Positions 1 to 64,000 of a DNA stretch of 64,000 bases are shown here, piece after piece. The stretch's first letter is position 1; the number at the start of each line of letters is the position of its first letter. A program made the translations under genes and the position numbers. The stretch is from Patescibacteria group bacterium. GTDB lineage: Bacteria > Patescibacteriota > Minisyncoccia > UBA6257 > Colwellbacteraceae. The DNA is taken from the NCBI GenBank assembly GCA_023380305.1, contig JAMCQZ010000008.1, positions 5,588-69,587 of the forward strand. Direction: 5' to 3'. The notes under the pieces are model-generated. The model had not been told where the DNA came from. It saw only the letters and a program-made list of their open reading frames with translations, and ran no database searches.

Positions 1-897
1 CTGGCCAAGCTGAGAAAGAGGAACCGTCAAAAGATTCATGTATCCGAAAAACATGATGAGCTTCCCGGGAGTCATCTGCCCGACCCGGAGCAAAATGACA
101 CCGCCCGTGAAAATGGCGATGAATCCGAGTGAAAACAAAAGTTTCTGGAACCACTCCATCTGCAACCAAAGATACCGCCACTTTTTAAAGGTGCGACCCA
201 CTTGGTCGTAATTCGTCTGGTTTCTTTTTCTTTCAAACTTCTCGGCGGCCGCCGCCTTTACCGCTTGGACGTTCAAAACCGCGTCCCATAAACTGCCATC
301 GGCTTTTTCCCAACCGCGATGCAGATTCCGTTGTTTTTTGATGATGTCTTTCGTATACGCGATGGTAATAAACACGTAAGCCAGGCTCGCGGCGACAATA
401 ATCAAAGAGAGCTTCCAGCTCACAAAAATGAGAGCAATGATGGAAATAAAAAATGACAACACCGCCGGCAAAAAAGCGAAGAGCGTCCGGTCGATCAACC
501 CCAAAAGATCGGTCAAGCTCCGGTCGACGCGCTTCAACACCTTCCCCACTTTCTGAGTCTTATGGAATCCGAGCGGCAAGTCTATTAAATGATGAAAAAC
601 ATCGACCAGAAGATCGTTGGTCAAATCGATGCCGATTTCATAGGCCTGCCGGCCGCTGTAGCGAGCCAAGGTGTCGGCAAAAACGGAAAGTACAAGCCAG
701 GCAGCTATCCAGACGACGATCGCCTTCGTTTCCACATAAGGCACTTTGATCGCCAAATCCACCAACCGGCCATAAATAAAAGGCACGGCTGTGCCGATAG
801 TCGTCGAGATGACGGCGGCGGTCATGCCCAAATAGAGCCTTTTGGGCTCCCGAATCATCTTAAAAACGCGCGCTAAATGAGGATCTTTGATGAACAT
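1..897 (-). CDS. ABC transporter (exporter-type) transmembrane domain, N-terminal part; gene continues beyond left edge
   Basis: Minus-strand translation from ATG at 897 gives MFIKDPHLARVFKMIREPKRLYLGMTAAVISTTIGTAVPFIYGRLVDLAI... with six predicted TM helices, typical of the MsbA-like ABC exporter TMD. The frame stays open to position 1. Not in the ORF track because it is partial. Confidence 0.6.
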   Translation of the reverse strand, partial: MFIKDPHLARVFKMIREPKRLYLGMTAAVISTTIGTAVPFIYGRLVDLAIKVPYVETKAIVVWIAAWLVLSVFADTLARYSGRQAYEIGIDLTNDLLVDVFHHLIDLPLGFHKTQKVGKVLKRVDRSLTDLLGLIDRTLFAFLPAVLSFFISIIALIFVSWKLSLIIVAASLAYVFITIAYTKDIIKKQRNLHRGWEKADGSLWDAVLNVQAVKAAAAEKFERKRNQTNYDQVGRTFKKWRYLWLQMEWFQKLLFSLGFIAIFTGGVILLRVGQMTPGKLIMFFGYMNLLTVPLSQLGQ

Positions 898-942
898 GCG
901 ATAAATAAAGATGTTTAATTTTATCGCGAAAGAACGATTAAG

Positions 943-2976
<2,034 letters not shown>

Positions 2977-3099
2977 TTAACCATTTTATTATACCAGAAA
3001 TTCCGGGTTTTGATTTGACAAATCCGGCGGTTTTCATTTTGATGAATTGGTTTCTGGTTTCGGCCTTTCAAAAGACATATAAGAGGAGGTTGATGATCC

Positions 3100-4002
3100 G
3101 TGCGCAAGAGCTCGGGTATGATGCCGTTCCTCGTCGCGATTTGCTTTATCTCTGTCTTAGCTTCTGTCAGTTTTTGCGTTCAGACAAACCGCGCACTCGT
3201 TGCGACGCAAGCCGAGATCAAGGCTAAAAACACGGAGATCGTCGAGCTCAACCGCAAGATCGAATCCCTGTGCCTTGAAAACCAGGCGCTCCGGGAGAGA
3301 ATGGAAACACTGCTCCGAAACGACGTCATTCTTAAGGCGCTCATGTCCGGGTCCGTGTACAGGGCGCCAGCTCAAGCCGCGACGGAGAAAATGGTCGTCA
3401 TTAGTTTCGACGATCTGACCACTTCGCGCGTGACAAAAATCATCGCCATCGCGAACGACAAACAGGCGCCACTTCTCCTGTTTCCAACGGGAGACGCGCT
3501 CCGAAAACAACCGGGAGTGTTTCTCTCGGCAATCCAGTCGGGCCACGTCATCGGTAATCACACCAATCATCACGACTGGTTGGGCAAACTCGACGCGGAT
3601 CGCGCGAGAAAGACCCTCGCCGACTGGGACGATTCGGCGTCGCGGCTGCTCAACGGCTATCAGACGATCTTTTTCCGGCCGCCTGCCATGTCCGGTTGGG
3701 CCGACAAAAAGCAACGGCCCGAGTTTGAGAGGCTCGTAAACGCTTCCGGAAAAATCCCCGTGCTTTGGAGCCTCGAGACCTATTACGATCTTTACGCCCC
3801 GAACGGCCCGCATCGCCGAGGGCCGACGCCGACGATCGAAAACGAAATCGACTATATCGTCAAAAGCGCCAAGGCTGGCGACATCATCCTGTTTCACGAC
3901 ACGGCGGCCGACGTGGCGGCTCTGCCGGAGATCATCGACGGCCTTCGGTCCAGAGGATTTGTCATCGTCTCCATCAAAACCATGCTCGGCCTTACTAGCT
4001 AA
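3100..4002 (+). CDS. Polysaccharide deacetylase (CE4/NodB-homology domain) with N-terminal signal-anchor and coiled coil
   Basis: VISFDD...HTNHHDW motifs of the NodB domain. AAGAGGAGG RBS at 3081-3089. Start is either GTG 3100 or ATG 3117 (MMPFLVAICF...). Confidence 0.8.
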   Translation: MRKSSGMMPFLVAICFISVLASVSFCVQTNRALVATQAEIKAKNTEIVELNRKIESLCLENQALRERMETLLRNDVILKALMSGSVYRAPAQAATEKMVVISFDDLTTSRVTKIIAIANDKQAPLLLFPTGDALRKQPGVFLSAIQSGHVIGNHTNHHDWLGKLDADRARKTLADWDDSASRLLNGYQTIFFRPPAMSGWADKKQRPEFERLVNASGKIPVLWSLETYYDLYAPNGPHRRGPTPTIENEIDYIVKSAKAGDIILFHDTAADVAALPEIIDGLRSRGFVIVSIKTMLGLTS

Positions 4003-4038
4003 GCAAAGCGCCCTTCTGTTTGAAGGGCGCGTTTTTTT
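4003..4038. terminator. Bidirectional rho-independent terminator between convergent deacetylase and murA
   Basis: aagcgccctt-ctgtt-tgaagggcgc hairpin followed by T7 on plus strand. The reverse complement gives a hairpin followed by a U-rich tract on the minus strand. Confidence 0.6.
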
Positions 4039-5338
4039 ATCCGATCCTTTTTAAATCTCCGCCAAGCGCCCTGATGCGTTCATCAATTTTCTCGTAACCG
4101 CGATCTATGTGCTCCACTCCGGAGACTTCGGAAACGCCATCGGCGATCAAAGCGGCGATCACTTGAGCCATGCCTGCCCTGATATCCCGCATGACGATGT
4201 CGGCGGCTTTAAGCGACGTCGGCCCCTGGATGACGGCGCTATGTTTGTAATCTTTTCCCTGGAAACGACAAGGAAGGATACCGAGGCATTTCGTCTCCAC
4301 GTTGATTTTCGCCCCCATCCGGTTTAAATCTTCGGTGTATCCAAAACGATCTTCATAAACCGTTTCATGAATAATGGAAGTCCCCCTCGCCTGCGTCAGG
4401 AGCACTGCTGTCGGCTGCTGCCAGTCGGTGGCAAATCCCGGATAGGTGTCGGTTTCGATATCGGTCGCTTTCAATTCCTCGTTTCGATAAAATCTAATGC
4501 CGTCCTCTGGTTCGACCTCGTATTTCGCTCCCATCCGCCGCACAGCGTTTAAAAAAGCGATCAGGTGCTCTTGGACGGCATCTTGCACCAAAATATTCCC
4601 GTTTGTCGCCAAAGCCATTACCGCGAAAGAAACGGCCTCCAGCCTATCCGCTATAAGCCTGTGCTCGACTCCATGTAGCTCTTCGACGCCGTCGATATAG
4701 ATCGTCCGATTCGCCCCGAGCTCGATGATCGCGCCCATATTTTGGAGCATTTTGATCATATCGATTATTTCCGGTTCGGTGGCGGCGTTTACGATGGTCG
4801 TCCGACCTTCGGCAAGGACCGCAGCCAAAATGGAGTTTTCGGTGGCGCCGACGCTCGGATACGGCAAAACGATCGTCGCTCCCGAAAGATTCTTCGCTTT
4901 GGCGACGATGGTCGACGCGTTTACTTCTATCGTCGCTCCGAGCTTTTCCAAGGAAGCGATATGAAAATCTATCGGTCGCGGCCCGATCTTGTCGCCGCCG
5001 ACCATCGGCACCTCCGCCTCACCCGCCCGGACGAGCAACGGACCGAGCGCCAAAATAGGAACGCGATTTTTCCTCGATAATTCCTTGACGCGGTAATTTC
5101 TAATGTCCGGCGTCCGAATAGTGATCGTATCGGCTTCCCGCTTTACGATCGAACCGATGTTTTCACAAAGTTCTAGGGCGATCTCGGTTTCCTGGCTTAA
5201 CGGCACGTTCGTCAGCTTAACTTCATCTTTGGTAAGCAAGCTGGCAATCAAAAGTTTGCTTACCGAATTTTTGGCGCCGCGAACCCTAACCGTGCCCGTG
5301 AGCGGATTTCCGCCCTTAATAACGAATTTCTGAGGCAT
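4037..5338 (-). CDS. murA: UDP-N-acetylglucosamine 1-carboxyvinyltransferase
   Basis: 433 aa, MPQKFVIKGGNPLTGTVRVRGAKNS... canonical MurA N-terminus and length. Confidence 0.95.
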   Translation of the reverse strand: MPQKFVIKGGNPLTGTVRVRGAKNSVSKLLIASLLTKDEVKLTNVPLSQETEIALELCENIGSIVKREADTITIRTPDIRNYRVKELSRKNRVPILALGPLLVRAGEAEVPMVGGDKIGPRPIDFHIASLEKLGATIEVNASTIVAKAKNLSGATIVLPYPSVGATENSILAAVLAEGRTTIVNAATEPEIIDMIKMLQNMGAIIELGANRTIYIDGVEELHGVEHRLIADRLEAVSFAVMALATNGNILVQDAVQEHLIAFLNAVRRMGAKYEVEPEDGIRFYRNEELKATDIETDTYPGFATDWQQPTAVLLTQARGTSIIHETVYEDRFGYTEDLNRMGAKINVETKCLGILPCRFQGKDYKHSAVIQGPTSLKAADIVMRDIRAGMAQVIAALIADGVSEVSGVEHIDRGYEKIDERIRALGGDLKRIG

Positions 5339-5427
5339 TTTGGAAATATTATCACAAGTTCAAGATTTGACAAAATTGATGAAATATGATAATATAATTT
5401 CATTCGTATTGAATAGGAGGCGGGACC

Positions 5428-5667
5428 TTGAACAAAGCAATACGCAGGATGATGTTTGGGATCGGGGTCTGGCTCAGCGCCGAATTGGCGCTATGGATTT
5501 TCTTCAATGCGATGGGACGCATCTACTTCAATCATTCGTACATAGGCATCGCGCCCTATATGCCGTCGCCTCGGTTGATGACCATCGGTCCGATTCTACT
5601 CTTACTCACCTGCAAAGAAACCTGGACGGAACTCAAACGTTTCGCGGACAAGCTGCTTCAGTTTTAG
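5428..5667 (+). CDS. Small hydrophobic membrane protein (hypothetical)
   Basis: TTG start with AGGAGG 7 nt upstream. Two predicted TM segments. Followed by a clean terminator. Confidence 0.5.
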   Translation: MNKAIRRMMFGIGVWLSAELALWIFFNAMGRIYFNHSYIGIAPYMPSPRLMTIGPILLLLTCKETWTELKRFADKLLQF

Positions 5668-5691
5668 GACGCTCTTCGGAGCGTTTTTTTT
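5668..5691 (+). terminator. Rho-independent terminator
   Basis: gacgctc-ttcg-gagcgt hairpin followed by T8. Confidence 0.6.
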
Positions 5692-5699
5692 ATCACAAA

Positions 5700-5720
5700 C
5701 CCCGCCTCAAGGCGGGGTTT
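5700..5720 (-). terminator. Putative terminator for minus-strand gene 5743..6786
   Basis: ccccgcc-tcaa-ggcgggg hairpin. U-rich flanks are modest on both strands. Confidence 0.4.
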
Positions 5721-5742
5721 GATTCTTGTTCAGAAAAATATT

Positions 5743-6786
5743 CTACTGAATACCGCTGCTGAAGACCCTCACATTGACGTTCCAGCTCTTACCGCCGGAA
5801 CAATTCAAGGAATATCCGGTGGTTTTTAGCGGAGAGACGGACACATAACTTGATGTCGAGGGCAAGGACGACAAAACCGTATGGCCGGCATCGTCTTGAA
5901 TCGCACAACTGTCAGTCTGATTGCAAGACCACGTAAGTTTGGTGGATTTACTATAAAGGATTTCCGTCGGCACGGCCGTGAAAGTGCATTCGGTCGGAGG
6001 GATAACCGGTTCTGCCGGCGGGACAACCGGTCCCGCTGGAGGGACAACCGGTCTCGCTGGCGGCTCCGCTGGCGGCGGAGGAGTAGGCCCGCCCTCCTCA
6101 TTAACGGCCACGGATGGAATAGATCGAAGGGCCTGGAGCAAATCTTTACGGGAAACCTCATCAAGGCCGCCGGCTACTCGGAAATCGGCGCCAAGCCCTT
6201 CCAAAATGGCGTTGACTTGGTCAGACGTAAGCGCGCCTTGATTGCCATCGATTAATGCAGAATACGCGCTGCCGCCCGCCTGCTCCCAGGCTTCATTGCC
6301 TTGGGCTTGTCCGGAATCCCTTAAATAAACCGTGATGATCTCTTGCGTGCTCGTATCATTGTACAAGGCGTAATTCGGATCGCTCGGATTGGAGCTATAA
6401 CCGATCACCGTGGTGCCGCAGACTCCCACTTGGGTGCAAGAATAAGTCTCGGCTCTTTCCGAAGAATCCGTGGTTCCCAATACTTCGGTTCTCGGCGGTT
6501 GTTGAATTTGATATCCGCTGCCGAGTTGTTCATTAATCTGGCTTTGGCTCGGGACTCCCCGACCGCTTGCGTCTTGCATAAAATCCAAATTACTAGCGAT
6601 AGTTTCATTGCTATTTAAATCTATCAAGTCCAGTTTCCCGGTGTCTTTATTATAATGCACCATTACTTCTTGTCCGTTCACATAATCAACATAATCGGCT
6701 TTGGCCACTTTGATGTCGGCGCCGATAAAAGTCATGGCGAATAAAAGACCGATCCCTAAAAAAATATAGTTGTTGTTTTTGGGCAT
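5743..6786 (-). CDS. Secreted/anchored hypothetical protein with Pro-rich linker and C-terminal Cys-containing domain
   Basis: Likely start MPKNNNYIFLGIGLLFAMTFIG (signal anchor). PVVPPAGPVVPPAEPVIPP linker. The upstream in-frame extension overlaps the next gene, so it was trimmed. Confidence 0.6.
   Translation of the reverse strand: MPKNNNYIFLGIGLLFAMTFIGADIKVAKADYVDYVNGQEVMVHYNKDTGKLDLIDLNSNETIASNLDFMQDASGRGVPSQSQINEQLGSGYQIQQPPRTEVLGTTDSSERAETYSCTQVGVCGTTVIGYSSNPSDPNYALYNDTSTQEIITVYLRDSGQAQGNEAWEQAGGSAYSALIDGNQGALTSDQVNAILEGLGADFRVAGGLDEVSRKDLLQALRSIPSVAVNEEGGPTPPPPAEPPARPVVPPAGPVVPPAEPVIPPTECTFTAVPTEILYSKSTKLTWSCNQTDSCAIQDDAGHTVLSSLPSTSSYVSVSPLKTTGYSLNCSGGKSWNVNVRVFSSGIQ
6001..6065. repeat. 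3 x 21-nt tandem repeat inside coding sequence (Pro-rich linker)
   Basis: ccggttctgccggcgggacaa / ccggtcccgctggagggacaa / ccggtctcgctggcgg... visible directly. Encodes a PxxPPAG-type linker on the minus strand. Confidence 0.6.
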
Positions 6787-6791
6787 GTTAA

Positions 6792-7334
6792 TTATTTGAA
6801 GTTTTCGACGTATTGATTGAAACTCGCCGTTCGATCCAGGTCGGCGGTTATACGCCATTGATTATTGATCTTGTCCAAAACCAGAAGTTTCTGCAGATCG
6901 CCCTCTTGCGGCTGGCCGCCGATCAGGTTTTCGACATAAACGGCGTCAACCAAAACCTGGGCCGAGGAATCGGAGAACTTGTACAAACGCACTTCTATCG
7001 GGGTGGTAAATTTGAAAACGTGCTGGCTGCCGTGTTCGGCGTCGTAGCACAGTTTCGAAGCCCGGCCGATCATCAGCGTCTCGGCGTTTTTCGCCAGATA
7101 CCTGGTGATGAACCCCTCCCAATTTTCATTCGTGTTCACCTGGTCGGCAAAATCGTCATAGAAACTCTTGACTGTTCGATCAACGAGCATTTTATTGTAA
7201 GCAGCCTCCAGACGACTCCAACCGTTCCAGTAGGAAAGCGGGACAATGATCGCGAGCGCGATCACAATCCCGATGATAATCCTTTTCCTCGACTCTGGTT
7301 TGTTTAAAACAACGACTTTTTCTTGATGAGCCAT
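6792..7334 (-). CDS. Membrane-anchored hypothetical protein
   Basis: Probable start MAHQEKVVVLNKPESRKRIIIGIVIALAIIV (single TM). The longer ORF upstream overlaps the neighbouring gene and has an odd N-terminus. Confidence 0.55.
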   Translation of the reverse strand: MAHQEKVVVLNKPESRKRIIIGIVIALAIIVPLSYWNGWSRLEAAYNKMLVDRTVKSFYDDFADQVNTNENWEGFITRYLAKNAETLMIGRASKLCYDAEHGSQHVFKFTTPIEVRLYKFSDSSAQVLVDAVYVENLIGGQPQEGDLQKLLVLDKINNQWRITADLDRTASFNQYVENFK

Positions 7335-7387
7335 GTTTATTTTAGTTTTTTTTATTATAACATATGGGCCCACCCATATCGCCCGGG

Positions 7388-8212
7388 TTAGGGCTGGAGA
7401 ATGTCTTCTGTCCGACCGCTGATAGCGATGATCACACTTTTGACAGCCGGGAATTGTTTCAATGTTTCGACTATCTGCGACCTGATCGCCGCCACCCTGC
7501 AAGATCCGCCGATGTTTTTATCCAGGGTTTCGTCAAAATCTGCCGTGGCGACGCCGTTTGCAATGGTCAACCCCTGTATTTTTACGCCGGGATTGATTAC
7601 CGTGTAATACCCTTTGTTCAGCTCGCTCTTCATTGGGCCTTCGAGCAGCAATTCCAGACTTCTCCTTGCCGGAGAAACGGTAACCGGAACGATCCTCGAA
7701 ACAGCCGTCATGGTTTTGCAATCCGCTTCGGTGAAGCCTTCTTTACCGAAAAACACCTTCAAGGTTTGCGGATCTTTCACAATTAATTTAAAAGGCACGA
7801 CCACTTGATTTTCTTTTTTTCCGTCTTTCGCCGAATAATCAAAAGCTTCGAGAACGACATCTTCGCCGACGGGCAAACGCCTCAAGAAGTTTATGTCGAC
7901 CATAAATTGACCGAACTCGCCGATGTCTGGCGCGTTCGCATAGCCATTGCCTTCGGCAAGCACGAAATCGTCGGCCGCATCGCGGAGCTCATAATTGAAT
8001 ATATTTTCAAAAACCCTGGCCTCGCCTCCAATCGTAAACGGCAATAATTCCGAGGAGCCGGCCAAGGGTTGGCGCACCAAGATATTCGGAACTTCATTAG
8101 TTTTCGGAACAAAATCGCCGACCGCAAAAAACCGCGGGAGATACATAGCTGCCAAACCGAAAACCGCTACGGCAACGGCAGCCTTGATAATGATAAAAAA
8201 AGCTCTTTTCAT
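7388..8212 (-). CDS. GerMN (sporulation/germination-like) domain lipoprotein-like protein
   Basis: Signal anchor MKRAFFIIIKAAVAVAVFGLAA, then an Ig-like (Gmad2-type) region and a GerMN-like C-terminus (GGSCRVAAIRSQIVETLKQFPAVKSVII). Confidence 0.55.
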   Translation of the reverse strand: MKRAFFIIIKAAVAVAVFGLAAMYLPRFFAVGDFVPKTNEVPNILVRQPLAGSSELLPFTIGGEARVFENIFNYELRDAADDFVLAEGNGYANAPDIGEFGQFMVDINFLRRLPVGEDVVLEAFDYSAKDGKKENQVVVPFKLIVKDPQTLKVFFGKEGFTEADCKTMTAVSRIVPVTVSPARRSLELLLEGPMKSELNKGYYTVINPGVKIQGLTIANGVATADFDETLDKNIGGSCRVAAIRSQIVETLKQFPAVKSVIIAISGRTEDILQP

Positions 8213-8257
8213 AATGATTCCAGTCTATCACTTTGAACCGCCGGCGATGAGGGCCTT

Positions 8258-8785
8258 TTAGCGGATGATCTTGATGAGATAATACAGGGCCGATCCGGCG
8301 AAAAGAATCTGCCAAAAAACTCCCCAGAATATTCCTTTGATCGGCAATCCCCAATGGAAAAAATTGTGTATGTTCGCGATAAAAGCCGCTATCCTGTATT
8401 TTTTAACGAAAACTCTCGTAAGCGGCGGGTAAAAACTCAAAACGTCCGGCAATAGGCTGCCGAAAGTGCCGAAAAAAACCGAAAGCCACAGATCGCTCGG
8501 AAGCCTGTAAAAAATCCACAAAAAGATCGACCAAGCCACAGTAAAATCAACGAAAAGAATCTTCCAAAAAGTCTCGTCGAATCTCCGCGGGGAGTCTGGT
8601 TTGAGATCGGGCCGACGACCCAAAAATCTTGGACCGGACTTCGCAATGACGCGACTGCCGTAGTCTACATGCGGGAAAGCGTCCATCAAGTGATGGCTCA
8701 AAATTCCCAGACAAAATCCCAGAACGGGATTTCTGACGGCGGCGCCGATCGCCGCTCCGACTAAGGCATGGGGAAGAAGAACCAT
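8258..8785 (-). CDS. Membrane-bound metal-dependent hydrolase (DUF457/YdjM-like)
   Basis: MVLLPHALVGAAIGAA...HHLMDAFPHVDYG, characteristic His-rich DUF457 N-terminus. Polytopic. Confidence 0.65.
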   Translation of the reverse strand: MVLLPHALVGAAIGAAVRNPVLGFCLGILSHHLMDAFPHVDYGSRVIAKSGPRFLGRRPDLKPDSPRRFDETFWKILFVDFTVAWSIFLWIFYRLPSDLWLSVFFGTFGSLLPDVLSFYPPLTRVFVKKYRIAAFIANIHNFFHWGLPIKGIFWGVFWQILFAGSALYYLIKIIR

Positions 8786-8789
8786 GGGT

Positions 8790-9122
8790 TTATTTAATGC
8801 CCGATCCGGGCGCCGTCTCCTTGACTGGGGAAATGATAACCGGTTCGCCGCTCGCGATGTCTGTAGCCGCGAGAAGCATGCCCTGGCTCTCGTAGCCAGC
8901 TAGGCTTCTCGGTTCCAAATTCGCGACCATTACGATCTCCCTGCCGACTAATCCTTCGGGGTCGTAATATTTAGCGATGCCGGCCAAAACCTGCCGCTCC
9001 TCATCGCCGAGCGAAACCTTAAGCTTCAACAATTTCTCCGATTCCGCGATGCGTTCGGCTGCGATAATCTTCGCCACTTTCAATTCTATCTTTTTGAAAT
9101 CGTCGATATTAATCATTATCAA
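8790..9122 (-). CDS. tRNA-binding protein (CsaA/Trbp111/MetRS C-terminal-like OB fold)
   Basis: FKKIELKVAKIIAAERIAESEKLLKLKVSLGDEERQVLAGIAKYY...MLLAA matches the tRNA-binding EMAP-like domain. Confidence 0.75.
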   Translation of the reverse strand: MIMINIDDFKKIELKVAKIIAAERIAESEKLLKLKVSLGDEERQVLAGIAKYYDPEGLVGREIVMVANLEPRSLAGYESQGMLLAATDIASGEPVIISPVKETAPGSGIK

Positions 9123-10020
9123 TCGAATATTCCGAAGCCACGCTCAAGAACTCCCGGAGACCGATTCCGGGCTTTTCCCCACCGATGACCACCTCGCTAA
9201 TCTTATTTAGGAACGTGAACCCGGACGCCTTGTCGCCGATTCTCCGACTTAAGGGCTCGAGTGAAACGACGCTTTCGGCCGCCGGATCGATTTTCCCGGT
9301 CGTGGCAAGGCCCTCCCCGATACGCCGATTGTTAGAGTTGAAAGAATAAGCCGTGCTCAAGAAGTCGCCGACTCCGGCGACGCCAAGGGCTGTTCTTTCT
9401 TCTCCTCCCAAAATTTTGACGATTTCGGTCATCTCCCTGATGGCGACCGACCCGAGCCAGCCCCTGATATTCTCGCCGAATCCCAATCCGTCCGCGAGAC
9501 CGATGCCCATGGCGTAAACGTTTTTGAGCACGCCGCAACTAGCGACGCCCGCTACGTCCGCCGAATAATCCACATAAACCGGAGACTTATCAAAAGCCAT
9601 TCCTATCTTTTCAAAAACATCTTCTGACTTTGAAGCGACGCAACCCGCACCTCCCAGATCAAGAGTCTCGGCGATCATCGGTCCCCCGAAAAGAGCGTAG
9701 GGCACTTCGTTCGCCACCTCTTCGATCGTTTCATGAACAAAATTGGCGCTATCCGCTTCCATCCCTTTTGAAAAACAAACCAAAACATTCTTTGGAGAAA
9801 AATAAGGCTTGATCGAGAGAAGCGCCTGTCTTAAAACCCATGAAGGCGTGCAAAGGAAAATCAATTCCGAATCCGGAATGATGTCCTTGAGCTCGGATTG
9901 GTTTTCCACCTTGCCGGGGACGCTGTCCCAAAACTCCACGTGATATTTTTTGACAGCCAAGATTTTCCCGACGGCACGACCAATTTGGCCGGCGCCCATA
10001 ATAGTGATTTGATTTGCCAT
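9109..10020 (-). CDS. gpsA: NAD(P)H-dependent glycerol-3-phosphate dehydrogenase
   Basis: N-terminal GAGQIG Rossmann motif, about 300 aa, GpsA-like C-terminal domain. Confidence 0.85.
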   Translation of the reverse strand: MANQITIMGAGQIGRAVGKILAVKKYHVEFWDSVPGKVENQSELKDIIPDSELIFLCTPSWVLRQALLSIKPYFSPKNVLVCFSKGMEADSANFVHETIEEVANEVPYALFGGPMIAETLDLGGAGCVASKSEDVFEKIGMAFDKSPVYVDYSADVAGVASCGVLKNVYAMGIGLADGLGFGENIRGWLGSVAIREMTEIVKILGGEERTALGVAGVGDFLSTAYSFNSNNRRIGEGLATTGKIDPAAESVVSLEPLSRRIGDKASGFTFLNKISEVVIGGEKPGIGLREFLSVASEYSIDND

Positions 10021-10056
10021 ATTTTAATTTTTTGTTTGCGACCTTTACCTTAAAGA

Positions 10057-10725
10057 CTATTTGATTTTAGCATCTTCAGCCATCTTTTTAAATTCGGAAA
10101 CGGTCAACGATTTCCTGACCGAAAAACCTCCGACTCTTGTCCGGACAAGGCTATGGAGATAACCGCCTGTTCCGAGTACCTCGCCCAAATCGCGGGCGAG
10201 CGACCGGATATAAACCCCGGGGCCGGTCAAAACCCTGATTTTTAAATCGGGCCACCGATAAGAAATTATTTTGATTTTTTTGATAAAAACTTTTCTAGGT
10301 TTCATTTCCGGCCGCTCCCCTCGTCTCGCCATCTTATAAGCTTCCATGCCGCGGATTTTGATGGCTGAAAAAACCGGAGGTTTTTGTTCTATCTCGCCGA
10401 CAAACCTTTTTATTTCCCGACGGACGCGCCAAAAGGACGGACGCCGCTTAACTTCACGCCGGGTTTTCGATCCTTCCTCGTCGTCGGTGGCACTTGTTTC
10501 TCCCAACCGGACGACCGCCAAATATTCCTTTTCTTTGGCCACTTCCTTATTGATTGCCTTGGTGAAGCTCCGGCCGACAGCCACCACCAACACGCCTTCG
10601 GCTAAAGGATCCAGGGTCCCGGCATGGCCGATCTTGGCTTTGCCGACGATTTTTTTTAATTCTCCGATAACCCGGTTGGAAGTCGGACCTTTTTCTTTAT
10701 AAATCGGGAAAATCCCCTCGATCAT
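10057..10725 (-). CDS. truB: tRNA pseudouridine(55) synthase
   Basis: GHAGTLDPLAEGVLVVAVG catalytic Asp motif. 222 aa. Confidence 0.9.
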   Translation of the reverse strand: MIEGIFPIYKEKGPTSNRVIGELKKIVGKAKIGHAGTLDPLAEGVLVVAVGRSFTKAINKEVAKEKEYLAVVRLGETSATDDEEGSKTRREVKRRPSFWRVRREIKRFVGEIEQKPPVFSAIKIRGMEAYKMARRGERPEMKPRKVFIKKIKIISYRWPDLKIRVLTGPGVYIRSLARDLGEVLGTGGYLHSLVRTRVGGFSVRKSLTVSEFKKMAEDAKIK

Positions 10726-11309
10726 TTGATTGTTTTGATATCCTCCGCCCCTTTTCTCAAAACTTTTATTTCTTTCCCGGACAAATCGATCAAGGCCGAA
10801 GCCTGGCCATCGCGGCGGCCGCGATCGACGTAAAAATCGACTTCGTTCCCAAAATATTTTTGGGCCTCCTTCAAATCAGCGGCCGGGGCCGCGCCTTCGA
10901 TATTGGCGCTCGGAGCGACGAGCGGACCGGTTAGCATTAAAAACTTTCGTAATGATTTCAGAGCCGGCAAACGGAAAGCGAGCGTCTGTTTTCCGCGGTG
11001 AAGATATCGGAATTTATCAAGACGACAAGGCAAAACGATGCTCACTTTGCCCGGCCAGAAACGATTTAATATCTTTCTCATCTCCGAATCCATCTTCACT
11101 CCGAAAAAAGAGAGCTGGCTCAGATCGCCGACTAAAATAATCATCGGTTTTGATCGGTTTCTCCTGCGCAATCGATAAATCTTTTCCACGGATTCCGGAC
11201 GGAGCGCCGAAGCGACGATGCCGTAAATCGTGTCCGTCGGAACCACGGCGATGGCGCCGCGGGCTACGGCCGCGGCTAGCTTATTATTTAGGGTTTTGAA
11301 AACCTCCAT
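10722..11309 (-). CDS. tsaC: L-threonylcarbamoyladenylate synthase (YrdC/Sua5 family)
   Basis: VVPTDTIYGIVASAL and LVAPSANIEG motifs. Start trimmed to MEVFKTLNN to avoid overlap with the upstream gene. Confidence 0.8.
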   Translation of the reverse strand: MEVFKTLNNKLAAAVARGAIAVVPTDTIYGIVASALRPESVEKIYRLRRRNRSKPMIILVGDLSQLSFFGVKMDSEMRKILNRFWPGKVSIVLPCRLDKFRYLHRGKQTLAFRLPALKSLRKFLMLTGPLVAPSANIEGAAPAADLKEAQKYFGNEVDFYVDRGRRDGQASALIDLSGKEIKVLRKGAEDIKTIK

Positions 11310-11358
11310 AAAATGATTATAGATACAAGAAGCGCCCGACAACAACACTGTCGGGCGC

Positions 11359-12310
11359 TTAAGAATGCCACGAAACTTCAAAGACCATGTATCCTTTTTT
11401 GTTCGCTTCGGAAAGAGTGGTGATCCCCCGGCAATAAATCTCCGCGGGCACCCTGGACTCCGGTTCCGGAAGGCCGGATTTCATCGCCTGGATTTCAGGC
11501 GGCACCTTGCCGAAGTCGCAACGGAGGATGTCCATGGCGATTTCGGTATAAAGCGGATTTTTATCTCCACCTGGCAGGTAGCCGAGCGCTTCGAAACGAC
11601 GATAGGCCGGAGCCAGAAAAGCGCGTGATCCGACAACGCCCATCAAATCCTGCGCCCCCTGCAACGTCCGAAACTGCCGATGGTACCCGTTCTGCCGATA
11701 GGGCGCCAACCGCATATCGATATGCTGTCCGAGGCCGGTGTAATAGTCCCTCAGGGACCTGTTTTCCGACCAGAGCAGGTCGGCGATCAACACCGCGCAC
11801 CCGACCGCGACGCTGAAGCGAATCCCCTTGATCATTTCGTAGTCTTGTTCGAAATAGGTCGTCTTCCGGCCCGATCCGCCAACGCGAGCTTGCGGCATCT
11901 TTTCGACGGTCCAAGTGGTATATTTCCACTTTCCCGTCCGTTCCGACGCCACCTGACCCATGGCGACGAAGATAAGCGGAGCCGCATCCCTATACTGTTC
12001 AAGAGTCATCTGAAAACGTGTCTGCCGGATATTGACGCTCGTCTCTGAGCCGTCCGTGAGGCGTATGTGCTGCAGCTTTCCATACGGCCGGCTTTTGCCG
12101 ATGCCGATTTCGCAGAGCACCGCCTCCTTTAGGTCCGATGTCGGGCCGATGACAACGATCAGTCCCTGTCTCGAAGAAAGCATGTTCACCTCGTGTGTTA
12201 CTGAATAGCCGAACATCTTTTTGCCTTCGATCCATTCGATGATCACCGTCGCCGCTTTGCGCGCCTTGGCCACGTCGGCCGCGGCCATAGCCACGAGATT
12301 ACGAACCATC
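11359..12310 (-). CDS. Hypothetical protein (GC-rich, unknown family)
   Basis: Strong SD GGAGAGGGGGTGAAAAG before ATG at 12310 (MVRNLVAMAAAD...). Noticeably higher GC than neighbours. No recognisable motif. Confidence 0.5.
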
Positions 12311-12404
12311 TTTTCACCCCCTCTCCGATTGTTAAAACACCTGGTTGACAGGTCATTTATAAGGCTTCGGGGCCACGGAGTCAAACCTCTCTGCCGGGCC
12401 GGAT

Positions 12405-12626
12405 CTAATTCTTTATTTCAATGATTTTGTTTTTCGACCGTAGGCCCCTGATAATTTTTAGCCCGCTCGTCGGAACCCCGAAATACCGGCCGACGATCTC
12501 CAAGGCTTCGTTATTCGCTTTGCCGGCTTCGGCTTTGGCCCTGGTCTTCACAATAAAGGCTTCGTCAGACTTCCGTTCGATGCCCGCCTTAGAAGAAGCT
12601 GGACGGACTTTGATCTTAACCAACAT
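12405..12626 (-). CDS. DUF167 (YggU-like) protein
   Basis: MLVKIKVRPASSKAGIE...AGKANNEALEIVGRYFGVPTSGLKIIRG matches the YggU/UPF0235 pattern. Start placed at the internal Met. Confidence 0.6.
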   Translation of the reverse strand: MLVKIKVRPASSKAGIERKSDEAFIVKTRAKAEAGKANNEALEIVGRYFGVPTSGLKIIRGLRSKNKIIEIKN

Positions 12627-12652
12627 TTGTATCAATTGTAGTCCATTTCGCC

Positions 12653-12690
12653 AATAAAAAATCAAGGGCTATCAAGCCCTTGATTTTAAA
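12653..12690. terminator. Perfect 11-bp hairpin with flanking A/T runs (bidirectional terminator)
   Basis: aaaaatcaagggct-atca-agcccttgattttaaa. Confidence 0.5.
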
Positions 12691-12707
12691 TGAGTCGTTT
12701 TCGGCGA

Positions 12708-12899
12708 TTATGATTTCTGCATCTTCTCGAAGATCAACCAGACTCCAGACAGCCCGACCAGGATGTAAATCAACTTCTCCACGGCGGCCATCGATCCGAA
12801 AATTGCCATAACCAAGTTCAGCCCGAACAAACCATACAATCCCCAGTTGATAGCGCCTATGATTACGAGAACCCAGGCAATCCAACTTAAAGTTTTCAT
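12708..12899 (-). CDS. DUF378 small membrane protein
   Basis: 63 aa with the GAINWGLYGLFG motif typical of DUF378. Confidence 0.6.
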   Translation of the reverse strand: MKTLSWIAWVLVIIGAINWGLYGLFGLNLVMAIFGSMAAVEKLIYILVGLSGVWLIFEKMQKS

Positions 12900-12957
12900 T
12901 GCATAAAGTTTGTTAAGCGACCTTTATTGATTTAATTATAACATAAACCGGGAATGA

Positions 12958-13494
12958 TTATCCCTTTTTCGTCCCCAGGGCGGAGGCAAACCAGGAAAGC
13001 TCCTCAAAAAACTCCTTAAGCCAATCCCTGTATCTTTGGTCGATTATTTTTCCTTCGGCGTCGAACAATTTTTCCACGTTTCCGAAATACATCGCGCTTT
13101 TTATCGGTATCATGTTCAACTCAATAAGCGCGATTCGTAGCATCTCGGCCATAACGATTCCCCCGTCAAATCCCGAAGACACTCCGCAGATACCGACCGG
13201 TTTATGGCGGTATTCTTCATAAAGCTGATCCAAAAGGAGCTTTAATTCTCCTGGATAACCGTGGTTGTATTCCGGCGCTACGATAATGATCCCCTGGCTC
13301 CGCAAAACCAAATCCTGCCAACGCTTATCGATATTTTTATTATCGGTAAATCGCAGATCAAAATCCCTGATATCGATCATCGGAGATTCGAATCCAAACC
13401 GGTTTGCTTCTTCGGTCACGAATCTGGCCGGCCGGTCCGACCGCCTGCCTTCGCGGCCGGTCCCCAAAATTACTGGAATTAATAATTTCCCCAT
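12958..13494 (-). CDS. NAD(P)H-dependent FMN reductase-like flavodoxin-fold protein
   Basis: ILGTGREGRRS...IIIVAPEYNHGYPGELKLLLD matches the NADPH-dependent FMN reductase family. Confidence 0.7.
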   Translation of the reverse strand: MGKLLIPVILGTGREGRRSDRPARFVTEEANRFGFESPMIDIRDFDLRFTDNKNIDKRWQDLVLRSQGIIIVAPEYNHGYPGELKLLLDQLYEEYRHKPVGICGVSSGFDGGIVMAEMLRIALIELNMIPIKSAMYFGNVEKLFDAEGKIIDQRYRDWLKEFFEELSWFASALGTKKG

Positions 13495-13549
13495 CTAATA
13501 AAAACCCTCGAAAAATATTTTGTTTTTTGACGATCGGGACAGTCGCTGC

Positions 13550-13933
13550 CTATTCGACGACGATCTTGCCGGTCATCGACGGATGAATGGCGCAATGGTA
13601 GGAAAATTCGCCGGACGAATCGAAGACAACCTCAAACGTTCCTCCTTGAGGCAACGAATCGCTCTTAAACGCGCCTGCGTCGTCGACAATCACATGGGCC
13701 GTGGCGTCGTTATTGATCCACCGGACCGCCGATCCCCTGACAATCGAAAGCTCTCGCGGTTGAAAGGAAAAACCCCCTATAACCACCTTGGTAACCGTGA
13801 TAGGCGAAGGTTTCGGCCCGGGTTCAACGGAAACTTTTTTAGAAGAAACTTTTCTCTTTAAAAAAGCGGAGTAAACGTAATAAATTCCCGAAGCCACGGC
13901 CGCCACAATGATGATCCAGATGATGATGCTCAT
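13550..13933 (-). CDS. Membrane-anchored cupredoxin (plastocyanin/azurin-like blue copper protein)
   Basis: N-terminal TM helix. C-terminal type-1 copper ligands H...YHCAIHPSMTG (Cys-x2-His-x4-Met). Confidence 0.7.
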   Translation of the reverse strand: MSIIIWIIIVAAVASGIYYVYSAFLKRKVSSKKVSVEPGPKPSPITVTKVVIGGFSFQPRELSIVRGSAVRWINNDATAHVIVDDAGAFKSDSLPQGGTFEVVFDSSGEFSYHCAIHPSMTGKIVVE

Positions 13934-13963
13934 TGATAGCGCTGAACTTAAAACGGGCAGACG

Positions 13964-14224
13964 TCAAAATTGAATCACATACAATCCGTCCTTGATAATT
14001 TCTTTCTTCTGACCGAAATCATCCAAGTCGAATTTCAAAACGTAATCGACTTTTTTGGTGATTTTCCGGCCTGTCGGCTGCTTTTTGACCGGATCCCACT
14101 CCTCAAGCACCAAGGTGTCTCCTTCTTTAATGGAAAAATCGGCTAATCGGAGTTCAAACCTCTTTTTCCCGGACTCGACTAAATTGAAAAAACGCGGCCA
14201 AATTTTCTTTTTAACAACTGCCAT
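13964..14224 (-). CDS. ASCH/DUF3850-like PUA-fold protein
   Basis: 86 aa, KRFELRLADFSIKEGDTLVLEEW pattern of DUF3850. Confidence 0.55.
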   Translation of the reverse strand: MAVVKKKIWPRFFNLVESGKKRFELRLADFSIKEGDTLVLEEWDPVKKQPTGRKITKKVDYVLKFDLDDFGQKKEIIKDGLYVIQF

Positions 14225-14421
14225 TGATTGATTTTTATTGCGACCTTTGACGGCGCGAGCCGAAAATCGATCATAACATCGGGCAGTCGTAAAAATCGCG
14301 GCTCTATAATTTTATTATATCACAACGACAATCCGTTCCCGCGGTAATTCCGGTTCGCCGGAATGGCCGTAAACCGACGCCTGGCGGTAAACAGGCTTTT
14401 CAAGGCTCAACCGCTTAATAG

Positions 14422-14919
14422 TTGCTCTCGGCCGGAAAAACAAACAGCAAACCGGAATTACTTATTTCCCCCTTGAACGACAAACGGATTATAATTTGGT
14501 TAGAACATTGTAAAGGAGGGACGATCGCCAAGGACGACCGAATAGGCAGAATCTACTGGTCGGTGATAGTCAAACGAAGGATCGCCATTAAGGGACACCG
14601 TTGTGAGGACTGCGGCGCGACCAACGTTAAACTAATCGGCCATCACGTCCTACCATTCAGCGCTTTGAAAGATGTCCGAGCGCTTAGGGCCTCACGAGGG
14701 CAAGACGGCATTGATCTCATCGAGTTCTGTCGTTTGAGGTGTCCGACATGCGAAACGCAGGCCCACAAAAATCCCGCCTACGTTTGGGGAAATCCGCCAG
14801 AAGAGCAAGAACGCGTTATCGCCTACCTTGAAGAAAGCGGATACCAAATCAGGCAATGGCGATACAGACGGCAGTTCGACCGGACAGCCCTGGCGCCGGC
14901 GGGGGAAATGATGGAATAG
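14422..14919 (+). CDS. HNH endonuclease family protein
   Basis: HRCEDCGATNVKLIGHHVLPFS (C-x2-C ... HH) plus a second CPTCETQAH pair. Start codon uncertain; the AGGAGGG at 14512 lies in frame. Confidence 0.6.
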   Translation: MLSAGKTNSKPELLISPLNDKRIIIWLEHCKGGTIAKDDRIGRIYWSVIVKRRIAIKGHRCEDCGATNVKLIGHHVLPFSALKDVRALRASRGQDGIDLIEFCRLRCPTCETQAHKNPAYVWGNPPEEQERVIAYLEESGYQIRQWRYRRQFDRTALAPAGEMME

Positions 14920-14924
14920 CGTTT

Positions 14925-14951
14925 AGAGCGGCTCCGGCCGCTCTTTTTTTA
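14925..14951. terminator. Bidirectional rho-independent terminator
   Basis: agagcggc-tccg-gccgctct followed by T7. Sits between convergent HNH and rsmE genes. Confidence 0.65.
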
Positions 14952-14953
14952 TT

Positions 14954-15661
14954 TTAATGCCCGGCGAGATAAACGGAGATAACCGCCGCTGTTTCGGCTC
15001 GCAGCACGAGATTTCCGAGGGACGCAATCTGATAATCGTTCTCCGCAGCCGCGGCAAACTCCCTGTCAGTCCAACCACCCTCGGGTCCGATAAAAACGCC
15101 AACGCGCTTGTCACCATACATCGAAAACCACTGCGGTTTCTCGAATGTCTGTCCTTTGGGATCGAAAAAAATATTCAGCTCGTTATCTCTGGCTTGTTCC
15201 ATGGCTTCGTCGAAACCAATAATTTCAGAAACCTCGGGAAGAAAACCGCGTCCGGATTGCTCGGCCGCCTCTTTGACTATTTTCCGCAGACGGCCGATGT
15301 TCAGGTTGAGCTTGACCGTCCTGTCGGAAATAATCGGGAAAATCGCCCGCGCTCCGACTTCGGTCGCTTTTTCGGCAACCCATTCGAAATTTTCCTTTTT
15401 AAGCAAGGCGCAATAGAGGACGACCTTGACGGCCGGATCGTTCGTGTTCTGTCTTCTCTCTCCGGCCGCGAAAGAAATAAACCGCGGATGAAAGGACTTG
15501 AGCGTTCCCGTAAATTCCGATCCCTCGCCGTCGCCGAAAACGACCTCTTCCCCGGGTTTTAATTTGAGAACGTTTTTGATTTGGTTTACGAGTTCTTCGT
15601 CGCGGAGTTCCAGATAACCGCCCTCCGGCGCGAAATTGCCGATGAATCTGTGTTGTTTCAT
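14954..15661 (-). CDS. rsmE: 16S rRNA (uracil1498-N3)-methyltransferase
   Basis: 235 aa, C-terminal GPEGGWT SPOUT motif, N-terminal PUA-like domain. Confidence 0.85.
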   Translation of the reverse strand: MKQHRFIGNFAPEGGYLELRDEELVNQIKNVLKLKPGEEVVFGDGEGSEFTGTLKSFHPRFISFAAGERRQNTNDPAVKVVLYCALLKKENFEWVAEKATEVGARAIFPIISDRTVKLNLNIGRLRKIVKEAAEQSGRGFLPEVSEIIGFDEAMEQARDNELNIFFDPKGQTFEKPQWFSMYGDKRVGVFIGPEGGWTDREFAAAAENDYQIASLGNLVLRAETAAVISVYLAGH

Positions 15662-15667
15662 TCCAAA

Positions 15668-16420
15668 CTATATTCTGATTGCTTCGACCGCCATGAAAAG
15701 AGGTATTTCTTTTCTCGCCTTGTCTTCGGCTTTTTGCCTCGGCCCTGGTTCGCTTTTTTTATCGGAATTCCATTCTTCGAGGCGCAAAACAGCGAAGCCC
15801 TGCCTGGCGAGCGCTTTAAAATAAACTTGGAGTGGCCGGTGGAACGACCAGGTACGTTCTTCAGGCGCGGAGCCGGGATGCGTTTGAATGGCGGCTCTGG
15901 ATTCCGATATGTAGGCGTCCACGCGACGATATTGGACTTGTTTTTCCGGATCCCAGCCCCAGCTCGAAACCTTGGGGATGCGGAAAGCCGGGTGGTTCAG
16001 CACAAAGTACAGCCGGCCAATCTGGCGCAAAACGCGGCGACATTCCGAGAAAACCGAGCCGATATCCGCCATGTTCTGAAGAGCCAAGATAACAGAAATC
16101 TTATCGATTGATCCGTCCTCCAAAAAATCCAGTTTATCGGCGGCGACCGCGTGATATTCGACTCCTGCGGATTTGCTTTCGGCGATTTTTATAAGTTCCG
16201 GAGATAGGTCAGCTCCGATCACTTTTTTGGCCTTTTTTTTGAATTCTCGGCTGAAAAATCCCTGGCCGCAGGCCAAGTCCAAGACAACGTCGGTTTTTTC
16301 GATTTCCATCATCCTCAAGAGATTGGGCAAGATCAGATCTTTTTGGTAGGTGCCTTCGGACTCCAAAAGTTCGTCGTACCATTTCGCCGCCTTTTCCCAG
16401 GACGTTCCGTTCTTTTCCAT
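15668..16420 (-). CDS. Class I SAM-dependent methyltransferase
   Basis: VLDLACGQGFFS motif I, then acidic motif II region. Confidence 0.75.
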   Translation of the reverse strand: MEKNGTSWEKAAKWYDELLESEGTYQKDLILPNLLRMMEIEKTDVVLDLACGQGFFSREFKKKAKKVIGADLSPELIKIAESKSAGVEYHAVAADKLDFLEDGSIDKISVILALQNMADIGSVFSECRRVLRQIGRLYFVLNHPAFRIPKVSSWGWDPEKQVQYRRVDAYISESRAAIQTHPGSAPEERTWSFHRPLQVYFKALARQGFAVLRLEEWNSDKKSEPGPRQKAEDKARKEIPLFMAVEAIRI

Positions 16421-16426
16421 AGGTGT

Positions 16427-16816
16427 CTAATCTAATCCTAACGCAGCATTGACTTTGGAGACAACGTCGTCCATTGTCCAGTCGGTCTTTAACAAATAAA
16501 AGGAGGGTTCGTCGTGGGTAACTCCATATATCACCTTATCGTCGGCGCTTAGATTGGTGAGAATAACAATCGGTATTTTTTTACCCCACTCGGTCAGCCG
16601 CAGTTTTTTCATCATCGTCATGCCGTCCATTTTGGGCATCAAAAGATCGAGGATGATCAGGTCCGGCTTTCCCTTTTCGGCCGCCGCGAACCCCTCTTCG
16701 CCATCCTTGGCCTCGATGATACTAAATCCAACGCCGGAGAATTTATCCGCCAGCGCCCGTCTCACGGCCGGTTCGTCCTCGACCACAAGAATAATCTTGC
16801 CGCAATGTTGATTCAT
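16427..16816 (-). CDS. Response regulator (receiver domain only)
   Basis: KIILVVEDE...DLIILDLLMPKMDG...ILTN CheY-like receiver. Confidence 0.8.
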   Translation of the reverse strand: MNQHCGKIILVVEDEPAVRRALADKFSGVGFSIIEAKDGEEGFAAAEKGKPDLIILDLLMPKMDGMTMMKKLRLTEWGKKIPIVILTNLSADDKVIYGVTHDEPSFYLLKTDWTMDDVVSKVNAALGLD

Positions 16817-18435
16817 TTGGTTGAAGTTTCTAATTTGCTTTCGGAAGCCGACTTTTGCATGTTCGCCTCCGCTCTTTTGAAAGGAAGAATAACGAAAAAA
16901 GTTGTTCCTTTGTTTTCGGCCGACTCAAACCAGATGCGTCCGCCCAGTTGTTCCACGAGAGATTTAATAAGGTAAAGGCCGAGTCCATTTCCGTCGGGAT
17001 CAACCTCCCGCGCATTATCGGCCCGGAAAAGCTTAGCGAAAATCTTGTCTTGCTGGCCGGAAGGAATGCCTATACCGTTATCGGCCACGGTAATCGACAA
17101 ATTACCGCTTTCCTTTTGGATTGACTCGGTGATACGCCCTCCCTCTTTAGAATATTTGACGGCGTTTGAAAGCAGATTCTGGATAATGATCCTGATGATT
17201 TTGGGATCGGCTTCTATTTTCGGCATGGATCCGTATTTTTTATCCACGACGATATGCCGCTCCCGCATCTGCGGTTCGAGCTCGCCAATAACGCTGTCAC
17301 TGATCGCCGCAACATCGACAGCCTCGGGTTCTATCGGGAAAGTGCCCAGATCGATCTTGGACACGTTTAAAAGAGCGTTGACGAGATCGATCATTCTTTT
17401 GTTCGTCCGATAGATTTCATCAAGATAGGTCTTTTCTTTCAGTGTGATTTTACCGACGTCCCCGCCCAAAAGCATCTCCGAATACCAGTTTATGATCGAG
17501 AGCGGCGTCCGGAGCTGGTGCGAAGCCAAAGACACGAATTCGGTTTTGGCTCGATCGATCTCTTTGGTTTTGGTAATATCGCGTTCGACGCCGACATAGA
17601 ACCTGACATTCCCGGATCCGTCGAGGATCGGAGAAATCCTGAGCTCGGCGGTATAGACAACACCGTCTTTCCGGCGATTTTGCAGTTCCCCAATGAACGG
17701 CATTTTTTTATTTTTGATGGTATCCCACATCTGTTTGTAAAACTCGTCCGGCATCTGTCCGCCCCACAAAGCAGGCGTTTTCCCCTCCATCTCTTCAAAC
17801 GAATAACCCGTCATTGCCTCGGCCGCGTGATTCGCGTAAATAATCTTAGCGTCCGGATCGGTGATCATAATATGGTCCGAGGCGCTATCAACCGCCAAGC
17901 GGAATTTTTGAAGATCGGCCGCAAGATTCTCCGAAATTCTCTTTTCCCGGTCAACATCTTCAAGAACGTTCAGAAGGGCCGTCTGCGTATCTTGAAGAAT
18001 TTTATTCTTTCCTTCGATTTCCGACAGTCTCATATCCAACTCCCTCGTCTGGGCCCTTAATTTTTCCTGAAGCTCGGCGTATGCGACGTTCAACTTCCCC
18101 GCCATAAGGTTAAATGCGTCTATTAAAACGCCGACGTCTCCAGCGGCGCCCTTTTCCAGTTTGATAAAAGGTTTGCCTACGGAGAATCTCTCTGCAGCGT
18201 CAATAAGTAGTCTTATCGGCACAATGATGCGAGCGATAAAAAGATAAGCGACGACAGCCGTGATCGCAAAAGCTAAAATGACTAACGGGAAATAAATTTC
18301 CAGATTCCTGACCGCAAAATAAAACAAGAAGTCAAAAAGCACATTCCCTAAAACGAGGGCGGCCAGGAAACGCGCCGCCAAAGGCAGCTTATAGCCCACC
18401 GTCGGCCGCGATTGCTGGTTATAATTCATGGACAT
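16813..18435 (-). CDS. Sensor histidine kinase (2 TM, PAS, HisKA, HATPase)
   Basis: Two N-terminal TM helices, PAS region, H-box LASHQLRTPLS, and N/G1/G2 boxes (NAVKYS, DNGIGIP, GNGLGL). Confidence 0.85.
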   Translation of the reverse strand: MSMNYNQQSRPTVGYKLPLAARFLAALVLGNVLFDFLFYFAVRNLEIYFPLVILAFAITAVVAYLFIARIIVPIRLLIDAAERFSVGKPFIKLEKGAAGDVGVLIDAFNLMAGKLNVAYAELQEKLRAQTRELDMRLSEIEGKNKILQDTQTALLNVLEDVDREKRISENLAADLQKFRLAVDSASDHIMITDPDAKIIYANHAAEAMTGYSFEEMEGKTPALWGGQMPDEFYKQMWDTIKNKKMPFIGELQNRRKDGVVYTAELRISPILDGSGNVRFYVGVERDITKTKEIDRAKTEFVSLASHQLRTPLSIINWYSEMLLGGDVGKITLKEKTYLDEIYRTNKRMIDLVNALLNVSKIDLGTFPIEPEAVDVAAISDSVIGELEPQMRERHIVVDKKYGSMPKIEADPKIIRIIIQNLLSNAVKYSKEGGRITESIQKESGNLSITVADNGIGIPSGQQDKIFAKLFRADNAREVDPDGNGLGLYLIKSLVEQLGGRIWFESAENKGTTFFVILPFKRAEANMQKSASESKLETSTK

Positions 18436-18438
18436 GCC

Positions 18439-19401
18439 TTACGCTTTCTCGCCGAAAGATTTTTTTAGTTTCTCCATCTCCTGTTTTAACGCGACCATAT
18501 TCATTTCACGGTCAACCATCAGCCTGTTCATTTTTTCGAGCTCTAACAAATGTCTTTTTTCTTCGGCTATTTTTTCTTTTTCTTCGGTGATGTCGTCGAA
18601 AATCGCGTAGACATGACAAGGGGTGTGGTCTACTTTTTTCTGTTCGGAAACGGCATTCGCCCTAATCCAAAAGAGCTCCGGTCTTCCTTTGGTTTTTACC
18701 CCCCTCACGGCCCCGGCCACGTTCTCGCCGGTTCTTAAGGTAATGACTGCCGGATAATCCTCCGGTGGACAATATGATCCGTCTTCATAGACCATCGACC
18801 ATAAAGAGGTCGTCGGTCTCAGGCCTATTACTTCTTTGGCGGAAATACCGAGGATGCGTTCAGCCGCCGGATTAATGGCAACGATTTTCCCAGTATGATC
18901 CATGTAGAATACGCCCGAATTCATGGTGTTTATAAGCAGCTTGTACCTTTCCTTGATGTCGCGAAGGCCCGTCTCGATCGCCCGCTCTCTCGTTACGTCG
19001 CGGCCGATGCTGATAACGCCGAAATTCCCCGATTTATGATCGTGAAAAACCGCGTTGCTCCAATCAACGACTAACCGACGCTTGTTCTTGCCGATGACCG
19101 CATTCTCGTGATGGATAAATATTTTGTTCTGTTTGATGCTTTTTTCGAAAAGAGGCCTAAGCCCGGCCTCGGACGGAGTGAATTCTTCAATCCAATCCCG
19201 ACCGATCAAATCCTTCGGGGCGATGCCCAAAAGCTTCGATAAATAAACGTTGCCGTACAAAACCCTAGCCGTATTGTCCAGGACAAGCACGACCACGTCC
19301 ATAATATCGAAAACCGCGAACCAATGGGCTTTGAGCTGATCGAAACTAATTTCCAGATGCCGGCCGTGATTTGGATGATTCTGATTATTTTGAGGAGTCA
19401 T
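18439..19401 (-). CDS. Stand-alone tandem PAS sensor protein with C-terminal coiled coil
   Basis: Two PAS folds, no output domain. C-terminus ELEKMNRLMVDREMNMVALKQEMEKLKK. Confidence 0.75.
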   Translation of the reverse strand: MTPQNNQNHPNHGRHLEISFDQLKAHWFAVFDIMDVVVLVLDNTARVLYGNVYLSKLLGIAPKDLIGRDWIEEFTPSEAGLRPLFEKSIKQNKIFIHHENAVIGKNKRRLVVDWSNAVFHDHKSGNFGVISIGRDVTRERAIETGLRDIKERYKLLINTMNSGVFYMDHTGKIVAINPAAERILGISAKEVIGLRPTTSLWSMVYEDGSYCPPEDYPAVITLRTGENVAGAVRGVKTKGRPELFWIRANAVSEQKKVDHTPCHVYAIFDDITEEKEKIAEEKRHLLELEKMNRLMVDREMNMVALKQEMEKLKKSFGEKA

Positions 19402-19898
19402 CGCGATAATTTCTTTTTAAGCAAGGCCAGTTCGTGCTTCAACTCCAGCATTTTGTTTTCCCGGTCCACCATCAGCCGGTTTATCCGTTCGAGCTCTTGT
19501 GTACGTGCGACAACGGCTTTTTCCGTTACTCGCTCGCGAGTAACGTCTCTTACCGTTCCCACCACGAATATCATCCCGTTTTTATCGATGTAACGGGCCT
19601 TTCTGGTTAGAATGATGTGCGTTTTTTTACTCTTGTCGGTGTAAGTTTCTTCGTTGGTATTCACCTGCCCGGTTTTTAAGACTTCACTGTCATTTTCCCA
19701 AAATACCGCCACTTCTCGTTCCAAATACAAATCTCGGTCGGTTTTGCCGATGATTTCGTCGACCGGATAACCGAAAAAATCCGCGTAAGCCCTATTCACG
19801 AAAACAAACGCATGGTTTTTATCCTTAACAAATACCGGATCGGGTATGACGTTCAATATCTCCCTCAAAAAACTTGCACCGTTTATCGCCTCGGCCAT
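19398..19898 (-). CDS. Stand-alone PAS sensor protein with C-terminal coiled coil (paralog of previous)
   Basis: Single PAS. C-terminal ELERINRLMVDRENKMLELKHELALLKKK, near-identical to the motif in the neighbour. 4-nt overlap (ATGA) suggests translational coupling. Confidence 0.7.
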   Translation of the reverse strand: MAEAINGASFLREILNVIPDPVFVKDKNHAFVFVNRAYADFFGYPVDEIIGKTDRDLYLEREVAVFWENDSEVLKTGQVNTNEETYTDKSKKTHIILTRKARYIDKNGMIFVVGTVRDVTRERVTEKAVVARTQELERINRLMVDRENKMLELKHELALLKKKLSR

Positions 19899-20012
19899 CG
19901 CCTAAATTTTTTAAAGTTAAATGATGTTATCTTGCCAAACACGTAATCTTCTGATTCTCAACCGCTCCGTGTTCGGCGCGCTGTTGCCCCGTATTTTTAA
20001 GCCGCGACTTTG

Positions 20013-20390
20013 TTAGATCCCCTTCGGATTCAACAAGTCTTCCTTTATTTTGTCCACGACTTCATTAATGGGATGCTGAGTCTTAACGAAATAATCCTTC
20101 GCTCCTAAAGCCAGACCCTCCTTAATGTCTTCATCTCCGCCCAAATTTGAAAGAATGATTACCGGTATATTTTTTAGGCTTTCTTCCTCTTTCAGATCAC
20201 GCAAAACGTCCAATCCGGGCTTTTTCGGCAAAAGCAGATCCAGAAGGATCATGTCCGGAGTGAAAGCCTTGATAAGCGGCAAAGCCGTCTCGCCGTCAAC
20301 GGCGATTTTAACGTCGAATTTCTCTTTTTCCAGTTTTTCTTTCAGGACCTGGGCTAATGCTTCCTCGTCTTCCACAATCGCTATTTTCAT
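20013..20390 (-). CDS. Response regulator (receiver domain only)
   Basis: KIAIVEDE...DMILLDLLLPKKPG...ILSNL, CheY-like. Confidence 0.8.
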   Translation of the reverse strand: MKIAIVEDEEALAQVLKEKLEKEKFDVKIAVDGETALPLIKAFTPDMILLDLLLPKKPGLDVLRDLKEEESLKNIPVIILSNLGGDEDIKEGLALGAKDYFVKTQHPINEVVDKIKEDLLNPKGI

Positions 20391-20419
20391 TGAATAATTG
20401 GCAAGATTTTATGCGACCT

Positions 20420-22147
20420 TTATTGGTTGATCTCTCCGATATTTTCAATCAAATATTTGGAAAGCTTTTCGATATTCCCCTGGATTCGCTTCAGGCCGTA
20501 TTCCATCTCGCTCGCTTCTCGCTCGCTGATGTCCTTGTCACTATAGTTTTGTATCATTTTGGCGATATCTTTTTTGATAAGACCGAAGACCGCCACGATG
20601 TCTCTTTGGGCGATCAATATTCTCCGGCTGCGCATAATGCTTCGCTCCCTCATTGAAAACCAGCCGAGAAGAACGCCGACAATAAGCGTCGCGAGAAGCA
20701 ACCCGATCATGCCCGATTGAGTTATTTCGAATCCGCCGATCATCATGACCGGCCTTTCTTTGGCCGTGATCGCTTCCGATCGCGCTGGTAGACTTACCGC
20801 TCCGCGATTATCTTCAGCGACCGCCTCGATATAATAAACTCCCCGTTTCAAAGGATTGTTGAATTCTCCGGAAAAATTTCCGTTCTGATCCGGAGTCGCC
20901 TGGAGGGAAGCAATAACGTCGCCGGGCTTAGACCTTAAACTGACATTTACCACAAAGCTCGTAGACGCGGTGCCTTGGAATCTCAAGCCTCCTTCTCCAA
21001 CAAAGACCTGCCTGGTAACCGAGGTAATCGTCGGCGACGGCAACGGCAGAACCTCGAAATCAAGCGTGCTAATATTTTCGTTCCCGGCGTTATCGACGGC
21101 GGCTACCCTGACGATATGTTTTCCGGGGGTTAATTTAGAAAAAGTGAAGCTCGTATTTTTGGTCTCGACGGCCGCAGCGTTGTCGAGTTGGACTAAATAC
21201 GTCCTTATTCCGGAGAGAGAATCGGCGGATTTATAGTCGATGATCGGGCTTGGGTCCATTGTCGAAGCCGCCGGCGATATTTGAATATTAAACGCCAGCG
21301 GAGGTTCGCTATCTATCGCTAACCGATAATGAGCCGTCGGGCCCCAACCGATGTTATTTCTAAAACGCACGTGCAAATACGAGATGCCATCGGAAAGCGC
21401 GTTAAAAGTCTCATTGTCGAATAATCCTCCCGAAATAGCCGGACTGGCTGTCGGAAACTTGTCGATAATCGCGGCCACGGCGCCGACATCGCCGGGCAAA
21501 GTCCATTTAGCAAGAAAAGGCGCTATAGAGTTATACCAGGCGGCCGGATCCGGATAAAAAGGCACTTCCACCGTCGGTTTCACGGGCAAACCCGTGGCTG
21601 GGGCAGCTTCGCGGATGATCTGGGTGATGGGCGCGGCCGCTGCCGGCGGGACAACAACGCCGGATTTCGGAACAACGCTTAACTGCGCTCCGTTCATGGC
21701 CGATAAAACATTTGTCCCGCTGCCGTCGCTCGCCGTCACCGCGCCGTCGCTAAACACCAAATTTATCTGACCCGAGCCGACGGCCTTGAAGACCACCGAA
21801 ATTATTTGCAAGGACTGGCCGAATAAGCCGCTCGTCGATCCGCCGATAAACTTGACCTGGCCCTTCGCGTTATCGAAAACCGGATCCTGCAGCCAGAAAT
21901 TGATAACCGAACCGGTTTTATCGACACTTTGCGCCTGCAGAATATCTTTGGGGAAGTTCAGCGTTCCCTGAAAGGCATTCACTCCAGTGTTTTCGCTGTT
22001 TACGTGAATATCGACTTTAACCGTATCCCCTATCCCCAAGCTCATTTTGCTAGACACCAGATCCAAAGACGCGGCTTGCGCCTTTAAAGAACCGAAGAAG
22101 ATAAATCCTATAAATAGAAAAAAGAATAAATAAATTGTTTTTTTCAT
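20420..22147 (-). CDS. Cohesin-domain surface protein with signal peptide, Ig-like middle region and C-terminal TM anchor plus cytoplasmic coiled-coil tail
   Basis: Signal peptide MKKTIYLFFFLFIGFIFFGSLKAQAA. The first about 140 aa (IGDTVKVDIHVNSENTGVNAFQGTLNFPKDIL...INLVFSDGAVTASDG) fit the cohesin beta-sandwich consensus. TM GLLLATLIVGVLLGWF near the C-terminus. Confidence 0.65.
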   Translation of the reverse strand: MKKTIYLFFFLFIGFIFFGSLKAQAASLDLVSSKMSLGIGDTVKVDIHVNSENTGVNAFQGTLNFPKDILQAQSVDKTGSVINFWLQDPVFDNAKGQVKFIGGSTSGLFGQSLQIISVVFKAVGSGQINLVFSDGAVTASDGSGTNVLSAMNGAQLSVVPKSGVVVPPAAAAPITQIIREAAPATGLPVKPTVEVPFYPDPAAWYNSIAPFLAKWTLPGDVGAVAAIIDKFPTASPAISGGLFDNETFNALSDGISYLHVRFRNNIGWGPTAHYRLAIDSEPPLAFNIQISPAASTMDPSPIIDYKSADSLSGIRTYLVQLDNAAAVETKNTSFTFSKLTPGKHIVRVAAVDNAGNENISTLDFEVLPLPSPTITSVTRQVFVGEGGLRFQGTASTSFVVNVSLRSKPGDVIASLQATPDQNGNFSGEFNNPLKRGVYYIEAVAEDNRGAVSLPARSEAITAKERPVMMIGGFEITQSGMIGLLLATLIVGVLLGWFSMRERSIMRSRRILIAQRDIVAVFGLIKKDIAKMIQNYSDKDISEREASEMEYGLKRIQGNIEKLSKYLIENIGEINQ

Positions 22148-22161
22148 TTGATATTTTATTT

Positions 22162-25100
22162 TTATCCTTGCACTGTTCTTACAAAAATACTGAAGTCTTT
22201 GACGTCGACCACGCCGTCTCCATTGAAATCGATTCTTTTCCGCGCGGCTTGGTCAGTTGAGTTCCATAACGACAAAAAAATGCTTAAGTCTTTGACGTCG
22301 ACCACGCCGTCTCCGTTAAGATCGGTCTGGGTAGTGAAAAGTTGGGAAACGTTGAAGAACACCTGTGGCGAAAATTCGCTTTGGCGGCCGTCGGTTAATC
22401 GTTGTCGAGTCTGCACCGCATGAGATCCATAATTAAGATTGCCCGTATTAAACAAAATCTTGTAAAAACCAGCGACGTCTGCCGAAGTGCCGTAATCAAA
22501 CGCTTGGCGGTCAACAGTGAAGCTAATGGCGCTCCGTGGCGTCGCATAGCCTTGAATAGTGGCAAAATCGCCTTTCGTAACAGATTCTCGCAGGATACTC
22601 ACAGTCGGAGAAACCACTATATTCTCTTCAAAGAGCGCGCCGGCGACATCCAATTTATAAGACCGGGTCTGCACCGAATGGCCGTCTCTATCGGTTACGG
22701 ATAAAGCGTAAGTATAAATCCCTCTTTCCGTCAGGCCGTTGAAACGCACTTCGAAATCTCCGTACGAAGAAGTGACGGTTGTTTGAGTCAAGGTTTTTAC
22801 AACGCCAGTCGTGTTATCAAGATAAACCAAGGCCACTTTGGCTCCGGGAAAAGCTTTGCCTCTGAAAAGAATATCTGCCCGGAAATATCCCGGCACAGGA
22901 GTTGGCGCGGCCGGTGGCGGCGGAGCGGCGCTCCAGATTGCCAAGGATGTTGCCGAAACATTAAGTCCGGTGGAAGCCGTGTCGCTCAAGGAGAAATTGA
23001 CTGTTTCAGAAACGCTGTCGGTAATGCTCGCCGCGCCGACGCCGCTTGCGATCGTCACCGCTCCTCCGCCGGTGGCCGAACCAGAAACAACCAAGGTGAC
23101 CGAGCCGTTAAAAGTCGTCGCCAGATTGTTACTATTATCGACGGCTTTGATGGTTACGGAAATCGGAGATCCGGTTTGCGCCGTGGCCGGCGAGACGCTC
23201 ATTATAAATTTCGTGGCCGTCACCACGAGCGGGGCGACGACGACCGACCGCGAGGCGTCAGTGATGCCAGCGGAACCATCCGGAGCCGTGGCATTGTCCG
23301 AAACAGTTATGACATAAGTGCCGGCCGTATCGTCGTAGTACCAGAAATTAGCCGTGGAAGCGCCGTTCGGGATATCAATCGATTGAATAACATTTGATCC
23401 GGTCGCAGCGTCATAGAACTTCTTATTTGATGAAGTCGAAGTCGAATACAAATAGATTATGGTCACGCCCGTAGTAATAGTGTTATTGAAGCTATCGAGC
23501 CGACTTACCGTATAGCCAAGCCTGGCGCCCGCCGTCATGTTCCCTGGATTATTTAAAGCGAATTTGGCGACCGTAGCCGCGGTAAAGGTCACCGTTTGGG
23601 TTGAAGAAACGTCAAGCCCGGTGGGAGCGGTGTCGCTTAAGGAAAGATTGACTGTCTCGGCAACGCTGTCGGTAATATTTGCCGTTCCGGTTCCGTTTGT
23701 AATCGTTACCACTCCTCCGCCAGTGGCCGAGCCGGAAACAACTATGGTAACCGAATTATTGAAAGAAGTATCCACGGAATTGTCGGCTCTTTGAGCTTGG
23801 ATAGTGACGCTGACTGGACTGCTGACAGTATTATTCGTAGGCGGCAGAATGACGAGTTTGGTGGCGGTTGATGGCAGGCTAGTTACCATAAGCGAATCCG
23901 CAGCATCAGCGATGCCAGCGGCTCCATCCGGAGCTGCGACATTGTCCGAAGCGGTAATAGTGTAGGTTCCCGGAGTATCGTCCACGTACCAAAAATCAGC
24001 TGATGAATTGCCGGCTGTAATATTGATCGAAATGATGATGTTTCCTCCGGAGGCGGCGTCATAAAACTTTTTGTTGGCGGAAGACGAGGAAGAATATAAA
24101 TAAGCTGTGTTGACGCCCGAAGTCGCCAAGTTTCCATATTGGTCTTTTCTCGTAACCGTATAGCTAGCCCGCGAATTGGCGACCACGCTTCCCGGATGAT
24201 TAAGGAAGAAAGCGGAGACGGCTCCCGGAGCGAAGATAACGGACTTGGTCGAAGAAACATCGAGCCCAGTGGAGTTGGAGTCGGTTAGAGAAAGATTGAC
24301 TGTCTCGGCGACGGTGTCGGAAATATTCCGAGTACCCTCACCATTAACGATATTGACCACTCCTCCGCCGGTGGCTGAGCCGGAAACAACCAAGGTGACC
24401 GAATTGGAATAAGTCCCTGCCAAGGCGCCTGAAGAATCCTGGGCCTGGACAGTAACGGCGATCGGATTGTCGACTGTCCCGTTTGCCGGTTGGATAATGA
24501 CAAATTTGGTGGCCGCAACAATAACAGTTAGTGAATCCGTCCCCGGAGTGAGCACTCCGGAGGAAACAGTAATAGTCCAGGTCCCGGCTTTGTCGTCGAA
24601 ATACCAGAAGTTAGCCGAAGAATTGCCTGAAGTGATATCAATGGAAGTGATGATATTCCCTCCGGAAGCGGCATCATAGAACTTGTAATTGCCGGTAGAA
24701 TTGGAAGATAAGCTGACGGTGGTGGTTCCGGAAGTCACTAAGTTACCAAAAGAATCTTTTCTCGTCACCGTGTAGCTCGCTCTGGTACCAGCCGAAATTG
24801 TTCCCGGATGATTCAAAAAAAGAGCCGAAGCAGAAGAAGGATTGACGACCAGCGAATCTGTTCCCGGAGTAAGCGCCCCGGAAGAAGCGGTAATCGTCCA
24901 GGTTTCTGGGAAATCGTCGTAATACCAGAAGCTGGCTGACGAATTGCCGGCCGTGATATTGATCGAAGTGATGATGTTTCCGCCAGAAGCGGCATCATAA
25001 AAAGCTTTGTTCGTTCCGGTGGAGTTCGAGGAGAGACTGACTGTTGTTGTTCCGGAAGTCACTAAGTTGCCAAAAGAATCCTTGCGGGTGACGGTATATC

Positions 25101-26262
25101 CCGCGCGAGTGCCGGCGGTGATCGGACCGGGATGATTCAAAAAAAGAGCGGAAGCGGAAGAAGGAGCGAAAGTAACGCTTCTTGTCGAAGAGACATCCAA
25201 TCCGGTTGATTGGGAATCGGTAAGAGACAAGGTGATGATCTCGGCAACATTATCCGTGATGTTTTTGGTGCCGACACCATTTGTAATCGTGATCAATCCG
25301 CCGCCGGTCGCCGAACCCGTGGTGTTTAAGGTAACACCTTGATTGTAGGTTGTATCAACGCTGCCGTAGCTATCTTGAGCCTGGATAGTGATTGTAAGCG
25401 GGACGCCGGCTGTTCCTGGTCCCGGATCCAAGATGACGAATTTAGTGGCGGAAACAATCACAGTTAGCAAGTCTGTTCCCGGAGTGAGCGCTCCAGAAGA
25501 AGCGGTGATGGTCCAGGTGCCGGCTTTGTCATCCGTATACCAGAAATTGGCCGATGATGAACCATTATTAATATTGATTGAGGTGATGATATTGCCTCCG
25601 CTTCCCGCGTCATAAAAATTAAAATTGCCGGTGGAATTGCTCGATAGCGAAACGCCAATTGTTCCGCTGGTCACCAAATTGCCGAAAGAATCCTTGCGGG
25701 TGACGGTATAGGCCGCGCGAGTGCCGGCCGAGATTGTCCCCGGATGGTTTAAAAAAAGAGCCGAGGCGGAAGCGGGGTTAACAATCAAATTGTCAGTGCC
25801 GGAAGTAAATCCGGATTGAGAAGCGGTAATCGTCCAAGTCCCGGCGAGCTCGTCGTAGTACCAAAAATTAGCGGAAGACGATCCATCAGGAATAGTGACC
25901 GAAGTGATGATGTTGCCCCCGGAAGCGGCATCATAGAATTTCTTGTTAGCTCCAGTTGAAGAGCTCGACAGATTGACGACAGTCGAACCGATTGTCACCA
26001 AATTGCCGAAAGAATCCTTGCGGGTGACGGTATATCCCGCGCGAGTGCCGGCGGTGATCGGGCCGGGAGAATTAAGGGTAAAAACCGAAGCCACGTCAGT
26101 TACCATCACCGTCGGTGAAGAAGCAATATTAGTTAAAGTTCCGGAATCGGAAACTCTCGATTGGGTGGTAAAAACAGAATTGCCGACCGTACTCGTGGCC
26201 GTGGCGCCGCTTGCTCCGCCGCCAGCTCCGTAGATAACGGTAATGGTTTGCGGAGAAGCCAA
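22162..26262 (-). CDS. Giant repeat-rich surface protein ending in a type-I dockerin (C-terminal portion of a split gene)
   Basis: 1366 aa. Ten Ig-like repeats in A-A-B-A-A-B-A-B-A-B order, Pro-rich linker, beta-sandwich region, then DLNGDGVVDVKDLSIF...DFNGDGVVDVKDFSIF, two canonical dockerin Ca-binding segments. Starts with TTG immediately after an in-frame TAG. Confidence 0.75.
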   Translation of the reverse strand: MASPQTITVIYGAGGGASGATATSTVGNSVFTTQSRVSDSGTLTNIASSPTVMVTDVASVFTLNSPGPITAGTRAGYTVTRKDSFGNLVTIGSTVVNLSSSSTGANKKFYDAASGGNIITSVTIPDGSSSANFWYYDELAGTWTITASQSGFTSGTDNLIVNPASASALFLNHPGTISAGTRAAYTVTRKDSFGNLVTSGTIGVSLSSNSTGNFNFYDAGSGGNIITSININNGSSSANFWYTDDKAGTWTITASSGALTPGTDLLTVIVSATKFVILDPGPGTAGVPLTITIQAQDSYGSVDTTYNQGVTLNTTGSATGGGLITITNGVGTKNITDNVAEIITLSLTDSQSTGLDVSSTRSVTFAPSSASALFLNHPGPITAGTRAGYTVTRKDSFGNLVTSGTTTVSLSSNSTGTNKAFYDAASGGNIITSINITAGNSSASFWYYDDFPETWTITASSGALTPGTDSLVVNPSSASALFLNHPGTISAGTRASYTVTRKDSFGNLVTSGTTTVSLSSNSTGNYKFYDAASGGNIITSIDITSGNSSANFWYFDDKAGTWTITVSSGVLTPGTDSLTVIVAATKFVIIQPANGTVDNPIAVTVQAQDSSGALAGTYSNSVTLVVSGSATGGGVVNIVNGEGTRNISDTVAETVNLSLTDSNSTGLDVSSTKSVIFAPGAVSAFFLNHPGSVVANSRASYTVTRKDQYGNLATSGVNTAYLYSSSSSANKKFYDAASGGNIIISINITAGNSSADFWYVDDTPGTYTITASDNVAAPDGAAGIADAADSLMVTSLPSTATKLVILPPTNNTVSSPVSVTIQAQRADNSVDTSFNNSVTIVVSGSATGGGVVTITNGTGTANITDSVAETVNLSLSDTAPTGLDVSSTQTVTFTAATVAKFALNNPGNMTAGARLGYTVSRLDSFNNTITTGVTIIYLYSTSTSSNKKFYDAATGSNVIQSIDIPNGASTANFWYYDDTAGTYVITVSDNATAPDGSAGITDASRSVVVAPLVVTATKFIMSVSPATAQTGSPISVTIKAVDNSNNLATTFNGSVTLVVSGSATGGGAVTIASGVGAASITDSVSETVNFSLSDTASTGLNVSATSLAIWSAAPPPPAAPTPVPGYFRADILFRGKAFPGAKVALVYLDNTTGVVKTLTQTTVTSSYGDFEVRFNGLTERGIYTYALSVTDRDGHSVQTRSYKLDVAGALFEENIVVSPTVSILRESVTKGDFATIQGYATPRSAISFTVDRQAFDYGTSADVAGFYKILFNTGNLNYGSHAVQTRQRLTDGRQSEFSPQVFFNVSQLFTTQTDLNGDGVVDVKDLSIFLSLWNSTDQAARKRIDFNGDGVVDVKDFSIFVRTVQG
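22600..25900. repeat. Long tandem coding repeats (about 290-330 nt units, two alternating repeat types) within the giant surface protein gene
   Basis: Repeated peptides on the coding strand, and repeated artefactual peptides on the antisense strand (e.g. AVSLKEKLTVSETLSV at 22838 and 23537; MTNLVAATITVSESVPGVS at 24467 and 25388). Confidence 0.7.
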
Positions 26263-26286
26263 AGCAAGCGTGCGGACATTGATGGC

Positions 26287-27924
26287 CTATCCGATAAATG
26301 TCGGATTTCCCGGACCGAGCAAAACATCGTCTAAATAGACCGTCCGCGCGCTCACGTTAGCGTTGTATTTTAGGCCGTAGCTCAAGATACTCGAACGCGT
26401 TCCGCTTAAAGTAAGCTTCTGATACGTCCAGGTATTGGCCGAAAGAGCCGAGAGATTAAGGCTCGCTATCGGGCTCGCAAGCCCGGCCGAACTTGAATAT
26501 TGAAACTGGATGTCGCCGGCCGCAGCCGCTACAGTGGAATAAATCCAGAAACCAACCGTAGTGTATCCAGACCAGTTATTAGCTATGCTTAGATTTTCGT
26601 ACCAATAATCGCCGTTCACGGCATGCGAAGAAATGACGTTTTGGAGAGAGCCGATGCCTTCGTGCTTGGTCGCCGCGCTTGTCGAAAGAACCAACGTATC
26701 GGCGCTCGGCGCGGTCCAGTTCAAAATAGCGTCACAATTATCGATCTGTTTGCCGATGGCGTCGATATCGATATTGACCGCTCCGGTATTAACAACCCTT
26801 TCCAGGCCGTATGATTTTTGAATGATGTTTGAAGAGTTGGGCGCGCTCAAAACCACATATGTCCAGGTATTTGCGGCGAGAGCCGGAATATTGACCGTGT
26901 CGAGGGGCGAGCCGAAATCGGCTGAATTATCATCCTTCCAGACAAAATCCCCGGCATTCAAAGCAATGTTCGACCTGATCCAAAAACTAACTTTGCCTCC
27001 AGGGCCGATGACGAAATTGCCGTTATTGCTGTAGCACTGACCGGCGGTGCCGATTCCGGCTCCGGCAGCGTAGGCGCAACGGATGGCGGCGCTACCCTCC
27101 ATATAATTTCCAGCTGTGTTTAAAAGCGACCGGGTGATGCTTCCGTCGCTTTTCCAAGCAGTCAAAGAATCGGCTGCGTCGAAAAGCGGAGAGATGGAAT
27201 CGGTTTTGACGGTCGCCGCTCCAATGTCGGTTGTATAACGCAAGCCGTAAGACAAAATCGAAGTCCTTGTCGCCGCTCCGAGCGTCACCGAAGTGTAATG
27301 CCAGGTGTTCGCCGCCAAAGCCGGAATGGCGATGGTGTCGAGCGGACTCGCGAGATTCGCCGAATCATCGTCTTGCCAGGAAAGATCTCCCGAGGCAGTG
27401 GCGACGCTCGATTTCAAAAAAAGGCCGACGCGGAGATTGATGGCGTTGGCATCGCCCCAATTAGAGGCTGCGCCGTAATTAAAATACCATTGTTCGTTAG
27501 CGACGGCTGTGGAGCTGATTGTATTTGCTAAAGATCCTGTTCCTTCCGACTTGTCGCCAGTGTCGATGGATAAAGCCATGTGGTTCGATGAAAACCAGTT
27601 AGTCGTCGTATCCAAATTATTTCTGACATCGGCAATGGTTCCGGTCGAACTCGCCGTGGTGTATCCGACAACGCCGTTTATTCCCTGGGGAGCGCTCCAA
27701 CCGGCCGGCGCGGTGATACCGATGCCGCCGGAATCCATCAGCTCGGCTGCGGTAAAAGTAAAAGTCAAAGTATTGCCGGTTGAATTGCGGATAGCCGCCG
27801 TCGGCGTTACCGTGTTCGTTCCCGAACCGTCGGCCGCCAAAGCCGCCTTGATTCCGAGCGTAAACGCAAGCAATAATAAGGCCGCAAAATATAGCTTTAT
27901 TTTATGGAGATAGCTAAAAAACAT
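26287..27924 (-). CDS. Signal-peptide-bearing protein with three CBM-like (carbohydrate-binding-module-like) repeats; N-terminal portion of the split giant surface protein
   Basis: Signal peptide MFFSYLHKIKLYFAALLLLAFTLGIKAALA. Three about 130-aa repeats ending ...ANTWTY...SILSYGL(K/R)Y...YLDDV, a CBM4/9-like signature. Terminated by TAG at 26287-26289, which is in frame with the downstream ORF. Confidence 0.65.
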   Translation of the reverse strand: MFFSYLHKIKLYFAALLLLAFTLGIKAALAADGSGTNTVTPTAAIRNSTGNTLTFTFTAAELMDSGGIGITAPAGWSAPQGINGVVGYTTASSTGTIADVRNNLDTTTNWFSSNHMALSIDTGDKSEGTGSLANTISSTAVANEQWYFNYGAASNWGDANAINLRVGLFLKSSVATASGDLSWQDDDSANLASPLDTIAIPALAANTWHYTSVTLGAATRTSILSYGLRYTTDIGAATVKTDSISPLFDAADSLTAWKSDGSITRSLLNTAGNYMEGSAAIRCAYAAGAGIGTAGQCYSNNGNFVIGPGGKVSFWIRSNIALNAGDFVWKDDNSADFGSPLDTVNIPALAANTWTYVVLSAPNSSNIIQKSYGLERVVNTGAVNIDIDAIGKQIDNCDAILNWTAPSADTLVLSTSAATKHEGIGSLQNVISSHAVNGDYWYENLSIANNWSGYTTVGFWIYSTVAAAAGDIQFQYSSSAGLASPIASLNLSALSANTWTYQKLTLSGTRSSILSYGLKYNANVSARTVYLDDVLLGPGNPTFIG

Positions 27925-28054
27925 CGATTTGTAATTTCGCTATCAAACAACCAAAGCTGCTGGAGAGACTTTAAAGGAAAAAATCGGGCTACAAATTCAG
28001 AGTGATTTTATTATAGCACATAGCCGCGCAAAAACCATAGCAATATCCATAGAA

Positions 28055-29089
28055 TCACCAGATAAGCATGCCATCTCCGAAAGAAAAAAGGGAAAATCCC
28101 TTGGTGATGGCTTTTTTGTAAAGCCCGAGAATTTTTTCCCGGCCGACAAAAGCAGCGACGAGTATGAGTAGGCTCGATTTCGGCACGTGGAAATTAGTAA
28201 TCAAGCCGTCGATGTATTTGAATCGATAGCCTTCCTTGATGAAAAGATTTGTCTCCCCGATTAATTCAGAAAGTTTTCCTTGCTGGCCGCTGGCTGACTC
28301 AAGCGTCCGAACCACGGTCGTGCCGACGGCGATGATCGGCCGGCCCGCTGATTTGGCCTTGTTTAAAAAATCGGCGACAGCAGGCTTAATTTCGTAATAC
28401 TCTTTGTGAAGCCTGGACTCCTCCACCTGTTCTGGAGTCAGTTTGGCGAAAGTGCCCAAATTGACGTGTAAAGTGATAAACTTCAGATCAAATCCGGATT
28501 TCCGCAATTTCGACATCAGCCTTTTGGTAAAATGGAGCGAAGCGGTCGGTGCAGCTACCGAACCTTTGATTTTCGCGAAAACCGTCTGGTATTTTTGTTT
28601 GAGTTCAGATTCCTTGAGGGGCGAATGCTTGATGTAGGGCGGAATAGGCGTTTCTCCAAAGCGTTCCAAAATTTCCATGACGCGGCCGACTAAAAACGAC
28701 GGTTTAAAAAAATGAACATTCTCCTCTTGACGGACAAGAATTAAAGTTTCTTTTTCCCCAAAAAAGATTTTTTCTCCCGAATGGATTTTGCGGTCAACAA
28801 TAAACTTAAGCAATCCCTTCTCCGTCCCGAGGTAGAGCAACTGGATCTTGCCACCGGTCGCTTTCCTCGCCCAGATTCTCGCCGGCACCACTTTGGTTTC
28901 GTTAAAAACCAAGACGGCCCCCTTGGGTAGATAACAGCCGAGGTCGCGAAAAATATCGAAAGCAATCTTGCCCGTCTTCCGGTTGTAGACCAAAAGCCTG
29001 GCGCTGTCCCGCGGACTGGCCGGCTTCTGGGCAATCGCCATTTCCGGAAACGAATAATCGTAAAGCGCGAGCAGTTTCTCGAAATCCAT
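28055..29089 (-). CDS. queA: S-adenosylmethionine:tRNA ribosyltransferase-isomerase
   Basis: 344 aa with typical QueA N-terminus (PRDSARLLV...VFNETKVVPAR). Confidence 0.9.
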   Translation of the reverse strand: MDFEKLLALYDYSFPEMAIAQKPASPRDSARLLVYNRKTGKIAFDIFRDLGCYLPKGAVLVFNETKVVPARIWARKATGGKIQLLYLGTEKGLLKFIVDRKIHSGEKIFFGEKETLILVRQEENVHFFKPSFLVGRVMEILERFGETPIPPYIKHSPLKESELKQKYQTVFAKIKGSVAAPTASLHFTKRLMSKLRKSGFDLKFITLHVNLGTFAKLTPEQVEESRLHKEYYEIKPAVADFLNKAKSAGRPIIAVGTTVVRTLESASGQQGKLSELIGETNLFIKEGYRFKYIDGLITNFHVPKSSLLILVAAFVGREKILGLYKKAITKGFSLFSFGDGMLIW

Positions 29090-30225
29090 CAGATCTTGCC
29101 TTTCTTGATATCTTCGCGAATTTTCTCGACGTAGCTGTTGAAAAAAAAGAGGTTGTGCATGGTGAGGAGCTTTAAGCCGGTAATTTCTTTGGCACGGATC
29201 AGATGGCTGATGTAGCTTCTCTTATATTCTCCGCAAACCGGACAACCGCATTTTTTGTCGAGCGGACCCTTATCTTTCAAAAAAACCGCCTTATTCAAAT
29301 CGAGCCTCCCCGAAGAAATGAAGGCGATCCCCCTCCGGCCGTAATGCGTCGGCATGGTGCAATCAAAGGTGTCCACTCCGGATTTGATAATCTTCGGAAT
29401 ATCCTCAAGGTAGCCGATTCCTAAAAGATGTCTCGGCTTTTGTTCGTCGAGCTCGTTATTCACCCAGCCGAGCATCTTCACCATTGTTGCCTTATCGTCT
29501 CCGAATTCCCCGCCGATGGCGTAACCGTCGAATCCCAGAGAATCGATGAACTTGGCCGAGGCGATCCGCAAGTCCCTAAATTTTCCTCCCTGAACAACAC
29601 CGTAAAGGGCCTGTTTTGATTTTTTGGCTTTTAAGCAGGTCGCGGCCCAACGATGGGTTCTCTCCAGGGATTTTTCGGTGTAAGTGCGGCCGGCTATGGG
29701 CGAAGTGCACTCGTCGAAAGCGAGAATAATATCCGCTCCCAGGTCTTCCTGGATTTTGATCGATTCTTTCGGCCCCAGAAACATTTCGCGGCCGTCGAGA
29801 TATGATTTGAAGTAAACGCCGTCATCGGTGATTTTCAGGTGTCTCGGTTGCCTCCCCTCTTCGAGGATTTCTTCCGAGCTCGATTTCAGAATCTTGCCCA
29901 TGCCGAAATCGCGGCCAAAGCCCAAGCTGAAAACCTGGAACCCGCCGGAATCGGTCATCAGCCCCGATTTCCAATTCATGAATTTGTGCAGGCCGCCATT
30001 CTCCTTGATAATTTTTTCTCCGGGCCGCAGATGCAAATGGTAGGTGTTACAGATGAGAAGTTTCGATTTTATTTGAGCCACTTCCTCGGAAGTCAGGGTT
30101 TTGACGACCGCCTGGGTGGCCACCCCGACCAGAGTCGGAGTCTCGATCTCGCCGTGGGGAGTCTTTAAAATTCCGAGCCGGGCGCGGCTCTTGTCGGACT
30201 TTTTTAAAATCTTGAATTCGATCAT
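29089..30225 (-). CDS. tgt: Queuine tRNA-ribosyltransferase
   Basis: TPHGEIETPTLVGVATQAVVKTL...; Zn site CGCPVCGEY...H; 378 aa. Overlaps the queA start by 1 nt. Confidence 0.9.
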   Translation of the reverse strand: MIEFKILKKSDKSRARLGILKTPHGEIETPTLVGVATQAVVKTLTSEEVAQIKSKLLICNTYHLHLRPGEKIIKENGGLHKFMNWKSGLMTDSGGFQVFSLGFGRDFGMGKILKSSSEEILEEGRQPRHLKITDDGVYFKSYLDGREMFLGPKESIKIQEDLGADIILAFDECTSPIAGRTYTEKSLERTHRWAATCLKAKKSKQALYGVVQGGKFRDLRIASAKFIDSLGFDGYAIGGEFGDDKATMVKMLGWVNNELDEQKPRHLLGIGYLEDIPKIIKSGVDTFDCTMPTHYGRRGIAFISSGRLDLNKAVFLKDKGPLDKKCGCPVCGEYKRSYISHLIRAKEITGLKLLTMHNLFFFNSYVEKIREDIKKGKI

Positions 30226-30249
30226 GCCGCATAAGTCATAACATGAAAA

Positions 30250-30285
30250 TCATCGGTCGGCAAAAACCCCGCGGTTTGACCGCGG
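30250..30285 (-). terminator. Rho-independent terminator downstream of DUF5667 gene
   Basis: aaaccccgcgg-tttgac-cgcggggttt, followed on the minus strand by a U-tract. Confidence 0.55.
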
Positions 30286-30307
30286 GGTTTAAAATATCGG
30301 CAGCGCG

Positions 30308-31345
30308 CTAATGGCTGACCGCGGCGTTGGAATTCGCCGTTGGATTGACTTTGGCCGCTGGCTGCGCTTTACCGCGCGCGGAATCGGCCGAAGATGAATG
30401 AGGAGTAACTGCATTCAAGTTCTGCGTTTTTAAAGTCGGCAAGATGTTCTTGACAGCGTTCACAATGTCGCTTGCTGTCGGCGCGGCGGATGTTGCGGAA
30501 ATACTGTCCGTCGTTGGGGCCTGCGGCAACTGGTTCTCTGGAACGGTTTGATTTGTGGTCGTCGGCACGGCGGCCGGAGCTACGGCGGGCGTCGTCGGAA
30601 TCACAGGGCATCCCGTCATCATCTTTAGAAGAATCGGTCTTTGAAGATTATAGGCGGTGTCGCTGATTTTCTTTTCTTGATAAAGGCTGTCCAGCTCGGC
30701 AACCTTCGCGCTGATGCGGTTACAGTATTCTCCCGGAGTGCCCGCCGAAAGCCTTAACCTTTCTTGGATTTTTTCAACGGCCTGAGCCGCGGCCTGACTC
30801 TTGGTGGCGGCGACAGCCGCCGCATCCTCAATAGCGCTCTGACTCGACGAAACAGCCTCTTTGATATCCTTCGCTTCTCCAGCCTTCTGAATCAAGGATT
30901 TGAACAAATCTTCATGTTTGGCCGCAGCGTCGGTAAATTTTTGGATCAATTTATCGATATTCGGATTGTTCGAAGTATTTTTTAACGCCTCGAAATGCGC
31001 CTTCAATCTTTCCTGGCTCGCCTGGTAATTAGCGAGAGCTTTGGTAAGAGCGGTTACATTCTGCGGCTCTGTCTGATCCACGGCCTTGACTTCGGCCGCT
31101 TTTTCTTCAGCAATCTTCAACTCGGTATTGGCCTTTGCTTCAGCTCCGAAAGAAAAGGCCCTTTGGAGACTCCGCCTCCATTCCTTAAGAAAATAAAACG
31201 GGCTCGACGGCAAAAGACCCGAATCAGCCTCGGCTGTAGGGGCAGCCGTAGTCGTATCAGTCGCGGTAGTCGTAGTCTGTGCTAAGGCGTTTCCGGAAAT
31301 CAAAATGATTCCGAGAAATGCGATTAATAAAAGTTTGTTTCTCAT
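30308..31345 (-). CDS. DUF5667-domain secreted protein (coiled-coil; Thr/Ala/Pro-rich C-terminus)
   Basis: Signal peptide, then the hallmark SPFYFLKEWRR motif of DUF5667. Confidence 0.7.
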   Translation of the reverse strand: MRNKLLLIAFLGIILISGNALAQTTTTATDTTTAAPTAEADSGLLPSSPFYFLKEWRRSLQRAFSFGAEAKANTELKIAEEKAAEVKAVDQTEPQNVTALTKALANYQASQERLKAHFEALKNTSNNPNIDKLIQKFTDAAAKHEDLFKSLIQKAGEAKDIKEAVSSSQSAIEDAAAVAATKSQAAAQAVEKIQERLRLSAGTPGEYCNRISAKVAELDSLYQEKKISDTAYNLQRPILLKMMTGCPVIPTTPAVAPAAVPTTTNQTVPENQLPQAPTTDSISATSAAPTASDIVNAVKNILPTLKTQNLNAVTPHSSSADSARGKAQPAAKVNPTANSNAAVSH

Positions 31346-31361
31346 GGTTTCATTATAACAA

Positions 31362-31396
31362 ACTCCAAAACAAAAAGAGGCCCCGAAGGTCTCTTT
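31362..31396 (-). terminator. Rho-independent terminator following the small Cys-rich ORF
   Basis: Minus strand: caaaaagagaccttcggggcctctttttgttttgg (hairpin followed by a U-tract). Confidence 0.5.
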
Positions 31397-31411
31397 TTGC
31401 TTTATTTATGT

Positions 31412-31528
31412 CTATCCTTCGCTGCTACATTCGCACTCGTCAGATCTCTTGCCACAACCGCTGCAGACGCCGTTTTTGATTTCCCTGCCGCATTTTTTGC
31501 AAGGTGTGCATCCGCAAGTCTGACACAT
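31412..31528 (-). CDS. Unannotated 38-aa cysteine-rich peptide (MCQTCGCTPCKKCGREIKNGVCSGCGKRSDECECSSEG)
   Basis: Clean ATG..TAG ORF on the minus strand with 10 Cys in 38 residues, followed immediately by a terminator. Below the ORF-track size cutoff. Confidence 0.4.
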   Translation of the reverse strand: MCQTCGCTPCKKCGREIKNGVCSGCGKRSDECECSSEG

Positions 31529-31620
31529 ATTGAAGTTGACGCTTACGACCTTTCCCGCATTATAGCACGCCCCGAAAACCGATCCCGGGACCGAGCCTTA
31601 ACACGGCTTCAGGCCTGCCT

Positions 31621-31791
31621 TTAACGGACTTGACACAACTTATAGAGAACGTAAACAACAACGCCCCAGCCGATGCTCACAAAAATGGCGCCGCCCAGAA
31701 ATCCCGACAAAGAAGAGGCCAATGTTTTTCCTATCTGGAATTTAAATCGTTTGTTCTCCCTGCAAACGAACTCATCGGATATTTTTTCCAT
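31621..31791 (-). CDS. Unannotated 56-aa small membrane protein (MEKISDEFVCRENKRFKFQIGKTLASSLSGFLGGAIFVSIGWGVVVYVLYKLCQVR)
   Basis: ATG..TAA ORF on the minus strand between trpS and the Cys-rich peptide. One predicted TM helix. No strong RBS. Confidence 0.3.
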   Translation of the reverse strand: MEKISDEFVCRENKRFKFQIGKTLASSLSGFLGGAIFVSIGWGVVVYVLYKLCQVR

Positions 31792-31822
31792 ATCTAATAA
31801 TTATATCACGAAGCGCGATCGA

Positions 31823-33297
<1,475 letters not shown>

Positions 33298-33377
33298 ATC
33301 CGTTCACCTCCTTTGAAATCAATGAGCGAAACTGGCCTTATTGTCTTCCAAACAACAATTTTCCGCAAGCGCGGAAC

Positions 33378-34169
33378 CTATAATTCGGCCATTTCTCCGG
33401 GAATAACCACGATCGCCATATTCCCCAGGCTGATAAATCCGTCCTCGAATTGTTTGGTCGTCACTCGCCGGTATCCCACGCCCGGCGCTGGATCCATTAG
33501 TTCCATTCCGTTATCGTCGAACCCCACGAGCACAACGGCGTGTTCCGCGAAGATCCACGGATTTTTAACTCCGTCCGGACCGATCATCACGCCCGGAGTC
33601 CTCCGTTTGAAATCTCCCGACAGCCAGACGATGGCTGGATATCCGGATTTTATGTACGACGCCAGCTCTTCGATGTCCCAGCCGGATTTGGAAACGCTTT
33701 TGCCGAATCCATGATTAGACAAGAATTTATAAATCGGTTGGTTGTAAACACCATAGCCGTCGACATAAATCCTTTTCGGATTCGGATCGCCGACAAATTC
33801 CGACTGCGGGTTTCCCCAGACGAGATCCCCGGATTTGTTGTAATAGCGGGGTGGCTTGCTCCAACCGATTTCTTCCAAAATATCGTCCTCGGAAAAGGAA
33901 ACCCCGTAATAAAGCAGGGCCGCCCTCGCGGCCGCGGCCTCGCAGGATGCTTTGTATCTCTGGATATATTCCGGAACGCTAAGGGGAAGTGAAATCGATG
34001 ACCTGCCGGCCGGAGCCTCGTCTCCGGAAAAGGTCTTTACGGGTTCGATTACAATTCCGACATCGGCGGCCAACGGCCTGCGGTTTTCCGCCGATACCAA
34101 AAAAAAGGCGGTAACCGCCATGAAAAAAACCGAAACCAAACTTAAGATCCGTGCTTGCCTAAAATCCAT
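33378..34169 (-). CDS. Papain-like (C39-family-like) cysteine peptidase domain protein, membrane anchored
   Basis: Candidate catalytic Cys in YKASCEAAAARAALLYYG, His in EHAVVLVGFDDNG, acidic residue downstream. N-terminal TM after MDFRQARILSLVSVFFMAVTAFFLV. Confidence 0.55.
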   Translation of the reverse strand: MDFRQARILSLVSVFFMAVTAFFLVSAENRRPLAADVGIVIEPVKTFSGDEAPAGRSSISLPLSVPEYIQRYKASCEAAAARAALLYYGVSFSEDDILEEIGWSKPPRYYNKSGDLVWGNPQSEFVGDPNPKRIYVDGYGVYNQPIYKFLSNHGFGKSVSKSGWDIEELASYIKSGYPAIVWLSGDFKRRTPGVMIGPDGVKNPWIFAEHAVVLVGFDDNGMELMDPAPGVGYRRVTTKQFEDGFISLGNMAIVVIPGEMAEL

Positions 34170-34225
34170 GGATCGCTGATTGCTTAATCCTATCATAAAT
34201 AATAAAGTAAACGCTGACAACCGAT

Positions 34226-34792
34226 ATGAACCAGGAAGACAAACCGAAAATCCTCCTACACGTCTGCTGCGCCGTCTGCGGAGCGTTGCTGCTTAAAATT
34301 CTCAAGGAACGATTCGAACCGATCGTTTTTTATTTCAACCCGAACATCTATCCGAAGAAAGAATATTTGAAACGCCTGGAGTCGGCTGAAAAACTCGCTT
34401 TGTTGAACCAGACAGATTTTATCGAAGGAAAATACGACTTTGATTCCTGGCGCGAAGCTGTTCATGGATTGGAGCGCGAACCCGAAGGAGGCCGACGATG
34501 TCCGGTCTGCTTCGGCTTGAGGCTCAGACGAACCGCCGCCGAAGCCCGCGAGAGGAATATCAGCTTTTTTGCCACTACGTTGAGCGTCAGCCCCTACAAG
34601 AACGAGGCCATTATCGACCGGCTGGCCGAAATGATTTCCAAAGAAACGGGTGTGGAATTTTTATCCCTCGGGCAAATTTTTCCGGACAAGAAGGATCTCT
34701 GGCGAAAAACCCGCGAGGCTGATCGCGAAGCCGGATTTTATCACCAGAAGTACTGCGGATGCGAATTTAGTCTGAAACAGCCATCCGCATAA
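34226..34792 (+). CDS. queH: Epoxyqueuosine reductase QueH (DUF208)
   Basis: LLHVCCAVCG..., CPVCFGLRL, YHQKYCGCEFS, the characteristic Cys motifs of QueH. Confidence 0.85.
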   Translation: MNQEDKPKILLHVCCAVCGALLLKILKERFEPIVFYFNPNIYPKKEYLKRLESAEKLALLNQTDFIEGKYDFDSWREAVHGLEREPEGGRRCPVCFGLRLRRTAAEARERNISFFATTLSVSPYKNEAIIDRLAEMISKETGVEFLSLGQIFPDKKDLWRKTREADREAGFYHQKYCGCEFSLKQPSA

Positions 34793-34801
34793 AGCTTGCG
34801 G

Positions 34802-35479
34802 TTAGAGATTATAAATAACGTCTTTCCTTTCGACTATTACCGGCCAACCGACGCGCTTCGCATATTTGTAGAGTTTGATGTTCGGATTGAAACAGAGCGG
34901 ATGCTCCACCATCTTCAAAAAACGGATATCGTCCTGTGTGTCTCCGACGCCGACCGATCCCTCAAGACTCAAGCGTTTCTCTTTCAGAATCCGCTTCAAT
35001 GTTTTCGCTTTGTCCCATTCGAGCTCGTCCGATCCCCGATAGACCACCCTGTCGTTTTGATCAAAACTCACCGCATAACCCGAAACCTCGTCGAAATGCC
35101 ATAATTTACAAAACTCCTGGACGATAATTTTTGGAGAAAAAGAAATGGCGATGGTAAAATATTTTTTCGCTTGAAGATCCAGGAGCAGATCGCGGGTGTA
35201 TCGGTAGATCCGGTATTGATGAAAATCCGCGACCTTCTTACTAATCCTGATCAGATCTTTTTTCCGCAGCCCGGCAAGGCTTTTATCCATGGCCGTAATG
35301 AATTCGGCAGTATATTCTTCAAAACTCGCCTGCCGATTGACCCAGTTATTGTAAGCCTGGACGTATTTTTTTAGATATTTAACCGGACAAAGCCCCTCTT
35401 CCACCAAGGTGTCGAAAAATTCGATCGCCAAGCTCGATCTAAACAATGTTCCATCTATGTCGAAAACAGCAATTTTCAT
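34802..35479 (-). CDS. HAD-IB family hydrolase
   Basis: MKIAVFDIDGTLF motif I. GDTQDDIRFL motif-III region. Confidence 0.8.
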   Translation of the reverse strand: MKIAVFDIDGTLFRSSLAIEFFDTLVEEGLCPVKYLKKYVQAYNNWVNRQASFEEYTAEFITAMDKSLAGLRKKDLIRISKKVADFHQYRIYRYTRDLLLDLQAKKYFTIAISFSPKIIVQEFCKLWHFDEVSGYAVSFDQNDRVVYRGSDELEWDKAKTLKRILKEKRLSLEGSVGVGDTQDDIRFLKMVEHPLCFNPNIKLYKYAKRVGWPVIVERKDVIYNL

Positions 35480-35521
35480 GGTTTATATTATAAGTCCAAC
35501 GCGGCTTTCTCCCAACTCGCC

Positions 35522-35548
35522 GCAAAAATAAAAGGCCCTCGCGGGCCT
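35522..35548 (-). terminator. Rho-independent terminator after zinc-ribbon gene
   Basis: Minus strand: aaggcccgcgagggcc hairpin followed by TTTTATTTTTG. Confidence 0.5.
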
Positions 35549-35809
35549 TCAGTCGGGTTCGGGAATTACTATATGAAGTCGCGCTTTGACAAGGCGCGTC
35601 ATTTTCCCAAGTTTTGGAAGGAACATCCGGAATTCCGCGCCGCACCGAAGGCAACGGTAAACCGTCCAGCCGTCCTTTTTCAAAAGTCCGGTGCACACGA
35701 TGATCAGATGGCTTTTTTTCGAAAAGAGCCTCTCTCCGCAAAACGGACAACCATCCTGCGGCAGACAGACCACCCTTCGGAGAATATCGGGCAAATCGAT
35801 CAATTTCAT
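35549..35809 (-). CDS. Small zinc-ribbon protein (hypothetical)
   Basis: Two CxxC pairs (CPFCG ... CLRCG). Downstream terminator supports transcription. Confidence 0.45.
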   Translation of the reverse strand: MKLIDLPDILRRVVCLPQDGCPFCGERLFSKKSHLIIVCTGLLKKDGWTVYRCLRCGAEFRMFLPKLGKMTRLVKARLHIVIPEPD

Positions 35810-35903
35810 GGTACCACCCTCTCCGTGATCATCCGCGAGCCATATTAAAACACGGCCCGCTTTTTTTGTCCAAGCGGGCCGCGAATATGGCTTTATACCG
35901 AGG

Positions 35904-36293
35904 TTATTTTCGGAAAGTTACTCCGAACTCCATGGTTTTGGCCTCGAAAAAGTTTTTGGCGAATTCCGCCGCCTTCTCTGGAGCGTAAGCCTTGCAGCTG
36001 AAAATATCGAGATAAGCCGCGTTGGTCTGGTTGGCAAAATGGCCGGAGATAAGGGACGTCTCTATAAGCTGGGTCATGGAGAATCCGGAAACCCTCGGAT
36101 TATCTCCAAAATCAACAACCGTCGTCTCCCCGAACCTTTTCATGTCGATAAGCTCGCAGAGCTCGACGACAAACTGCTTTATTTTATCCGCGCTTCTGAT
36201 CGTCTCCGGATTGCAGTCCTTCAGATCAACGGTGGTCGACATGCCCCACGGATTTTCTGCCTGATATTTCTTCACTATCTGTTCGTCCGACAT
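35904..36293 (-). CDS. speH: S-adenosylmethionine decarboxylase proenzyme family (SpeH-like, pyruvoyl-dependent)
   Basis: ...GFSMTQLIETSLISGHFANQTNAAYLDIFSCK matches the ESH(I/L)S..HT...D(I/V)F(T/S)C core. Start placed at MSDEQIV; the ORF could extend to 36350. Confidence 0.65.
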   Translation of the reverse strand: MSDEQIVKKYQAENPWGMSTTVDLKDCNPETIRSADKIKQFVVELCELIDMKRFGETTVVDFGDNPRVSGFSMTQLIETSLISGHFANQTNAAYLDIFSCKAYAPEKAAEFAKNFFEAKTMEFGVTFRK

Positions 36294-36395
36294 TGTTTTT
36301 GATATTTTTTTTGACGATTTAAATAATAAACACATTCCCAAAAATAGCAATACAAAATCCCGCGCCGGGCGCGGGATCCGGACCCATCGATAGAG

Positions 36396-36611
36396 CTACC
36401 CCTGCATTATCAAAACGTGCAAAACGAGGGCGGCGGAGAAGACGATGGCACCGTAAAAACAAGGGGTCTTTAAGGGATTGATCCCGGGGGCGCAGCCTTC
36501 GACGCAAACTTTTTTGCTCCGCCAGGCGACAAGCTCCTTGATAAAGTTTCCCCAGGCGAACATCGTTCCGACGATAAGAACGACGAGTTGGGCCGTTATC
36601 AATTTATCCAT
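36396..36611 (-). CDS. Small membrane protein (hypothetical)
   Basis: 71 aa, two TM helices with Cys-containing loop. Confidence 0.45.
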   Translation of the reverse strand: MDKLITAQLVVLIVGTMFAWGNFIKELVAWRSKKVCVEGCAPGINPLKTPCFYGAIVFSAALVLHVLIMQG

Positions 36612-36698
36612 GTTCTAATTATAGCATCTTGGCGGCGACAAGGGAGAAATACGAAATATCCCGCTGGACGCGGGATATTTCCGATGAAAACCCTATAA

Positions 36699-37055
36699 CT
36701 AAAAAGAGCATTCTCCTCTGTAAAGGGCCCACTCGTCGCACTCGACGTTGTTCGCCGAAATGCAAACTCCATATTGGCCGCCAGTGGCGTCGATCCTCAT
36801 CTCCAACCGACCGCCCTTATCCAAGCAGTTTTGGGAAGCGGGATTGGATATTTCGATTGATCCAGGGCAAGCCTTAAATTCGCAAGCGGGCGGCATGCGG
36901 CCGACATAACTACCGTCCGGACAAAGCTTCGCGTCCATCGTGCAAAAAACCGCCTCTCCGCCTTCCCGGCCGGATTCGTATTTCCAAAACGCAAGACCGA
37001 GCAGGGCCAGAACGACCGCCCCGATTACGAGCAACTTTAATTGTTTTTTGTTCAT
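36699..37055 (-). CDS. DUF333 domain protein (putative hemolysin-like), signal anchored
   Basis: C-terminal NPASQNCLDKGGRLEM...GVCISANNVECDEWALYRGEC fits the DUF333 consensus. Confidence 0.6.
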   Translation of the reverse strand: MNKKQLKLLVIGAVVLALLGLAFWKYESGREGGEAVFCTMDAKLCPDGSYVGRMPPACEFKACPGSIEISNPASQNCLDKGGRLEMRIDATGGQYGVCISANNVECDEWALYRGECSF

Positions 37056-37174
37056 GATAATAATCTAAATCAACAATTATTTTCCGCAATGTTTCCTTTC
37101 CTCAATTCCGGCTAAAGCGCGGCAAGATTCTTCGCGTGGAAAACGGATTGCATCGCTTCCGTCGCTAACTATCC

Positions 37175-37414
37175 TCATTTTTTAGCCATAAACATCAAAA
37201 CCACGACGATAACGACATCGGCCAGGTTAAGCCAGGCGGCGGCGCCGAATTCTCCAAAAATCAAATCATTCCAAACAAGCATTACCGCGCCGATGGCATA
37301 AAGCAACAAAAAACCCAGCTGAATTTTTTGTTTTCTTCTCAAAAACGCCCAAAGCTGCCACAACCAGGCGATAAGGATTATAAACAAGCCGAAATTGGAA
37401 AGGCTCATCCACAT
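37175..37414 (-). CDS. Small membrane protein (hypothetical)
   Basis: 79 aa, two or three TM helices. Confidence 0.45.
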   Translation of the reverse strand: MWMSLSNFGLFIILIAWLWQLWAFLRRKQKIQLGFLLLYAIGAVMLVWNDLIFGEFGAAAWLNLADVVIVVVLMFMAKK

Positions 37415-37442
37415 GATAAAGAAATCGACCTTTGATTCATGA

Positions 37443-38216
37443 TTATTCCGGCCAGTTCAAAGAGATTCCGGAATCTTTCAGCTCGCTCCTGTATAGGACA
37501 ACCTTTTGGCTTCCGGACGCGCCTGGAGCCACTTGATATTTTTGAAAATAGATCGTCAGGCTGTCTTGGTTGAAGGTAAAATTTTTATAATTTTCAAGGG
37601 TCGGAGCCGTCCCCTCTTCGAGCATTTCCTCGGTGCCACCGTCTCCCCAGGAGCCGGTCGGGTCTAAATTAGCCGCCACCTTGGGCTTTACCAATTTAGA
37701 GACTTTTTGAAGGTTTTCTTCGGATCCCATTAAATCCATGATGTTTATTTCCCGACGATTTTTAAGATCGTAATTAAAAGTATAAAGCTCCTCTGTCCCG
37801 TGCGCCGCTCCGGAGAAATAGTAAATTTTCATTATCAAACTCACGTAGCGGTCGTCTAAACGGTCGTGATCCCAGTAAGCGATGAAATCAAAGGGCGCTT
37901 CCGGCGCCGTCGGCACCGTTTCCCCGGGCAAGGCTGTTTCCCTTCTCGCCCGCCAGCTGTCATTGGAAGACTTCTTAAATTCGGCTATTTTCTGCTTAAC
38001 GAGATCTTTGATCTCGCTGTCAAACGCGCGACTCACTCCTGCAAATTGCGGATATTCCGCTCTCACGTGAAAAAAATCATTGTTCTCGGAAATATTGTAG
38101 TTTTTCAATATGATCCCCTTACCGGCGGGCAATCCTTGAAAGAACGGATAGACAGCCAGACCGACGACAAAAAAAATCGAAGCGATGAGCGCTGATTTCA
38201 AGATTTTTTTCTTCAT
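37443..38216 (-). CDS. DUF3298/DUF4163 domain protein (RsiV/PdaC-like extracytoplasmic domain)
   Basis: Signal anchor. ...IYYFSGAAHGTEELYTFNYDLKNRREINIMDL typical DUF3298 core. Confidence 0.65.
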   Translation of the reverse strand: MKKKILKSALIASIFFVVGLAVYPFFQGLPAGKGIILKNYNISENNDFFHVRAEYPQFAGVSRAFDSEIKDLVKQKIAEFKKSSNDSWRARRETALPGETVPTAPEAPFDFIAYWDHDRLDDRYVSLIMKIYYFSGAAHGTEELYTFNYDLKNRREINIMDLMGSEENLQKVSKLVKPKVAANLDPTGSWGDGGTEEMLEEGTAPTLENYKNFTFNQDSLTIYFQKYQVAPGASGSQKVVLYRSELKDSGISLNWPE

Positions 38217-38244
38217 GGGAAAATTATAGCATGAATTGCGCTCG

Positions 38245-40677
38245 TTATTTACGACGCGAAGAAAACCAATATTGACTGGCGTCGAGAAAAAGCATCATTC
38301 CGGCGGCGAAAATCGCGACTTCGATAAGTAAAGAGCATGTTATCGGCGTCAAATTCAAATTGTGTCCAATTTTGGGAACATAGAGACCGAGCAATAAAAG
38401 CCCGATGGCGCCGAACGCCCAAAGATCAATCGTTTTATTGTTCAAAAATCCGAGGCGCCAAATCGGCTCTTTGTCCGATCTCGAGATAAAAGCCAAAAAG
38501 ATATGCCCGAAGATCCAAGCACTGAAAGCCAAAGTCATGGCCGTGGAATCACCGTAGGCACGCCGGGTTATGAGATAGACGGCTGTTACCACGAAGAATA
38601 AAATCAGACCCGAAACGAAGATTCCAGCGACCGACTTGCGATTTAGAATCTTTCCCCTTGGATTCCTCGGCGGACGGTTGTAAATATCTTTTTCGGCCGG
38701 TTCGGCGACAAATCCGGCTGAAGCGGCTAAATCCATGAATAATTCCAGCACGATAATCTGGATCGGCGAGAAAGGCAGCGGCAAACCAATTAGGATCGGC
38801 AAAAGGAAAATCATGATTAAAGCAGCCTTGACTGCCAGATAATATTTAACTCCTTTGGATAAGTTGTCGTAGAACTTCCGGCCTTCGAATATCCCTCGAG
38901 CAAGCGTGACATAATTGTCGTCGGCGATGACGATCTCCGCGGCTTCTTTGGCGACATCAGTGCCCTTGATTCCCATGGCGATACCGATATCAGCCGCTTT
39001 CAAGGCTAAGACATCGTTTACTCCGTCTCCAGTCACCGCCACCACTTCTCCATTTTTTTGAAGGGCTTTGACTAACCGATATTTATGTTGGGGCGTCGCG
39101 CGCGCGAAAACCGAACAGGTTTTAACAGCTTCGCAAAGTTTGTCGTCATCTAAAGCGTCGATGTCTTTCCCAGTCAAAACCCGATTGGTCTTGAGGATAC
39201 CCACTTCCTGCGCAATATAACGGGCCGTTTCCCGATGATCCCCGGTTACCATGATCGTCCTGATACCGGCGTGAGTCGCAAGTGCGATTGTCCGTCCAAC
39301 GCCCTCGCGCGGAGGATCTTCGAAGCTGATAATTCCCGCGAGCCTCAAACCGCGTTCCAGATCGATTATGGGCCGCTTTTCGTCTCCGACAGCGAGGTTT
39401 TTAAGGGCTACGGCGATTACTCTCCTCCCCTTGGTGGTTTCTTCCTTCAAGCGTTCGGTCATTTCTTCGGGGACTTCGGCCGAAACGCCGAACACCTCTT
39501 CGGGTGCGCCGCTTAAATATAGCTCCGCTTGTCCATTATATTTGCGGACGACAGCTTTAGTTTTTCTCCGGTCGCTCACATTTTCTTCGGAAACTATCTC
39601 GCGAGAATCCCTCGCTATATTTCTTCCTTCGGCGAAGCTCAAAATACCCGCCTCTAAAGACGACTGACTATAAGCGGAGATGGCGGCCAAAGCGACTTTA
39701 ATAATTTCTTTTTCCCGGGACGCGGGATAAACGCCGGCGACCTTCATCGCAGCTTCGGTAAGCGTGCCGGTTTTATCGGTTACGATCACTGTGGCGTTTC
39801 CCAACACTTCGGCGGACTTCAATTTTTTGACCAGAAAATTGTTTTTCGATAAAGAATAAGATCCGAGTCCCAGAACCATAGTGATGATTATCGGCAATTC
39901 TTCGGGGATGGTCGCGAAGGCCAACGACAATCCCGTCAATACCATCAACCTCGCGTCTCCGCCGCGGAGAACACCTATAAGAGGAATGATGATCGAGAAA
40001 AACAAAGCGACGTAGACAAATCTACCGGACAAGGATTTCATTTCAAGTTGCAATCCGGTTTTCGGAGGCGCGATCGTTTTCAAAGCGGCGGCGATCTGGC
40101 CGAATTTGGTCTTCGCGCCGGTTGTCGTCACTTTTAATCTCCCTTCTCCGGAGACGATGATCGTTCCGGCATAAACCGCGCTGCCCTTCGTCTTTTCCTC
40201 CGATAATGATTCTCCGGTCAGAGAAGATTCATCCGCCTGCAGACCCAGCCCCTCTTCAACAACCCCGTCGGCTGCAACCCTGGTGCCGACTGCGAGCGTC
40301 AATATGTCGCCGGGAACAATGGTCCGCGGATCTATCTCGACAAAATTACCATCCCTTACCGCTTTGGCTTTGGGCGCGGCCAGATCGGCCAGAGCTGAGA
40401 TAGCTTTTTTCGCTCTGAACTCATTCCAAACTTCAGCAAACACGAGTAGGCTGATAACCACAAAAATAGTTACGGCGTCTTCCAGCCTTCCCCAAAGGCT
40501 GTAAACCACGCCGACCACGAAAAGCAGAAGGATCATTGGTTCGGTTATCTCGTGTCGACCGATAACCCAAAAACTTATTTTTTCTGGTTTGAAAATCTGA
40601 TTAGGACCGATCCTTCGGAGAAGCCGGTCCGCCTCAAAAGAAGTCAGACCGAACGTTTCTTGGTTGATGTTTTTCAT
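38245..40677 (-). CDS. Cation-transporting P-type ATPase (P2-type, Ca2+/Mg2+-like)
   Basis: DKTGTLT, TGDHRETA, GDGVNDVLALKAADIGIAMG. Ten TM helices. Start trimmed to MKNINQETF so it no longer overlaps the DUF2061 gene on the opposite strand. Confidence 0.85.
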   Translation of the reverse strand: MKNINQETFGLTSFEADRLLRRIGPNQIFKPEKISFWVIGRHEITEPMILLLFVVGVVYSLWGRLEDAVTIFVVISLLVFAEVWNEFRAKKAISALADLAAPKAKAVRDGNFVEIDPRTIVPGDILTLAVGTRVAADGVVEEGLGLQADESSLTGESLSEEKTKGSAVYAGTIIVSGEGRLKVTTTGAKTKFGQIAAALKTIAPPKTGLQLEMKSLSGRFVYVALFFSIIIPLIGVLRGGDARLMVLTGLSLAFATIPEELPIIITMVLGLGSYSLSKNNFLVKKLKSAEVLGNATVIVTDKTGTLTEAAMKVAGVYPASREKEIIKVALAAISAYSQSSLEAGILSFAEGRNIARDSREIVSEENVSDRRKTKAVVRKYNGQAELYLSGAPEEVFGVSAEVPEEMTERLKEETTKGRRVIAVALKNLAVGDEKRPIIDLERGLRLAGIISFEDPPREGVGRTIALATHAGIRTIMVTGDHRETARYIAQEVGILKTNRVLTGKDIDALDDDKLCEAVKTCSVFARATPQHKYRLVKALQKNGEVVAVTGDGVNDVLALKAADIGIAMGIKGTDVAKEAAEIVIADDNYVTLARGIFEGRKFYDNLSKGVKYYLAVKAALIMIFLLPILIGLPLPFSPIQIIVLELFMDLAASAGFVAEPAEKDIYNRPPRNPRGKILNRKSVAGIFVSGLILFFVVTAVYLITRRAYGDSTAMTLAFSAWIFGHIFLAFISRSDKEPIWRLGFLNNKTIDLWAFGAIGLLLLGLYVPKIGHNLNLTPITCSLLIEVAIFAAGMMLFLDASQYWFSSRRK

Positions 40678-40742
40678 TTTAACAAAAGGCTGATGACAAT
40701 TTTTAGCTATAATCCGATTGACCGTTGCTTTATACTGAATCC

Positions 40743-40970
40743 ATGGACAACCAAATATCATCTTCATTGGCGGAAACTCCCCTAAGGTCGGCGGCTAAGA
40801 CTATAAGCTACCGGTTGATTATCATCATTCTGGATTTTGCTTCGATTTACTTTTTTACCAGGAGCGTCGGTGTTGCCACTTCGTTTGTTATTGTCAGCAA
40901 CATTTACACCACCATCGCATATTACATCCACGAAAGGGCCTGGAATCGGATTGATTGGGGCAAAAAGTGA
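40743..40970 (+). CDS. DUF2061 membrane protein
   Basis: ...SYRLIIIILDFASIYFFT...AYYIHERAWNRIDWG matches DUF2061. Confidence 0.6.
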   Translation: MDNQISSSLAETPLRSAAKTISYRLIIIILDFASIYFFTRSVGVATSFVIVSNIYTTIAYYIHERAWNRIDWGKK

Positions 40971-41258
40971 TTAAACCTGCCCGAAAGTCTTCCTCAATTC
41001 TTTTTTGGCTAGATTTAGGATTCTCTTTCGACTTTCGGAAATATTATTGCCGCTACGGTTGATGTAGAAATTAAGCATTGACATCGCCGACTGAAAAGCT
41101 GGAGATTTCCGAGTAATGCTTCTCTCGGTCGAACGCTTTAACGACTTGGCGATCTTTCGAGGGTCTTTCCAAGTAAAAATGCCGGGCTCAAGCCGCAAAG
41201 CGCGGCTTTGCCGCGTAACTTTGGCGGACCAGCTTCTCTTTGCGCCGGCTATCATCAT
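40971..41258 (-). CDS. DUF3175 domain protein
   Basis: W..KVTRQSRALRLEPGIF...IAKSLKRSTERS...FQSAMSMLNFYINRSG...LAKKELRKTFG fits DUF3175. Confidence 0.6.
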   Translation of the reverse strand: MMIAGAKRSWSAKVTRQSRALRLEPGIFTWKDPRKIAKSLKRSTERSITRKSPAFQSAMSMLNFYINRSGNNISESRKRILNLAKKELRKTFGQV

Positions 41259-41261
41259 CGA

Positions 41262-41603
41262 TCAACGTTCTAAGAACTCTTTTAGGGCTACAGCATTATT
41301 GTGGGCCTCGTCTTTGGCGGCGTAAATTAAAGTGGTTTTTCCTTGGCGGCTGGCCTTTTTGATAAGATCGACGTCGGCGACTTTCGCTTTCAGCTCGGCA
41401 AAATATTTCTTCTTGAACATCGTCCATTTTTCCGGGTCATGACCAAACCATTTTCTTAATTCTTCGCTTGGAGCGATGTCTTTAAGCCAAAACCTTATCT
41501 TAATCTTCTCTTTCGATAATCCGCGCGGCCAAAGCCGGTCGATTAAAATGCGCGATCCGTCTTTCAGCGAGGCCGGTTCGTAAGCTCTTTTGATATAAAT
41601 CAT
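41262..41603 (-). CDS. DUF488 (YeaO-like) protein
   Basis: IYIKRAYEP...[46 protein letters not shown], canonical DUF488. Confidence 0.7.
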
Positions 41604-41655
41604 GGCAGTCGATATTTTGACGTCCCTCGACCACAGGACGGCTGTTTTTTATTTT

Positions 41656-42123
41656 TTAATTTAATCTCCAGATTACATAAGTCAGATAGGTCGCGAACAC
41701 CGTCCAAAGGCCATAGAGCCAAAGGAGCCGGGCCGCGAATCGTGAAGCCGGCCTGATGCTTGACATCAGCCAGAAGACCGAAAGGCAGAGCAATCCCGAT
41801 TCAACCGCCGCCGCGGCGATAAGGTGCCTCGAAAAAAACAAAAAACTCCAAAAAACGTTCAAAAGAATATTGACGCCGAAAGCGACGACAATCGATCTTC
41901 TCTTTTTTGGCGGAATCTCTTGATTCCAGACGACGATCATGGAAGCCGCGAGCAGAAAGAAAATAACCGCCCAAACAAACCCGATGATGGCGCCGGACGG
42001 AGTCCAGGCGGGCAGATTGATCGAACGGTACCATGCCATCCCCGATGAAGTGATAGAACTTCCCACCAAAGCCACTGATAAGACAATCAGAGAAACCATG
42101 AAATAGTTTGTTTTTATCCTCAT
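41656..42123 (-). CDS. tspO: TspO/MBR family tryptophan-rich sensory protein
   Basis: 155 aa, five TM helices, Trp-rich (WYRSINLPAWTPSG...IGFVWAVIFFLLAASMIVVW). Confidence 0.75.
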   Translation of the reverse strand: MRIKTNYFMVSLIVLSVALVGSSITSSGMAWYRSINLPAWTPSGAIIGFVWAVIFFLLAASMIVVWNQEIPPKKRRSIVVAFGVNILLNVFWSFLFFSRHLIAAAAVESGLLCLSVFWLMSSIRPASRFAARLLWLYGLWTVFATYLTYVIWRLN

Positions 42124-42164
42124 AGTTTGATTATATCAATTTTCTTTTTAGAAAATTTGAAAAT

Positions 42165-42215
42165 AAAAAATACGACGGCTCTAAATTAAATTAGTTGTTG
42201 GCACCGTCGTATTCT
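42165..42215 (-). terminator. Putative terminator hairpin (9-bp stem, large loop) followed by U-tract on minus strand
   Basis: atacgacgg...ccgtcgtat; minus strand followed by TTTTTTATTTTC. Confidence 0.35.
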
Positions 42216-42380
42216 TCTTTCATAGCCTTAAGGTTTTTACGCTCAAGTTTTATCAGGGCGAACCATGATCTATGAGTATAAGCTGATTAACTCCAACTTC
42301 ATCAGCTAATTAAATAATATGAAGTACCCGAAATCCCTCAACATCTCCTCTGTGGATAACTCTCAACAACGATTTATCCG

Positions 42381-43160
42381 CTAAACAGCGATCCTCATGC
42401 CGTCGTAGGCAATGTCGCTATGCGCGTAAATACTCTTGACATGCATTTTTAAATCTTCATGCGGCAATGTTTGGTGCCCTATATGGGTAAAAATAATTTT
42501 CCGCAAACGCCACCTTTTGTAAAATGCCAGTTGACGATCGATGGAAAGGTGGCCACGCAGGCTTCTTTTTTGAATCGAGCCGTCGGCGAATAAAAGATCG
42601 CAATCAACCAAATATTTTTTTAAGCCCTTGAGGGAGGCAAGATCGGAAACGTAGACCATCTTGAACCCGCCGGGAAAAACTACGCGGTAACCGAGAAATG
42701 GAGCGTTTTCGGAATGGATCACGCGAAAAGCCGTTATCTCCGCCCCGAAGAGATCGGATTTCTTCCCCGGACCGATATTCCCGATTTTCTCGACAAATAT
42801 CTTGACGCTTTTTAAATAACGCAATCCGTAATCGGCATCCGGGTGGTTATGGGTGATAAAAACGGCGTCTATTTTTCGAACCCTCTCTCGCCGCAACTGG
42901 TGGAGGATATCCGGCCCGGCGTCAAAAATAATATGCCTGCCGTTTAGGACAACCAAAAGCGACGACCGACTGCGCTTGTTTTTACCTCCGGACTTTGCTC
43001 TCTCGCAAAGCCGATCTTTGTGAAGGGAAAAACGCTTTTCGTAATGTTCGATATCCAGATAATCATCGAATTTATTCGATTCGGTTCTCGGCAAAGGAAA
43101 CTCGGCCGATGATCCCAAGACGATGATTTTGTTTTTAAATCCGGATTTCGCCACGGCCAT
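42381..43160 (-). CDS. MBL-fold metallo-hydrolase
   Basis: FITHNHPDADYG (HxHxDH-type motif), later His/Asp ligands. Confidence 0.75.
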   Translation of the reverse strand: MAVAKSGFKNKIIVLGSSAEFPLPRTESNKFDDYLDIEHYEKRFSLHKDRLCERAKSGGKNKRSRSSLLVVLNGRHIIFDAGPDILHQLRRERVRKIDAVFITHNHPDADYGLRYLKSVKIFVEKIGNIGPGKKSDLFGAEITAFRVIHSENAPFLGYRVVFPGGFKMVYVSDLASLKGLKKYLVDCDLLFADGSIQKRSLRGHLSIDRQLAFYKRWRLRKIIFTHIGHQTLPHEDLKMHVKSIYAHSDIAYDGMRIAV

Positions 43161-43217
43161 ATTATATAATAATAACGGATCTATTGATTAAAGGTCGCAA
43201 ATAAAAAATATTTTAAA

Positions 43218-43328
43218 ATGGGATATTGGGGCGGAGGCATGTTTTTCTTCGGATCGGTGATGTATATCCTCTGCACGGTTTTGGTGGTTCTCGGCATCGC
43301 CGCTCTGTGGAAGTATTTGAATAAATAG
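43218..43328 (+). CDS. Possible 36-aa small membrane peptide (MGYWGGGMFFFGSVMYILCTVLVVLGIAALWKYLNK)
   Basis: Clean ATG..TAG in an otherwise empty 300-nt intergenic region. More protein-like than the overlapping antisense ORFs. No strong RBS. Confidence 0.3.
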   Translation: MGYWGGGMFFFGSVMYILCTVLVVLGIAALWKYLNK

Positions 43329-43414
43329 AACGGCTTTCGATAATAAACCGAAGAAGAGCAAAATAACCCGGGATTGGAAGAAGACCGCAAGCGATATGGA
43401 AATAAAAACTCCCG

Positions 43415-43446
43415 AATAAAAATCCCCGCCGCAAGGCGGGGATTTC
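43415..43446 (-). terminator. Rho-independent terminator
   Basis: atccccgcc-gcaa-ggcggggat; on the minus strand followed by TTTTTATTCGGG. Confidence 0.5.
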
Positions 43447-43456
43447 GTCGGCAGTG

Positions 43457-44350
43457 CTACGGTCGCCTAACGCTCGCCATTATGGCGGCGATCACCGAAT
43501 CCAGATCAAAGCTTGAACGCTCTTTAAGACATAAGGTCTTCTCGGGTTCGATATAGTTGTTGCATTGAGGATACCGCAAAGTAAAAGTCAAACTAATAGT
43601 CTGATCCCCTATCGCGGTCGAATAGACGTAAGTCGTGTATACCGAGCCGGCAGCACCTTCGCTCGTTGATTTGACGCAATAAAATTTAGAATTAATGATC
43701 TTCTCGATGACGCGCTCCGGCAGGCTGAAAATGCCGGGTGTTACGGCGCAAAAAAACGGTTGGTCGACGATAGTCAACTCCGGCGGCCACGACCGCAAAT
43801 CAATAAACTCGGCGCCTAAAGACACGGGATAATCGAAGACAAGTCCGGTGGTCCCGGCGACCGAAAGACTCTGCGGAATCGTCGTTTCATAAACTCCAAG
43901 ATCGCATCGGCTGATAAGCCAACGGTTATTTATTTTTTCGACGATCATTGTTACCGGGCGCTTGGTGGCGAATCCAATATTGACCGCGTCGCCGCTCGTC
44001 ACCTCGATAATCTTGCCCGCGACCTTATATGAATTGGCCGCGACCGGCTCCAGTGAAATTATTTCTATGTGGTCCGGCCAGGGGCTGGAGACGAGCCGAC
44101 CGGGAGCTTTCGCGGGATCGGTCAGCCACGCGTCAATCAATTGTTGCGTTACCAAGCCTTTATAGTTCTCCTTTATGCCCTCCGCCAAAACTTCCCGAGG
44201 AGCCAGCAAGGAGACATTTTTTAACCGATCGCCGAAAGTTTGCACGACCTCCAGAACTTTACGGGGGTCTTGTCTGGCCTCGGTTGTTAATTCCCAAACG
44301 CAAAATACGGTAATTATCAGAAAAATGATAAAAAGTATTTGCTTTCTCAT
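43457..44350 (-). CDS. Secreted/anchored hypothetical protein
   Basis: Signal anchor MRKQILFIIFLIITVFCVW. No recognisable domain. Confidence 0.55.
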   Translation of the reverse strand: MRKQILFIIFLIITVFCVWELTTEARQDPRKVLEVVQTFGDRLKNVSLLAPREVLAEGIKENYKGLVTQQLIDAWLTDPAKAPGRLVSSPWPDHIEIISLEPVAANSYKVAGKIIEVTSGDAVNIGFATKRPVTMIVEKINNRWLISRCDLGVYETTIPQSLSVAGTTGLVFDYPVSLGAEFIDLRSWPPELTIVDQPFFCAVTPGIFSLPERVIEKIINSKFYCVKSTSEGAAGSVYTTYVYSTAIGDQTISLTFTLRYPQCNNYIEPEKTLCLKERSSFDLDSVIAAIMASVRRP

Positions 44351-44394
44351 AAGATTACATTACCACAAAATCCTGTAGCTTGCTTCATTTGACG

Positions 44395-44425
44395 CATAAA
44401 AGAAAACCAGGCATAGCCTGGTTAA
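44395..44425 (-). terminator. Rho-independent terminator
   Basis: aaccaggc-ata-gcctggtt perfect hairpin; on the minus strand followed by TTTTCTTTTATG. Confidence 0.5.
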
Positions 44426-44435
44426 TCCATAAACA

Positions 44436-44774
44436 CTACCGAAGAATCACGTCGTATCCGAGGCGGCACGCTTCTCCGACTATCTTCTGCAGAAAGTCGT
44501 GGCGGTCGACCTCTTCGGCGGGATAAAGCCATAGTTCCTGGACATATCTTTTTCCGCGGATACGGCATTGGAGCCCGGAGAGTTTTGGAGAAAGCATCAG
44601 CTTGCGCTGACTATTGGCTGAAGGTGCCGAGGCGATATACGACGGCACAATTGCTTTGACTGATGGTTCGGTTCTTGCAAAGTCCACCAAACGGCACGCG
44701 GCGTCGATCAAGGTCGTGTGGCTTCCGCCGCACTTGCCACCCGACCGGTGCTGTTTTCTCGACAAACCGGTCAC
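44436..44774 (-). CDS. Hypothetical protein (doubtful)
   Basis: ORF with terminator downstream. Composition atypical. Could be shorter (from MLSPKLSGL) or non-coding. Confidence 0.3.
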   Translation of the reverse strand: MTGLSRKQHRSGGKCGGSHTTLIDAACRLVDFARTEPSVKAIVPSYIASAPSANSQRKLMLSPKLSGLQCRIRGKRYVQELWLYPAEEVDRHDFLQKIVGEACRLGYDVILR

Positions 44775-44831
44775 CTCCTTTATGGGGTTATCTACAATAT
44801 ACTCCCATCTCGGCCGTATGCCAAATGCCGT

Positions 44832-45560
44832 TTACGGTTCCAAAAAATCCGGACAAATCACCGTACATTCGCCCTCGAGACAAAGAGAAACAAACGGGCA
44901 AGGCGATTGGATCAGATATTCCGCGGGAGTTTTACAATCGATGTTTCTAACGCAAGATTGATCAAGCACTTTTTCTATGCTGTAAGCTTTGATCGAATAA
45001 TGGGGTGGCAGAATAATGCTCGTATCGCAATCGCCGGCCACGCAAACCTGGTTGGTTTCCAATCCATATCCGCCGACTGCGGGATCCTTAAATAAAAAAC
45101 TTTTCGGCGGATAAACCGTAAAATACATAAAAATGAAGATCGCGAATAAAATCATTATTTTTGACGCTGTCTCGCAGCTCTTCGGAAATGGCCGCATTTT
45201 TTGAACGACCGAAGCCATGATTTCGGCCGCAACGACGCTTACAATGAAAATCGCGATATCAAGGAATAGATAGTTTTTCCCCAAGACGGCCGTGTATCCA
45301 TAAAATAGAACAACTATAGCGAATGCGGCGAAATAAACCGCTTTGGCGCGGGACAACCAAAAATTGTTTGGCTTTTGCTTGCGCCGCCACCCCTGCCAGA
45401 AACTGATAAAAGCCATCGGCATCACTGCGAGTTTCAAATGTTCCCAAACGCTTTCGTCCACCGCGGAAAACAAGCCGACGATTAACGATTGGTGAAAAAA
45501 ATCGAATGTAAAATGAAGCAATGATCCGACAACGATGGTAAAAACGATATTAAATAACAT
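44832..45560 (-). CDS. Polytopic membrane protein with extracytoplasmic Cys-rich C-terminal domain
   Basis: Start trimmed to MLFNIVFTIVVGSLLHF. Five or six TM helices. The last 80 aa contain 10 Cys (CVAGDCDT...CVRNIDCKT...CPFVSLCLEGECTVICPDF). Confidence 0.55.
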   Translation of the reverse strand: MLFNIVFTIVVGSLLHFTFDFFHQSLIVGLFSAVDESVWEHLKLAVMPMAFISFWQGWRRKQKPNNFWLSRAKAVYFAAFAIVVLFYGYTAVLGKNYLFLDIAIFIVSVVAAEIMASVVQKMRPFPKSCETASKIMILFAIFIFMYFTVYPPKSFLFKDPAVGGYGLETNQVCVAGDCDTSIILPPHYSIKAYSIEKVLDQSCVRNIDCKTPAEYLIQSPCPFVSLCLEGECTVICPDFLEP

Positions 45561-45570
45561 CGCGAATCTT

Positions 45571-46809
45571 TTAAGATTTGCGCGTGCGCTTCGCCGAAGT
45601 TTTTCTTTCCTTAGTAGTTTTGGATTTTGGGGTCTCGTCGGCTTTCGGTTGGGATTTAACAGATGATTTGCCCGGTTCGCCGCCCTCTCTAACAACCACT
45701 CCTATTTTTCCTTCTGGGAAAGCGTAAAGCCCGGGGACGGCGTCATCTCCGCTCAAAACAATGAGATTTAGTTTGGCTTGGTCCAATTTCGGGAGACACT
45801 CCGATAAAGTCGATCCTTTAACGATCGGGCCCCGGAAATTGTCGACCGTTACTGGCACGACGCCGTCCGAACCGAAGATGTCGGCGTAACACTTAAGCAC
45901 CCCGACGCAAGCGTCGTTCAATGCGCAGCCCGCGCACTGCTCAGGCTTTACTTTGGGGATAATCTCATCTTCGTCCTTTAAAGTATTCAATCGGCCGCTG
46001 GTAGCCGTCCCGATATAGCGCCTTTGCCACTCGATCAACGGCCTTACCGATACGTCTTCTATCCCCGAAAGAACGCAAAGAGGCACCGGCGCTCCGGCGG
46101 CGGTTACCGCCCTGATGCCAGCGGCCAGAAGGATCTTCAAGGCTTCCTGCAGATAAGGAGCGATATCGCTGAATTTGACGTAGATAGAGTCCTTGTTGAT
46201 CTCGGCGTTGCCGAAAAGAAGCGGGTAACCGAAAGATACGCCGTCTATCCCCGGGAATTCATGAATAATAAATTTTGCGTATTCCGGCAGATAACGATAA
46301 TTTTGTTCGATTATAATGATCGCTACATCGACATTCCGGTCGCTTTGAATGGCATATTTCATGGCTGCGCAGGTTTTTTCAAAGTCCCCTTTCTGACCGC
46401 GGGTGATACTCTCCGCTAACTCTGCGTTAGGGCCGTGAAGAGAAAAAGAAAAAGAAATCTTTTTTTTCGGATCAACCGCGATAACGGCGTCAAAAAAATC
46501 TTTATCTCCCAATCGAACGCCATTCGTCATTATGTTTAAAGAGCTCACCCTAGGGTCTTCAAGCGTCTTTCCGATGATTTCCACGAAGTCCGGATGGATG
46601 GTAGACTCCCCTCCCGTGAGAAGTAAAAATTTTCCTCCTTGGTCAAGATAACCGTTGATAATCTCCCGGGCCTCTTTGGCGTTCAACCTTGGGTAAGCTT
46701 CTTTGCCGTCGGCGGCCAGGCAGAAAACACAATTTTGGTTGCAAAAAGCTCCCAAATTGATGCTTACCATCGAACCCTCGTCGCCCTTCTTCTCTTCGGA
46801 AATTTTCAT
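45571..46809 (-). CDS. Radical SAM enzyme with C-terminal SPASM/twitch-like Cys cluster
   Basis: CNQNCVFC (Cx3Cx2C) near the N-terminus. GGE motif LLTGGEST. C-terminal CAGCALNDACVGVLKC auxiliary cluster motif. Lys/Thr-rich basic tail. Confidence 0.8.
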   Translation of the reverse strand: MKISEEKKGDEGSMVSINLGAFCNQNCVFCLAADGKEAYPRLNAKEAREIINGYLDQGGKFLLLTGGESTIHPDFVEIIGKTLEDPRVSSLNIMTNGVRLGDKDFFDAVIAVDPKKKISFSFSLHGPNAELAESITRGQKGDFEKTCAAMKYAIQSDRNVDVAIIIIEQNYRYLPEYAKFIIHEFPGIDGVSFGYPLLFGNAEINKDSIYVKFSDIAPYLQEALKILLAAGIRAVTAAGAPVPLCVLSGIEDVSVRPLIEWQRRYIGTATSGRLNTLKDEDEIIPKVKPEQCAGCALNDACVGVLKCYADIFGSDGVVPVTVDNFRGPIVKGSTLSECLPKLDQAKLNLIVLSGDDAVPGLYAFPEGKIGVVVREGGEPGKSSVKSQPKADETPKSKTTKERKTSAKRTRKS

Positions 46810-46852
46810 AAGTCTTTCTAATTATAACTCCGGCGGCAAAACTGCCAAATTT

Positions 46853-48345
46853 TCATGCCACCAGAAGCCCGATCACGGCCACAATCAGCAGATAAATCAG
46901 GCACGGGACAATCACCCCTCTCAATACCCCTCTTTCCTGATTTTTTAGCCCAACCACGGCTTCAGCGGCCAAAATGTCGGCGAGAGCGGTCATATTCCCG
47001 GCGGCGGCGCCGACAAGCGCCAAAGCCAAGATTTTAAACGCGCCCAATCCGATCGCCAGGCTCGCGATATTCAAAAAATTTCCGAACATCAGATTGGAGA
47101 TCGTGGCGCTTCCGGTGAGAAAACATCCGAAAGCGCCGATAAAGGGAGCCAAAAAGGCAAGGCCCTTGTTTCGAAACTTCCGGCGATGAGGTTGGTCGCC
47201 GAAGGCAACCCGCTCGAGTTCAAACCGGAGTTAATCATCAGCTGAACAACCACCGAAATGGAAGCGATGACCAGAAACGGGCCGAGAGCGTCCTTGAGGG
47301 ATTTTTTGATTGCCTCGCCGGCGATCCGGTGCCTGCGGGAACCCCAAACAATGGCGATCGGCAGGCCGGCGGCGAGAAAAGCGAATCCGGGGTTGAATAA
47401 AGAGAATTTGTGGCCCAGGGCGAAAGGAATACTGAAGCTCGCCGGACCGATCAAAAGCTTTCCCAGAATCAGTAAGACGATAAGCAGTCCGTAGGGAAAG
47501 ACCAATTTGAAATAAGACTGTTTTTCCGCCGGCAGTCCGACCGCGGCTCCTCGGCGGATGTTTTTCGGAACCAACAAACCCAGTTTGGTCGTCAAAAGCA
47601 CGAGTGCAAGGCCGATGAGAGAACCGATGATCGAAGGAAATTCCTGGCCGAGCGGCACGACCAAGGCCGAAGGAATGACAAAAGCGAGGCCCGACCAGAC
47701 AGCGAAGGGCAAGGCTTCTTTTATTTGTTTCGCTCTATCCGCTTTTCCGGCGGTGATGGCCAAAAGCATAAAAACGGGGACGATAATACCGACGCAGTTT
47801 ATCCAGGACGCGAACTGGGGAACGGCGGCGTAATCAAGGCCGGCAAAACCCACCCGGATCGGCGCTCCGGCGGCGCCGAAAACCACCGAAGTGCTGTTCC
47901 CCAAAAGCGAAACAATGACCGCTTGAAGCGGAGCAAAACCCAGTCCCACAAGCAGGGGCGCGACAATAGCCGAAGCCGTCCCGAATCCGGCCGTGCCTTC
48001 GAGAAAGTTTTCGAAAAACCAAGCAAGGATAATCACCTGGATCCGGTAATCTTTGGAAAATGATTCGAGGTACCGGGAAATGTTTTCAATCACCTTGAGG
48101 TCTTTCAGTACTTCCAGGAAGAAGATGGCGCCGAGGATGATAAAAAAGATATCAAGAGCCACAAAAAATCCTTTGGCGAAAGACGCAAAGAAGAGACCGG
48201 GTAATATCCGCCAATAAAGAACGGAGAGCCCGGCCATCAAAACCAAGGTCCAGGAAGAAACCTTGAGAAGAGGCAGTTTCCTCCAAAGGAGCAGAACGAG
48301 AAAAAGAACGAACGGGCTGATCGATAAAGCGAAGGCGAGATTCAT
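46853..48345 (-). pseudogene. lctP: L-lactate permease (LctP family) interrupted by a single-base frameshift in an A5/T5 homopolymer (about 47151-47155)
   Basis: ORF 47089..48465 (N-terminal and middle part) and ORF 46853..47152 (C-terminal part, ...FIGAFGCFLTGSATISNLMFG...) are both LctP-like in adjacent frames. Adding one base in the T5 run would restore a contiguous reading frame. Confidence 0.7.
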
Positions 48346-48400
48346 TGATTTTATTATACCAAGAAAAAAACAGGCTCCTCGAAAAAAGAGCCCGTAAAAC

Positions 48401-48724
48401 TTAGCCGGCGGTCGCGCCAAGAGGCTTGGGAGCAAGTTCGCCCGCTCCCAAAAGGCCGGCGACATAGATTACGATGCCGCAGGCGAAAACCCGGTTTCCG
48501 GCGTCAGTCTTCAGCTTGAAAGAATTGTCTTTGGGATTCAGGCTGATTTCCACCGAAAACTTGGCCTTCTCCGGGACGGGGCGACGATCTTCACCCCTTC
48601 CCGTCTGGTCGCTGACAAAATCGGCCAGCATCTTTTGCAGGACTTCCGGCGTTGCGTTCGTAAAGACCTCGACCTTGTCCGGATGACCGCAATCGAAAAC
48701 GATCTTCGCGACGAGGATAGCCAT
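48401..48724 (-). CDS. Conserved small protein, paralog 1 of a 3-member family (about 107 aa, C-terminus ...GELAPKPLGATAG)
   Basis: MAILVAKIVFDCGHPDKVEVFTNATPE... Shares alignable sequence, leader and terminator with 48914..49249 and 52337..52660. Confidence 0.6.
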   Translation of the reverse strand: MAILVAKIVFDCGHPDKVEVFTNATPEVLQKMLADFVSDQTGRGEDRRPVPEKAKFSVEISLNPKDNSFKLKTDAGNRVFACGIVIYVAGLLGAGELAPKPLGATAG

Positions 48725-48800
48725 TGCGAGCCCTCCTTTTTGGACTTGGATCAGCCATAAACTGACATATTTGGCTGGAAAAGTCAAAGGGATTAAATAA
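48725..48800 (-). promoter_or_regulatory. Conserved 5' leader/promoter region of paralog 1
   Basis: Minus strand: TTGACTTTTCCAGCCAAATATGTCAGTTTATGGCTGATCCAAGTCCAAAAAGGAGGGCTCGCAATG. Contains TTGACT (a -35-like element) and GGAGGG RBS. Near-identical copies precede the other two paralogs. Confidence 0.45.
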
Positions 48801-48913
48801 AATACGAAGCTATGATGATTGCAATTAGGCAGCCGCCGAAATCAAAACGATGGCTAAAACCGGTCGACCGATAGAATAAAAACAGGCTCCTTAGGGAAGA
48901 GCCTGTAAAACAA

Positions 48914-49249
48914 TTAGCCGGCGGTTGCGCCAAGAGGCTGGGGAGCGAGCTCGCCTGATGTCAAAAAGCAGAAAGCATCGCCCAAGATGATACAGTCCAC
49001 GGTCCTATTTCCGGTATTGCTCTTCATCTCGGAAGAATTGTCTTTAAGACTCCTCCTGAGATTCACCGTGAACATAACATCTGTGTCGACGGGACTGTGA
49101 TCTGATCCTTCCTCTTCCTGCTTCTTCACCAGGGGCCGCAAAGCATCAGCCACGAGTTCCTTCAAGGCCTCCAACGTTCCATTGGTAAAGACAGCGATCC
49201 CGTCCGGCCTGGCAGCAAAGAACACTATCGTCGCAACGGAACCATCCAT
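48914..49249 (-). CDS. Conserved small protein, paralog 2 (C-terminus ...GELAPQPLGATAG)
   Basis: MDGSVATIVFFAARPDGIAVFTNGTLEALKELVADAL...; same leader and a similar terminator to paralog 1. Confidence 0.6.
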   Translation of the reverse strand: MDGSVATIVFFAARPDGIAVFTNGTLEALKELVADALRPLVKKQEEEGSDHSPVDTDVMFTVNLRRSLKDNSSEMKSNTGNRTVDCIILGDAFCFLTSGELAPQPLGATAG

Positions 49250-49322
49250 TGCAAGCCCTCCCTTTTTGGACTTGGATCAGCCATAAACTGACATATTTGG
49301 CCGGAAAAGTCAAGAAGACTGA
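49250..49322 (-). promoter_or_regulatory. Conserved 5' leader/promoter region of paralog 2
   Basis: Plus strand ccattgcaagccctccctttttggacttggatcagccataaactgacatatttggccggaaaagtcaag, nearly identical to 48721-48790. Confidence 0.45.
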
Positions 49323-49334
49323 CCGGACGCGAAG

Positions 49335-49973
49335 CTAACGGCAAGCGCAGATCTTGTAGGGGCCTCCGGCCGTGATATTATCCATCTGCACGAAAACCGT
49401 GTCGCTCGGGCAGTCGCATTTGGCAGGAACGGGCAAAGCGCTGACTGTCGGGCCTTCCGGCTGGCGGGAATGGCAAGGCAGACCCCACTCCGCCGAGGTC
49501 TGGCGGCAAACAGCCGATCCCCCACCGAAATTGAAGTTTCCCCAACTCATCTTCGGAAACTTGATATAGCCGCTCTGGACCAGAAAAAGAAACGCGATGA
49601 TGGCAAAAAGAAAAATCATGGGTAAAAGCGGATCCGGCCGGTAGGATTTTTTTCTTCCGCCCGACGCTCCGCCGGAAACTATTTCTCCTCCGGTTTTTTC
49701 TTCAAAATCTCTTTTTCCGCCGTCTTCCTCCACCCCGCCGAAAACGACATAAAGTATTCCCCGGGAAAACAAAGCGAGAAAAACATAATAAAGGATGGCC
49801 GCGACGACCATAAAGGCGATGGTCTCCGGCCGGAGATCGGAAGCCGGCTCACAGCTGATCATCTTTTTCTGCAAAAGCATCCAAAGAATGATCGCGAGCG
49901 GCAGCAGGAGAAGAACGACCTTCCCCAGACGGAAATACCACTTCCGCTCCAAAGACGATCTCTTGATAGGCAT
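49335..49973 (-). CDS. Membrane protein with Gly-rich loop and Cys-rich C-terminal domain (hypothetical)
   Basis: Three TM helices. C-terminal CRQTSAEWGLPCHSRQ...AKCDCPSDT...YKICAC. Confidence 0.5.
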   Translation of the reverse strand: MPIKRSSLERKWYFRLGKVVLLLLPLAIILWMLLQKKMISCEPASDLRPETIAFMVVAAILYYVFLALFSRGILYVVFGGVEEDGGKRDFEEKTGGEIVSGGASGGRKKSYRPDPLLPMIFLFAIIAFLFLVQSGYIKFPKMSWGNFNFGGGSAVCRQTSAEWGLPCHSRQPEGPTVSALPVPAKCDCPSDTVFVQMDNITAGGPYKICACR

Positions 49974-50055
49974 GGTTTGATTAATTATAGCAAGAAGGAT
50001 AAAAAAAGCGACGCCGGACGATTCTCTTCATTTCAAAACGCCGGGCAACAACCAT

Positions 50056-52131
50056 TTAAATTTTTTCCCGACGCAGAAGCGCCGCGTTGAAAGCCACGAT
50101 GATGGTGCTCAAAGACATGAACACGGCTGACAAGGCCGGGTCGAGAATCACTCCTCTCGAAACCAACACGCCGGCAGCCAAGGGCAGAGCGACAACATTG
50201 TATCCGGTCGCCCAGAAAAGGTTTTGGATCATCTTGTTATAGGTCAGCCGGGATAAATGGATGATCTTCACGATATCCCTCGGATCGTTCCTGACGAGGA
50301 TTATTCCGGCCGATTCGATGGCCACGTTTGTTCCGGCGCCGATGGCGATACCGAGATCCGCCTGGGTCAGAGCCGGCGCGTCATTGATCCCGTCGCCGAC
50401 CATCGCCACTTTAAGGCCGCGGTTCTGCAATTCTTTGACTTTTTCCGATTTTTGATCGGGTAGGACCCGGGCGAAATATTCATCGATGCCGAGCTCCGCA
50501 GCCACCCATTTTGCCACGTCTTCGGAATCACCGGTGATCATCGCCGACTGAACGCCCATTTCCTTGAGCGCGCCGACGGCCTGCCGCGATTCTTCCCGAA
50601 TAATATCCGCAAGAGCCATCGCGCCCAAAAACGCCCCGTCTTTGATCGCAAAAACAACGGTTTGGCCTTTTTCACCCGCGTCCTTGATTCGTCCGGAAAG
50701 GTTACCGGGAAGATCGACGCCGGCGCTCTCCAAAAGCGCCTGGCCGCCGACCATGACTTCCTTTCTATCGATAAAGGCTTTTACGCCCCGACCCTTCAAA
50801 GTTTCAAGTTTTTCCGGCTCCTGGAGCCGAAGCCTCCGCGACTTCGCTTCAGAGACAATAGCTTTAGAGACAGGATGCCCGGAAAAAGCGTCGAGGGAAG
50901 CGGCAGACTGCAAGACTTCGTCTTCCGTATGATTGTCCGCGGCCCAGACACTAACGACCCCGAATTCGCCCTTGGTCAGCGTCCCTGTTTTATCGAAAAG
51001 CACTATATCAATAGTCCGGCCGGCTTCGAGGGCCAGCCTCTGTTTCACCAAAAATCCGTTCTGCGCCGCCTTGGTCGTCGAAATGGAGGCAACCAAAGGC
51101 ACGGCCAAACCCAGGGCGTGCGGGCAGGCGATAACCAAAACAGCCACCAACCTGGCTACGGCAAATTCAACCTTGGCGCCGGCCGCGATCCAGGCTATAA
51201 GCGTTATAACGCCGCCTGCCACGGCGATGACCGTAAGATAAAAGGCGGCGCGGTCGGAGAGCACCTGCAACCGGGATTTCGAGCTTTGGGCTTCGGCGAC
51301 CAGGCGCATGACCCCGGCCAAAAATGTTTTTTCGCCGATATTGGTAACCCTGATCTTCAAAGCGCCGTCGCCGTTAATCGTTCCGGCGATAACCTGGTCG
51401 CCCGGGTTCTTATAAACCGGATTCGATTCGCCGGTAACCATAGACTCATTGACAGCCGATTCCCCTTCCATGACGGCGCCGTCGGCCGGAATCTTGGCGC
51501 CGGGTCTCACAAGCAAAATGTCGTTTTCCTTGAGTTCGGCAAGCGGAACCGTTTCGATCTTGCCGTTCCGGATCGTCTCCGCGGTATCGGGAAGCAGTTT
51601 TGAAAGCTCTTTGAGCGCGCCCTGGGCGACCGAGACCGCGCGCATCTCGAGCCAATGACCGAGAAGCATGACGGTGATCAAGGTCGTCAATTCCCAAAAC
51701 AGGGCGTCCGCGCCGGCAAAGACCGCATAAAGGCTCCAAAGATACGCCGCCGAGATGGCGATGCCGATAAGCGTCATCATGCCAGGAAGCCTGCTTTTTA
51801 TTTCCCTCCAGGCTCCGACCAGAAAAATCCAGCCGCCGTAGAAAAAGACTATCGAGCCGAGCGCGAGCGGGATATACGCCGACCCGTAGAATCCGGGCGG
51901 AGACCATTTAAAAATCTTTCCGATAATATCCGAATATAAAACGACCGGGACGGTAAGGACGAGGCTGACCCAGAATTTCCGGAAAAGCGTTTCCGCGCTG
52001 TGGTCGGCGTGCTTGTTCTCCGCGGCTTTTGCCGCTTCTCCGTGGCCCTGATGATCATGATGATCGTGCGTTTTCATAAATGAACTAATATGCGATGATC
52101 GCGATGTTTTTATATTATCAAAAAATCGCAC
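50056..52131 (-). CDS. copB: Heavy-metal translocating P1B-type ATPase (CopB-like: CPH motif and His-rich N-terminus)
   Basis: N-terminal MKTHDHHDHQGHGEAAKAAENKHADH; TM6 CPH (VIACPHALGLAVPL); DKTGTLT; GDGINDAPAL. Substrate (Cu2+/Cu+) is inferred from the motif class only. Confidence 0.85.
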   Translation of the reverse strand: MRFFDNIKTSRSSHISSFMKTHDHHDHQGHGEAAKAAENKHADHSAETLFRKFWVSLVLTVPVVLYSDIIGKIFKWSPPGFYGSAYIPLALGSIVFFYGGWIFLVGAWREIKSRLPGMMTLIGIAISAAYLWSLYAVFAGADALFWELTTLITVMLLGHWLEMRAVSVAQGALKELSKLLPDTAETIRNGKIETVPLAELKENDILLVRPGAKIPADGAVMEGESAVNESMVTGESNPVYKNPGDQVIAGTINGDGALKIRVTNIGEKTFLAGVMRLVAEAQSSKSRLQVLSDRAAFYLTVIAVAGGVITLIAWIAAGAKVEFAVARLVAVLVIACPHALGLAVPLVASISTTKAAQNGFLVKQRLALEAGRTIDIVLFDKTGTLTKGEFGVVSVWAADNHTEDEVLQSAASLDAFSGHPVSKAIVSEAKSRRLRLQEPEKLETLKGRGVKAFIDRKEVMVGGQALLESAGVDLPGNLSGRIKDAGEKGQTVVFAIKDGAFLGAMALADIIREESRQAVGALKEMGVQSAMITGDSEDVAKWVAAELGIDEYFARVLPDQKSEKVKELQNRGLKVAMVGDGINDAPALTQADLGIAIGAGTNVAIESAGIILVRNDPRDIVKIIHLSRLTYNKMIQNLFWATGYNVVALPLAAGVLVSRGVILDPALSAVFMSLSTIIVAFNAALLRREKI

Positions 52132-52299
52132 TGACGGCGATTGAAATAGTTCCTCGCCGCGCCGCCGCCATCTTGATGCGCAAAAAGACGATAAGGAGCC
52201 TCGAAATCAAATCTCTCTGCGGGGAAATCGTCTCCGGACAACAAAAATAGATTGTGGAAATGAAAATGATCTTGAAAGGCTTGAGATAATTTGATTGTT

Positions 52300-52330
52300 T
52301 GAAAAATAAAAGCTCTCCGAAGAGAGCTTA
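52300..52330 (-). terminator. Rho-independent terminator after paralog 3
   Basis: agctctc-cgaa-gagagct hairpin; on the minus strand followed by TTTTATTTTTC. Confidence 0.5.
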
Positions 52331-52336
52331 AGGGGG

Positions 52337-52660
52337 TCAGGCCTTAGCCTTGCCAAGCGGCTGGGGTTTGATCGCGCCGGAATCAATCAGGTCGATCACT
52401 TGGGCGATGATGCCGCAGGTTAGACCCTTGTTGCCGGTGTCGGTTTTGGTCTGGAAAATATCTTCTGAAAGATCCAGACTGACCTCCACCGAAAAATGGT
52501 TCTTTTCCGCGGCCGGGTTCTTGTCCTCGCCGGTCCCCATCTGGCTTCGAAGATACTCGGTTAGCATGTCGGTCAAGGCCTCGTCTTTGGCGTTCGTAAA
52601 GACCTGCGTTTGGTCCTGATGCTCGCAATCAAAAGAGATTCTGGCGATCAGGATAGCCAT
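52337..52660 (-). CDS. Conserved small protein, paralog 3 (C-terminus ...GAIKPQPLGKAKA)
   Basis: MAILIARISFDCEHQDQTQVFTNAKDEALTDML... aligns along full length with paralog 1. Confidence 0.6.
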   Translation of the reverse strand: MAILIARISFDCEHQDQTQVFTNAKDEALTDMLTEYLRSQMGTGEDKNPAAEKNHFSVEVSLDLSEDIFQTKTDTGNKGLTCGIIAQVIDLIDSGAIKPQPLGKAKA

Positions 52661-52740
52661 CGCGACCCCTCCCTGATTGGACTTGGATCAGCCCCAAACT
52701 GACATATTTAGCTGGAAAAGTCAAAACAACCCTAGACTGC
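52661..52740 (-). promoter_or_regulatory. Conserved 5' leader/promoter region of paralog 3
   Basis: Minus strand TTGACTTTTCCAGCTAAATATGTCAGTTTGGGGCTGATCCAAGTCCAATCAGGGAGGGGTCGCGATG. Same element as upstream of paralogs 1 and 2, with a few substitutions. Confidence 0.45.
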
Positions 52741-53002
52741 TCGCCGGCGCCATTACCATCCTGAAATAACACCCGGAACCTCACATCGTCGCTTTGCTCC
52801 TCTCTCACACCTCTCGGTTTGTCCGACAACTGCCGGATCCGTTGCGGGGAACAATCAAGTTCCCCGACCCCCTCCTATACTCAGCCGGGATTAGAGCTAA
52901 TAAAAATACCCGTTACAAGAGTATTTTTAGGTAATTATCCCTCGATTTCAAGTAGTGTATTTGTTATCATACAGATGCCACTAGTTTAATAGAAAAAACG
53001 CC

Positions 53003-53700
53003 ATGAAGTACACAATCGACGATTTCAAAAAGGAGTTTACTACGGATCAGGATTGCATGAACTACATCATTCGTACTCGATACATGGAAAAGAAGCTATA
53101 CCCGATCAAGGGGCGTCCTTCTGTTTATGCTCAAGCTGGCAGGAATGCCAAGCAGGTGTCGCCTTTGGCAGGTACAATTTTTAATAAGAGCGATACTCCG
53201 CTTCACCTATGGTTCTATGCGATCTTCCTCTTGACTACTTCTAAGAATGGCGTGTCCGCGAAGGAGCTTCAAAGACATCTTGGCGTTACCTACAAGTGTG
53301 CGTGGAGGATTACTCACCGGATAAGGAGAGGTCTCATAGATAAAGGTATCTCACTCTTTGGTACAGTCAAGGTCGATGAAACGTACATTGGAGGCGAATA
53401 AGAAAGCTATAAAAAAGGTCAAAAATAATAACCAACGAATTTCCCGCATACAATAAGGTGTTAAAAAGCGGCTATAGCCACAAGAAAATCAGGCACGCTA
53501 TCAAAGAGTACGTTCGTTAAAAGGTGCACAGGAATACAATTGAGGGATTTCGGAGTCAGTTGAAGCGTTCAATCAACGGGACTTACCATGCAGTTTCTCT
53601 AAAGCATTTATAGGCTTACGTTGATGAGTTTTCTTGGAGGTATAACCGCCGTCACTCGGAGAAACCTTTGTTTGCTTTGGCTCTCGCAAGGGTTGCACGA
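53003..53700 (+). mobile_element. Decayed IS1595-family (ISXO2-like) transposase gene remnant
   Basis: N-terminal ORF ...AGTIFNKSDTPLHLWFYAIFLLTTSKNGVSAKELQRHLGVTYKCAWRITHRIRRGL...KVDETYIGGE matches the IS1595 transposase N-region, but the zinc-ribbon cysteines are lost and most of the DDE core is absent. C-terminal remnants (GYSHKKIRHAIKEYVR*, VHRNTIEGFRSQLKRSINGTYHAVSLKHL*, AYVDEFSWRYNRRHSEKPL) lie in different frames separated by stop codons. Confidence 0.65.
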
Positions 53701-53760
53701 GCTTAGATAGAATTTTATGAAATTGTTTTCGTGTAGTCATGTTATACTGTTTTTTCCAAA

Positions 53761-56256
53761 CTATTTTTCGATGGCCATAATCTCTTTCTGAGCTTCCCAT
53801 TTCTTCATGAACGCTTGTCCAATCTTCGTTTTTATTTTTTCGCGCTCCTTAGAGTTTCTTGCCACTGGCAAAAGTATTTCTTCCCAGCGATTCCCTATAT
53901 TGGGAAGCGTTGTATCTATCATAATTTTGTTATAGAGCTGTTGTTTCGTTAGATGATGGGAGAATAAGTAAAGCAGATAAAAAGCGTCTATGCCATATTT
54001 ATTTTCTTCATTTATAACTCGGAATATGAGACTATGATGGTTCAAAAGTATGCCGGTGTCGGTAGGCGAAAGTAATGCCACATCACCGATCCTATAACTT
54101 CCTTCTTTGACGAATACAATATCTTTTACTTTCAGTTCAACGCCATTGCCTTTTACGCTCTCATACACTTCGCGCGGCACCATAGCAGTCGGATTCTTGT
54201 ATACCTCCCAATCAATAATATCCGCCGCACGGACATAAGGAATTTCACCCCTCCCTTTGAATTCGCTTGGTGGTGCACCATGTCCACGGAATTTCTTTAT
54301 GATTCCTTGATCGATTAAGTCTTTTACCGATACAAATTCCAGCCCCAATTTCTTTGCTTCTTCATACAGTCCCTCAATTTTTTTCTGCCAATAATATCTG
54401 GGAACATAAATGTTGTCTTTTACGTTTGAAATATCTACAGAAAACACACACTTATTCTTAAGGCTAGAAACGTCGTCTAATTCATTCCGAATTACTATAG
54501 TGTCGTCCCATATCTCATCGGTAAATCTACAACTTTTCTCATCATATCGGTACATCTTCTCTCCTCTGTGATCATGGCCCATTTCCTCTGCCACAGCCAT
54601 GATTATCGGGTTTTGTTGTGGTTTCCCTTTTTCAAGGATTAGTAAAACAGTCTTGGCATTACAATGGGGACGAAAGGTATTATGAGGGAGGTCAATTACA
54701 GCTTTTATATTGTTATCTTTTTTAAGGTATTCAAGAATATATTTCGTGCTGGGAGCATGGAAATAAGTCTCGGGCAATACGATAGCAAGTTTGCCGCCGT
54801 CGTTGAGCATTTCCAAACACCGCTCAATAAAAAGCTCCTGTATGGCTGTATCTTTAGCTTGGTCTGTCTTAATATACACGCCATCTTTTTCTATCCATTT
54901 ATGGCCAAGGTCAAAATGCTGCGCATCTTCTTTAAAGATTTTTGTTTTACTGCCAAAGGGGGGGTTGGTGAGGATTACGTCGAATTTTTTGAATTTATCA
55001 TCCTCTACGAATAAATCTTTAGCTTTCCCTTCAAATTCTTCTGCTGTATGGAGAGAATTCTGCTGTGCGATACCGCTCTGCCCATCCCCCATGATCACCA
55101 TGTAAGCTTTGGCGATTTTTACCAGATCGATTTCTTTATCTAAGCCGAAGAAGTTTTTTTGAGCGATCTCTTTTTTAAGCGCATCAAGATTCGGAGCACC
55201 TTTATATTTCTTACTTTTGTCCATCACAAGCCAGATATGCTCTAGGGCATGGATAAGAAAACCGCCGCTACCACAAGCCGGATCGAATATGGTCTGGCCT
55301 GGTTGTGGATCGATTATTTTTATAGCCGTTTTGACTACCTCCCGTGGCGTGAAGAATTCTCCTTTTTCTCCGACAAGTTTACTTTCGGCGAATACCTCAA
55401 AGGCGTCTCCTACCGTATCTTTATCAGTTTTAAGTAAACTATATTTCTCTAGCTCACCCACTACGCGAGTGATTGATTTATCATCAAGTTTTATCTCTTC
55501 TTCTTTATCGAAAATTCCATCTCCCACGAGTTCGCTCTTAACCTGATCAAAGAGCGTCTTGACACGCTTGCTTACTTCCCTCGGATTTTCATTGAAACCG
55601 ATGCGGAATTTCGGTAGGGCATCCTGCTCATACCTCTCATCCCATATTTTGCAGAAAATAAGACGTATCATCTCATTCCCAAGCTTCTCACGTCGACTGA
55701 TATTCGTGTTTGAATATAAGGTATTGAGCAATCGCCGAAAAGTGAGCTTAAGGTTGCTCGCCGGAGATAACTTATTCTTGGCAATACGCCCTATATCCTC
55801 AAAGGTCTCTCCATTCTTGGGAATTTGAAAGACAAAATTAGTCTTCACCTCTCCGCTTATCGGATCACGATATAGGTATTCTATATCCGATCCATTAGTC
55901 CACACGCCCCATAGAGCGGACGAGGCAGACATATAGCTTGCAAGCTGTTTGACGCCCTCCTTCTTCGTTGGTCGTTTCGTCTCAACTATGCCTAAAATGT
56001 CTCGGCTCTGCTCACGCTTTTCTTTGTTAGAAGTCTTGTATACAACAATATCAGCACGCTCTTTATTCTTGGCAGAGCTTATCTCCCCGCGTTGGATATA
56101 AACTTCAATATCCATCCGCGCATAATCGTAATCATAGTCATTGAAAAGTACCTCCTCATATTCTTGTCTGACTCTCTCTTCTGGTTTTCTTATGTCTACT
56201 AGCCTGCCAGTTGCTTTATCTTTGATGCAGTCGTCTTTAAGAGTTTCGATCCTCAT
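53761..56256 (-). CDS. Single-polypeptide restriction-modification-type enzyme: N-terminal PD-(D/E)xK (HsdR_N-like) nuclease domain + gamma-class N6-adenine DNA methyltransferase + C-terminal target-recognition region (Type IIG-like)
   Basis: N-terminus RVRQEYEEVLF...ERADIVVY...GIVETKRP (D...ExK). MTase motif I FDPACGSGGFL and motif IV LTNPPFG. About 300 aa C-terminal TRD-like region. No hsdS or hsdR partner nearby. Confidence 0.55.
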   Translation of the reverse strand: MRIETLKDDCIKDKATGRLVDIRKPEERVRQEYEEVLFNDYDYDYARMDIEVYIQRGEISSAKNKERADIVVYKTSNKEKREQSRDILGIVETKRPTKKEGVKQLASYMSASSALWGVWTNGSDIEYLYRDPISGEVKTNFVFQIPKNGETFEDIGRIAKNKLSPASNLKLTFRRLLNTLYSNTNISRREKLGNEMIRLIFCKIWDERYEQDALPKFRIGFNENPREVSKRVKTLFDQVKSELVGDGIFDKEEEIKLDDKSITRVVGELEKYSLLKTDKDTVGDAFEVFAESKLVGEKGEFFTPREVVKTAIKIIDPQPGQTIFDPACGSGGFLIHALEHIWLVMDKSKKYKGAPNLDALKKEIAQKNFFGLDKEIDLVKIAKAYMVIMGDGQSGIAQQNSLHTAEEFEGKAKDLFVEDDKFKKFDVILTNPPFGSKTKIFKEDAQHFDLGHKWIEKDGVYIKTDQAKDTAIQELFIERCLEMLNDGGKLAIVLPETYFHAPSTKYILEYLKKDNNIKAVIDLPHNTFRPHCNAKTVLLILEKGKPQQNPIIMAVAEEMGHDHRGEKMYRYDEKSCRFTDEIWDDTIVIRNELDDVSSLKNKCVFSVDISNVKDNIYVPRYYWQKKIEGLYEEAKKLGLEFVSVKDLIDQGIIKKFRGHGAPPSEFKGRGEIPYVRAADIIDWEVYKNPTAMVPREVYESVKGNGVELKVKDIVFVKEGSYRIGDVALLSPTDTGILLNHHSLIFRVINEENKYGIDAFYLLYLFSHHLTKQQLYNKIMIDTTLPNIGNRWEEILLPVARNSKEREKIKTKIGQAFMKKWEAQKEIMAIEK

Positions 56257-56340
56257 ACTACAATTATCGCACGTAAATCACTATTCCTCCTACTTAAGTT
56301 TTCAACACTTGAAATGAGGGGATACTCACCATTTTTTATT

Positions 56341-56358
56341 GCTCCGACACCTGGAATC
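56341..56358. repeat. Direct repeat of tRNA-Asn 3' end (17 of 18 nt identical to 56792..56809)
   Basis: gctccgacacctggaatc versus tRNA gctccgacacctggattc. att-like duplicate bounding the GIY-YIG #1 segment. Confidence 0.6.
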
Positions 56359-56408
56359 TCACTGCTCGCCAGCGCCACTTTCGTCTTGAAAATGCCTGGA
56401 ATCAAACA

Positions 56409-56660
56409 TTAATTATTCAGATAATTTCTTAATTGTTTGTTAATATATTTTCGGCCGGATCCTCCTTTTAAAAACTTTTCTCTACCTATGGCGTCGCTCT
56501 TATTAAGATACCCCTCAAAATATATCAATCTATATGTTTTTCCTCGAGTGGTCTTAGTGTCTCCAGATTTATGACCTTTAAGCCGTTTTTTGAGATCAGC
56601 CGTAAAACCAATATACAATCCCCTGGTTTCTGTATTTTCAAGGACGTAGACAAAATACAT
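56409..56660 (-). CDS. GIY-YIG nuclease family protein (minimal, 83 aa)
   Basis: YFVYVLENTETRGLYIGFTADLKKRLKGHKSG...REKFLKG, a GIY...YIG module with conserved Arg and Glu. Confidence 0.7.
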   Translation of the reverse strand: MYFVYVLENTETRGLYIGFTADLKKRLKGHKSGDTKTTRGKTYRLIYFEGYLNKSDAIGREKFLKGGSGRKYINKQLRNYLNN

Positions 56661-56789
56661 AATTCAAGTGTCGCGCAAAATAAATTGCTTCGCAACTTAT
56701 CGCCCGACCACGAAATGTGGCTTAGTTACTACGATTGCCTGCGCCACGAGATATTAAAATACCCCCTGGGGGTATTTTAATATTTTTCG

Positions 56790-56864
56790 TGGCTCCGACA
56801 CCTGGATTCGAACCAGGAACCCGCTCCTTAACAGGGAGACGCTCTACCGTTGAGCTATGTCGGA
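56790..56864 (-). tRNA. tRNA-Asn (anticodon GTT), 75 nt including encoded CCA
   Basis: Minus strand TCCGACATAGCTCAACGGTAGAGCGTCTCCCTGTTAAGGAGCGGGTTCCTGGTTCGAATCCAGGTGTCGGAGCCA. 7-bp acceptor stem, D arm GCTC/GAGC, anticodon loop CTGTTAA, T arm CCTGG-TTCGAAT-CCAGG. Confidence 0.85.
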
Positions 56865-57109
56865 ATATGCTGTTTAATGAACTCCCGACCTCTAAAGCTT
56901 TTTAGCTGCTTTTCTCTTTTAAGAGCATCTGCTCTATTCATACATTCCTCTTGATATATTAATACCCATTCACCACTATATCTAGCAGTATAACTTTTAT
57001 CGAAGATCTTATTATTATGCAACTTTAATCTCCCTATTAAATCACTTGTCTGTCCTATATAGATTTTCTTATGATTCTTGTTAAAGATTGCGTAAACGAT
57101 GTAATTCAT
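56855..57109 (-). CDS. GIY-YIG nuclease family protein (minimal, 84 aa)
   Basis: NYIVYAIFNKNHKKIYIGQTSDLIGRLKLHNN...REKQLKSFRG. Its stop codon overlaps the 5' end of the tRNA by 10 nt. Confidence 0.7.
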   Translation of the reverse strand: MNYIVYAIFNKNHKKIYIGQTSDLIGRLKLHNNKIFDKSYTARYSGEWVLIYQEECMNRADALKREKQLKSFRGREFIKQHIPT

Positions 57110-57111
57110 TT

Positions 57112-57155
57112 AAGACGCTCTACCTCCGCCGGCTGGCGGAGAGCTTGTGTCGGAA
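57112..57155 (-). repeat. Partial duplicate of tRNA-Asn 5' half with an inserted palindromic hairpin
   Basis: Plus strand aagacgctctacc-TCCGCCGGCTGGCGGA-gagcttgtgtcgga versus tRNA gagacgctctacc-gtt-gagctatgtcgga. Begins 2 nt beyond the GIY-YIG #2 start codon. Confidence 0.55.
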
Positions 57156-57240
57156 AATCAATTTTTAAGCCCTTATCTTAAAGATAAGCGATTCTATATT
57201 AGCCAATCGAACGGTTTTTTTCAAGGGCGAGAAATGAGCG

Positions 57241-57276
57241 CATATTCAAGAAAACCGCCTTTTATCAGGCGGTTTT
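57241..57276 (-). terminator. Rho-independent terminator after DEAD-box helicase gene
   Basis: aaaaccgcct-tttatc-aggcggtttt perfect 10-bp stem; U-tract on the minus strand. Confidence 0.55.
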
Positions 57277-57283
57277 CGCGTTA

Positions 57284-58597
57284 TTATCTCATTTCTCCGC
57301 CGACAAAGGTCAGGGCAACGCCTTTTTTGTAGGCACGGCCGGTTCGACCAATGCGATGGATATAATCCTCGTAAGTCGCCGGCAAATCGTAATTAATAAC
57401 ATGGCTCACATCCGGAATATCCAATCCCCTGGCGGCGACATCGGTCGCAACCAAAATATCGATTTCTTCCGCCTTAAAAAGCCTCAAGGCTCTTTCTCTT
57501 TGGGATTGGCTCTTGTCTCCATGAATCGAAGACGCTCTAAAACCGCGTTCGGCCAAGATCTTTGAAAGCTTCTCCACTCCCCATTTAGTCTTTCCAAAAA
57601 TTAAAACTTTCTTGAAGTCATCTTTAATCAAAAGATCATGCAAGACGTCAATCTTATTCTGACCGACGCTAAGCTTTACAACATCCTGGTCGACGTTCGA
57701 TGAAGTATCCCTAATCTTAGTGGCAATTCTCACCGGATCGCGCAAAAAGTTAGATGATAACTTTTCCACTTCTTTAGAAAAAGTCGCGGAAAAGAAAAGG
57801 GTCTGCCTATCGGGGGTAATATTCCCAAGCAACAATTTAATATCGTTGATAAAACCCATATCAAGCATCCTGTCGGCTTCGTCCAAGACGACGTTGTTTA
57901 TCTGGCTTAATTTAAGGCTGCCCCTATTAAGAAGGTCTTTCAATCTTCCGGGAGTGCCGATAACAAAATCATATCCTCTTTTAAGTTGAGACACTTGGCT
58001 CCTGATATTCGCCCCGCCGATAGCCAAAACCGAATAGACTCTTAGTCCTTTTGTAAGTTCGGACAACTCGACGTTGATCTGCTCAGCCAACTCTCTTGTC
58101 GGAGCGACGATCAAGATTCTTTCGTTCTTATTCTTCAGGACTTTATTGATAAGCGGAATCAAAAAGGCGGCGGTTTTACCCGTGCCAGTATCAGCCAAAC
58201 CGATGATGTCCTTGCCGTTAATAATCTCCGGAATGGCCTGATCCTGGATGGCGGTCGGCTTATCAAAGCCTTTGTTTAAAATATTGGCTTTCAAGCGGCT
58301 GTCGATCTCAAAATCGGAAAAGCTGTAAACCGCGGCGTATTGCTTAATTGTGTTGTTCTCCGTCGCTTTATTGATGAATTTCGCTTCGTCGATCCTCTCA
58401 CTTCTTTTCGACACCCCGCGCCGAGGCCCTGTCGAATGACGAAACAAAACGTTTCGGTTAGTCCGACCGGCAAAGCCATGTCGGTTGCCGGACGACCGGC
58501 TTCCAGTCCGAGTCGAGGCTACGGATTTGGAAAATCCGCCGGAATTAGACCGTCTGGTATTGCCTCCAAATCTCCTTGTGCTTCTTGTGTTATACAT
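57284..58597 (-). CDS. DEAD-box ATP-dependent RNA helicase with Arg/Gly/Ser-rich N-terminal tail
   Basis: Q motif and GLADTGTGKT (motif I), PTRELA, VLDEADRML (DEAD), SAT, HRIGRTGRA. 437 aa. Confidence 0.9.
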   Translation of the reverse strand: MYNTRSTRRFGGNTRRSNSGGFSKSVASTRTGSRSSGNRHGFAGRTNRNVLFRHSTGPRRGVSKRSERIDEAKFINKATENNTIKQYAAVYSFSDFEIDSRLKANILNKGFDKPTAIQDQAIPEIINGKDIIGLADTGTGKTAAFLIPLINKVLKNKNERILIVAPTRELAEQINVELSELTKGLRVYSVLAIGGANIRSQVSQLKRGYDFVIGTPGRLKDLLNRGSLKLSQINNVVLDEADRMLDMGFINDIKLLLGNITPDRQTLFFSATFSKEVEKLSSNFLRDPVRIATKIRDTSSNVDQDVVKLSVGQNKIDVLHDLLIKDDFKKVLIFGKTKWGVEKLSKILAERGFRASSIHGDKSQSQRERALRLFKAEEIDILVATDVAARGLDIPDVSHVINYDLPATYEDYIHRIGRTGRAYKKGVALTFVGGEMR

Positions 58598-58761
58598 TGT
58601 GTTTTAGAAAATAAAAAAGCCCCAGAAACGCCGTTTGCGCCTAATGGAGCTCAATAACGATGTTCGGAGTAGTTATTCTACTTATAATTTAATATACCAC
58701 GAAGGCCCGAAATAGTCAAGAGAAACAGCAGGCTGACGCTCTGGCGCCCAGATTGAATTCT

Positions 58762-59457
58762 CTACCCTCTCACCTCGCAAATCTCGAAATAGCCTTTGAT
58801 TTTCTCGCGGATTTCTTCCAGTTCTGGCTTTTTCAAAACAGATTTTTTGTCGTATTCAAAACCCGAAACCTTTTTCCCCTGGAACGGCTGGAGATAATAG
58901 CGCTTGGCTCCCCTAATCATTTCGGCGATTTCTAAAATATCTTCCTCGAGAACCAACCCGGGGACAACGGTCGTTCGAAACTCGTAATCGGGCAAAGTCC
59001 TCACAATCTCGATGCTTTTTTTGATTTTCATGAAATCCGCGGCCGAGCCGACTGTCATTTCGTATTTCTCCAGCCGATTTTTGACATCCATAGCGATATA
59101 GTCGACCAGCCCTTCGGAAATCATCTTCGCGAGCACTTCGGGATGCAGGCCGTTCGAATCGATCTTCAAGGCGAAACCCATTTCTTTGACGCGGCGACTG
59201 AAATCGATCAAATCCGGCTGGATGGTCGGCTCGCCGCCGGTGATACAAACTCCCTGAAGCAAACCCTTTCTTGACTCCAAGAAACGCAGAATCTCGAAGG
59301 GCGCGATCACCGGCTGACTTGAAATCAAAGCCGGGGAAGAAAGCTCCGGATTGTGGCACCAAGAACACCTGAAATCGCACCCGAGGGTGAAAAGGACGCA
59401 GGCGATCTTTCCCGGATAATCGACTAAAGTCGTTTTTTGGATGCCGCCGAAAAGCAT
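58762..59457 (-). CDS. nrdG: Anaerobic ribonucleoside-triphosphate reductase activating protein (radical SAM)
   Basis: CDFRCSWCHNPE (Cx3Cx2C) near the N-terminus, about 230 aa, directly downstream of nrdD. Confidence 0.85.
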   Translation of the reverse strand: MLFGGIQKTTLVDYPGKIACVLFTLGCDFRCSWCHNPELSSPALISSQPVIAPFEILRFLESRKGLLQGVCITGGEPTIQPDLIDFSRRVKEMGFALKIDSNGLHPEVLAKMISEGLVDYIAMDVKNRLEKYEMTVGSAADFMKIKKSIEIVRTLPDYEFRTTVVPGLVLEEDILEIAEMIRGAKRYYLQPFQGKKVSGFEYDKKSVLKKPELEEIREKIKGYFEICEVRG

Positions 59458-59469
59458 GGTTTAGCTACA

Positions 59470-59507
59470 GCTTATCAAAAAGGCCCGGCTGGCGAAAGCC
59501 AGCCGGG
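59470..59507 (-). terminator. Rho-independent terminator between nrdD and nrdG
   Basis: cccggctggc-gaaa-gccagccggg hairpin; on the minus strand followed by CCTTTTTGATAAG. Confidence 0.6.
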
Positions 59508-59531
59508 AAAGGAAAAAAACGAAGATAAATG

Positions 59532-61649
59532 CTATTTCGCTTTGACGTTAAACATCTTCCTTTCATTAAACTCCTCGCGCTTGCCCTTGTTCCACTGCTG
59601 GATCGGCCGCAGGAAACCGACGACCCGCGAATAGACTTCGCAGGTTTGCTCGGTCTTGCAAAGAGGACAGACCGGGTGGCTCCCCGATAGATAGCCGTGG
59701 GACGGACAAACGGAAAAAGTGGGCGTCAAGGTGAAATACGGCAGCCGGAATTTCTCGAAAACGGTTTTGATGGTCGATTTTACCGCTTCGCTGTTCGGCA
59801 GGGCCTCGCCGAGGAAAGCGTGGAAGACCGTGCCGCCGGTATATTTGGTCTGCAGACTGTCCTGGAGCCCGACGGCTTCGAAAATGTCATCTGTGTAATT
59901 CACCGGCAATTGGGTAGAATTCGTGTAATAAGGGTCCTTTGTTCCGGCGGTGATAATGTCCGAATATTCCTTCTTATCCTTCAACGGAAGCCTGTAGGAA
60001 GTGCCCTCTCCCGGAGTGGCCTCGAGATTGTAGAGATTGCCCGTTTCTTCCTGATAGGTAGCCAGCCTCTCGCGCATGAAGTCGAGGACCTCCTCGGCGA
60101 ACTTGATGCCTTTTTTGTCAGCGATGTTCACGCCCAAGAAATTCAAAAGCGACTCGTTCATGCCGATGAGCCCGATCGTTGAAAAGTGGTTGGCCCAATA
60201 AGAATCCCGCACCTTTTTCGCCTCGCTCAAATAATACCGCGAATACGGATAGAGCCCCTTTTCGATCAAATCCTCCAAGACCTTCCTCTTCGTCTCCAGG
60301 CTGGTCTTCGAAATTTCCATGATCTTACCGAGCCTGTCGAAAAATTCTTTTTTGGTCTTTGAAAGATAGCCAATCCGCGGCATGTTGATGGTAACGACGC
60401 CGATCGATCCGGTAAGCGGGTTAGCGCCGAAAAGCCCTCCTCCCCGCTTGTAAAGCTCGCGGTTATCCAGCCGCAGACGGCAGCACATCGAACGCGCGTC
60501 CTCCGGTTTCATGTCGGAATTGATGAAATTGGAAAAATAGGGAATGCCGTATTTGGCGGTCATCTGCCAGACGCCCTCATAATTGGGATTGTCCCAATCG
60601 AAATTCTTGGTGATGTTGTAGGTCGGAATCGGGAAGGTGAAAACCCGTCCGGTGGCGTCGCCTTCGACATAAACCTCGCAAAGCGCCTTGTTGAAAAGGT
60701 CCATTTCCGGCTGGAAATCGCCGTAGGTTTCATTCTTGTACTGACCGCCGATCACGATCGGCATGTCCTTCATGTGCCCGGGGACCACCAGGTCGAGTGA
60801 AATGTTCGAAAACGGCGTCTGGAACCCGACGCGGGTGGGAACGTTGCAGTTGAACAAAAATTCCTGGAGGCATTGCTTCACTTCCTTGAAGGTCAAGCCG
60901 TCGTAACGGATGAACGGCGCGAGATGGGTGTCGAAATTCGAAAACGCTTGCGCGCCGGCGGATTCTCCCTGAAGCGTGTAAAAGAAATTGACGATCTGGC
61001 CGAGCGCCGTGCGCAAATGCTTGGCCGGACGCGATTGAATTTTTCCGAAGACTCCTCCGAAACCGCGGAGCAGGACGTCTCCCGCGTCCCAGCCGCAACA
61101 ATAGGGTCCGAGGATGTCGAGATCGTGGACGTGGATATCGCCGTCGGCCACCGCTCGCCTCACCTCAATCGGATAAATTTTATTCAGCCAATATTTTTTG
61201 GTGACATGCGAAGCGACGTAGTGGTTCAAACCCTGGAGGGAAAAAGACATGTTGCTGTTTTCCTTCACTTCCCAGTCCGCTTCCTTCAAATAGCTGTCGA
61301 TGAGATCCGAGGCTTCATCGGTGGCGGTCTTCGCTTCCCTGATGGCTCTTCTCTGCTCGCGATAAAGGATGTAAGCCTTGGCGGTTTCCGTGAGATCCTC
61401 GAGCATCAAGACCTCCTCGACGATGTCCTGGATTTGCTCGACGTTCGGCGCTTCACTTTTTTTGAAACGCCGGTTTAAAATCCTCACCACTTTGTCCGCC
61501 AACTGTTTCGCGAGCTTCGTTCCTCCCTGGTCGGTCGCGGTCAAAGCCTTGTAAACGGCCTGTTCAATTCTTGTCTTGTCGAAAGGCATCATCTCCCCGT
61601 CCCTTTTCGTCACATTCAGCAGGTGGTTGCGAAACTTCTTTGGCGGCAT
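59532..61649 (-). CDS. nrdD: Anaerobic ribonucleoside-triphosphate reductase (class III)
   Basis: N-terminal ATP-cone, large catalytic barrel. C-terminal Zn-ribbon CPSHG...CPLCK and glycyl-radical region EVYSRVVGFLRPIQQWNKGKREEFNERK. Confidence 0.9.
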   Translation of the reverse strand: MPPKKFRNHLLNVTKRDGEMMPFDKTRIEQAVYKALTATDQGGTKLAKQLADKVVRILNRRFKKSEAPNVEQIQDIVEEVLMLEDLTETAKAYILYREQRRAIREAKTATDEASDLIDSYLKEADWEVKENSNMSFSLQGLNHYVASHVTKKYWLNKIYPIEVRRAVADGDIHVHDLDILGPYCCGWDAGDVLLRGFGGVFGKIQSRPAKHLRTALGQIVNFFYTLQGESAGAQAFSNFDTHLAPFIRYDGLTFKEVKQCLQEFLFNCNVPTRVGFQTPFSNISLDLVVPGHMKDMPIVIGGQYKNETYGDFQPEMDLFNKALCEVYVEGDATGRVFTFPIPTYNITKNFDWDNPNYEGVWQMTAKYGIPYFSNFINSDMKPEDARSMCCRLRLDNRELYKRGGGLFGANPLTGSIGVVTINMPRIGYLSKTKKEFFDRLGKIMEISKTSLETKRKVLEDLIEKGLYPYSRYYLSEAKKVRDSYWANHFSTIGLIGMNESLLNFLGVNIADKKGIKFAEEVLDFMRERLATYQEETGNLYNLEATPGEGTSYRLPLKDKKEYSDIITAGTKDPYYTNSTQLPVNYTDDIFEAVGLQDSLQTKYTGGTVFHAFLGEALPNSEAVKSTIKTVFEKFRLPYFTLTPTFSVCPSHGYLSGSHPVCPLCKTEQTCEVYSRVVGFLRPIQQWNKGKREEFNERKMFNVKAK

Positions 61650-61777
61650 TTTTTATTTAATTTTTATTTTTTGTTTTTGAGGACTTTTTTAGAATGTTCT
61701 TTAATTTTACCTCAAACAGAAAACCGGTCTATCGCTCCAAGGCCGGTTTTTGTGTGGATAAGTCGGAAAGATTTTTT

Positions 61778-62974
61778 CTACTTGCGTTTTTTCCTTAAAA
61801 ATGTCGGGATATCCCAGATATCCTCGTCGGTTTTGGGGGATTTGCCGATTTCAGGCTTCTCCTCCCCGGATTTTTCCTCGGGAATCTCTTTTTCGAGCTT
61901 CTTTCCCTCCCCGGATTTAGACGCCGGCTCCTCTTTAATCGAACTAAACAGGCTGAAAGTCTCCCTTTCGCGGCTCACCAGGCCGTTGAAGCCGGTGGCG
62001 ATCAAAATAATCTTCAACTGGCCCTGCTTAACCTTCCGGTCGTGATAGGCGCCAAAGATGATCCTCGCGCCGGGATCGACGTTCTCGGTTACCAGTTTGG
62101 CCGCTTCGTTGATTTCGGCCATTTTGAGGTCGGCGCCGCCGGAAACCCCGAAAAGCACGCCCTTGGCGCCGTCGATCGAAAACTCCAAAAGTGGCGAATT
62201 GATGGCCTGGGTGGCGGCTTTAATCGCCCGATCGTTGCCGGCCGCCTGGCCGACGCCGACGAAAGCCAATCCGCCGTTTCCCATAACCGCTTTGACGTCG
62301 GCAAAATCAACGTTCACGATTCCCGGAATGGAGACGATTTCCGAAATTCCCCTGACCGTGTTCCTTAATATCTCATCTATTTTAATAAACGCCTTGGTAA
62401 TCGAAGTGTCGTTACCAATAATGCTGAAAACGCGATCGTTCGGAATAACGATCAGCGAATCAACTTTGTCTTTCAATTTGGCGATGCCCTCTTCGGCGAT
62501 CCTGATTCTTTGCGAACCCTCGAAAGCGAAAGGCTTGGTAACGATGGCCACTGTGAGGATCCCCATCTCCCTCGCGATCTCGGCCACGACCGGAGTCGCT
62601 CCGGTGCCCGTGCCTCCGCCCATGCCGGCCGTCAGAAAAACCAAATCGGTGTTTTGAAGAGCCTCGGCGATGTCCGAACGATTTTCTTCGGCCGCCTGCC
62701 TTCCAAGATCCGGATTCATGCCCGTGCCCATTCCCTTGGTAAGACTGCGCCCGATATTTATCTTCTGTTTAGCCTCGCAATATTCCAAATCCTGGCTGTC
62801 GGTATTGATAGCCACAAAATCGACTCCCCTGATGAAATCCTCGTTCATCCTCGTTACGGCGTTGTTGCCGCCGCCGCCGATGCCGACCACCTTGATATGG
62901 ACGAAGACCGGATTGGTCCTCGGTTTACCCTGCCTTCTCACGCCCGTCCTCCATTTCTGCGTTTTCTTTTTCAT
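61778..62974 (-). CDS. ftsZ: Cell division protein FtsZ
   Basis: IKVVGIGGGGNNAV, GGGTGTGATPVVAEIA tubulin signature, C-terminal DIPTFLRKKRK tail peptide. Unusual basic N-terminal extension of about 20 aa. Confidence 0.9.
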   Translation of the reverse strand: MKKKTQKWRTGVRRQGKPRTNPVFVHIKVVGIGGGGNNAVTRMNEDFIRGVDFVAINTDSQDLEYCEAKQKINIGRSLTKGMGTGMNPDLGRQAAEENRSDIAEALQNTDLVFLTAGMGGGTGTGATPVVAEIAREMGILTVAIVTKPFAFEGSQRIRIAEEGIAKLKDKVDSLIVIPNDRVFSIIGNDTSITKAFIKIDEILRNTVRGISEIVSIPGIVNVDFADVKAVMGNGGLAFVGVGQAAGNDRAIKAATQAINSPLLEFSIDGAKGVLFGVSGGADLKMAEINEAAKLVTENVDPGARIIFGAYHDRKVKQGQLKIILIATGFNGLVSRERETFSLFSSIKEEPASKSGEGKKLEKEIPEEKSGEEKPEIGKSPKTDEDIWDIPTFLRKKRK

Positions 62975-64000
62975 TCCGGTAAAAGATTTTGAAATATTTT
63001 GACGATTAGGTTGCCGCTTGGCTTGGATTTTACCCTACCTTGGTCCTTGCTGCAAAGAATAAGCCCCAAAGGAACAGACCACTCCGGAAGCTCCAGATAT
63101 TCGGCCAGCTCGTTCGTCGCCAGCTCGAAATATGAAGCCTGCGGCAAACCGATCTGAGTCGAAAGTTTGAGTTCCTGGCGGGCCAGGTCGACAATACCCG
63201 GAATTTTGGCTCCACCGCCGACTAAAACTGCGCCGGCCGGCAAGCGGCCGGATTTGCCGATGAGACGAAGCTCGTTATTCACCAATTCAAACATCTCCTG
63301 GATCCGCGATTCGATAACCTCGGCGATAAACTTCCGGGACGGCGAACCGCTGACGCTCAAGTCGATTTTTTTCAAATCGATGGTGTCGCGGCTCGAAACA
63401 TCTTTCGACAAAGCGTAGCCGTACGCCAGCTTCAATTTCTCAGCCGTTTCCACCGGTATTTTCAGGGCGATCGCCAGGTCGTTTGTTATGTGTCCGGCGC
63501 CGATCGGGAAAATGGCCGTGTGCAGGATTTTATCCTCCTCGTAGACAACAAGGCTCGTTGTCCCGAAACCGATATCGATAAGAGCCACGCCGAGTTCTTT
63601 TTGGTTTTTAGTGAGAACCGATCTCGCGGCCGCCAAAGGATTGAAAACCAAACCGCTGATGCTCCCGCCGGAAATCTCCACGCACTTCTGGAGATTTTTA
63701 ATGGCCGGGGCGAAGGCGTCGATAATCATACTCGAAACCTCGAGCCTCGCGCCGATCATCCCTTCCGGATCGCGGATGTCGTTCACTCCGTCAACCACAT
63801 ATTCTTTGGTGATCGTGTGCAAAATCGTCCGGTTCTGCGGAATATTGATCGCCTGCGAGGCCTTGACCACACGCTCGATGTCGTCTTCGTGGATTTCCGA
63901 ATTGGCCCGGGCCACGGCCACGATGCCGCGGGAAACCTGGGATTTAACATCAACGCTGCCGATGTTCAAAAAAATATTCTTGACGCTCGAACGGGAAATC
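62971..64000 (-). CDS. ftsA: Cell division protein FtsA (5' end beyond window)
   Basis: Actin-like ATPase fold (IDIGFGTTSLVVYE..., LVGGGAKIPGI). Frame open to the right edge. 4-nt overlap with ftsZ start. Confidence 0.85.
   Translation of the reverse strand, partial: ISRSSVKNIFLNIGSVDVKSQVSRGIVAVARANSEIHEDDIERVVKASQAINIPQNRTILHTITKEYVVDGVNDIRDPEGMIGARLEVSSMIIDAFAPAIKNLQKCVEISGGSISGLVFNPLAAARSVLTKNQKELGVALIDIGFGTTSLVVYEEDKILHTAIFPIGAGHITNDLAIALKIPVETAEKLKLAYGYALSKDVSSRDTIDLKKIDLSVSGSPSRKFIAEVIESRIQEMFELVNNELRLIGKSGRLPAGAVLVGGGAKIPGIVDLARQELKLSTQIGLPQASYFELATNELAEYLELPEWSVPLGLILCSKDQGRVKSKPSGNLIVKIFQNLLPE

Follow-up and report, generated by a model that had tools for sequence, protein, structure and literature searches.

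In the anchoring scaffoldins OlpA, OlpC and SdbA of C. thermocellum, and in ScaE of R. flavefaciens with the X-dockerin of CttA, a cohesin on the cell envelope captures a C-terminal dockerin. Non-cellulosomal modules include the toxin-complex cohesins and FIVAR-dockerins of the C. perfringens GH84 and GH33 enzymes, as well as cohesin 2xdh of Archaeoglobus fulgidus; the C. perfringens modules belong to secreted glycoside hydrolases and join these enzymes into complexes. Fibrillar adhesins such as Bap and SiiE, and likewise the giant dockerin ORFs of Omnitrophota, carry long Ig-like arrays and putative distal binding modules; for ultra-small bacteria, an adhesin role has been put forward for the dockerin domains of giant ORFs (PMC10066038). 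In the CPR, the envelope protein SEML1_0315 of Southlakia epibionticum (Saccharibacteria) harbors Ig-like and dockerin domains and is reported to be essential (PMC10633639). Its gene lies on the same strand as, and just downstream of, genes for a CheY-like response regulator and a PAS histidine kinase, SEML1_0317 and SEML1_0318 (PMC10633639, supplement table).

In the window (the whole 64-kb stretch of DNA analyzed here), the gene for a cohesin "socket" membrane protein neighbors the gene for a giant secreted repeat protein with a dockerin "plug" (Table 1). The pair is probably a conserved surface-display cassette of CPR/Patescibacteria, that is, a non-cellulosomal, transmembrane (TM)-anchored cohesin-dockerin tether linked to two-component genes. 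As in the anchoring scaffoldins, an envelope cohesin would capture a C-terminal dockerin. Unlike in these proteins, the anchor is held by a TM helix near its C-terminus, followed by a conserved cytoplasmic tail, rather than by an SLH domain or a sortase signal, one cohesin is matched with one client, enzymes and a scaffoldin hierarchy are lacking, two-component genes are linked, and the host, a CPR bacterium, shows no sign of fiber degradation. We found no paper in the literature that describes the cassette.

Table 1. Features of the cassette and its neighborhood (positions in the window)
Feature	Position	Strand	Basis or remark
Two PAS proteins, membrane PAS-HisKA-HATPase histidine kinase and second receiver-only regulator	16427..19898	-	Pfam labels from the syntenic genes of locus L001
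Receiver-only (CheY-like) response regulator, 125 aa	20013..20390	-	Pfam Response_reg over residues 3-107
Anchor gene, 575-aa type I membrane protein	20420..22147	-	ORF reading
Anchor: conserved cytoplasmic helical tail, residues 501-575	20423..20647	-	Family alignment and predicted helices
Anchor: single TM helix, residues 477-500	20648..20719	-	Hydrophobic segment read from the sequence, followed by RERSIMRSRR
Anchor: stalk of three beta-sandwich domains, residues ~190-470	20738..21580	-	AF2 full-length model, pLDDT 87
Anchor: cohesin module, residues ~26-160	21668..22072	-	Follows the signal peptide
Anchor: signal peptide, residues 1-25	22073..22147		Signal-peptide-like MKKTIYLFFFLFIGFIFFGSLKAQA/A
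Giant surface-protein gene, ~1920 codons including one in-frame TAG	22162..27924	-	Two same-frame ORFs split by the single TAG
Distal, dockerin-bearing ORF of the giant gene, 1366/1374 codons	22162..26286	-	Same frame as 26287..27924
Dockerin module, extreme C-terminus of the giant protein	22165..22332	-	Pfam Dockerin_1 above the gathering score
Dockerin Ca loop 2, DFNGDGVVDVKD	22195-22230	-	Followed by FSIFVRTV
Dockerin Ca loop 1, DLNGDGVVDVKD	22288-22323	-	Followed by LSIFLSLW
C-terminal core before the dockerin, two Ig-like domains, X-module-like	22363..22935	-	Conserved in nearly all loci
Array of two alternating ~100-aa repeat types, probably Ig-like	22963..26262	-	Self and ortholog alignments
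545-aa ORF, N-terminal part of the giant gene	26287..27924	-	Same frame as 22162..26286
In-frame TAG, codon 546 of the giant gene	26287..26289	-	CAG (Gln) in the L001 ortholog
Three tandem ~145-aa modules, possibly jelly-roll or CBM-like (putative fold)	26302..27639	-	Internal repeats by BLAST and HMM comparison
Sec-type signal peptide of the giant protein, MFFSYLHKIKLYFAALLLLAFTLGIKAALA/ADGSGTN	27835..27924	-	Read from the sequence; start ATG at 27924

The 575-aa protein had been described in the original prediction as a membrane protein with a signal peptide, an N-terminal cohesin beta-sandwich, a C-terminal TM anchor and a cytoplasmic coiled-coil tail. The ORF, the signal-peptide-like N-terminus and the hydrophobic segment are indeed present, and the long helices in the AF2 model (residues 477-534, including the TM segment, and 542-574) agree with a helical tail. 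The predicted topology is N-terminus out and C-terminus in, with a positive cluster after the TM segment. The protein belongs to a family of 1254 clusters at 50% identity (E<=1e-30), mostly of 560-600 aa; among the named matches listed, nearly all are from Patescibacteria. The Pfam Cohesin model (PF00963) matched residues 39-146 of the window protein with 20.2 bits (E=7.4e-4), short of its gathering score (24.1), reached E<=0.01 in 24 of 37 close family members (best 1.2e-9) and is precomputed for many homologs. The cohesin jelly-roll fold is borne out by the predicted structure, which matched the solved cohesins 4dh2 of OlpC (TM 0.76), 3ul4, 2zf9 and 5lxv, and fitted the three cohesin types (I, II and III) to a similar degree. 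The fold is thus like that of the cellulosome scaffoldins.

Residues conserved in the family (N57, A58, Q60, F84, W85, F100, D134, A136, T138 and D141-N146) map to strands 3, 5, 6 and 8 and to the 8-9 loop in the alignment and predicted structure. In solved complexes, strands 8-3-6-5 form the cohesin face that binds the dockerin. The cohesin is joined to the stalk by a linker that is of low confidence in the AF2 model (residues 161-190). The stalk is matched by FN3- and Ig-like structures and, at residues 325-366, by Pfam Big_13 (35.4 bits). The cytoplasmic tail has the motifs 'IAQRDV' and 'KYIxENIxEI' and gave no match in Pfam or PDB. The likeness of the TM segment to the TM-juxtamembrane region of EGFR is one of composition only.

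The dockerin of the giant protein scored 30.1 bits with Pfam Dockerin_1 (PF00404; gathering score 22.9) and 30.4 with NCBIfam dockerin_GC (cut-off 29), and Dockerin_1 matched 25 of 28 orthologs. It consists of a duplicated segment of ~22 residues, each with a 12-residue Ca loop of the form D-x-[ND]-x-D-G-x-x-[DN]-x-x-D and a helix, which is the pattern that defines a dockerin. The Asp residues at loop positions 1 and 12 of both segments are invariant in 74 of 74 sequences. The family profile matched the solved dockerins 2y3n_B (6.8e-6), 4fl4_A and 2mte_A. Two canonical Ca loops had led to the label of a textbook type-I dockerin; the dockerin stands, but type I cannot be assigned, because, among solved structures, the type II dockerin 2y3n_B matches best, with type I dockerins next, and because a conserved Ig-like module precedes the dockerin in the manner of an X-Doc dyad.

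The module before the dockerin lies in the C-terminal core (q~1665-1919), the sole region of the passenger conserved in nearly all loci. The profile of this C-terminal family matched the Ig-like domains of Bap (7dm0_A, E=2.7e-10) and, over positions 146-255, the X-Doc dyads 4wi0_B and 4u3s_B, resembling the arrangement of an Ig-like module before the dockerin in cellulosomal proteins. Big_6 was matched in this core in 11 of 28 orthologs. Upstream, the alternating repeats of the array ('LNHPG..AGTRA.YTVTRKDSFGN' and 'TKFVI...VT.QAQD...SGSATGGG') are more numerous in the window than in the L001 ortholog, and their copy number differs between loci; Pfam Ig-like models matched them only weakly. 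The N-terminal ~145-aa modules gave no PDB match with a profile, and the 545-aa part that bears them gave no Pfam match. Sub-threshold similarity of the modules to CBM_11 (6 of 20 copies, best E 0.0015) and CBM_4_9 (0.022) was detected. The giant protein had been called a CBM protein in the original prediction, with Big_2, Big_3 and CBM_4_9 named for an HMM check; none of these models, nor any other CBM family, was matched significantly, so the CBM label is not established.

The absence of glycoside hydrolases was correctly anticipated: none was found among the neighboring genes examined, and no catalytic domain (glycoside hydrolase or other CAZyme) occurs in the passengers of the window protein and 27 orthologs. 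A motif search of the 64-kb window found no further dockerin-like motif. A single cohesin, passengers free of CAZyme domains and one dockerin in 64 kb agree with the view that the locus is not a cellulosome. Compared with the C. perfringens modules, the cassette has an integral membrane anchor and a non-catalytic repeat fiber encoded as a fixed gene pair. The window proteins show weak similarity to the Ig domains of Bap and SiiE. In contrast with these adhesins, the attachment would be non-covalent, through a separate cohesin membrane protein, and would not rely on a sortase signal, a T1SS retention module or a TM segment in the fiber itself.

We compared 81 related loci, each from a different species of Patescibacteria. 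In 79 of them, the anchor gene is immediately preceded by a same-strand ORF with a dockerin at its end, so the adjacency is not due to chance; in the window, the gap from the stop codon of the giant gene to the anchor start is 14 nt. The partners range from 340 to >3300 aa and are homologous to the giant protein of the window over the last ~250 aa, the remainder being variable. That a dockerin is always found beside the cohesin while the rest of the protein varies would be difficult to account for if the two modules did not interact directly.

These patterns suggest the following model. The upstream gene would encode a Sec-exported, repeat-rich, fibrous protein whose passenger differs strongly between species but whose end would always be two Ig-like domains and a dockerin. 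The downstream gene would encode a type I membrane protein in which a single cohesin tips a three-domain stalk, possibly long enough to span the cell envelope, above the TM helix and the cytoplasmic tail. After export, the dockerin would bind the cohesin in a Ca2+-dependent manner, and this contact would hold the fiber non-covalently at the cell membrane. The tethered fiber, which is no enzyme scaffold, probably serves in adhesion to a polymer or to a host cell.

Two other readings of the pairing were weighed. The anchor could be a general docking post that, like an anchoring scaffoldin, serves several dockerin proteins encoded elsewhere, its neighbor being one client. Dockerin-bearing proteins of other architectures do occur in metagenomes, one locus (L045) has an anchor gene with no dockerin gene inside 10 kb, and two (L015, L066) have a second ORF with a dockerin-like motif. 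The one-to-one adjacency in nearly all species, the single cohesin, the lone dockerin of the window and the high conservation of both the dockerin helices and the cohesin face throughout the family make this quite unlikely. Alternatively, the two proteins could act in the same envelope structure with no contact, the dockerin being an EF-hand-like structural Ca2+ cap and the cohesin fold an Ig-like adhesive tip. Most non-cellulosomal cohesin-like and dockerin-like modules are reportedly of unknown function, which counts for this reading, and EF-hand models do match the dockerin segment weakly. Since the dockerin models outscored them and passed curated cut-offs, and since the dockerin stays beside the cohesin despite the variable remainder, we regard it as very improbable. 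A direct tether is therefore preferred; cohesin S143 also covaries weakly with position 6 of dockerin loop 1, although this signal is confounded by phylogeny.

The gene pair was found in ~80 species representatives of many candidate phyla or orders, all uncultivated, ultra-small and of the CPR/Parcubacteria type. It is thus one of the more widely distributed pairs of envelope genes in these bacteria and is probably their usual means of tethering a variable surface fiber. Parcubacteria-type CPR are abundant and almost wholly uncultivated, and their presumed lifestyle is one of attachment to other cells. A conserved membrane cohesin socket that displays a fast-diversifying, dockerin-tipped fiber, wired to a two-component system, is a hypothesis testable with recombinant proteins. 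If true, it would add a TM-anchored, one-to-one, non-enzymatic use to the known roles of cohesins and dockerins and would offer a naturally orthogonal cohesin-dockerin pair for engineering.

The giant gene had been taken to start at 26262; its frame actually continues upstream through a TAG (26287-26289) to the ATG at 27924. The syntenic L001 ortholog is a single ORF of 1611 aa, which aligns to both parts and over the junction. Without read-through, the product would be only a 545-aa secreted N-terminal fragment, and the dockerin-bearing part, for which TTG is the only start, would lack a signal peptide and may not be exported as encoded here. Elsewhere, a hydrophobic N-terminal segment and a dockerin are found in one ORF in ~43 of 50 complete orthologous genes. 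The reproducible TAG means that the pair may be non-functional in the window. Apart from the CBM label and the gene start, most of what the original prediction observed was confirmed; its interpretation as a cognate, side-by-side, non-cellulosomal tether is partly supported, by the cohesin fold, the dockerin and the synteny in ~80 species, and is weakened by the local dockerin ORF that lacks a signal peptide.

It is possible, though doubtful, that the nonsense codon has left the cassette here as a functionless pseudogene remnant. TAG replaces the CAG of the ortholog, ends 19 of 56 ORFs in the window and so is an ordinary stop codon, and recurs at an identical junction in two other assemblies (L083, SRR10267473; L084, SRR10252151); the signal-less downstream ORF also fits decay. 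Yet the 1374 codons past the TAG remain open with no further lesion and are 64-68% identical to the ortholog, and the anchor and two-component genes are intact. Moreover, locus L037 has an independent in-frame TAG only 30 aligned codons from that of the window, followed by 1800 open codons, which hints at something other than decay. The local copy may have become a pseudogene recently or may be a variant that is switched off; in-frame TAGs whose positions almost coincide in two distant lineages might instead mark regulated isoforms, one short and secreted, the other long and anchored.

The cassette is linked with two-component signal transduction genes. In the window, 29 nt separate the anchor gene from the start of the receiver-only regulator gene downstream. 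In 47 of 81 loci, the gene that immediately follows the anchor gene is a two-component gene, usually for a receiver-only regulator and in a few for a histidine kinase; 62 of the 81 have a two-component gene right next to the cassette on one side or the other, and only three informative loci lack such genes. By description and gene table, the gene order at SEML1_0315 is that found upstream of the dockerin gene at many cassette loci, but the next gene there, SEML1_0314, encodes an alpha/beta hydrolase on the opposite strand, and no adjacent cohesin anchor is evident. Given the receiver-only regulator and PAS histidine kinase at its flanks, the tether may be coupled to a phosphorelay. In the boldest form of this idea, the cassette is not a passive tether but a transmembrane contact sensor or actuator, an integrin-like, CPR-specific adhesion-signaling unit. 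Load or occupancy of the cohesin-dockerin contact, e.g. by a fiber on a host, would be passed through the single TM helix to the cytoplasmic tail and on to the adjacent receiver-only regulator and PAS histidine kinase, or the signal would run in reverse as inside-out control of the tether. We consider this unlikely. The conserved link with two-component genes had escaped the original prediction.

The three ORFs that occupy 20420..27924, all on the minus strand, encode a TM-anchored protein (the anchor protein) and, directly upstream of it, a giant repeat protein ending in a dockerin. In the anchor protein, the Pfam Cohesin model aligned to residues 39-146 with a sub-threshold score (20.2 bits versus 24.1), and Big_13 gave a significant Pfam match. 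The anchor family is large and uniform: its close homologs, which number over 300, are about 570 aa long, and an exhaustive search collected 1254 clusters at 50% identity (E<=1e-30); the few homologs with source names were nearly all from Patescibacteria. Pfam Cohesin matched 24 of 37 sampled family members (best E-value, 1.2e-9), and some database records name members of the family "cohesin domain-containing protein". A Foldseek search with the full-length AF2 model (pLDDT 87) was swamped by tandem Ig/FN3 matches, and the cohesin fold comparison required a domain-only model. Judged by the predicted fold and the family-level HMM matches, the cohesin assignment originally made for residues 25-170 stands.

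Features of the gene pair and its surroundings, with window positions and positions within the encoded proteins
Feature	Window position	Strand	Position in protein	Remarks
Two PAS proteins, membrane PAS histidine kinase, second receiver-only regulator	region from 16427; kinase at 16813..18435			after the first receiver-only regulator
Receiver-only response regulator	20013..20390		Pfam REC, residues 3-107	125 aa; 29 nt past anchor gene
Anchor ORF	20420..22147	minus		575 aa
Anchor, signal helix			N-terminus	AF2 model
Anchor, beta domain			residues 26-159	AF2 model
Anchor, linker			after beta domain	AF2 model, low confidence
Anchor, three more beta-sandwich domains			to about residue 470	AF2 model
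Anchor, long helix			residues 477-534	AF2 model; first 24 residues are a hydrophobic TM segment
Anchor, second helix			residues 542-574	AF2 model
DGSGTN, anchor	21710-21727		residues 141-146
Giant gene, distal ORF	22162..26262	minus		1366 aa; TTG start
Giant gene, proximal ORF	26287..27924	minus		545 aa
In-frame TAG	26287-26289		position 546	giant gene
DGSGTN, giant protein	27814-27831		residues 32-37
Giant protein, Sec signal peptide			true N-terminus	MFFSYLHKIKLYFAALLLLAFTLGIKAALA/ADGSG
Giant protein, three modules			N-terminal part	about 145 aa each
Giant protein, long repeat array				two alternating types, about 100 aa each; only weak Ig-like signals
Giant protein, two conserved Ig-like domains			ahead of dockerin
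Low-GC region	53761-56864
tRNA-Asn	56790-56864

Invariant residues of the anchor family include N57, F84, W85, P89, A136, and D141-G142-x-G144, within the motif DGAVTASDGSGTNVLS, and T145 and N146 are nearly invariant. The invariant cohesin residues map to predicted strands 3, 5, 6, and 8 and to the 8-9 loop. Strands 3, 5, 6, and 8 form the dockerin-binding face in solved complexes, and the model would place the conserved residues on this face.

The giant protein ends in DLNGDGVVDVKD-LSIFLSLW and DFNGDGVVDVKD-FSIFVRTV, which passed the cut-offs of Pfam Dockerin_1 and NCBIfam dockerin_GC and not those of EF-hand models, confirming the predicted C-terminal dockerin. In both segments, Asp was invariant at positions 1 and 12 of the loop among 74 orthologs, and positions 3, 5, 6, and 9 conformed to the canonical N/D, D, G, and D/N. 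A profile built from the last 260 residues of 49 giant orthologs matched solved dockerins (2y3n_B at 6.8e-6, then 4fl4_A, 2mte_A, 1daq_A, and 2jnk_A), its positions 146-255 matched the X-module-dockerin dyads 4wi0_B and 4u3s_B, and the Ig-like domain preceding the dockerin matched Bap (7dm0_A, 2.7e-10). From these matches, to solved dockerins and dyads alike, the label "type I" cannot be assigned. As for the remainder of the protein, "Ig-repeat" is a plausible description of the array and the two conserved domains before the dockerin, while the CBM content proposed for the N-terminal modules was not supported: they had no PDB match and gave only weak CBM_11 and CBM_4_9 hints.

We scanned one genome per species for the anchor family and obtained 80 loci, or 81 with L001, a syntenic metagenome contig that carries a full-length giant ortholog. 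Save a few generic MAG labels, the 80 loci were labelled as unclassified bacteria or Patescibacteria lineages, among them Wolfe-, Uhr-, Staskawicz-, Colwell-, Jorgensen-, Yonath-, Nomura-, Azam-, Harrison-, Adler-, Nealson-, Yanofsky-, Buchanan-, and Magasanikbacteria as well as Paceibacterota and Minisyncoccia. At 79 of the 81 loci, the ORF that ends immediately ahead of the anchor gene, on its strand, had a dockerin at its C-terminus, and these ORFs were homologous to the giant protein of the window across the last ~250 residues. The two exceptions were L003, which has no upstream sequence, and L045 (CAYHUD010000002.1), which has a response regulator at this position. L045 was the only informative locus without a dockerin gene within 10 kb of the anchor gene; a histidine kinase and the response regulator lie directly upstream of its anchor gene. 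Signal peptide and dockerin were found in one ORF in about 43 of 50 complete genes. The passengers ranged from ~340 to more than 3300 aa with varying repeat numbers, some loci contributing Flg_new_2, YDG, Big_3_5, fn3, or beta-helix modules, and no catalytic domain was found in them at the examined loci. Read from sequence, a dedicated tether would be expected to show this pattern, in which socket and plug are conserved side by side while the passenger that bears the plug diversifies freely.

The side-by-side pairing originally noted is thus a conserved adjacency, and its reading as a tether is the best-supported model. The giant protein would be exported by Sec, and its C-terminal dockerin, which the Ig-like module in front of it may stabilize in the manner of X-Doc systems, would bind the single cohesin with Ca2+. 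In the TM-anchored partner, the stalk of three domains would keep the cohesin clear of the membrane, and the variable fibre would so be displayed at the cell surface, where it would act as an adhesin. We regard this model as a whole as probable. An anchor that serves several dockerin clients is unlikely beside the one-to-one gene pairing, and still less probable is a joint function of the two proteins with no cohesin-dockerin contact. Mutual information over 74 pairs placed cohesin S143 and dockerin loop 1 position 6 above all 100 shuffles, a signal to which we give little weight because it is confounded by clade structure. A cellulosome was ruled out, there being no enzymes and no multi-cohesin scaffoldin. 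A promoter and terminator scan gave results at chance level.

The hexapeptide DGSGTN occurs in both proteins: in the cohesin, where it is invariant or nearly so, it lies in the loop preceding the last strand, and in the giant protein it forms the predicted mature N-terminus, just past the signal-peptide cleavage site. The same holds in L001, L002, L008, L009, L017, L022, L027, and L035, and L076 has the variant DGSGSA. This recurrence could be a coincidence or a shared recognition motif.

A two-component gene was the immediate neighbour of the pair, either downstream on the anchor side or upstream on the dockerin side, at 62 of the 81 loci; 16 loci were uninformative (contig end, or start of the giant gene not placed), and only three informative loci lacked such a gene. 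At the 62 loci these genes, encoding receiver-only response regulators and PAS histidine kinases, are on the same strand as the pair, and the regulator often overlaps the stop codon of the anchor gene. These receiver-only regulators have no DNA-binding output domain, and the cytoplasmic tail of the anchor is conserved yet matches no known domain. The two observations make it plausible that the tether is coupled to a phosphorelay.

Compared with cellulosomal anchoring scaffoldins and the non-cellulosomal cases of C. perfringens and archaea, the system differs in its TM anchor with a conserved cytoplasmic tail, its strict gene pair of one cohesin and one client, its non-enzymatic and hypervariable passenger, its linkage to two-component genes, and its restriction to CPR bacteria. 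The cohesin and dockerin modules themselves are known families. A full-text literature search found no publication that describes paired cohesin and dockerin genes in CPR, Parcubacteria, or Minisyncoccota, and neither "dockerin" nor "cohesin" matched in the supplements of Wang et al. Dockerins have been mentioned in giant proteins of Omnitrophota (PMC10066038). In the cultivated Saccharibacterium Southlakia epibionticum, the dockerin-domain envelope protein SEML1_0315 is essential (PMC10633639), and its gene comes shortly after those for a CheY-like regulator and a PAS kinase, with all three on one strand (SEML1_0315-0318; PMC10633639 supplement). This gene order echoes the arrangement described above, and an adjacent cohesin gene is not evident there.

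The giant gene was originally taken to start at 26262, whereas its frame continues through a TAG up to 27924. The 545-aa and 1366-aa ORFs share a frame and are separated by this TAG and eight codons. L001 shares with the window the gene order TrpRS, DUF5667, TGT, QueA, giant, anchor, response regulator, PAS, PAS, histidine kinase, and its giant gene is one unbroken ORF of 1611 aa. Residues 1-546 of its product are 70% identical to the 545-aa ORF, the alignment extends over the junction to the 1366-aa ORF (64-68% identity), and a CAG (Gln) aligns with the TAG. Therefore, the true giant gene is 22162..27924, about 1920 codons, with an in-frame nonsense codon.

The 545-aa product ending at the TAG is recorded, with an identical junction, in two further assemblies that derive from separate sequencing runs (SRR10267473 and SRR10252151). 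An assembly error is therefore unlikely, and the stop is a property of the population. Codon reassignment was ruled out, as TAG serves as an ordinary stop here, closing 19 of the window's 56 ORFs. It is possible, if rather doubtful, that the TAG has inactivated the local copy of the cassette, a reading independent of the mechanism. Against simple decay, the 1374 codons past the TAG are intact, and L037, from the distant lineage Magasanikbacteria, has an independent in-frame TAG (L037:4589-4591) 30 aligned codons upstream, in place of the Tyr of the motif SYGL and followed by 1800 open codons. In both genes the TAG stands where the N-terminal triple repeat ends, with more than 1300 intact codons beyond. 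The chance of two random TAGs so near each other is a few percent, a rough estimate rather than a computed statistic.

Elsewhere in the window, a low-GC region (0.41-0.45 versus ~0.50 elsewhere) encodes an 831-aa fused type IIG-like restriction-modification protein with HSDR_N, N6_Mtase, and Eco57I domains, whose gene adjoins the only tRNA gene of the window; this region is possibly an integrated island. The minus strand holds 47 of the 56 large ORFs, and the cumulative GC skew falls steadily. Together with housekeeping genes for LigA, an EPSP-synthase-family (MurA-like) protein, NrdD, two P-type ATPases, lactate permease, TGT, and QueA, these features fit a chromosomal segment from one replichore of a small anaerobic genome.

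Follow-up and report, generated by a model that had tools for sequence, protein, structure and literature searches.

A giant surface-protein gene in a 64,000-nucleotide stretch of DNA from a Patescibacteria group bacterium (the window) appears as two consecutive open reading frames, raising the question of why a single TAG codon should divide it. The first frame, ORF1 (27924..26287, minus strand), starts with ATG, translates into 545 amino acids and ends in a TAG at 26289-26287. The same frame reopens directly behind this TAG (26286..22162, minus strand) and continues for 1374 codons to a TAA at 22164-22162, such that the TAG is the sole separator between the two parts. The first start-type codon of the second part, ORF2, is a TTG at 26262, eight codons past the TAG. 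The public annotation records two CDSs here, a hypothetical protein and a 'dockerin type I domain-containing protein' starting at the TTG. If the TAG were read as a sense codon, the hypothetical product would have 545 + 1 + 1374 = 1920 residues. The 1374-codon open frame is not a chance pattern, since both sides of the stop are homologous to single contiguous proteins. An earlier note had described the two frames as one cohesin/dockerin-system surface protein of about 1920 residues split in frame by a single TAG, with the TTG eight codons further on and no signal peptide on the second part; translation and the contiguous homologs bear out this description.

Reality of the stop and the genetic code

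We considered the possibility that the organism carries a sense codon at this position and that the TAG is an error of sequencing, assembly or consensus, or a minority variant fixed in the consensus. Errors can enter MAG consensus sequences, and this gene is rich in repeats. In addition, comparison with its 80%-identical counterpart L008 shows one ortholog (L007) to be split by a frameshift within tandem repeats of 258 nt, evidence that artefacts or indels occur in this adhesin family. However, the change in the window is a substitution and not an indel, and the sequence around it is unique and non-repetitive, with the repeats starting about 250 nt further downstream. Logan used a different assembler on the raw reads of SRR10267473 and SRR10252151, and both assemblies match the window at 100% identity over the site; their contigs L001 and L002 carry the identical TAG and end at 26032-26037, where the Ig-like repeats begin. 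Identical products of 545 and 1366 amino acids are also present in the protein sets of two NCBI MAGs, which brings the TAG to 4/4 assemblies (two Logan run assemblies and two NCBI MAGs, the runs and MAGs possibly from one study site). The in-frame stop in the adhesin gene is most probably real, and the assembly or read error that had been listed among its possible causes is very unlikely.

The TAG codon is also an ordinary terminator in this DNA. A stop-to-stop scan of the window found TAA, TGA and TAG all in use, with TAG at the end of about a third of the ordinary genes. Since 11 other accepted genes, all on the minus strand and including one ending at 5743, are terminated by TAG, the genetic code is standard, in agreement with the earlier statement that TAG is a genuine stop elsewhere in the window and that the genome is not recoded.

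Architecture of the adhesin and its partner gene

The intact form of the gene would encode one secreted adhesin in which a signal peptide and a head module precede ten Ig-like repeats that form the stalk, with a type I dockerin at the C-terminus. The start codon at 27924 opens a Sec-type signal peptide (residues 1-30, 27835..27924, minus strand) with the cleavage motif ALA/AD. In AF2 models, residues 2-28 form a hydrophobic helix that is followed by the sequence ALA/ADGSG and a disordered stretch, and the mature N-terminus AADGSGTN is common to the homologs. Residues 31-105 (27610..27834, minus strand) are conserved in all homologs and are predicted to form the first half of a discontinuous beta-sandwich module. 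Behind them lie three jelly-roll domains (26305..27609, minus strand) at about residues 106-250, 251-395 and 396-540, each modelled as a beta-sandwich with pLDDT values of 80-95. Foldseek matched these domains to PDB entries including tandem CBM22 (4xup, E 3.5e-10), reelin repeats, Vip3 domains, CBM-like domains of GH101 and EngBF, and SGBP-B, with E-values from 1e-11 to 1e-7. A Pfam search of ORF1 returned no family at E ≤ 0.01 and thus no CBM family match, and the window's adhesin has no sequence similarity to solved structures. We therefore describe the three ORF1 domains as having a CBM-like fold only, with putative ligand binding. The signal peptide and three CBM-like repeats previously assigned to the first frame are thus supported by the hydrophobic helix and the predicted folds.

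The sequence immediately behind the TAG belongs to the same head module. We refer to residues 547-612 (26089..26286, minus strand), which contain the TTG at 26262, as the closing segment; it follows the CBM-like domain or domains in every relative, whether there are one or three CBM copies. AF2 places strands of this segment at 548-609 with pLDDT values of 81-88. When residues 31-110 were modelled within ORF1 alone their mean pLDDT was about 62, versus about 86 with residues 547-717 added under the same alignment, and four additional strands formed only when residues 547-717 were present. The head module is thus read as an N-terminal half-domain followed by three CBM-like jelly rolls and a second half-domain that closes it. 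The TAG at codon 546 falls inside this conserved module, and the two halves are predicted to co-fold.

The stalk (residues 615-1666, 22927..26082, minus strand) contains six Ig-like repeats of type A (LNxPG...TRKDxxGN) and four of type B (ATKFVI...) in the order AAB AAB AB AB, with a 312-residue AAB super-repeat duplicated at 80% identity. Pfam gave only weak Ig-type matches to these repeats. A Pro/Ala linker (1667-1679) and a C-terminal beta-rich region (1680-1866) follow at 22327..22926 (minus strand); the beta-rich region also precedes the dockerin in P0003, P0004, P0007, P0025, P0037 and P0068. The dockerin itself (22180..22326, minus strand) matched Pfam Dockerin_1 (PF00404) with 30.1 bits against a cut-off of 22.9 (E 5.6e-7). 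It contains two D-x-N-G-D-G-V-V-D-V-K-D calcium-loop repeats, with the motifs DLNGDGVVDVKD and DFNGDGVVDVKD, and so has the two EF-hand-like calcium-binding repeats of a type I dockerin. Repeat typing and the Pfam match thereby confirm the ten Ig-like repeats and dockerin that had been read from the second frame.

Giant adhesins with Ig-like repeats are known from the Bap/SiiE/LapA type. The window's adhesin resembles them in its Sec export and in its long tandem Ig-like stalk with a distal binding head. It differs in having no type I secretion signal and in its N-terminal head, where CBM-like jelly rolls interrupt a split beta-sandwich.

The gene directly downstream (20420..22147, minus strand) encodes a protein of 575 residues with a signal peptide, a cohesin-like domain at 39-146, a Big_13 Ig domain (35.4 bits in Pfam), a C-terminal TM helix seen in the translation and a cytoplasmic tail. 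The matches to Pfam Cohesin (PF00963) cover the same residues (about 35-147) in the window and its orthologs L018 and L006, with 20.2, 21.7 and 22.3 bits, respectively, all below the cut-off of 24.1; the same search found no match in the partner from L014. In L018, L014, L006 and L008 the adhesin gene is likewise followed directly by a partner gene. We presume that the partner is the membrane anchor for the dockerin. The two genes may thus form an adhesion cassette of this Patescibacteria (CPR) bacterium, in which the membrane-anchored, cohesin-like partner would hold the giant adhesin at the cell surface through a cohesin-dockerin contact. This arrangement is similar to the cohesin-dockerin pairs of cellulosomes in that a C-terminal type I dockerin above the Pfam threshold accompanies a cohesin-like domain in the adjacent gene. 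It differs in that there is no glycoside hydrolase and no multi-cohesin scaffoldin, the cargo is an adhesin-like stalk and not an enzyme, the partner is anchored by a TM helix instead of SLH, and the cohesin match is below the Pfam cut-off in the three orthologs tested. Another counterpart may be SEML1_0315 of the saccharibacterium Southlakia epibionticum, a dockerin-domain envelope protein that was essential for epibiotic growth in Tn-seq and was proposed by its authors to target host-cell glycans for adhesion or degradation (PMC10633639). Both are Patescibacteria envelope proteins with a dockerin domain, although their lineages differ.

A lineage-specific stop within a conserved module

More than 25 relatives reach the position of the TAG, all of them as one uninterrupted ORF and none with a stop at that codon. 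The same picture emerged from each collection: 21/21 aligned homologs pass the site without a stop, 12 of 13 genome loci and 4/4 metagenome orthologs are contiguous through the region, and among 1.84 billion proteins 13 of the 14 full-length representatives continue well past the junction. The closest relative, L018/P0068, has a single ORF of 1635 residues; its identity to the window's protein is 68% over residues 2-1072 and reaches 79% near the junction. The codons at the junction are GGC CAG ACG in L018 and GGA TAG GCC in the window. Since L018 has CAG at the aligned codon, one C-to-T transition explains the TAG. The stop is therefore lineage-specific, differs from the L018 sense codon by a single transition and interrupts a conserved module.

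These comparisons bear on the possibility that the locus consists of two functional genes, where ORF1 would encode a free secreted glycan-binding protein and ORF2 would be translated from its TTG or by termination-reinitiation. The annotation of two CDSs, with the second from the TTG, is consistent with this, as is the prediction by AF2 that the CBM-like domains fold without the rest of the protein. However, the module cut by the stop is never split in relatives and its halves are predicted to co-fold. Orthologs had been considered that might always be two separate genes with a signal peptide on the second; no relative among the genome loci, metagenome orthologs and full-length representatives has two genes each with a signal peptide. 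The translated N-terminus of ORF2 contains no hydrophobic stretch and no signal peptide, though all domains of ORF2 are of extracellular type. Signals for initiation are likewise missing from this frame. An ATG start is used in 33/34 genes examined, and in many of them a TATAAT-like box precedes it by 6-11 nt. The region upstream of the ORF2 TTG contains neither an ATG nor a TATAAT-like box nor a Shine-Dalgarno sequence, leaving the downstream part with no independent RBS or promoter there. Two functional genes are thus extremely improbable.

We propose instead, with a probability of roughly 80%, that a recent nonsense mutation (CAG to TAG) uncoupled the secreted head from the stalk and its dockerin anchor in an ordinary inactivation event. 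Of the causes considered in the earlier note this was the first, and it is favored by the contiguous orthologs, the CAG in L018 and the lack of a start signal and signal peptide in ORF2. A C-to-T transition would have turned the Gln codon CAG at codon 546 into TAG, and translation would end after the third CBM-like domain. The 545-residue product would still be exported, lacking the strands that complete the N-terminal domain, the stalk and the dockerin, and it would probably not be displayed on the cell. The remaining 1374 codons would most likely be untranslated or yield a cytoplasmic, non-functional product. We infer both the adhesion role of the protein and the loss of its surface display.

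ORF2 is intact over 4.1 kb, or 1374 codons, with no second lesion. By computation, about 2.6% of random substitutions in ORF2 would create a stop; the chance of a second stop would reach 50% after about 26 neutral substitutions and 95% after about 112. Since ORF2 is wholly intact, the split state is either very recent or still under some selection. For a nonsense mutation, the absence of a second lesion means that the mutation is young or that other alleles segregate alongside it in the population.

Other disrupted genes, read-through and population variation

Elsewhere, too, related surface-protein genes carry nonsense or frameshift alleles, which adds to the case for a nonsense mutation. The ortholog in L014, from Magasanikbacteria, another phylum-level lineage, carries an in-frame TAG of its own, 32 residues before the position that corresponds to the window's stop. 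This TAG replaces a conserved Tyr inside the third CBM-like domain, is followed by an intact remainder of 1800 codons, and was seen in a single assembly only. In a related surface-protein gene, L053 and L054 have TAG where L055 has TAC; the contigs are 99.3-99.7% identical and come from sister samples. A G7 tract puts this gene out of frame in all three contigs, and G6 would restore the frame.

Recoding of TAG is known in the form of pyrrolysine decoding and, in some phages, as reassignment to Gln, and Gln is the usual near-cognate insertion at UAG. The adhesin TAG could accordingly be leaky or programmed for read-through, giving mostly a free secreted, lectin-like head of 545 residues and a fraction of full-length anchored adhesin. 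Gln would be inserted by a near-cognate or suppressor tRNA, and the stop would set the isoform ratio or keep a costly giant protein at a low level. The intact ORF2 is consistent with this reading, as is Gln being the ancestral residue; an in-frame TAG where the closest relative has Gln is also a likeness to TAG-to-Gln recoding. The base after the adhesin TAG is G, whereas the window's 11 genuine TAG terminators are all followed by other bases. The L014 stop points in the same direction, with its location near the same head/stalk boundary and its intact remainder, as does the use of TAG in 3/3 independent nonsense events. The last two features also count against an ordinary nonsense mutation: if two hits fell at random in a gene of some 2000 codons, stops as close together as those of the window and L014 would have a chance of roughly 3%, and TAG accounts for about 40% of possible nonsense substitutions in the adhesin gene (p about 0.06 for three of three). 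Both figures are, however, post-hoc and weak. More directly, the stop is not conserved, being found in none of the relatives, and the L014 stop is at a different residue. The 126 nt around and after the stop contain no stimulatory RNA structure (MFE z = -0.83 versus shuffles), and an Rfam search gave no match around the stop. A tRNA search of the 64-kb window found one tRNA (Asn) and no tRNA-CUA, and there are no pyl genes or other recoding machinery within the window. TAG ends many ordinary genes there, unlike in systems of read-through or reassignment. These observations disfavor programmed read-through and make leaky or programmed decoding of the TAG improbable. The broader idea that low-rate UAG read-through is tolerated or used in these Patescibacteria, with mostly free head and little anchored full-length adhesin, is a shade less probable still; if it were true, the L014 TAG near the same boundary would be a second instance of an isoform or dosage device.

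The TAG might alternatively be one state of a reversible or recurrent switch in the population, with CAG revertants or intact strains co-existing and the loss of the adhesin temporarily advantageous, for example in escape from phage or host defence. The intactness of ORF2 fits such variation, and so does the recurrent, independent disruption of related adhesin genes seen in the L014 TAG, the TAG/TAC difference and the G7 tract. There is, on the other hand, no simple repeat, homopolymer, short tandem or inverted repeat near 26287-26289 and no invertible element, and the phase-variable inactivation suggested earlier is disfavored in its classical sense by the lack of a repeat tract at the site. 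The assembled allele is TAG in every data set available; a search for a CAG allele found none, a weak negative because the same search missed ORF2 itself. We consider ON/OFF variation unlikely, though somewhat less so than read-through.

Preference for a nonsense mutation is in keeping with a known case. Premature-stop (PMSC) alleles of inlA, which encodes an anchored adhesin of Listeria monocytogenes, segregate in natural populations. As in those alleles, a single nonsense substitution in the window lies upstream of the anchoring module, would produce a truncated, secreted and unanchored fragment, and leaves the remainder of the gene intact. The two differ in that the anchor here would be a C-terminal dockerin with a cohesin-like membrane partner instead of LPXTG/sortase, and in that the host is an uncultured CPR bacterium.

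Architecture of the interrupted adhesin gene

The earlier note had described a giant surface protein split by a single in-frame TAG, and its coordinates and translation bear this out on the minus strand. The head-side half, ORF1 (27924..26287, minus), starts with ATG, encodes 545 residues and ends in the TAG at 26289-26287. The stalk/dockerin-side half, the ORF2 open frame, shares the frame of ORF1 and runs for 1374 codons on the same strand, from 26286 to a TAA at 22164-22162. Its first start-type codon is a TTG at 26262, eight codons past the TAG and exactly where the note had placed it. The read-through product of the two halves would be 1920 residues long, in line with the earlier estimate.

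The domain assignments of the note were likewise upheld. The N-terminus of ORF1 consists of a hydrophobic helix followed by ALA|ADGSG, as expected of a signal peptide. Residues ~106-540 form three beta-sandwich domains with AlphaFold2 pLDDT of 80-95; these are CBM-like by fold, matching tandem CBM22, reelin repeats, GH101 CBM-like domains and Vip3 toxins, and no Pfam CBM family matched them. The ten Ig-like repeats of the stalk in ORF2 (residues 615-1666) are of two kinds, six of type A and four of type B, in the order AAB AAB AB AB. An AAB block of 312 aa, or three Ig-like repeats, is duplicated with 80% identity (residues 615-926 vs 927-1238; window 24211-26082, minus). The C-terminus of the adhesin is a type I dockerin (residues 1867-1915), with a Pfam score of 30.1 bits over a threshold of 22.9. 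A sequence search with ORF2 found no match among PDB chains.

Origin and reproducibility of the stop codon

We consider a recent CAG>TAG nonsense mutation the best-supported explanation of the split, with a probability of about 0.8. This was the first option of the earlier note and it is favored by contiguous orthologs, by a CAG at the site in the closest relative and by the lack of start and export signals in ORF2. The confidences attached to this reading and to its rivals overlap and are not meant to sum to 1.

Homologs with 43-62% identity were found in MAGs of Paceibacteria, Colwellbacteria, Uhrbacteria, Nomurabacteria, Magasanikbacteria and similar groups. The note had proposed looking for a contiguous ORF in orthologs, and this is what the comparison returned. 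All 21 aligned homologs that reach the stop site read straight through it, with G, N, S, T or E aligned to the TAG in a short loop, and the region is contiguous in 12 of 13 orthologous genome loci as well as in four metagenome orthologs. Searched exhaustively with phmmer, 1.84 billion representatives contained 840 family members at a cut-off of E <= 1e-3. Fourteen of these matched the whole three-domain head, and all extend far beyond the junction except one, the Magasanikiibacteriota locus L014.

The closest relative, L018 (protein P0068), is 68% identical to the window protein over residues 2-1072, and its adhesin is a single 1635-aa ORF. At the site, L018 reads GGC CAG ACG vs GGA TAG GCC in the window. 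Since L018 has CAG (Gln) here, a single C>T transition accounts for the stop. Synonymous sites are saturated because even this nearest relative is only 68% identical. We found no sense-codon allele of the window gene itself: the best match among genome contigs, a set from which the source genome is absent, was only 62% identical, and the best match in the metagenome scan was L018, with 79% identity near the junction. A protein search using the junction peptide with Q returned one 58%-identical match only; it did not recover ORF2 itself either and is thus uninformative. The first protein search for homologs had recovered neither L018/P0068 nor the window's own clusters.

An artefactual TAG, including the assembly or read error in a repeat-rich gene that the earlier note had listed, is very improbable. 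Short-read contigs from Logan, which are assembled independently from SRA runs, do break exactly at the start of the stalk repeats (26032-26037). The TAG itself lies in unique sequence and represents a substitution. Looking up ORF1 by exact match retrieved two short contigs, assembled independently from runs SRR10267473 and SRR10252151, with 100% identity to the window (26037-30031 and 26032-28089), TAG included. NCBI lists ORF1, ORF2 as begun at the TTG, the gene downstream and QueA under two protein accessions apiece, all from MAGs labelled 'Patescibacteria group bacterium', and the ORF2 copies of the two MAGs do not differ. Proteins of these MAGs include MCL4406214.1 and MCL5261838.1. Since two run assemblies and two NCBI MAG protein sets carry the stop, it is reproducible: four assemblies agree, on samples possibly from one site. 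On these grounds, an assembly error in repeats was rejected for the TAG site. A literature search on the run and sample accessions gave no match.

TAG also terminates 11 accepted minus-strand genes of the window besides ORF1, including the gene ending at 5743 that the note had cited, and a stop-to-stop scan indicated that TAA and TGA serve as stops as well. With all three stop codons in use, a recoded genome was rejected, in agreement with the note. We regard the split as a real nonsense allele instead of a recoding signal, and as one of a kind already known, the nonsense allele of a surface adhesin.

Fate of ORF2 and disrupted alleles in related genes

The N-terminus of ORF2 is not hydrophobic, in line with the note's finding of no signal peptide, though all ORF2 domains are of the extracellular type. 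Among the window genes examined, 33 of 34 open with ATG. In many of them a TATAAT-like box precedes the start codon by 6-11 nt and a Shine-Dalgarno sequence is lacking, a leaderless-like arrangement that suggests leaderless or very short-leader mRNAs. Examples of the box are found at the minus-strand genes at 2976, 5338, 31345, 35479, 38216, 42123, 49973 and 56256. The TTG of ORF2 has neither the box nor a Shine-Dalgarno sequence upstream, and a consensus promoter scan for ORF2 was at background, with 8 promoter-like sites against 8.4 expected from shuffles. An independent promoter or RBS for the downstream part, which the note had left to be checked, was rejected on these results.

Two functional genes are a very improbable reading. 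Public annotation has ORF1 as a hypothetical protein and ORF2, with the TTG start, as a 'dockerin type I domain-containing protein'; we read these entries as halves of one disrupted gene. All three-domain orthologs and the single-CBM relatives P0023, P0025, P0030, P0034, P0037, P0041, P0044 and P0047 share a common frame around the insert, made up of an N-terminal segment (DGSGTN.V.P...GNT.TFTFTAAE...GWSAPQG...GYTT) and a closing segment (LLGPG.PTF.G...QT.TV.YG.GGG.SG.TAP...FTT.SR.SD.GTL..I...PT), the latter being the second half of the head module. In the window, the TAG immediately precedes the closing segment. AlphaFold2 models of ORF1 alone and of a 717-residue read-through construct were built from one and the same 23-sequence alignment. 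Residues 31-110 had a mean pLDDT of ~62 with two strands only in ORF1 alone, vs ~86 with four strands gained in the construct, where the closing segment was confidently beta (pLDDT 81-88). From this pLDDT behavior we infer that the head halves contact each other. This behavior and the invariant architecture make it unlikely that ORF1 and ORF2 were ever meant as separate proteins. The head module is an unusual one, a beta-sandwich into which one or three CBM-like domains are inserted.

Leaky or programmed read-through of the TAG, another option of the note, is improbable. In its favor, ORF2 is free of a second lesion over 4.1 kb. A random substitution there has a chance of about 2.6% of creating a stop, such that a second stop is 50% likely after ~26 neutral substitutions and 95% likely after ~112. 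The mutation is therefore young, or ORF2 is still under some selection. Against read-through, the 126 nt around and after the TAG fold no better than shuffles (z = -0.83), and the Rfam scan of the window found nothing besides tRNA-Asn, its sole tRNA. A read-through stimulator was thus rejected. The intactness of ORF2 and the alleles of L014 and L053-L055 described below fit frequent adhesin loss or switching at least as well as read-through.

Phase variation in its classical sense, as entertained in the note, found no support at the TAG site, where there is no simple repeat tract or notable inverted repeat. Population-level ON/OFF variation is unlikely as a separate account; it overlaps the nonsense mutation we favor, since it too takes the TAG as a real nonsense allele. 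Related genes bear on it. The L014 adhesin (JAPLWO010000055.1, Ca. Magasanikiibacteriota MAG; 7205-14149, plus, 2315 codons) has the same architecture as that of the window and, in the one assembly available, carries a single in-frame TAG at 8744-8746 followed by an intact 1800-codon remainder. This TAG lies in the third CBM-like domain, 32 residues upstream of where the window has its stop, and takes the place of a conserved residue, the Tyr/Phe of 'S[YF]G'. Two random stops would fall this close in a ~2000-codon gene with a chance of roughly 3%, a suggestive figure, although obtained post hoc.

Another surface-protein gene, whose product has a signal peptide, a type-A Ig repeat and a beta-helix-like region, carries TAG in L053 (position 1093) and L054 (1583) vs TAC (Tyr) at the matching site of the 99.3-99.7%-identical L055. 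These contigs (Ga0172364, Ga0172366 and Ga0172365, respectively) represent three samples, and the site is a segregating nonsense polymorphism. A G7 homopolymer within the type-A repeat breaks the frame in all three (L055 ~955-965, L053 ~706, L054 ~1196), and G6 would regain it, giving '...STGGNAKFYDAA...'. The G7 tract is a candidate for either a slipped-strand phase-variation tract or a fixed frameshift. The three independent nonsense events seen are all TAG. As TAG makes up ~40% of possible nonsense substitutions in the adhesin gene, three of three (p ~0.06) is not significant and was rejected as a signal.

The window, L014 and L053-L055 show that adhesin genes are repeatedly disrupted in environmental populations. 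If the pattern holds in reads, it would suggest that episymbiotic bacteria often lose or switch their attachment proteins, an idea that existing metagenomes can test. Separately, a Nomurabacteria ortholog (L007:10010-19041) consists of two ORFs, of 916 aa and 2089 aa, that lie in different frames, and the 80%-identical L008:9986-19150 is one 3054-aa ORF. Since the L007 break falls inside 258-nt tandem repeats, its cause may be either a collapse during assembly or a genuine indel.

The adhesin-anchor cassette and its neighborhood

The partner gene (22147..20420, minus; 575 aa) starts 14 nt after the adhesin TAA. Its product carries a signal peptide, a cohesin-like domain at residues 39-146 and a Big_13 Ig domain, and ends in a transmembrane helix with a cytoplasmic tail. 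The cohesin match scores 20.2 bits, under the Pfam cut-off of 24.1, and recurs on the same residues in the orthologs of L018 (21.7 bits) and L006 (22.3 bits). The partner gene immediately follows that of the adhesin in L018 (52% identity), L008 (45%), and L014 and L006 (37%). A giant dockerin adhesin followed by a cohesin-like membrane protein defines a cassette that several Patescibacteria lineages have conserved. Both are uncharacterized, although composed of known parts.

We propose that Sec exports the adhesin and that its dockerin keeps it at the cell surface by binding the membrane-anchored cohesin-like protein, with the Ig-repeat stalk presenting the CBM-like head at its end to bind glycans, plausibly on a host cell. 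The TAG would truncate this dockerin-anchored adhesin after its head, leaving an ORF2 remainder that is still intact yet probably unexpressed, or at least unexported. In a cultivated saccharibacterium, a dockerin-domain envelope protein was found to be essential for epibiotic growth (PMC10633639). It may offer some precedent for an adhesion role.

The rest of the window is ordinary chromosome, with ligA, truB, tgt, queA, queH, an aminoacyl-tRNA synthetase, nrdD, ftsZ, ftsA, P-type ATPases and a PAS/histidine-kinase/response-regulator set. This last set (16427-19898, minus) lies directly downstream of the cassette and comprises a PAS protein (166 aa), a PAS-PAS protein (320 aa), a 540-aa PAS histidine kinase and a response-regulator receiver. 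In L014, too, the anchor gene is directly followed by a kinase homolog (31% identity, 544 aa), which suggests a possible link between the cassette and a two-component system. Two other same-frame adjacent ORF pairs, the methyltransferases at 14954-16426 and the PAS protein with histidine kinase at 16813-19401, were rejected as split genes; they are different families or complete units (the L014 kinase homolog is equal in length) and represent ordinary tightly packed genes. tgt and queA (28055-30225, minus) lie immediately upstream of the adhesin gene and queH (34226-34792, plus) a few kb away, together a queuosine salvage/modification set in a reduced genome. A 458-aa lactate-permease homolog (47089-48465, minus) aligns with the 522-position Pfam profile over positions 3-297 only and could be truncated or divergent.

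Follow-up and report, generated by a model that had tools for sequence, protein, structure and literature searches.

The window, by which we mean the whole 64,000-nucleotide stretch of Patescibacteria DNA analyzed here, carries on its minus strand a clean, ATG-initiated open reading frame (ORF) for a peptide of 38 amino acids (31412..31528, including the stop codon). Its two neighbors are a trpS gene (31823..32893; PF00579, E 7e-59) and a gene for a DUF5667 protein (30308..31345; PF18915, E 8e-10), and both the ORF itself, which is present in the ORF listing, and its location, which is borne out by the Pfam matches on either side, agree with what had been read from the DNA beforehand. A gene for a C39-like peptidase (33378-34220; PF13529, C39_2) is found about 1.9 kb upstream of the ORF. 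The deduced peptide has the sequence MCQTCGCTPCKKCGREIKNGVCSGCGKRSDECECSSEG. The original prediction credited it with ten Cys residues, but the count is nine (positions 2, 5, 7, 10, 13, 22, 25, 32, and 34); we therefore refer to the peptide as Cys9. Of the spacings that had been proposed, CxxCxC, CxxC, and CxC are all present, but there is a single separate C-terminal CxC motif and not two, so that the complete pattern is C2xxC5xC7xxC10xxC13-x8-C22xxC25-x6-C32xC34. The Cys richness of the ORF is above chance: nine of the 38 residues are Cys (24%), and among all 38-residue stretches in the six reading frames of the window this one is the richest, with the runner-up containing six. Because the protein opens directly with MCQTCGC, without a hydrophobic N-terminal stretch, no signal peptide can be read from its sequence, and Cys9 is best regarded as a cytoplasmic protein. 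The initiating Met is probably removed when the second residue is small; as Cys is such a residue, processing of Met1 would probably leave an N-terminal Cys.

Cys9 is predicted, from the signals that flank it, to be transcribed independently as a monocistronic gene. An extended -10 promoter element, TGCTATAAT (31559..31567, minus strand), can be read from the sequence 30 nt 5' of the ATG, while a good -35 element is missing from the sequence of this promoter. The surrounding block GGCGTGCTATAATGCGGGAAAGGTCGT is identical in the window and in the Patescibacteria relatives L005 and L006, and is similar in the relative L085. In the window, 13 copies of the motif TGNTATAAT are present versus 1.1 expected, all of them on the gene-rich minus strand, and this excess indicates that the genome genuinely uses it as a promoter type. 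The region considered here contains three of these sites, located before an ORF for a 56-amino-acid (56-aa) protein, before the Cys9 ORF, and after the terminator that precedes the DUF5667 gene. The first of the corresponding neighboring elements, TGATATAAT (31800..31808, minus strand), is separated by 8 nt from the ATG that opens the 56-aa ORF, whose mRNA is thus probably leaderless, and the other, TGTTATAAT (31352..31360, minus strand), is situated past the terminator and 6 nt before the DUF5667 ATG; the same arrangement is found at the DUF5667 gene of L085, where TGCTATAAT is followed by 6 nt and then by the ATG. A hairpin with a U-tract had been predicted to follow the Cys9 ORF directly, and a terminator scan indeed places an intrinsic terminator at 31363..31399 (minus strand), beginning 12 nt past the stop codon, with a 12-pair hairpin (31371-31399) preceded by an A-tract and followed by a U-tract, so that it can act in both directions. 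Folded as RNA, the hairpin reaches -19.6 kcal/mol (z -3.6), a value attained by 0/200 shuffled sequences; L005, L006, and L085 have hairpins at the same place whose sequences differ from that of the window. With its own promoter and its own terminator, the Cys9 ORF is a promoter-to-terminator unit, and the DUF5667 gene does not depend on read-through from it.

Many copies of the gene in other genomes possess a consensus promoter (TTGACA-17-TAnnAT) of their own directly upstream, and a Shine-Dalgarno site at the correct spacing, often AAGGAGGTG, is found in 79/83 copies; none is well placed in the window copy or in L005 and L006, the Patescibacteria relatives closest to it. These strong promoters and ribosome-binding sites suggest that the gene is highly expressed. 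When the 300-nt upstream regions were compared by all-against-all blastn for a conserved RNA or operator, they shared only lineage-level synteny and sigma-70 promoter elements.

Conservation of the gene in syntenic relatives had been set beforehand as the test on which the prediction would stand or fall, and L005, L006, and L085 all keep both the gene and its Cys pattern. L005 and L006 are Patescibacteria MAGs in which the Cys9 peptide is 92% identical, and their gene order is C39-like peptidase ... trpS - Cys9 - tgt - queA. L085 reproduces the order of the window (C39_2 - trpS - 58-aa membrane ORF - Cys9 - terminator - DUF5667), and its 36-codon Cys9 ORF was missed by the gene caller used there. 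The upstream ORF of the window (31621..31791, minus strand) encodes, as had been claimed, a 56-aa protein with one transmembrane helix; its single hydrophobic segment comprises residues 31-49 (Kyte-Doolittle 19-mer maximum of 2.13). It has homologues (P0032-P0035; E 2e-22 to 3e-9) with which it shares the motif FKFxIGKTLASSLSGF and a C-terminal transmembrane helix, and a comparison of the window with L085 yields a pS of 0.65 and a pN of 0.11. The 56-aa ORF is missing from L005 and L006 as an indel of about 235 nt, and the Cys9 gene is kept there; conversely, L086-L090 have the membrane gene without Cys9, and on more distant Patescibacteria contigs it is located just upstream of secD-secF with no Cys9 gene nearby. 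By these comparisons, the 56-aa ORF is a real, conserved gene that is independent of Cys9, and since each of the two is found without the other, the functional pairing that the original prediction implied is not supported.

The number of Cys9 relatives recovered varied with the search method. A word-indexed search returned two homologues (72-78% identity), HMMER, run exhaustively over 1.84 billion representatives, returned 29 clusters (best E 3e-9), and a profile search returned 119 protein clusters; a scan with a back-translated pattern led to 237 confirmed sites in a set of 185,579 species genomes and to more than 580 sites in metagenomes. An intact homologous ORF with all nine Cys residues was found in every one of the 84 loci retrieved initially and in 80/80 metagenome loci; counted as 80 genome loci plus 80 metagenome loci, homologues were recovered at 160 loci. 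The ORFs in the retrieved loci have 34-45 codons and the same Met start, and the GC content of their hosts ranges from 38 to 67%. It should be noted that the pattern used for scanning fixes the first four Cys residues, the conservation of which is therefore partly by construction, and does not impose the other five; the unbiased HMMER scan revealed the same Cys conservation with few exceptions. The carriers include Patescibacteria, Omnitrophota, Planctomycetota (among them anammox bacteria), Nitrospirota, and Thermodesulfobacteriota. The family thus spans at least five bacterial phyla, and many of its hosts are uncultured and mostly anaerobic. Viral contigs, GenBank phages, and PLSDB plasmids contained no copy of the gene, and there is hence no sign that it is cargo of mobile elements. 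Between the window and L005, pS is 0.43 and pN is 0.012; between the window and L085, the corresponding values are 0.32 and 0.012, and the pN/pS ratio among close relatives is about 0.03. Over all 3,403 pairs, the mean pS is 0.84 and the mean pN is 0.19. Such values, with synonymous change near saturation and amino-acid change low, bespeak strong purifying selection, and the Cys9 ORF is almost certainly a genuine protein gene.

This gene has largely escaped annotation. The exact window sequence is absent from about 15 billion predicted proteins, in keeping with the claim that it is unannotated, and so are those of eight of nine homologues (9/10 sequences in total); the copies that do carry a name are all called "hypothetical protein", and most copies have not been called at all. 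Scans of the window peptide and 90 relatives with Pfam, NCBIfam, and PADLOC yielded no family match, and the window peptide by itself found no Pfam match at E<=1 and no NCBIfam match at E<=10; there was also no family match for the Cys9 protein in the PDB. Searches of the literature with sequence strings retrieved no paper, and keyword searches on Cys-rich small proteins and bacterial metallothioneins retrieved no description of the family. As no known profile matched and membership in the BmtA/SmtA metallothioneins failed (see below), Cys9 is best described, from its sequence, as an undescribed family within a known kind of protein, the small Cys-rich metal-binding proteins.

An inspection of 83 copies (median length 37 residues; median net charge +5) reveals the family core MCqxCGCxPCxxCGxxIxxGVCxGCxxxxxxCxC. 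Met1, the nine Cys residues, G6, P9, G14, and G24 are invariant in 83/83 copies, and Q3, I17, and V21 are nearly so. The Cys residues form three CxxC knuckles (C2xxC5-G, C10xxC13-G, and C22xxC25-(G/N/K)), to which C7, C32, and C34 are added; the Gly after the first two knuckles is invariant, and that after the third is found in 36/83 copies. Neither Phe, Trp, Tyr, nor His occurs in any of the 83 copies. Two kinds of tail follow Cys34. One is short and rich in Lys; the other, a run of Glu and Asp, extends the proteins of a large subgroup to about 80 amino acids, so that the family ranges from about 35 to 80 residues. The window copy, with the tail SSEG and a net charge of +1, is intermediate between these forms. 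Rare variants have CxC instead of C10xxC13, lack C13 and also have a 4-residue deletion, which leaves eight Cys residues, or, in one sequence, have Tyr in place of both C2 and C10. AlphaFold2 produced a compact model, with a mean pLDDT of 79 when 22 sequences were used and of 84.8 with 90 sequences, in which residues 17-22, located after the second knuckle and before the third, form a β-hairpin. The only resemblances found in a PDB profile search were to zinc ribbons (eL37, E 0.011) and to a miniaturized rubredoxin (E 0.09), and Foldseek likewise detected only segments of about 21 residues from zinc ribbons or rubredoxins; none of these similarities is significant.

The genes around Cys9 offer few hints. 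Clustering of every ORF up to 6 kb to either side of 82 loci turned up no partner gene in more than ten loci and none that was universal, and the Pfam assignments of 76 upstream and 81 downstream neighbors revealed no common maturase, exporter, or regulator. Downstream of Cys9, the genes differ almost everywhere. For the window copy, the neighbors trpS, the DUF5667 gene, and tgt are uninformative about the function of Cys9. A gene for the NAD(P)H:quinone oxidoreductase WrbA (NCBIfam equivalog, E ~1e-98) directly adjoins Cys9 on the same strand in 10/82 genome loci, in three arrangements that are distributed over two phyla (Cys9-wrbA; sthA-wrbA-Cys9-hydrolase; and wrbA-Cys9, the latter in a Pirellulales MAG). 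The transhydrogenase gene sthA is found near Cys9 in six loci, and a gene for an Fe/Mn superoxide dismutase (SOD) within 4 kb in seven loci from Thermodesulfobacteriota and Planctomycetota. This neighborhood, which is restricted to about 20% of the loci and mostly to related Thermodesulfobacteriota, possibly points towards oxidative or quinone stress. The same WrbA, SthA, and SOD neighbors are seen on metagenome contigs, but these mostly resample the same lineages and hence lend little independent support to the WrbA/SOD link.

We favor, with about even confidence, the view that Cys9 is a monocistronic gene for a cytoplasmic metal-thiolate mini-protein that would serve as a buffer or sensor in metal or oxidative/electrophile stress. 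That the protein binds metal at all is very probable from its sequence; that it acts as a buffer against metal or redox stress is a distinctly more tentative proposition. Among the options offered by the original prediction, the metallothionein-like or zinc-ribbon ones are the best-supported class, with nine invariant Cys residues, three CxxC knuckles, no aromatic or His residues, and a pLDDT of 85, but membership in the metallothionein family PF02069 was not borne out. Because the protein is so small, consists of 24% Cys, and has no hydrophobic core, its fold is expected to depend on metal; a protein without a hydrophobic core would fold around metal ions, and for Cys9 two or three of them are most likely. 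In one arrangement, C10xxC13G and C22xxC25 at the ends of the β-hairpin would form an M(Cys)4 site of the rubredoxin/zinc-ribbon type, and a second site would arise from the N-terminal knuckle C2xxC5G and C32xC34, to which C7 would add a fifth or bridging ligand. In another arrangement, all nine Cys residues might enter a single M3Cys9 cluster as in the β-domain of metallothioneins, whose six terminal and three bridging thiolates would be matched by the three knuckles and the three single Cys residues. The assignment of individual Cys residues to metal sites in these models is guesswork.

Several known systems invite comparison with Cys9. The BmtA/SmtA metallothioneins (PF02069) are likewise small, cytoplasmic proteins with nine Cys residues, no hydrophobic core, stand-alone genes, and a link to metal or oxidative stress, and in SmtA a zinc-finger-like fold wraps the metal-thiolate cluster. 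However, none of 90 Cys9 members matched PF02069 at E<=1, and the profile search of the PDB retrieved no SmtA chain at E<=10. SmtA, with about 55 amino acids, has aromatic residues and two conserved His residues that its Zn4Cys9His2 cluster needs, whereas the 83 Cys9 copies are without either. Furthermore, SmtA has a dedicated adjacent regulator gene, smtB, and no such conserved regulator is seen beside Cys9. The broad marks of a metallothionein, i.e., a low molecular mass, more than 15-20% Cys in CxC and CxxC motifs, and no aromatic residues, are all found in Cys9 (9/38 Cys; 83 copies). The β-domain of animal metallothioneins (M3Cys9) resembles it in its approximately 30 residues, its nine Cys residues in CxC and CxxC motifs, its abundance of Lys, and its freedom from aromatic and His residues, but the Cys9 family keeps its non-Cys residues and CxxCG knuckles much more strictly. 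The faint matches of 4/90 members to PF12749 (best E 0.16) are non-significant and provide no evidence for common ancestry with this domain. With rubredoxins, desulforedoxins (about 36 amino acids), and zinc ribbons, Cys9 shares two CxxCG knuckles that bracket a β-hairpin (C10xxC13G ... C22xxC25G); these proteins use four Cys residues to hold one metal, whereas Cys9 has five further invariant Cys residues and no aromatic core. The knuckle pair and the modeled hairpin notwithstanding, no profile match to rubredoxin (PF00301) or desulforedoxin (PF06397) was obtained at E<=1 with the 90 members. The architecture of a zinc ribbon, two knuckles flanking a hairpin, is present for C10-C25 in the AlphaFold2 model, and 2/90 members weakly match Zn_Ribbon_1 (PF13240; best E 0.0044, below threshold). 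Finally, the CPxCG zinc-finger micro-proteins of Haloferax and Halobacterium, which have fewer than 70 amino acids, often remain unannotated, and possess one or two Cys4 sites, resemble Cys9 in their small size, their knuckles, and their stand-alone genes, but they belong to different sequence families, and no homology between them and Cys9 was detected.

Two features fit less well with a buffering role. Residues Q3, G6, P9, G14, I17, V21, and G24 are far more conserved than such positions are in typical metallothioneins, and the basic and acidic forms of the tail have no explanation under a metal-buffer reading. Strict conservation of non-Cys residues is more readily reconciled with a specific macromolecular partner than with a mere sponge for metal, and one has to consider that Cys9 is a zinc-ribbon adaptor microprotein, in which structural metal sites would hold together a rigid mini-domain that binds the ribosome, RNA polymerase, nucleic acid, or an enzyme, with the charged tail tuning or targeting the interaction. 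We regard this as a serious but, on balance, somewhat unlikely alternative. The very strong conservation of many non-Cys positions across phyla, the median net charge of +5 with Lys-rich tails, and the high abundance suggested by the promoters and Shine-Dalgarno sites would suit it, as would the faint likeness to zinc ribbons of the ribosome (eL37) and to small zinc-finger proteins that are bound to it; a conserved gene partner would not be expected if the target were a housekeeping machine. Long poly-Glu/Asp tails in many members are, however, a misfit with simple nucleic-acid binding, nine Cys residues are one more than two Cys4 sites need, the rarity of the family (237 pattern matches in 185,579 species genomes) is odd for a partner of the core machinery, and the structural and sequence matches are all non-significant. 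A further, quite improbable proposal is that of a redox-active iron protein with a rubredoxin/desulforedoxin-like Fe(Cys)4 site or a small Fe-S cluster bound through C7xxC10xxC13, which would serve as a one-electron carrier for flavoproteins in anaerobes. CxxCG knuckles are the signature of rubredoxins, C7xxC10xxC13 constitutes a CxxCxxC motif, the hosts belong largely to anaerobic lineages, the flavoproteins WrbA and SthA, plus SOD, are encoded nearby in a minority of loci, and rubredoxins are among the non-significant Foldseek matches. Nevertheless, 0/90 members match a rubredoxin, desulforedoxin, or ferredoxin Pfam model at E<=1, the aromatic residues that pack around the iron site of rubredoxins are found in 0/83 copies, and the ferredoxin motif CxxCxxCxxxCP is absent. 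WrbA, a two-electron quinone reductase, is not known to require a protein electron carrier, which counts against a role of Cys9 as its carrier.

A crosslinked peptide precursor had been named in the original prediction, and a short, Cys-rich ORF would suit a RiPP with a ranthipeptide/SCIFF-like or lanthipeptide-like product, as might the C39-like peptidase gene upstream in the window and the radical SAM protein encoded downstream of Cys9 in 2/81 loci. In the window, however, trpS separates the C39_2 gene from the peptide, and across 82 genome loci no maturase, exporter, protease family, or other modification partner is conserved beside the gene, which makes such a precursor very improbable. 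As conservation extends from Met1-Cys2 through Cys34, there is no division into leader and core; a cleavage motif is also missing, no NCBIfam precursor model matches at E<=10, and the tight purifying selection across phyla contrasts with the typically hypervariable cores of RiPPs. The last reading, a non-functional ORF that is either the Cys-codon leader peptide of an attenuator or a chance ORF within a small RNA, can practically be discounted, despite a terminator 12 nt past the stop codon and the heavy use of a single amino acid. The protein sequence has been kept across phyla and over the full range of host GC content while synonymous change is saturated, each alternative reading frame is open in no more than 8 to 63 of the 83 copies, and Rfam yielded nothing at the gathering score over the region (a single match with E 0.89 lies over the terminator, but on the opposite strand). 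Moreover, the DUF5667 gene of the window has its own promoter past the terminator, and the downstream genes are unrelated between loci. A pN far below pS, together with these changing downstream genes, effectively refutes an attenuator leader peptide.

Returning to the metal-thiolate mini-protein, a more far-reaching and rather doubtful version of this reading is that Cys9 represents a new prokaryotic metallothionein-like class. Three CxxCG knuckles and three single Cys residues would then assemble an M3Cys9 (or mixed Zn/Fe) cluster within about 34 residues, and uncultured anaerobes would have acquired the gene by horizontal transfer. In concert with WrbA, SthA, and SOD, the protein would provide thiol/metal redox buffering against oxidants or quinones, and its tails would direct it to different targets.

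Proteins of fewer than 50 residues are systematically missed, and the Cys9 family is an example: a broadly conserved design with signals of high expression that is without counterpart in Pfam, NCBIfam, or the PDB. Nine Cys residues from three knuckles in about 34 residues are also chemically unusual, and with 34-38 residues the protein is within reach of chemical synthesis, so that its metal chemistry and structure are directly testable. Should Cys9 prove to be a zinc-ribbon adaptor, a core process would gain a new regulator; as a metal or redox buffer, Cys9 would instead represent a new type of metallothionein-like protein and a candidate in the handling of metal and oxidative stress by anaerobes, including the reduced-genome Patescibacteria.

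Beyond the window, the family of the Cys9 gene (38 aa, nine cysteines; 31412-31528, minus strand) occurs in a conserved cassette of groundwater Thermodesulfobacteriota, in which sthA, the gene for the soluble transhydrogenase, is followed by wrbA, the Cys9 gene and a dienelactone-hydrolase-like gene. At the six loci carrying this arrangement (L032, L040, L057, L069, L077, L079), the cassette extends from about 1 kb upstream of the Cys9 gene to about 0.1 kb downstream of it. A metagenome-assembled genome of the Pirellulales (L037) likewise has wrbA paired with the Cys9 gene, and this suggests that the two genes were transferred as a pair. A subgroup of the Cys9 family possesses poly-Glu/Asp tails of 25-45 residues that frequently end in DYS, DYN or DW (P0021, P0023, P0041, P0044-P0048, P0074, P0116 and other proteins; loci L091-L096); these tailed members are encoded by stand-alone genes preceded by intergenic regions of about 270-300 nt. 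Within the window itself, the runner-up in cysteine richness is CVRNIDCKTPAEYLIQSPCPFVSLCLEGECTVICPDFL (about 44840-44955, minus strand; six cysteines in 38 residues); it lies inside an ORF of 287 aa (44832-45695, minus strand), at the C-terminal end.

The gene for a C39-like cysteine peptidase (Peptidase_C39_2; 33378-34220, minus strand), whose product carries an N-terminal hydrophobic segment, keeps its place upstream of trpS in the closest relatives with a Cys9 gene (L005, L006, L085); in other phyla, the peptidase gene shows no linkage to the Cys peptide. Between the peptidase gene and trpS lies a 135-aa ORF of uncertain start (32890-33297, minus strand) without an assigned family; weak counterparts at the conserved position in L005 and L006 share with it the motifs AIEP and GG..LC..C, the latter including a CxxC.

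The 56-aa single-pass membrane protein (31621-31791, minus strand), for which no Pfam match was found, belongs to a small conserved family with the motif FKFxIGKTLASSLSGF. In other candidate-phyla contigs (L086-L090), genes of this family are located directly upstream of secD-secF, the place occupied by yajC in E. coli, but the topology of YajC differs from that of the 56-aa family, whose transmembrane helix is C-terminal.

Over the whole window, the extended -10 motif TGNTATAAT is present in 13 copies versus 1.1 expected, all on the minus strand, which is the coding strand every time (2988-2996, 7354-7362, 12935-12943, 14314-14322, 28010-28018, 31352-31360, 31559-31567, 31800-31808, 36618-36626, 38223-38231, 42130-42138, 48353-48361, 49984-49992). 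Several copies are positioned just 6-12 nt upstream of an ORF start, for example those at 2976, 31345 (the DUF5667 gene), 31791 (the 56-aa ORF), 38216, 42123 and 49973, all on the minus strand; this short spacing suggests that leaderless mRNAs are numerous in this Patescibacteria-like genome.

Follow-up and report, generated by a model that had tools for sequence, protein, structure and literature searches.

The window, the whole 64-kb stretch of DNA analysed here, comes from a tiny-celled bacterium of the Patescibacteria and carries three related open reading frames on its minus strand, at exactly the coordinates given in a first-pass annotation. We refer to them as paralog A (48401..48724, 107 aa, M1586_01000), paralog B (48914..49249, 111 aa, M1586_01005) and paralog C (52337..52660, 107 aa, M1586_01025). 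Paralog A is identical to the NCBI hypothetical protein P0001, and paralog C is the copy that has an ortholog (P0004) in a related organism. As anticipated, the three proteins can be aligned over their full length, with 27 invariant columns; identity to A is 45% for B and 47% for C, and B is the most diverged of the three. All three match the HMM of an undescribed family, which we denote by its motifs TNAK / GxGxD / DTGN (E = 1.8e-27 for A, 1.6e-20 for B and 1.4e-37 for C), and they are paralogs within that family. The copies are old, and most of the signal at their synonymous sites has been lost: identity at third codon positions is 39-58%, and residues that agree between paralogs are encoded by the same codon in only 50-63% of cases.

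Organisation and history of the locus

Each gene has its own leader and is followed by a terminator-like hairpin, and the three units surround a CopB-type ATPase, as the first-pass annotation described. The hairpins are less uniform than was claimed. The intrinsic terminators of A (48370..48395, minus strand; an 11-bp stem followed by a T run) and B (48882..48906, minus strand) are nearly identical and share the acaggctc...gagcctgt hairpin, which is found only in these two copies. The terminator of C (52310..52329, minus strand) is a different hairpin, AAGCTCTCTTCGGAGAGCTT, which is conserved in a close relative (L001). C also lacks a 3' tract that is common to A and B, so the genes were not duplicated as uniform, complete units.

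Between B and C, also on the minus strand, are a gene for a Cys-rich membrane protein of 212 aa and no known family (49335..49973), which has its own TGCTATAAT promoter at ~49992, and a gene for a copper-translocating P1B ATPase of the CopB type (50056..52077) with a CPH motif and a His-rich N-terminus (582.6 bits against TIGR01511, cut-off 397). On the plus strand, the C-terminal third of a CopM/DUF305 gene (52146..52250) marks one edge of an insertion of ~3.9 kb that truncated this gene. L001 has only the C copy, which adjoins an intact DUF305/CopM gene. The CopM/DUF305 gene next to the ancestral copy C received a block of ~3.9 kb comprising the ATPase gene, the Cys-rich gene, B and A. The adjacency of the paralogs and the ATPase is historical and arose by a lineage-specific insertion. 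The ATPase is a neighbour of the paralogs, and any functional link between them is a candidate only.

A conserved leader element upstream of each paralog

The same element of 63-64 nt is located 5' of each gene, on the minus strand (leader of A, 48725..48787; leader of B, 49250..49313; leader of C, 52661..52724). Its 48-nt core, TTGACTTTTCCRGCYAAATATGTCAGTTTRKGGCTGATCCAAGTCCAA, has exactly three occurrences in the 64-kb window, all on the minus strand, at 48740-48787, 49266-49313 and 52677-52724, with 0, 1 and 3 mismatches to copy A respectively; 100 shuffles gave 0 matches. The distance from the core to a GGAGG Shine-Dalgarno (SD) sequence (GGAGGG at 48731-48736 in leader A) and to the ATG is equal in all three copies. 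Upstream of B, the Cys-rich membrane gene has its stop codon 22 nt before leader B begins, and this interval showed no terminator-like site.

Leaders of different paralogs are 84-92% identical (54-59 of 64 positions in a mafft alignment), whereas the 63 nt upstream of TTGACT are only 14-33% identical, and the leader differs from third codon positions and from the upstream 63 nt with Fisher p values from 1e-4 to 1.5e-9. Similarity ends sharply 1-2 nt upstream of TTGACT. The leader of C is also present 5' of its ortholog in L001 and in L002. C and the L001 ortholog have 2 differences in the 48-nt core; in the middle region of the gene, 11 of the 68 codons that specify identical residues are different. 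The earlier explanation offered either very recent duplication or a functional element under selection. Such high leader identity with a sharp upstream edge, in genes whose third positions are so diverged, excludes recent duplication and favours the second option. Purifying selection would hold the element nearly identical, and gene conversion probably contributes to the likeness between the tandem copies A and B.

A promoter and operator reading of the leader, and its alternatives

The leader is best read as a promoter with an operator shared by A, B and C, a reading to which, from sequence, we give about an even chance. It would consist of a -35 hexamer TTGACT (48782-48787 on the minus strand in leader A), a 17-nt spacer, a degenerate TG-extended -10, TGTCAGTTT (48759-48767), a 5'UTR of ~30 nt and the GGAGG. 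This promoter would sit within a 48-nt imperfect palindrome in which the inverted repeat CAGCCA-N14-TGGCTG (48752-48777, minus strand) flanks the -10 on both sides and the outer arms are TTGACTT/AAGTCCAA. The inverted repeat is unique in the window (0.01 expected). The palindrome may be the operator of a putative dimeric regulator, with each paralog an independent transcription unit; if so, the three genes would switch together and would form a small regulon.

The surroundings of copy C suggest that a promoter is needed inside the conserved element, since no TGnTATAAT promoter is present upstream of C on its strand, C opposes a divergent IS fragment, and its L001 ortholog follows a tRNA gene and a hairpin with a T run. 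TGnTATAAT promoters are found at other genes of the same genome, and the leader has, 17 nt after TTGACT, a hexamer that retains A2 and T6, with a TG 1 nt in front of it. Two CPR orthologs (L024 and L025) have TGATATTAT and, after it, an SD-bearing 5'UTR. On one viral contig, an identical -35 and spacer lead into TGTTAAAAT at the matching position, although this match may be due to chance (~0.1-0.2 matches expected by our own estimate). Other observations fit less well. The proposed -10 agrees with TATAAT at only two of six positions, a consensus promoter scan called no promoter there, and no regulator gene was found among the ~20 neighbouring ORFs scanned. The most invariant stretch of the leader, AAATATGTCAGTTT, is the centre of the palindrome and not its arms, a pattern expected of an RNA loop or a core promoter more often than of a classical operator. 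Since a better extended -10, TGACATATT, is present on the antisense strand, the assigned direction of transcription is putative.

The strongest alternative, which we consider unlikely but which fares better than the others, is that the leader is a cis-regulatory RNA, transcribed from upstream or, for B, by read-through from the ATPase/Cys-rich operon; the absence of a terminator between B and the gene upstream fits such read-through. In this scenario a protein (possibly the encoded one) or a ligand would recognise the 48-nt imperfect hairpin, whose 14-nt loop, AAAUAUGUCAGUUU, is invariant, and would thereby regulate translation or stability at the GGAGG close by. The consensus hairpin contains 14 pairs; its stems vary but its loop does not. 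Three substitutions affect one side of a pair (A-U to G-U in two cases, C-G to U-G in one) and preserve pairing on the sense strand but not on the other, mildly favouring RNA, and the SD-bearing 5'UTRs of the three genes differ from the many apparently leaderless genes of this genome. However, the covariation proposed as a check on the aligned leaders was not seen, there being no compensatory double change, and one pair is broken in C and L001 (A-U to A-G). Fold z-scores range from -3.2 to -0.3 and are weak in two of the four copies (-3.2 for A and -1.9 for B, but -0.4 and -0.3 for C and L001); with flanks included, the three leaders fold into different minimum-energy structures (z-scores -1.0 to -0.1). 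The leader has no Rfam match even at E values up to 10. Furthermore, conservation begins exactly at the -35-like hexamer, neither A nor C has a conserved or canonical promoter further upstream, and the acidity of the B and C proteins (pI ~4.6) argues against nucleic-acid binding. Of the two functions first suggested for the leader, RNA or promoter, the promoter reading is the likelier.

Somewhat less probable still is that repeated gene conversion or unequal recombination homogenised an ordinary promoter with no special function. The tandem copies A and B do form a mosaic, with 59-61 of 64 leader positions, 82% of nucleotides in the last 15 aligned codons and 80-90% of the terminator identical but only 58% in the middle, and the upstream edge of leader identity is abrupt. 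Yet C lies 3 kb away, has the leader alone in common and lacks the 3' tract, and conversion would need to be confined to the same exact 64 nt in all pairs. The L001 ortholog, from a different organism, has the element too, and there it has changed less than the synonymous sites have; in addition, the A/B block was apparently inserted later with the same leader already aboard.

It is improbable that the small proteins assist the CopB ATPase in copper handling, as a chaperone, sensor or sponge, with the leader serving as a copper-responsive operator. In both available lineages C does lie beside a copper gene, namely the CopB-type ATPase in this window and, in L001, CopM/DUF305 (CopM binds copper; PMC4335983), and Cys-x-His is present in A and C. 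However, no Cys or His is conserved across the family, B and the L001 ortholog lack CxH, and the small proteins contain no HMA or other metal-binding domain. Copper genes are absent from the other contexts of the family that were examined (9 CPR/DPANN genome loci and ~15 further bacterial or phage-like loci), and the region upstream of the ATPase has its own palindrome, GCGAT-G-ATCGC, and no leader copy. The small proteins themselves would not be metal binders.

We give very little weight to a small mobile or recombinogenic repeat (a MITE/REP-like palindrome, an integron attC-like site or a recombinase target): the element is a 48-nt imperfect palindrome, and its surroundings, with a tRNA gene, an IS1595 fragment and a restriction-modification methylase close by, are rearranged when compared with L001, but each of its three copies in 64 kb stands at the same offset from the SD and ATG of its paralog, scans for further copies in GTDB representative genomes, JGI metagenomes and IMG/VR gave no matches or chance-level matches only, indel boundaries relative to L001 do not coincide with it, and attC R'/R'' core sites (GTTRRRY / RYYYAAC) were not seen on inspection. 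Least probable of all is that the leader is coding, as an N-terminal extension or upstream ORF from the TTG of TTGACT (MTFPAKYVSLWLIQVQ...): this frame is open in all copies, is in frame with the gene in copy A (a 128-aa ORF) and makes three of four core substitutions synonymous third-position changes (~0.11 by chance), but a 1-nt indel in B and C breaks it relative to the main ORF, the TTG lacks a ribosome-binding site while the conserved ATG has a strong GGAGG, and homologs in other genomes begin at the position of this ATG.

The protein family and comparison with known systems

The family, which the first-pass annotation could not assign, has no match in Pfam, NCBIfam, PHROGs, PADLOC or PDB sequences, and the structure search it proposed gave no significant match to PDB or BFVD folds. 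The family comprises 275 clusters (E <= 1e-3), with a median pI of 4.8. Two motifs singled out earlier fared differently: the CGH/CEH site is not conserved in B, which has FFAAR, or in the family as a whole, while the C-terminal tail occurs family-wide in a looser form than PxPLG (hydrophobic-x-hydrophobic-x-P/x-L-S/G). Structure prediction (AF2 pLDDT 84 with either 4 or 62 sequences) indicates small (~100 aa), acidic, soluble alpha/beta proteins with the order beta-beta-alpha-beta-beta-alpha. Conserved residues are predicted to fall in loops and at the N-terminal end of each of the two helices, a placement suggesting that the family may bind a ligand or partner protein. Matches in GTDB representative genomes comprise 8 from CPR and 1 from Nanoarchaeota, in chromosomal contexts, and the family is also found on phage-like and IMG/VR contigs of large uncultivated phages; beyond the window it is thus known from other ultra-small microbes and from such phages. 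More than one copy is found only in this window; the gene is single-copy elsewhere in CPR/DPANN chromosomes and phages. Since the family is common to cells and phages, a role in phage-host conflict is possible.

The putative promoter resembles sigma-70 extended -10 (TGn) promoters with an overlapping palindromic operator, having a -35 that matches at five of six positions, a 17-nt spacer, a TG one base before the -10 hexamer, an SD-containing 5'UTR and, as at promoters with a repressor operator, an inverted repeat on both sides of the -10. It differs in its -10 hexamer, CAGTTT, which keeps A2 and T6 only. The TGnTATAAT promoters of this genome, located by the extended -10 alone, are often 6-10 nt before the ATG, apparently with no 5'UTR, whereas the three paralogs have both a -35 hexamer and a 5'UTR.

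Copper efflux operons controlled by MerR/CueR, CsoR or CopY are similar in having a copper P1B ATPase adjacent and a palindrome over the putative promoter, but here the ATPase lacks the leader element and no regulator gene was found among the ~20 neighbouring ORFs scanned. MerR-type promoters have a spacer of 19-20 nt and the cop box is TACAnnTGTA; the leader has a 17-nt spacer and no cop box. If a 19-nt spacer is assumed, the leader reads GTTTAT/GTTTGG, and this sequence is not conserved.

At the protein level, phage accessory and anti-defence proteins of the Acb2 / Tad1 / Tad2 sponge type are similarly small (~100 aa) and acidic. In large phages, family members likewise lie in accessory and nucleotide-metabolism regions, adjoining genes for a MazG-like pyrophosphohydrolase, a nucleotidyltransferase-like protein and dCMP deaminase, and at one phage locus the family gene is near an Acb2_Tad1_hairpin protein and NAD salvage genes. 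The conserved Gly/Asp/Asn loops at helix N-termini are a further likeness. In contrast to these proteins, which it does not resemble in sequence or fold (PHROG, Pfam and BFVD gave no match), the family is chromosomal and single-copy among housekeeping genes in CPR/DPANN. ERH chains were among the top, non-significant, structure-search matches, and the predicted beta-beta-alpha-beta-beta-alpha order resembles that of the ERH / DCoH-like two-layer alpha/beta sandwiches of ~100 aa.

Paralogs and their common leader

With both strands read for ORFs, the three paralogous genes all lie on the minus strand: A at 48401-48724 (107 aa), B at 48914-49249 (111 aa) and C at 52337-52660 (107 aa). Their proteins align from end to end, with 45% (B) and 47% (C) identity to A and 27 invariant columns. 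The leader upstream of each gene, an element of 63-64 nt, has a 48-nt core that occurs at exactly three sites in the window, with 0, 1 and 3 mismatches, and that was matched in 0 of 100 shuffles. The first-pass annotation of three paralogous ORFs with near-identical leaders is thus borne out by the full-length alignment and by the three core copies. The similar hairpin terminator that it assigned to each copy stands in part: a terminator-like hairpin follows all three genes, but they are not all alike. A and B have a common hairpin and common last 15 aligned codons, and the hairpin of C differs.

An alignment of the whole units at the DNA level gave 90-100% identity in the leader, approximately 50-60% in the coding region and 10-30% just 5' of TTGACT. 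In mid-gene comparisons between paralogs the same codon is used at 50-63% of identical residues, and third codon positions are identical at 39-58% compared with 54-59 of 64 positions in the leader (Fisher p from 1e-4 to 1.5e-9). The divergence of codons and third positions, set against the identity of the leader, indicates an old duplication of A, B and C, after which the leader would have been maintained by either selection or gene conversion. A very recent duplication, one of two alternatives offered earlier, does not fit codons and third positions that are this diverged. We therefore regard the finding as real and as going beyond a recent duplication.

Readings of the leader

On our best reading, A, B and C would be independently transcribed, co-regulated paralogs whose common promoter overlaps a putative palindromic operator. 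The leader is a 48-nt imperfect palindrome with outer arms TTGACTT/AAGTCCAA. Its CAGCCA-N14-TGGCTG dyad occurs once in the window (0.01 expected), with no further CAGCCA-N-TGGCTG there, and GGAGG follows the palindrome, 6-8 nt 5' of the ATG. As a promoter, it reads TTGACT (5/6 to a -35 hexamer), a 17-nt spacer and TG-T-CAGTTT, in which the -10 CAGTTT matches at 2/6 positions and keeps A2 and T6. This would amount to a good -35, the TG extension favoured by the genome and a weak -10, at which a consensus promoter scanner made no call. On this reading a regulator would act at the palindromic operator over the promoter of all three paralogs. A scan of roughly 20 neighbouring ORFs revealed no transcription factor.

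The ordinary promoters of this genome have the form TGnTATAAT, often 6-10 nt before the ATG, for example upstream of the lactate permease gene and of the gene for a Cys-rich membrane protein (49335..49973, minus strand). Minus-strand sites include those at about 49992, 48361, 42138, 38231, 36626, 31808, 31360 and 2996. Such spacing implies that many genes may be expressed from leaderless mRNAs with no Shine-Dalgarno sequence; we found nothing usable in published work on leaderless transcription or promoters in CPR. A, B and C are exceptions to this pattern, as they have a -35 hexamer and a 5'UTR with GGAGG, and genes of this kind stand out against an apparently leaderless genome. There is no TGnTATAAT upstream of C on its strand. 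In L001, a contig of a close relative, the C ortholog comes after a tRNA followed by a hairpin and T run. Together these observations argue that the conserved element must itself contain the promoter.

In keeping with the promoter reading, orthologs in two CPR genomes carry TGATATTAT ahead of a 5'UTR that contains a Shine-Dalgarno sequence (L024 and L025). On the viral contig IMGVR_UViG_3300031998_000850 (L034, 118-146, minus strand), an intergenic site reads TTGACTTTTCCCGCAAAATATGTTAAAAT, which has the -35 and spacer of the leader; the exact position taken by TGTCAGTTT in the leader is occupied here by a canonical extended -10. We put the chance expectation for such matches at about 0.1-0.2; the site may be a related promoter or a coincidence, and its support for the promoter reading is therefore weak. 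A separate 9-mer, AAAGGTCGC, occurs five times in the window compared with 1.1 expected: on the minus strand at 10038-10046, 12917-12925, 14240-14248 and 20413-20421, and on the plus strand at 43190-43198. The four minus-strand copies are untranslated and lie 15-30 nt 5' of start codons, as a 5'UTR motif.

The main rival, and a plausible one, is that the leader would act as a transcribed regulatory hairpin instead of a promoter and operator. RNAalifold on the four copies (three paralogs and the relative) predicted 14 pairs, and the three one-sided changes among them all retain wobble pairs, which mildly favours an RNA; z-scores of -3.2 and -1.9 in two copies point the same way. However, the other two copies have weak z-scores (-0.4 and -0.3), and when flanking sequence is included the minimum-energy folds differ among copies (z-scores -1.0 to -0.1). 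The covariation looked for in the leaders is absent, with 0 compensatory changes among four nearly identical copies. Rfam at the gathering threshold detected only tRNA in the whole window, and a permissive search of 48300-52900 (E up to 10) gave no match to the leader and a sub-threshold PhotoRC-I match on the terminator of C. We conclude that no known RNA element is involved in the leader.

Returning to the promoter and operator, we propose that purifying selection has retained the leader and that gene conversion has probably played a part as well in A and B, which share their hairpin and final codons. Pure gene conversion as the explanation of leader identity is less likely. The relative, represented by three contigs (L001-L003), carries the C ortholog (P0004) only, and this ortholog bears the same leader; between C and L001 the 48-nt core differs at 2 positions, while 11 of 68 mid-region codons for identical residues differ.

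It is also less likely that the leader is a mobile repeat. Shorter parts of the leader are found in the window at the same three sites only. The first-pass annotation had raised the question of copies elsewhere; within the window there are three only, each in register with its paralog. A 2-mismatch match at 46839-46852, upstream of a radical SAM gene, is unrelated sequence adjoining TTATAAT. Exact scans gave 0 matches in GTDB representative genomes and one chance match, within an unrelated ORF, in JGI metagenomes. In IMG/VR the central and right parts gave 0 matches, a 17-mer gave 9 (chance level) and the left half gave 1, the promoter-like site. Upstream of homologs in other genomes the sequence is unrelated, with different promoters and without the leader, which is specific to the lineage of the window. 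An integron attC or MITE-like repeat was rejected, as the three copies are in register, the ends of the indels in the comparison with L001 fall at other positions and the public scans were empty or at chance level. A coding extension of the genes is likewise less likely, given the GGAGG ahead of the ATG.

The protein family and its distribution

Word-indexed searches matched the three paralogs and P0004 only; the annotation is in each case a hypothetical protein, from a Patescibacteria MAG. A profile of these four sequences, used in an exhaustive HMMER search, recovered 275 clusters at E <= 1e-3, of which 57 reach E <= 1e-10; almost all are 90-140 aa in length. The family is marked by four motifs (TNAK-E, Q-G-G-D, LDLSDD-F and SDTGNKGLT-GI) and by near-invariant residues N23, G42, G44, D46, D67, G76, N77, L80, G83 and I84 (copy A numbering). 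All three paralogs match the family HMM (E = 1.4e-37 for C, 1.8e-27 for A and 1.6e-20 for B), with G83 lost in B and the other near-invariant residues retained.

The three paralogs and representative distant homologs had no significant match in Pfam, NCBIfam, PHROGs or PADLOC, and precomputed Pfam domains were present in 0 of 59 homologs. PDB sequence searches with profiles of 4 or 62 sequences gave no match, a tblastn search of GenBank phages found no homolog, and a predicted fold, confident in silico, had no structural relative. The earlier statement that the family could not be assigned therefore stands, with curated families, PDB profiles and fold comparison all empty. As far as these comparisons reach, the family is undescribed and linked to CPR/DPANN organisms and large phages.

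Scanning GTDB representative genomes with the motif [ST][DN]TGNKGLT gave nine confirmed loci, eight in CPR (three Saccharibacteria, and one each in Harrisonbacteria, Yanofskybacteria, Paceibacterota, Parcubacteria and a Patescibacteria single-cell genome) and one in Nanoarchaeota. Their surroundings are chromosomal and diverse: neighbours include phosphoglycerate kinase, CtpA protease, LigT and a formyltransferase; BipA and a PLP enzyme; a CCA-adding enzyme; and, at some loci, a type I HsdR, an integrase, an IS200 transposase or a STAND NTPase. Phage-like contigs hold a second clade (HDCGNKGLRDGI); their small ORFs are densely packed and co-oriented and have almost no Pfam matches. The family is also present on IMG/VR contigs of 54-248 kb. 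Genes near the phage clade encode a MazG-like pyrophosphohydrolase (phrog_4856), a nucleotidyltransferase-like protein (phrog_1614), a dCMP deaminase and HNH proteins, and NAPRTase, NAD synthase and an Acb2_Tad1_hairpin protein are encoded close to one phage-like locus. The window paralogs belong to the cellular CPR clade.

When six-frame ORFs of the window and the loci were searched with the family HMM, every locus had one copy and the window had three; a later run on nine further loci (L023-L031) again gave one copy each. We found no conserved partner gene of the family: 113-aa genes lie downstream of the homologs in L005 and L021, but they are unrelated to each other. Two pairs of MAGs are near-identical over about 130 nt upstream of the family gene despite different CPR class labels, L023/L026 (Harrisonbacteria and Saccharibacteria) and L024/L025 (Saccharibacteria and Yanofskybacteria), and gene order is also common to L023 and L026. 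Wrong labels, a close relationship between the genomes or a mobile segment common to them could explain this.

The conserved Gly, Asp, Asn and Thr residues are placed in loops and at helix N-termini of the predicted fold, and the family is acidic (median pI 4.8). These features, together with a length of approximately 100 aa and the sharing of the family between cells and phages, are why we lean towards a small protein that would bind a ligand or a protein partner, rather than an enzyme or a protein that binds DNA or metal. A more speculative and rather improbable extension is that the family represents a new fold and functional class common to CPR/DPANN episymbionts and their large phages, such as a nucleotide or signal sponge or an inhibitor deployed in phage-host or symbiont-host conflict, with three variants under a dedicated switch and the leader as a new family-specific element (an operator or a protein- or ligand-controlled RNA). 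If so, this lineage would hold three variants, conserved at their ends and variable in the middle, under one switch.

Despite the small size of Patescibacteria and DPANN genomes, many of their genes lack a known function. The family described here is compact and well conserved and, in these searches, confined to ultra-small organisms and large uncultivated phages. Orphan families are numerous in these phyla; the 64-nt leader and the three natural protein variants offer a concrete handle on this one, as bait or reporter and for comparison, and a lineage-specific control element could be used to trace the regulator and its signal. Recording the leaderless-looking TGnTATAAT pattern is of value as well.

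Locus history and the copper question

The relative is present in sample SRR12486999, and the organism of the window in SRR10252151 and SRR10267473. In L001 the gene order is tRNA-Asn, the C ortholog, an oppositely oriented DUF305 gene, lactate permease, radical SAM and then others, a DUF6512 gene among them. The window has tRNA-Asn, then a GIY-YIG gene, a MADS2-like methylase and an IS1595 fragment, then C, a DUF305 remnant, the copper ATPase (50056..52077, minus strand), the Cys-rich gene, B, A, permease, radical SAM and DUF6512. The remnant is the C-terminal third of a DUF305/CopM gene that is intact in L001 (52146-52250, plus strand, 60% identity over 35 residues, with DNA similarity to about 52300). 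Gene order and remnant together indicate that DUF305, the neighbour of the ancestral C, was interrupted by a block of approximately 3.9 kb that brought in the copper ATPase, the Cys-rich gene, B and A. In the comparison with L001, the edges of this block do not coincide with the leaders.

The gap between C and tRNA-Asn is approximately 4 kb in the window (52740-56790) and holds the IS1595 transposase fragment (53003-53401), the gene for an 831-aa MADS2-like N6 methyltransferase (53761-56256) and the GIY-YIG gene (56409-56660); a second GIY-YIG gene lies past the tRNA (56855-57109). This stretch is probably an inserted island, because the L001 tRNA sits about 200 nt from the C ortholog. A possible degraded copy of the tRNA-Asn 3' end near 52830-52870, which is only weakly similar, might mark a boundary of the island.

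Several other features of the region were recorded. The L-lactate permease is whole in L001 (498 aa) and is present in the window as two overlapping minus-strand ORFs (47089-48465 and 46853-47152) that both match PF02652; a frameshift, pseudogenisation or faulty assembly accounts for the split. The radical SAM protein (45571-46809, minus strand) has the HxsC maturase as its best model, below the cut-off. Near it on the minus strand are genes for a DUF6512 membrane protein (44832-45695) and a 297-aa protein without a family (43457-44350). The same three gene types are grouped in L001 (2847-5748) in a changed order, and they may form a small cluster for peptide modification or for a cofactor. 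A further P-type ATPase, of type II, lies 10 kb away (38245-40767, minus strand; best model a PMR1-type calcium pump, below the cut-off), next to small genes without an assigned function (DUF3175, DUF488, TspO and a metallo-beta-lactamase fold protein).

The ATPase beside the paralogs is of the CopB type and matches the copper P1B model TIGR01511 with 582.6 bits (cut-off 397). Its translation has VIACPHALGLAVP and HDHHDHQGH, with a CPH motif and a His-rich N-terminus, and a domain scan identified E1-E2_ATPase and Hydrolase. For the DUF305 protein of L001, the match to the CopM metallochaperone domain falls below the cut-off; CopM is a copper-binding protein (PMC4335983). Upstream of the ATPase, between a -10-like TGATAATAT and the ATG (52085-52125), the palindrome GCGAT-G-ATCGC (52092-52102) is a candidate operator of that gene, unrelated to the leader of the paralogs.

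With such neighbours it is tempting to take A, B and C for copper-resistance accessories, but this is the less likely reading and we correct it as unsupported. The domain scan found no HMA/CopZ or DUF305 domain in the paralogs, and no copper genes occur in any other context of the family examined. A copper chaperone or binder was rejected for the paralogs, which have no conserved metal ligands and neither domain. The CGH/CEH site singled out in the first-pass annotation is no feature of the family: this Cys-x-His is present in A and C only, is missing from B and P0004, and no Cys or His is conserved across the family. The paralogs and their leader are not a copper system. A metal-responsive promoter of the MerR type was also rejected for the leader: a 19-nt spacer would place the -10 at GTTTAT in A and B but at GTTTGG in C and L001. 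In MerR-type promoters the 19-20-nt spacer holds the dyad, whereas the dyad of the leader, CAGCCA/TGGCTG, overruns its spacer.
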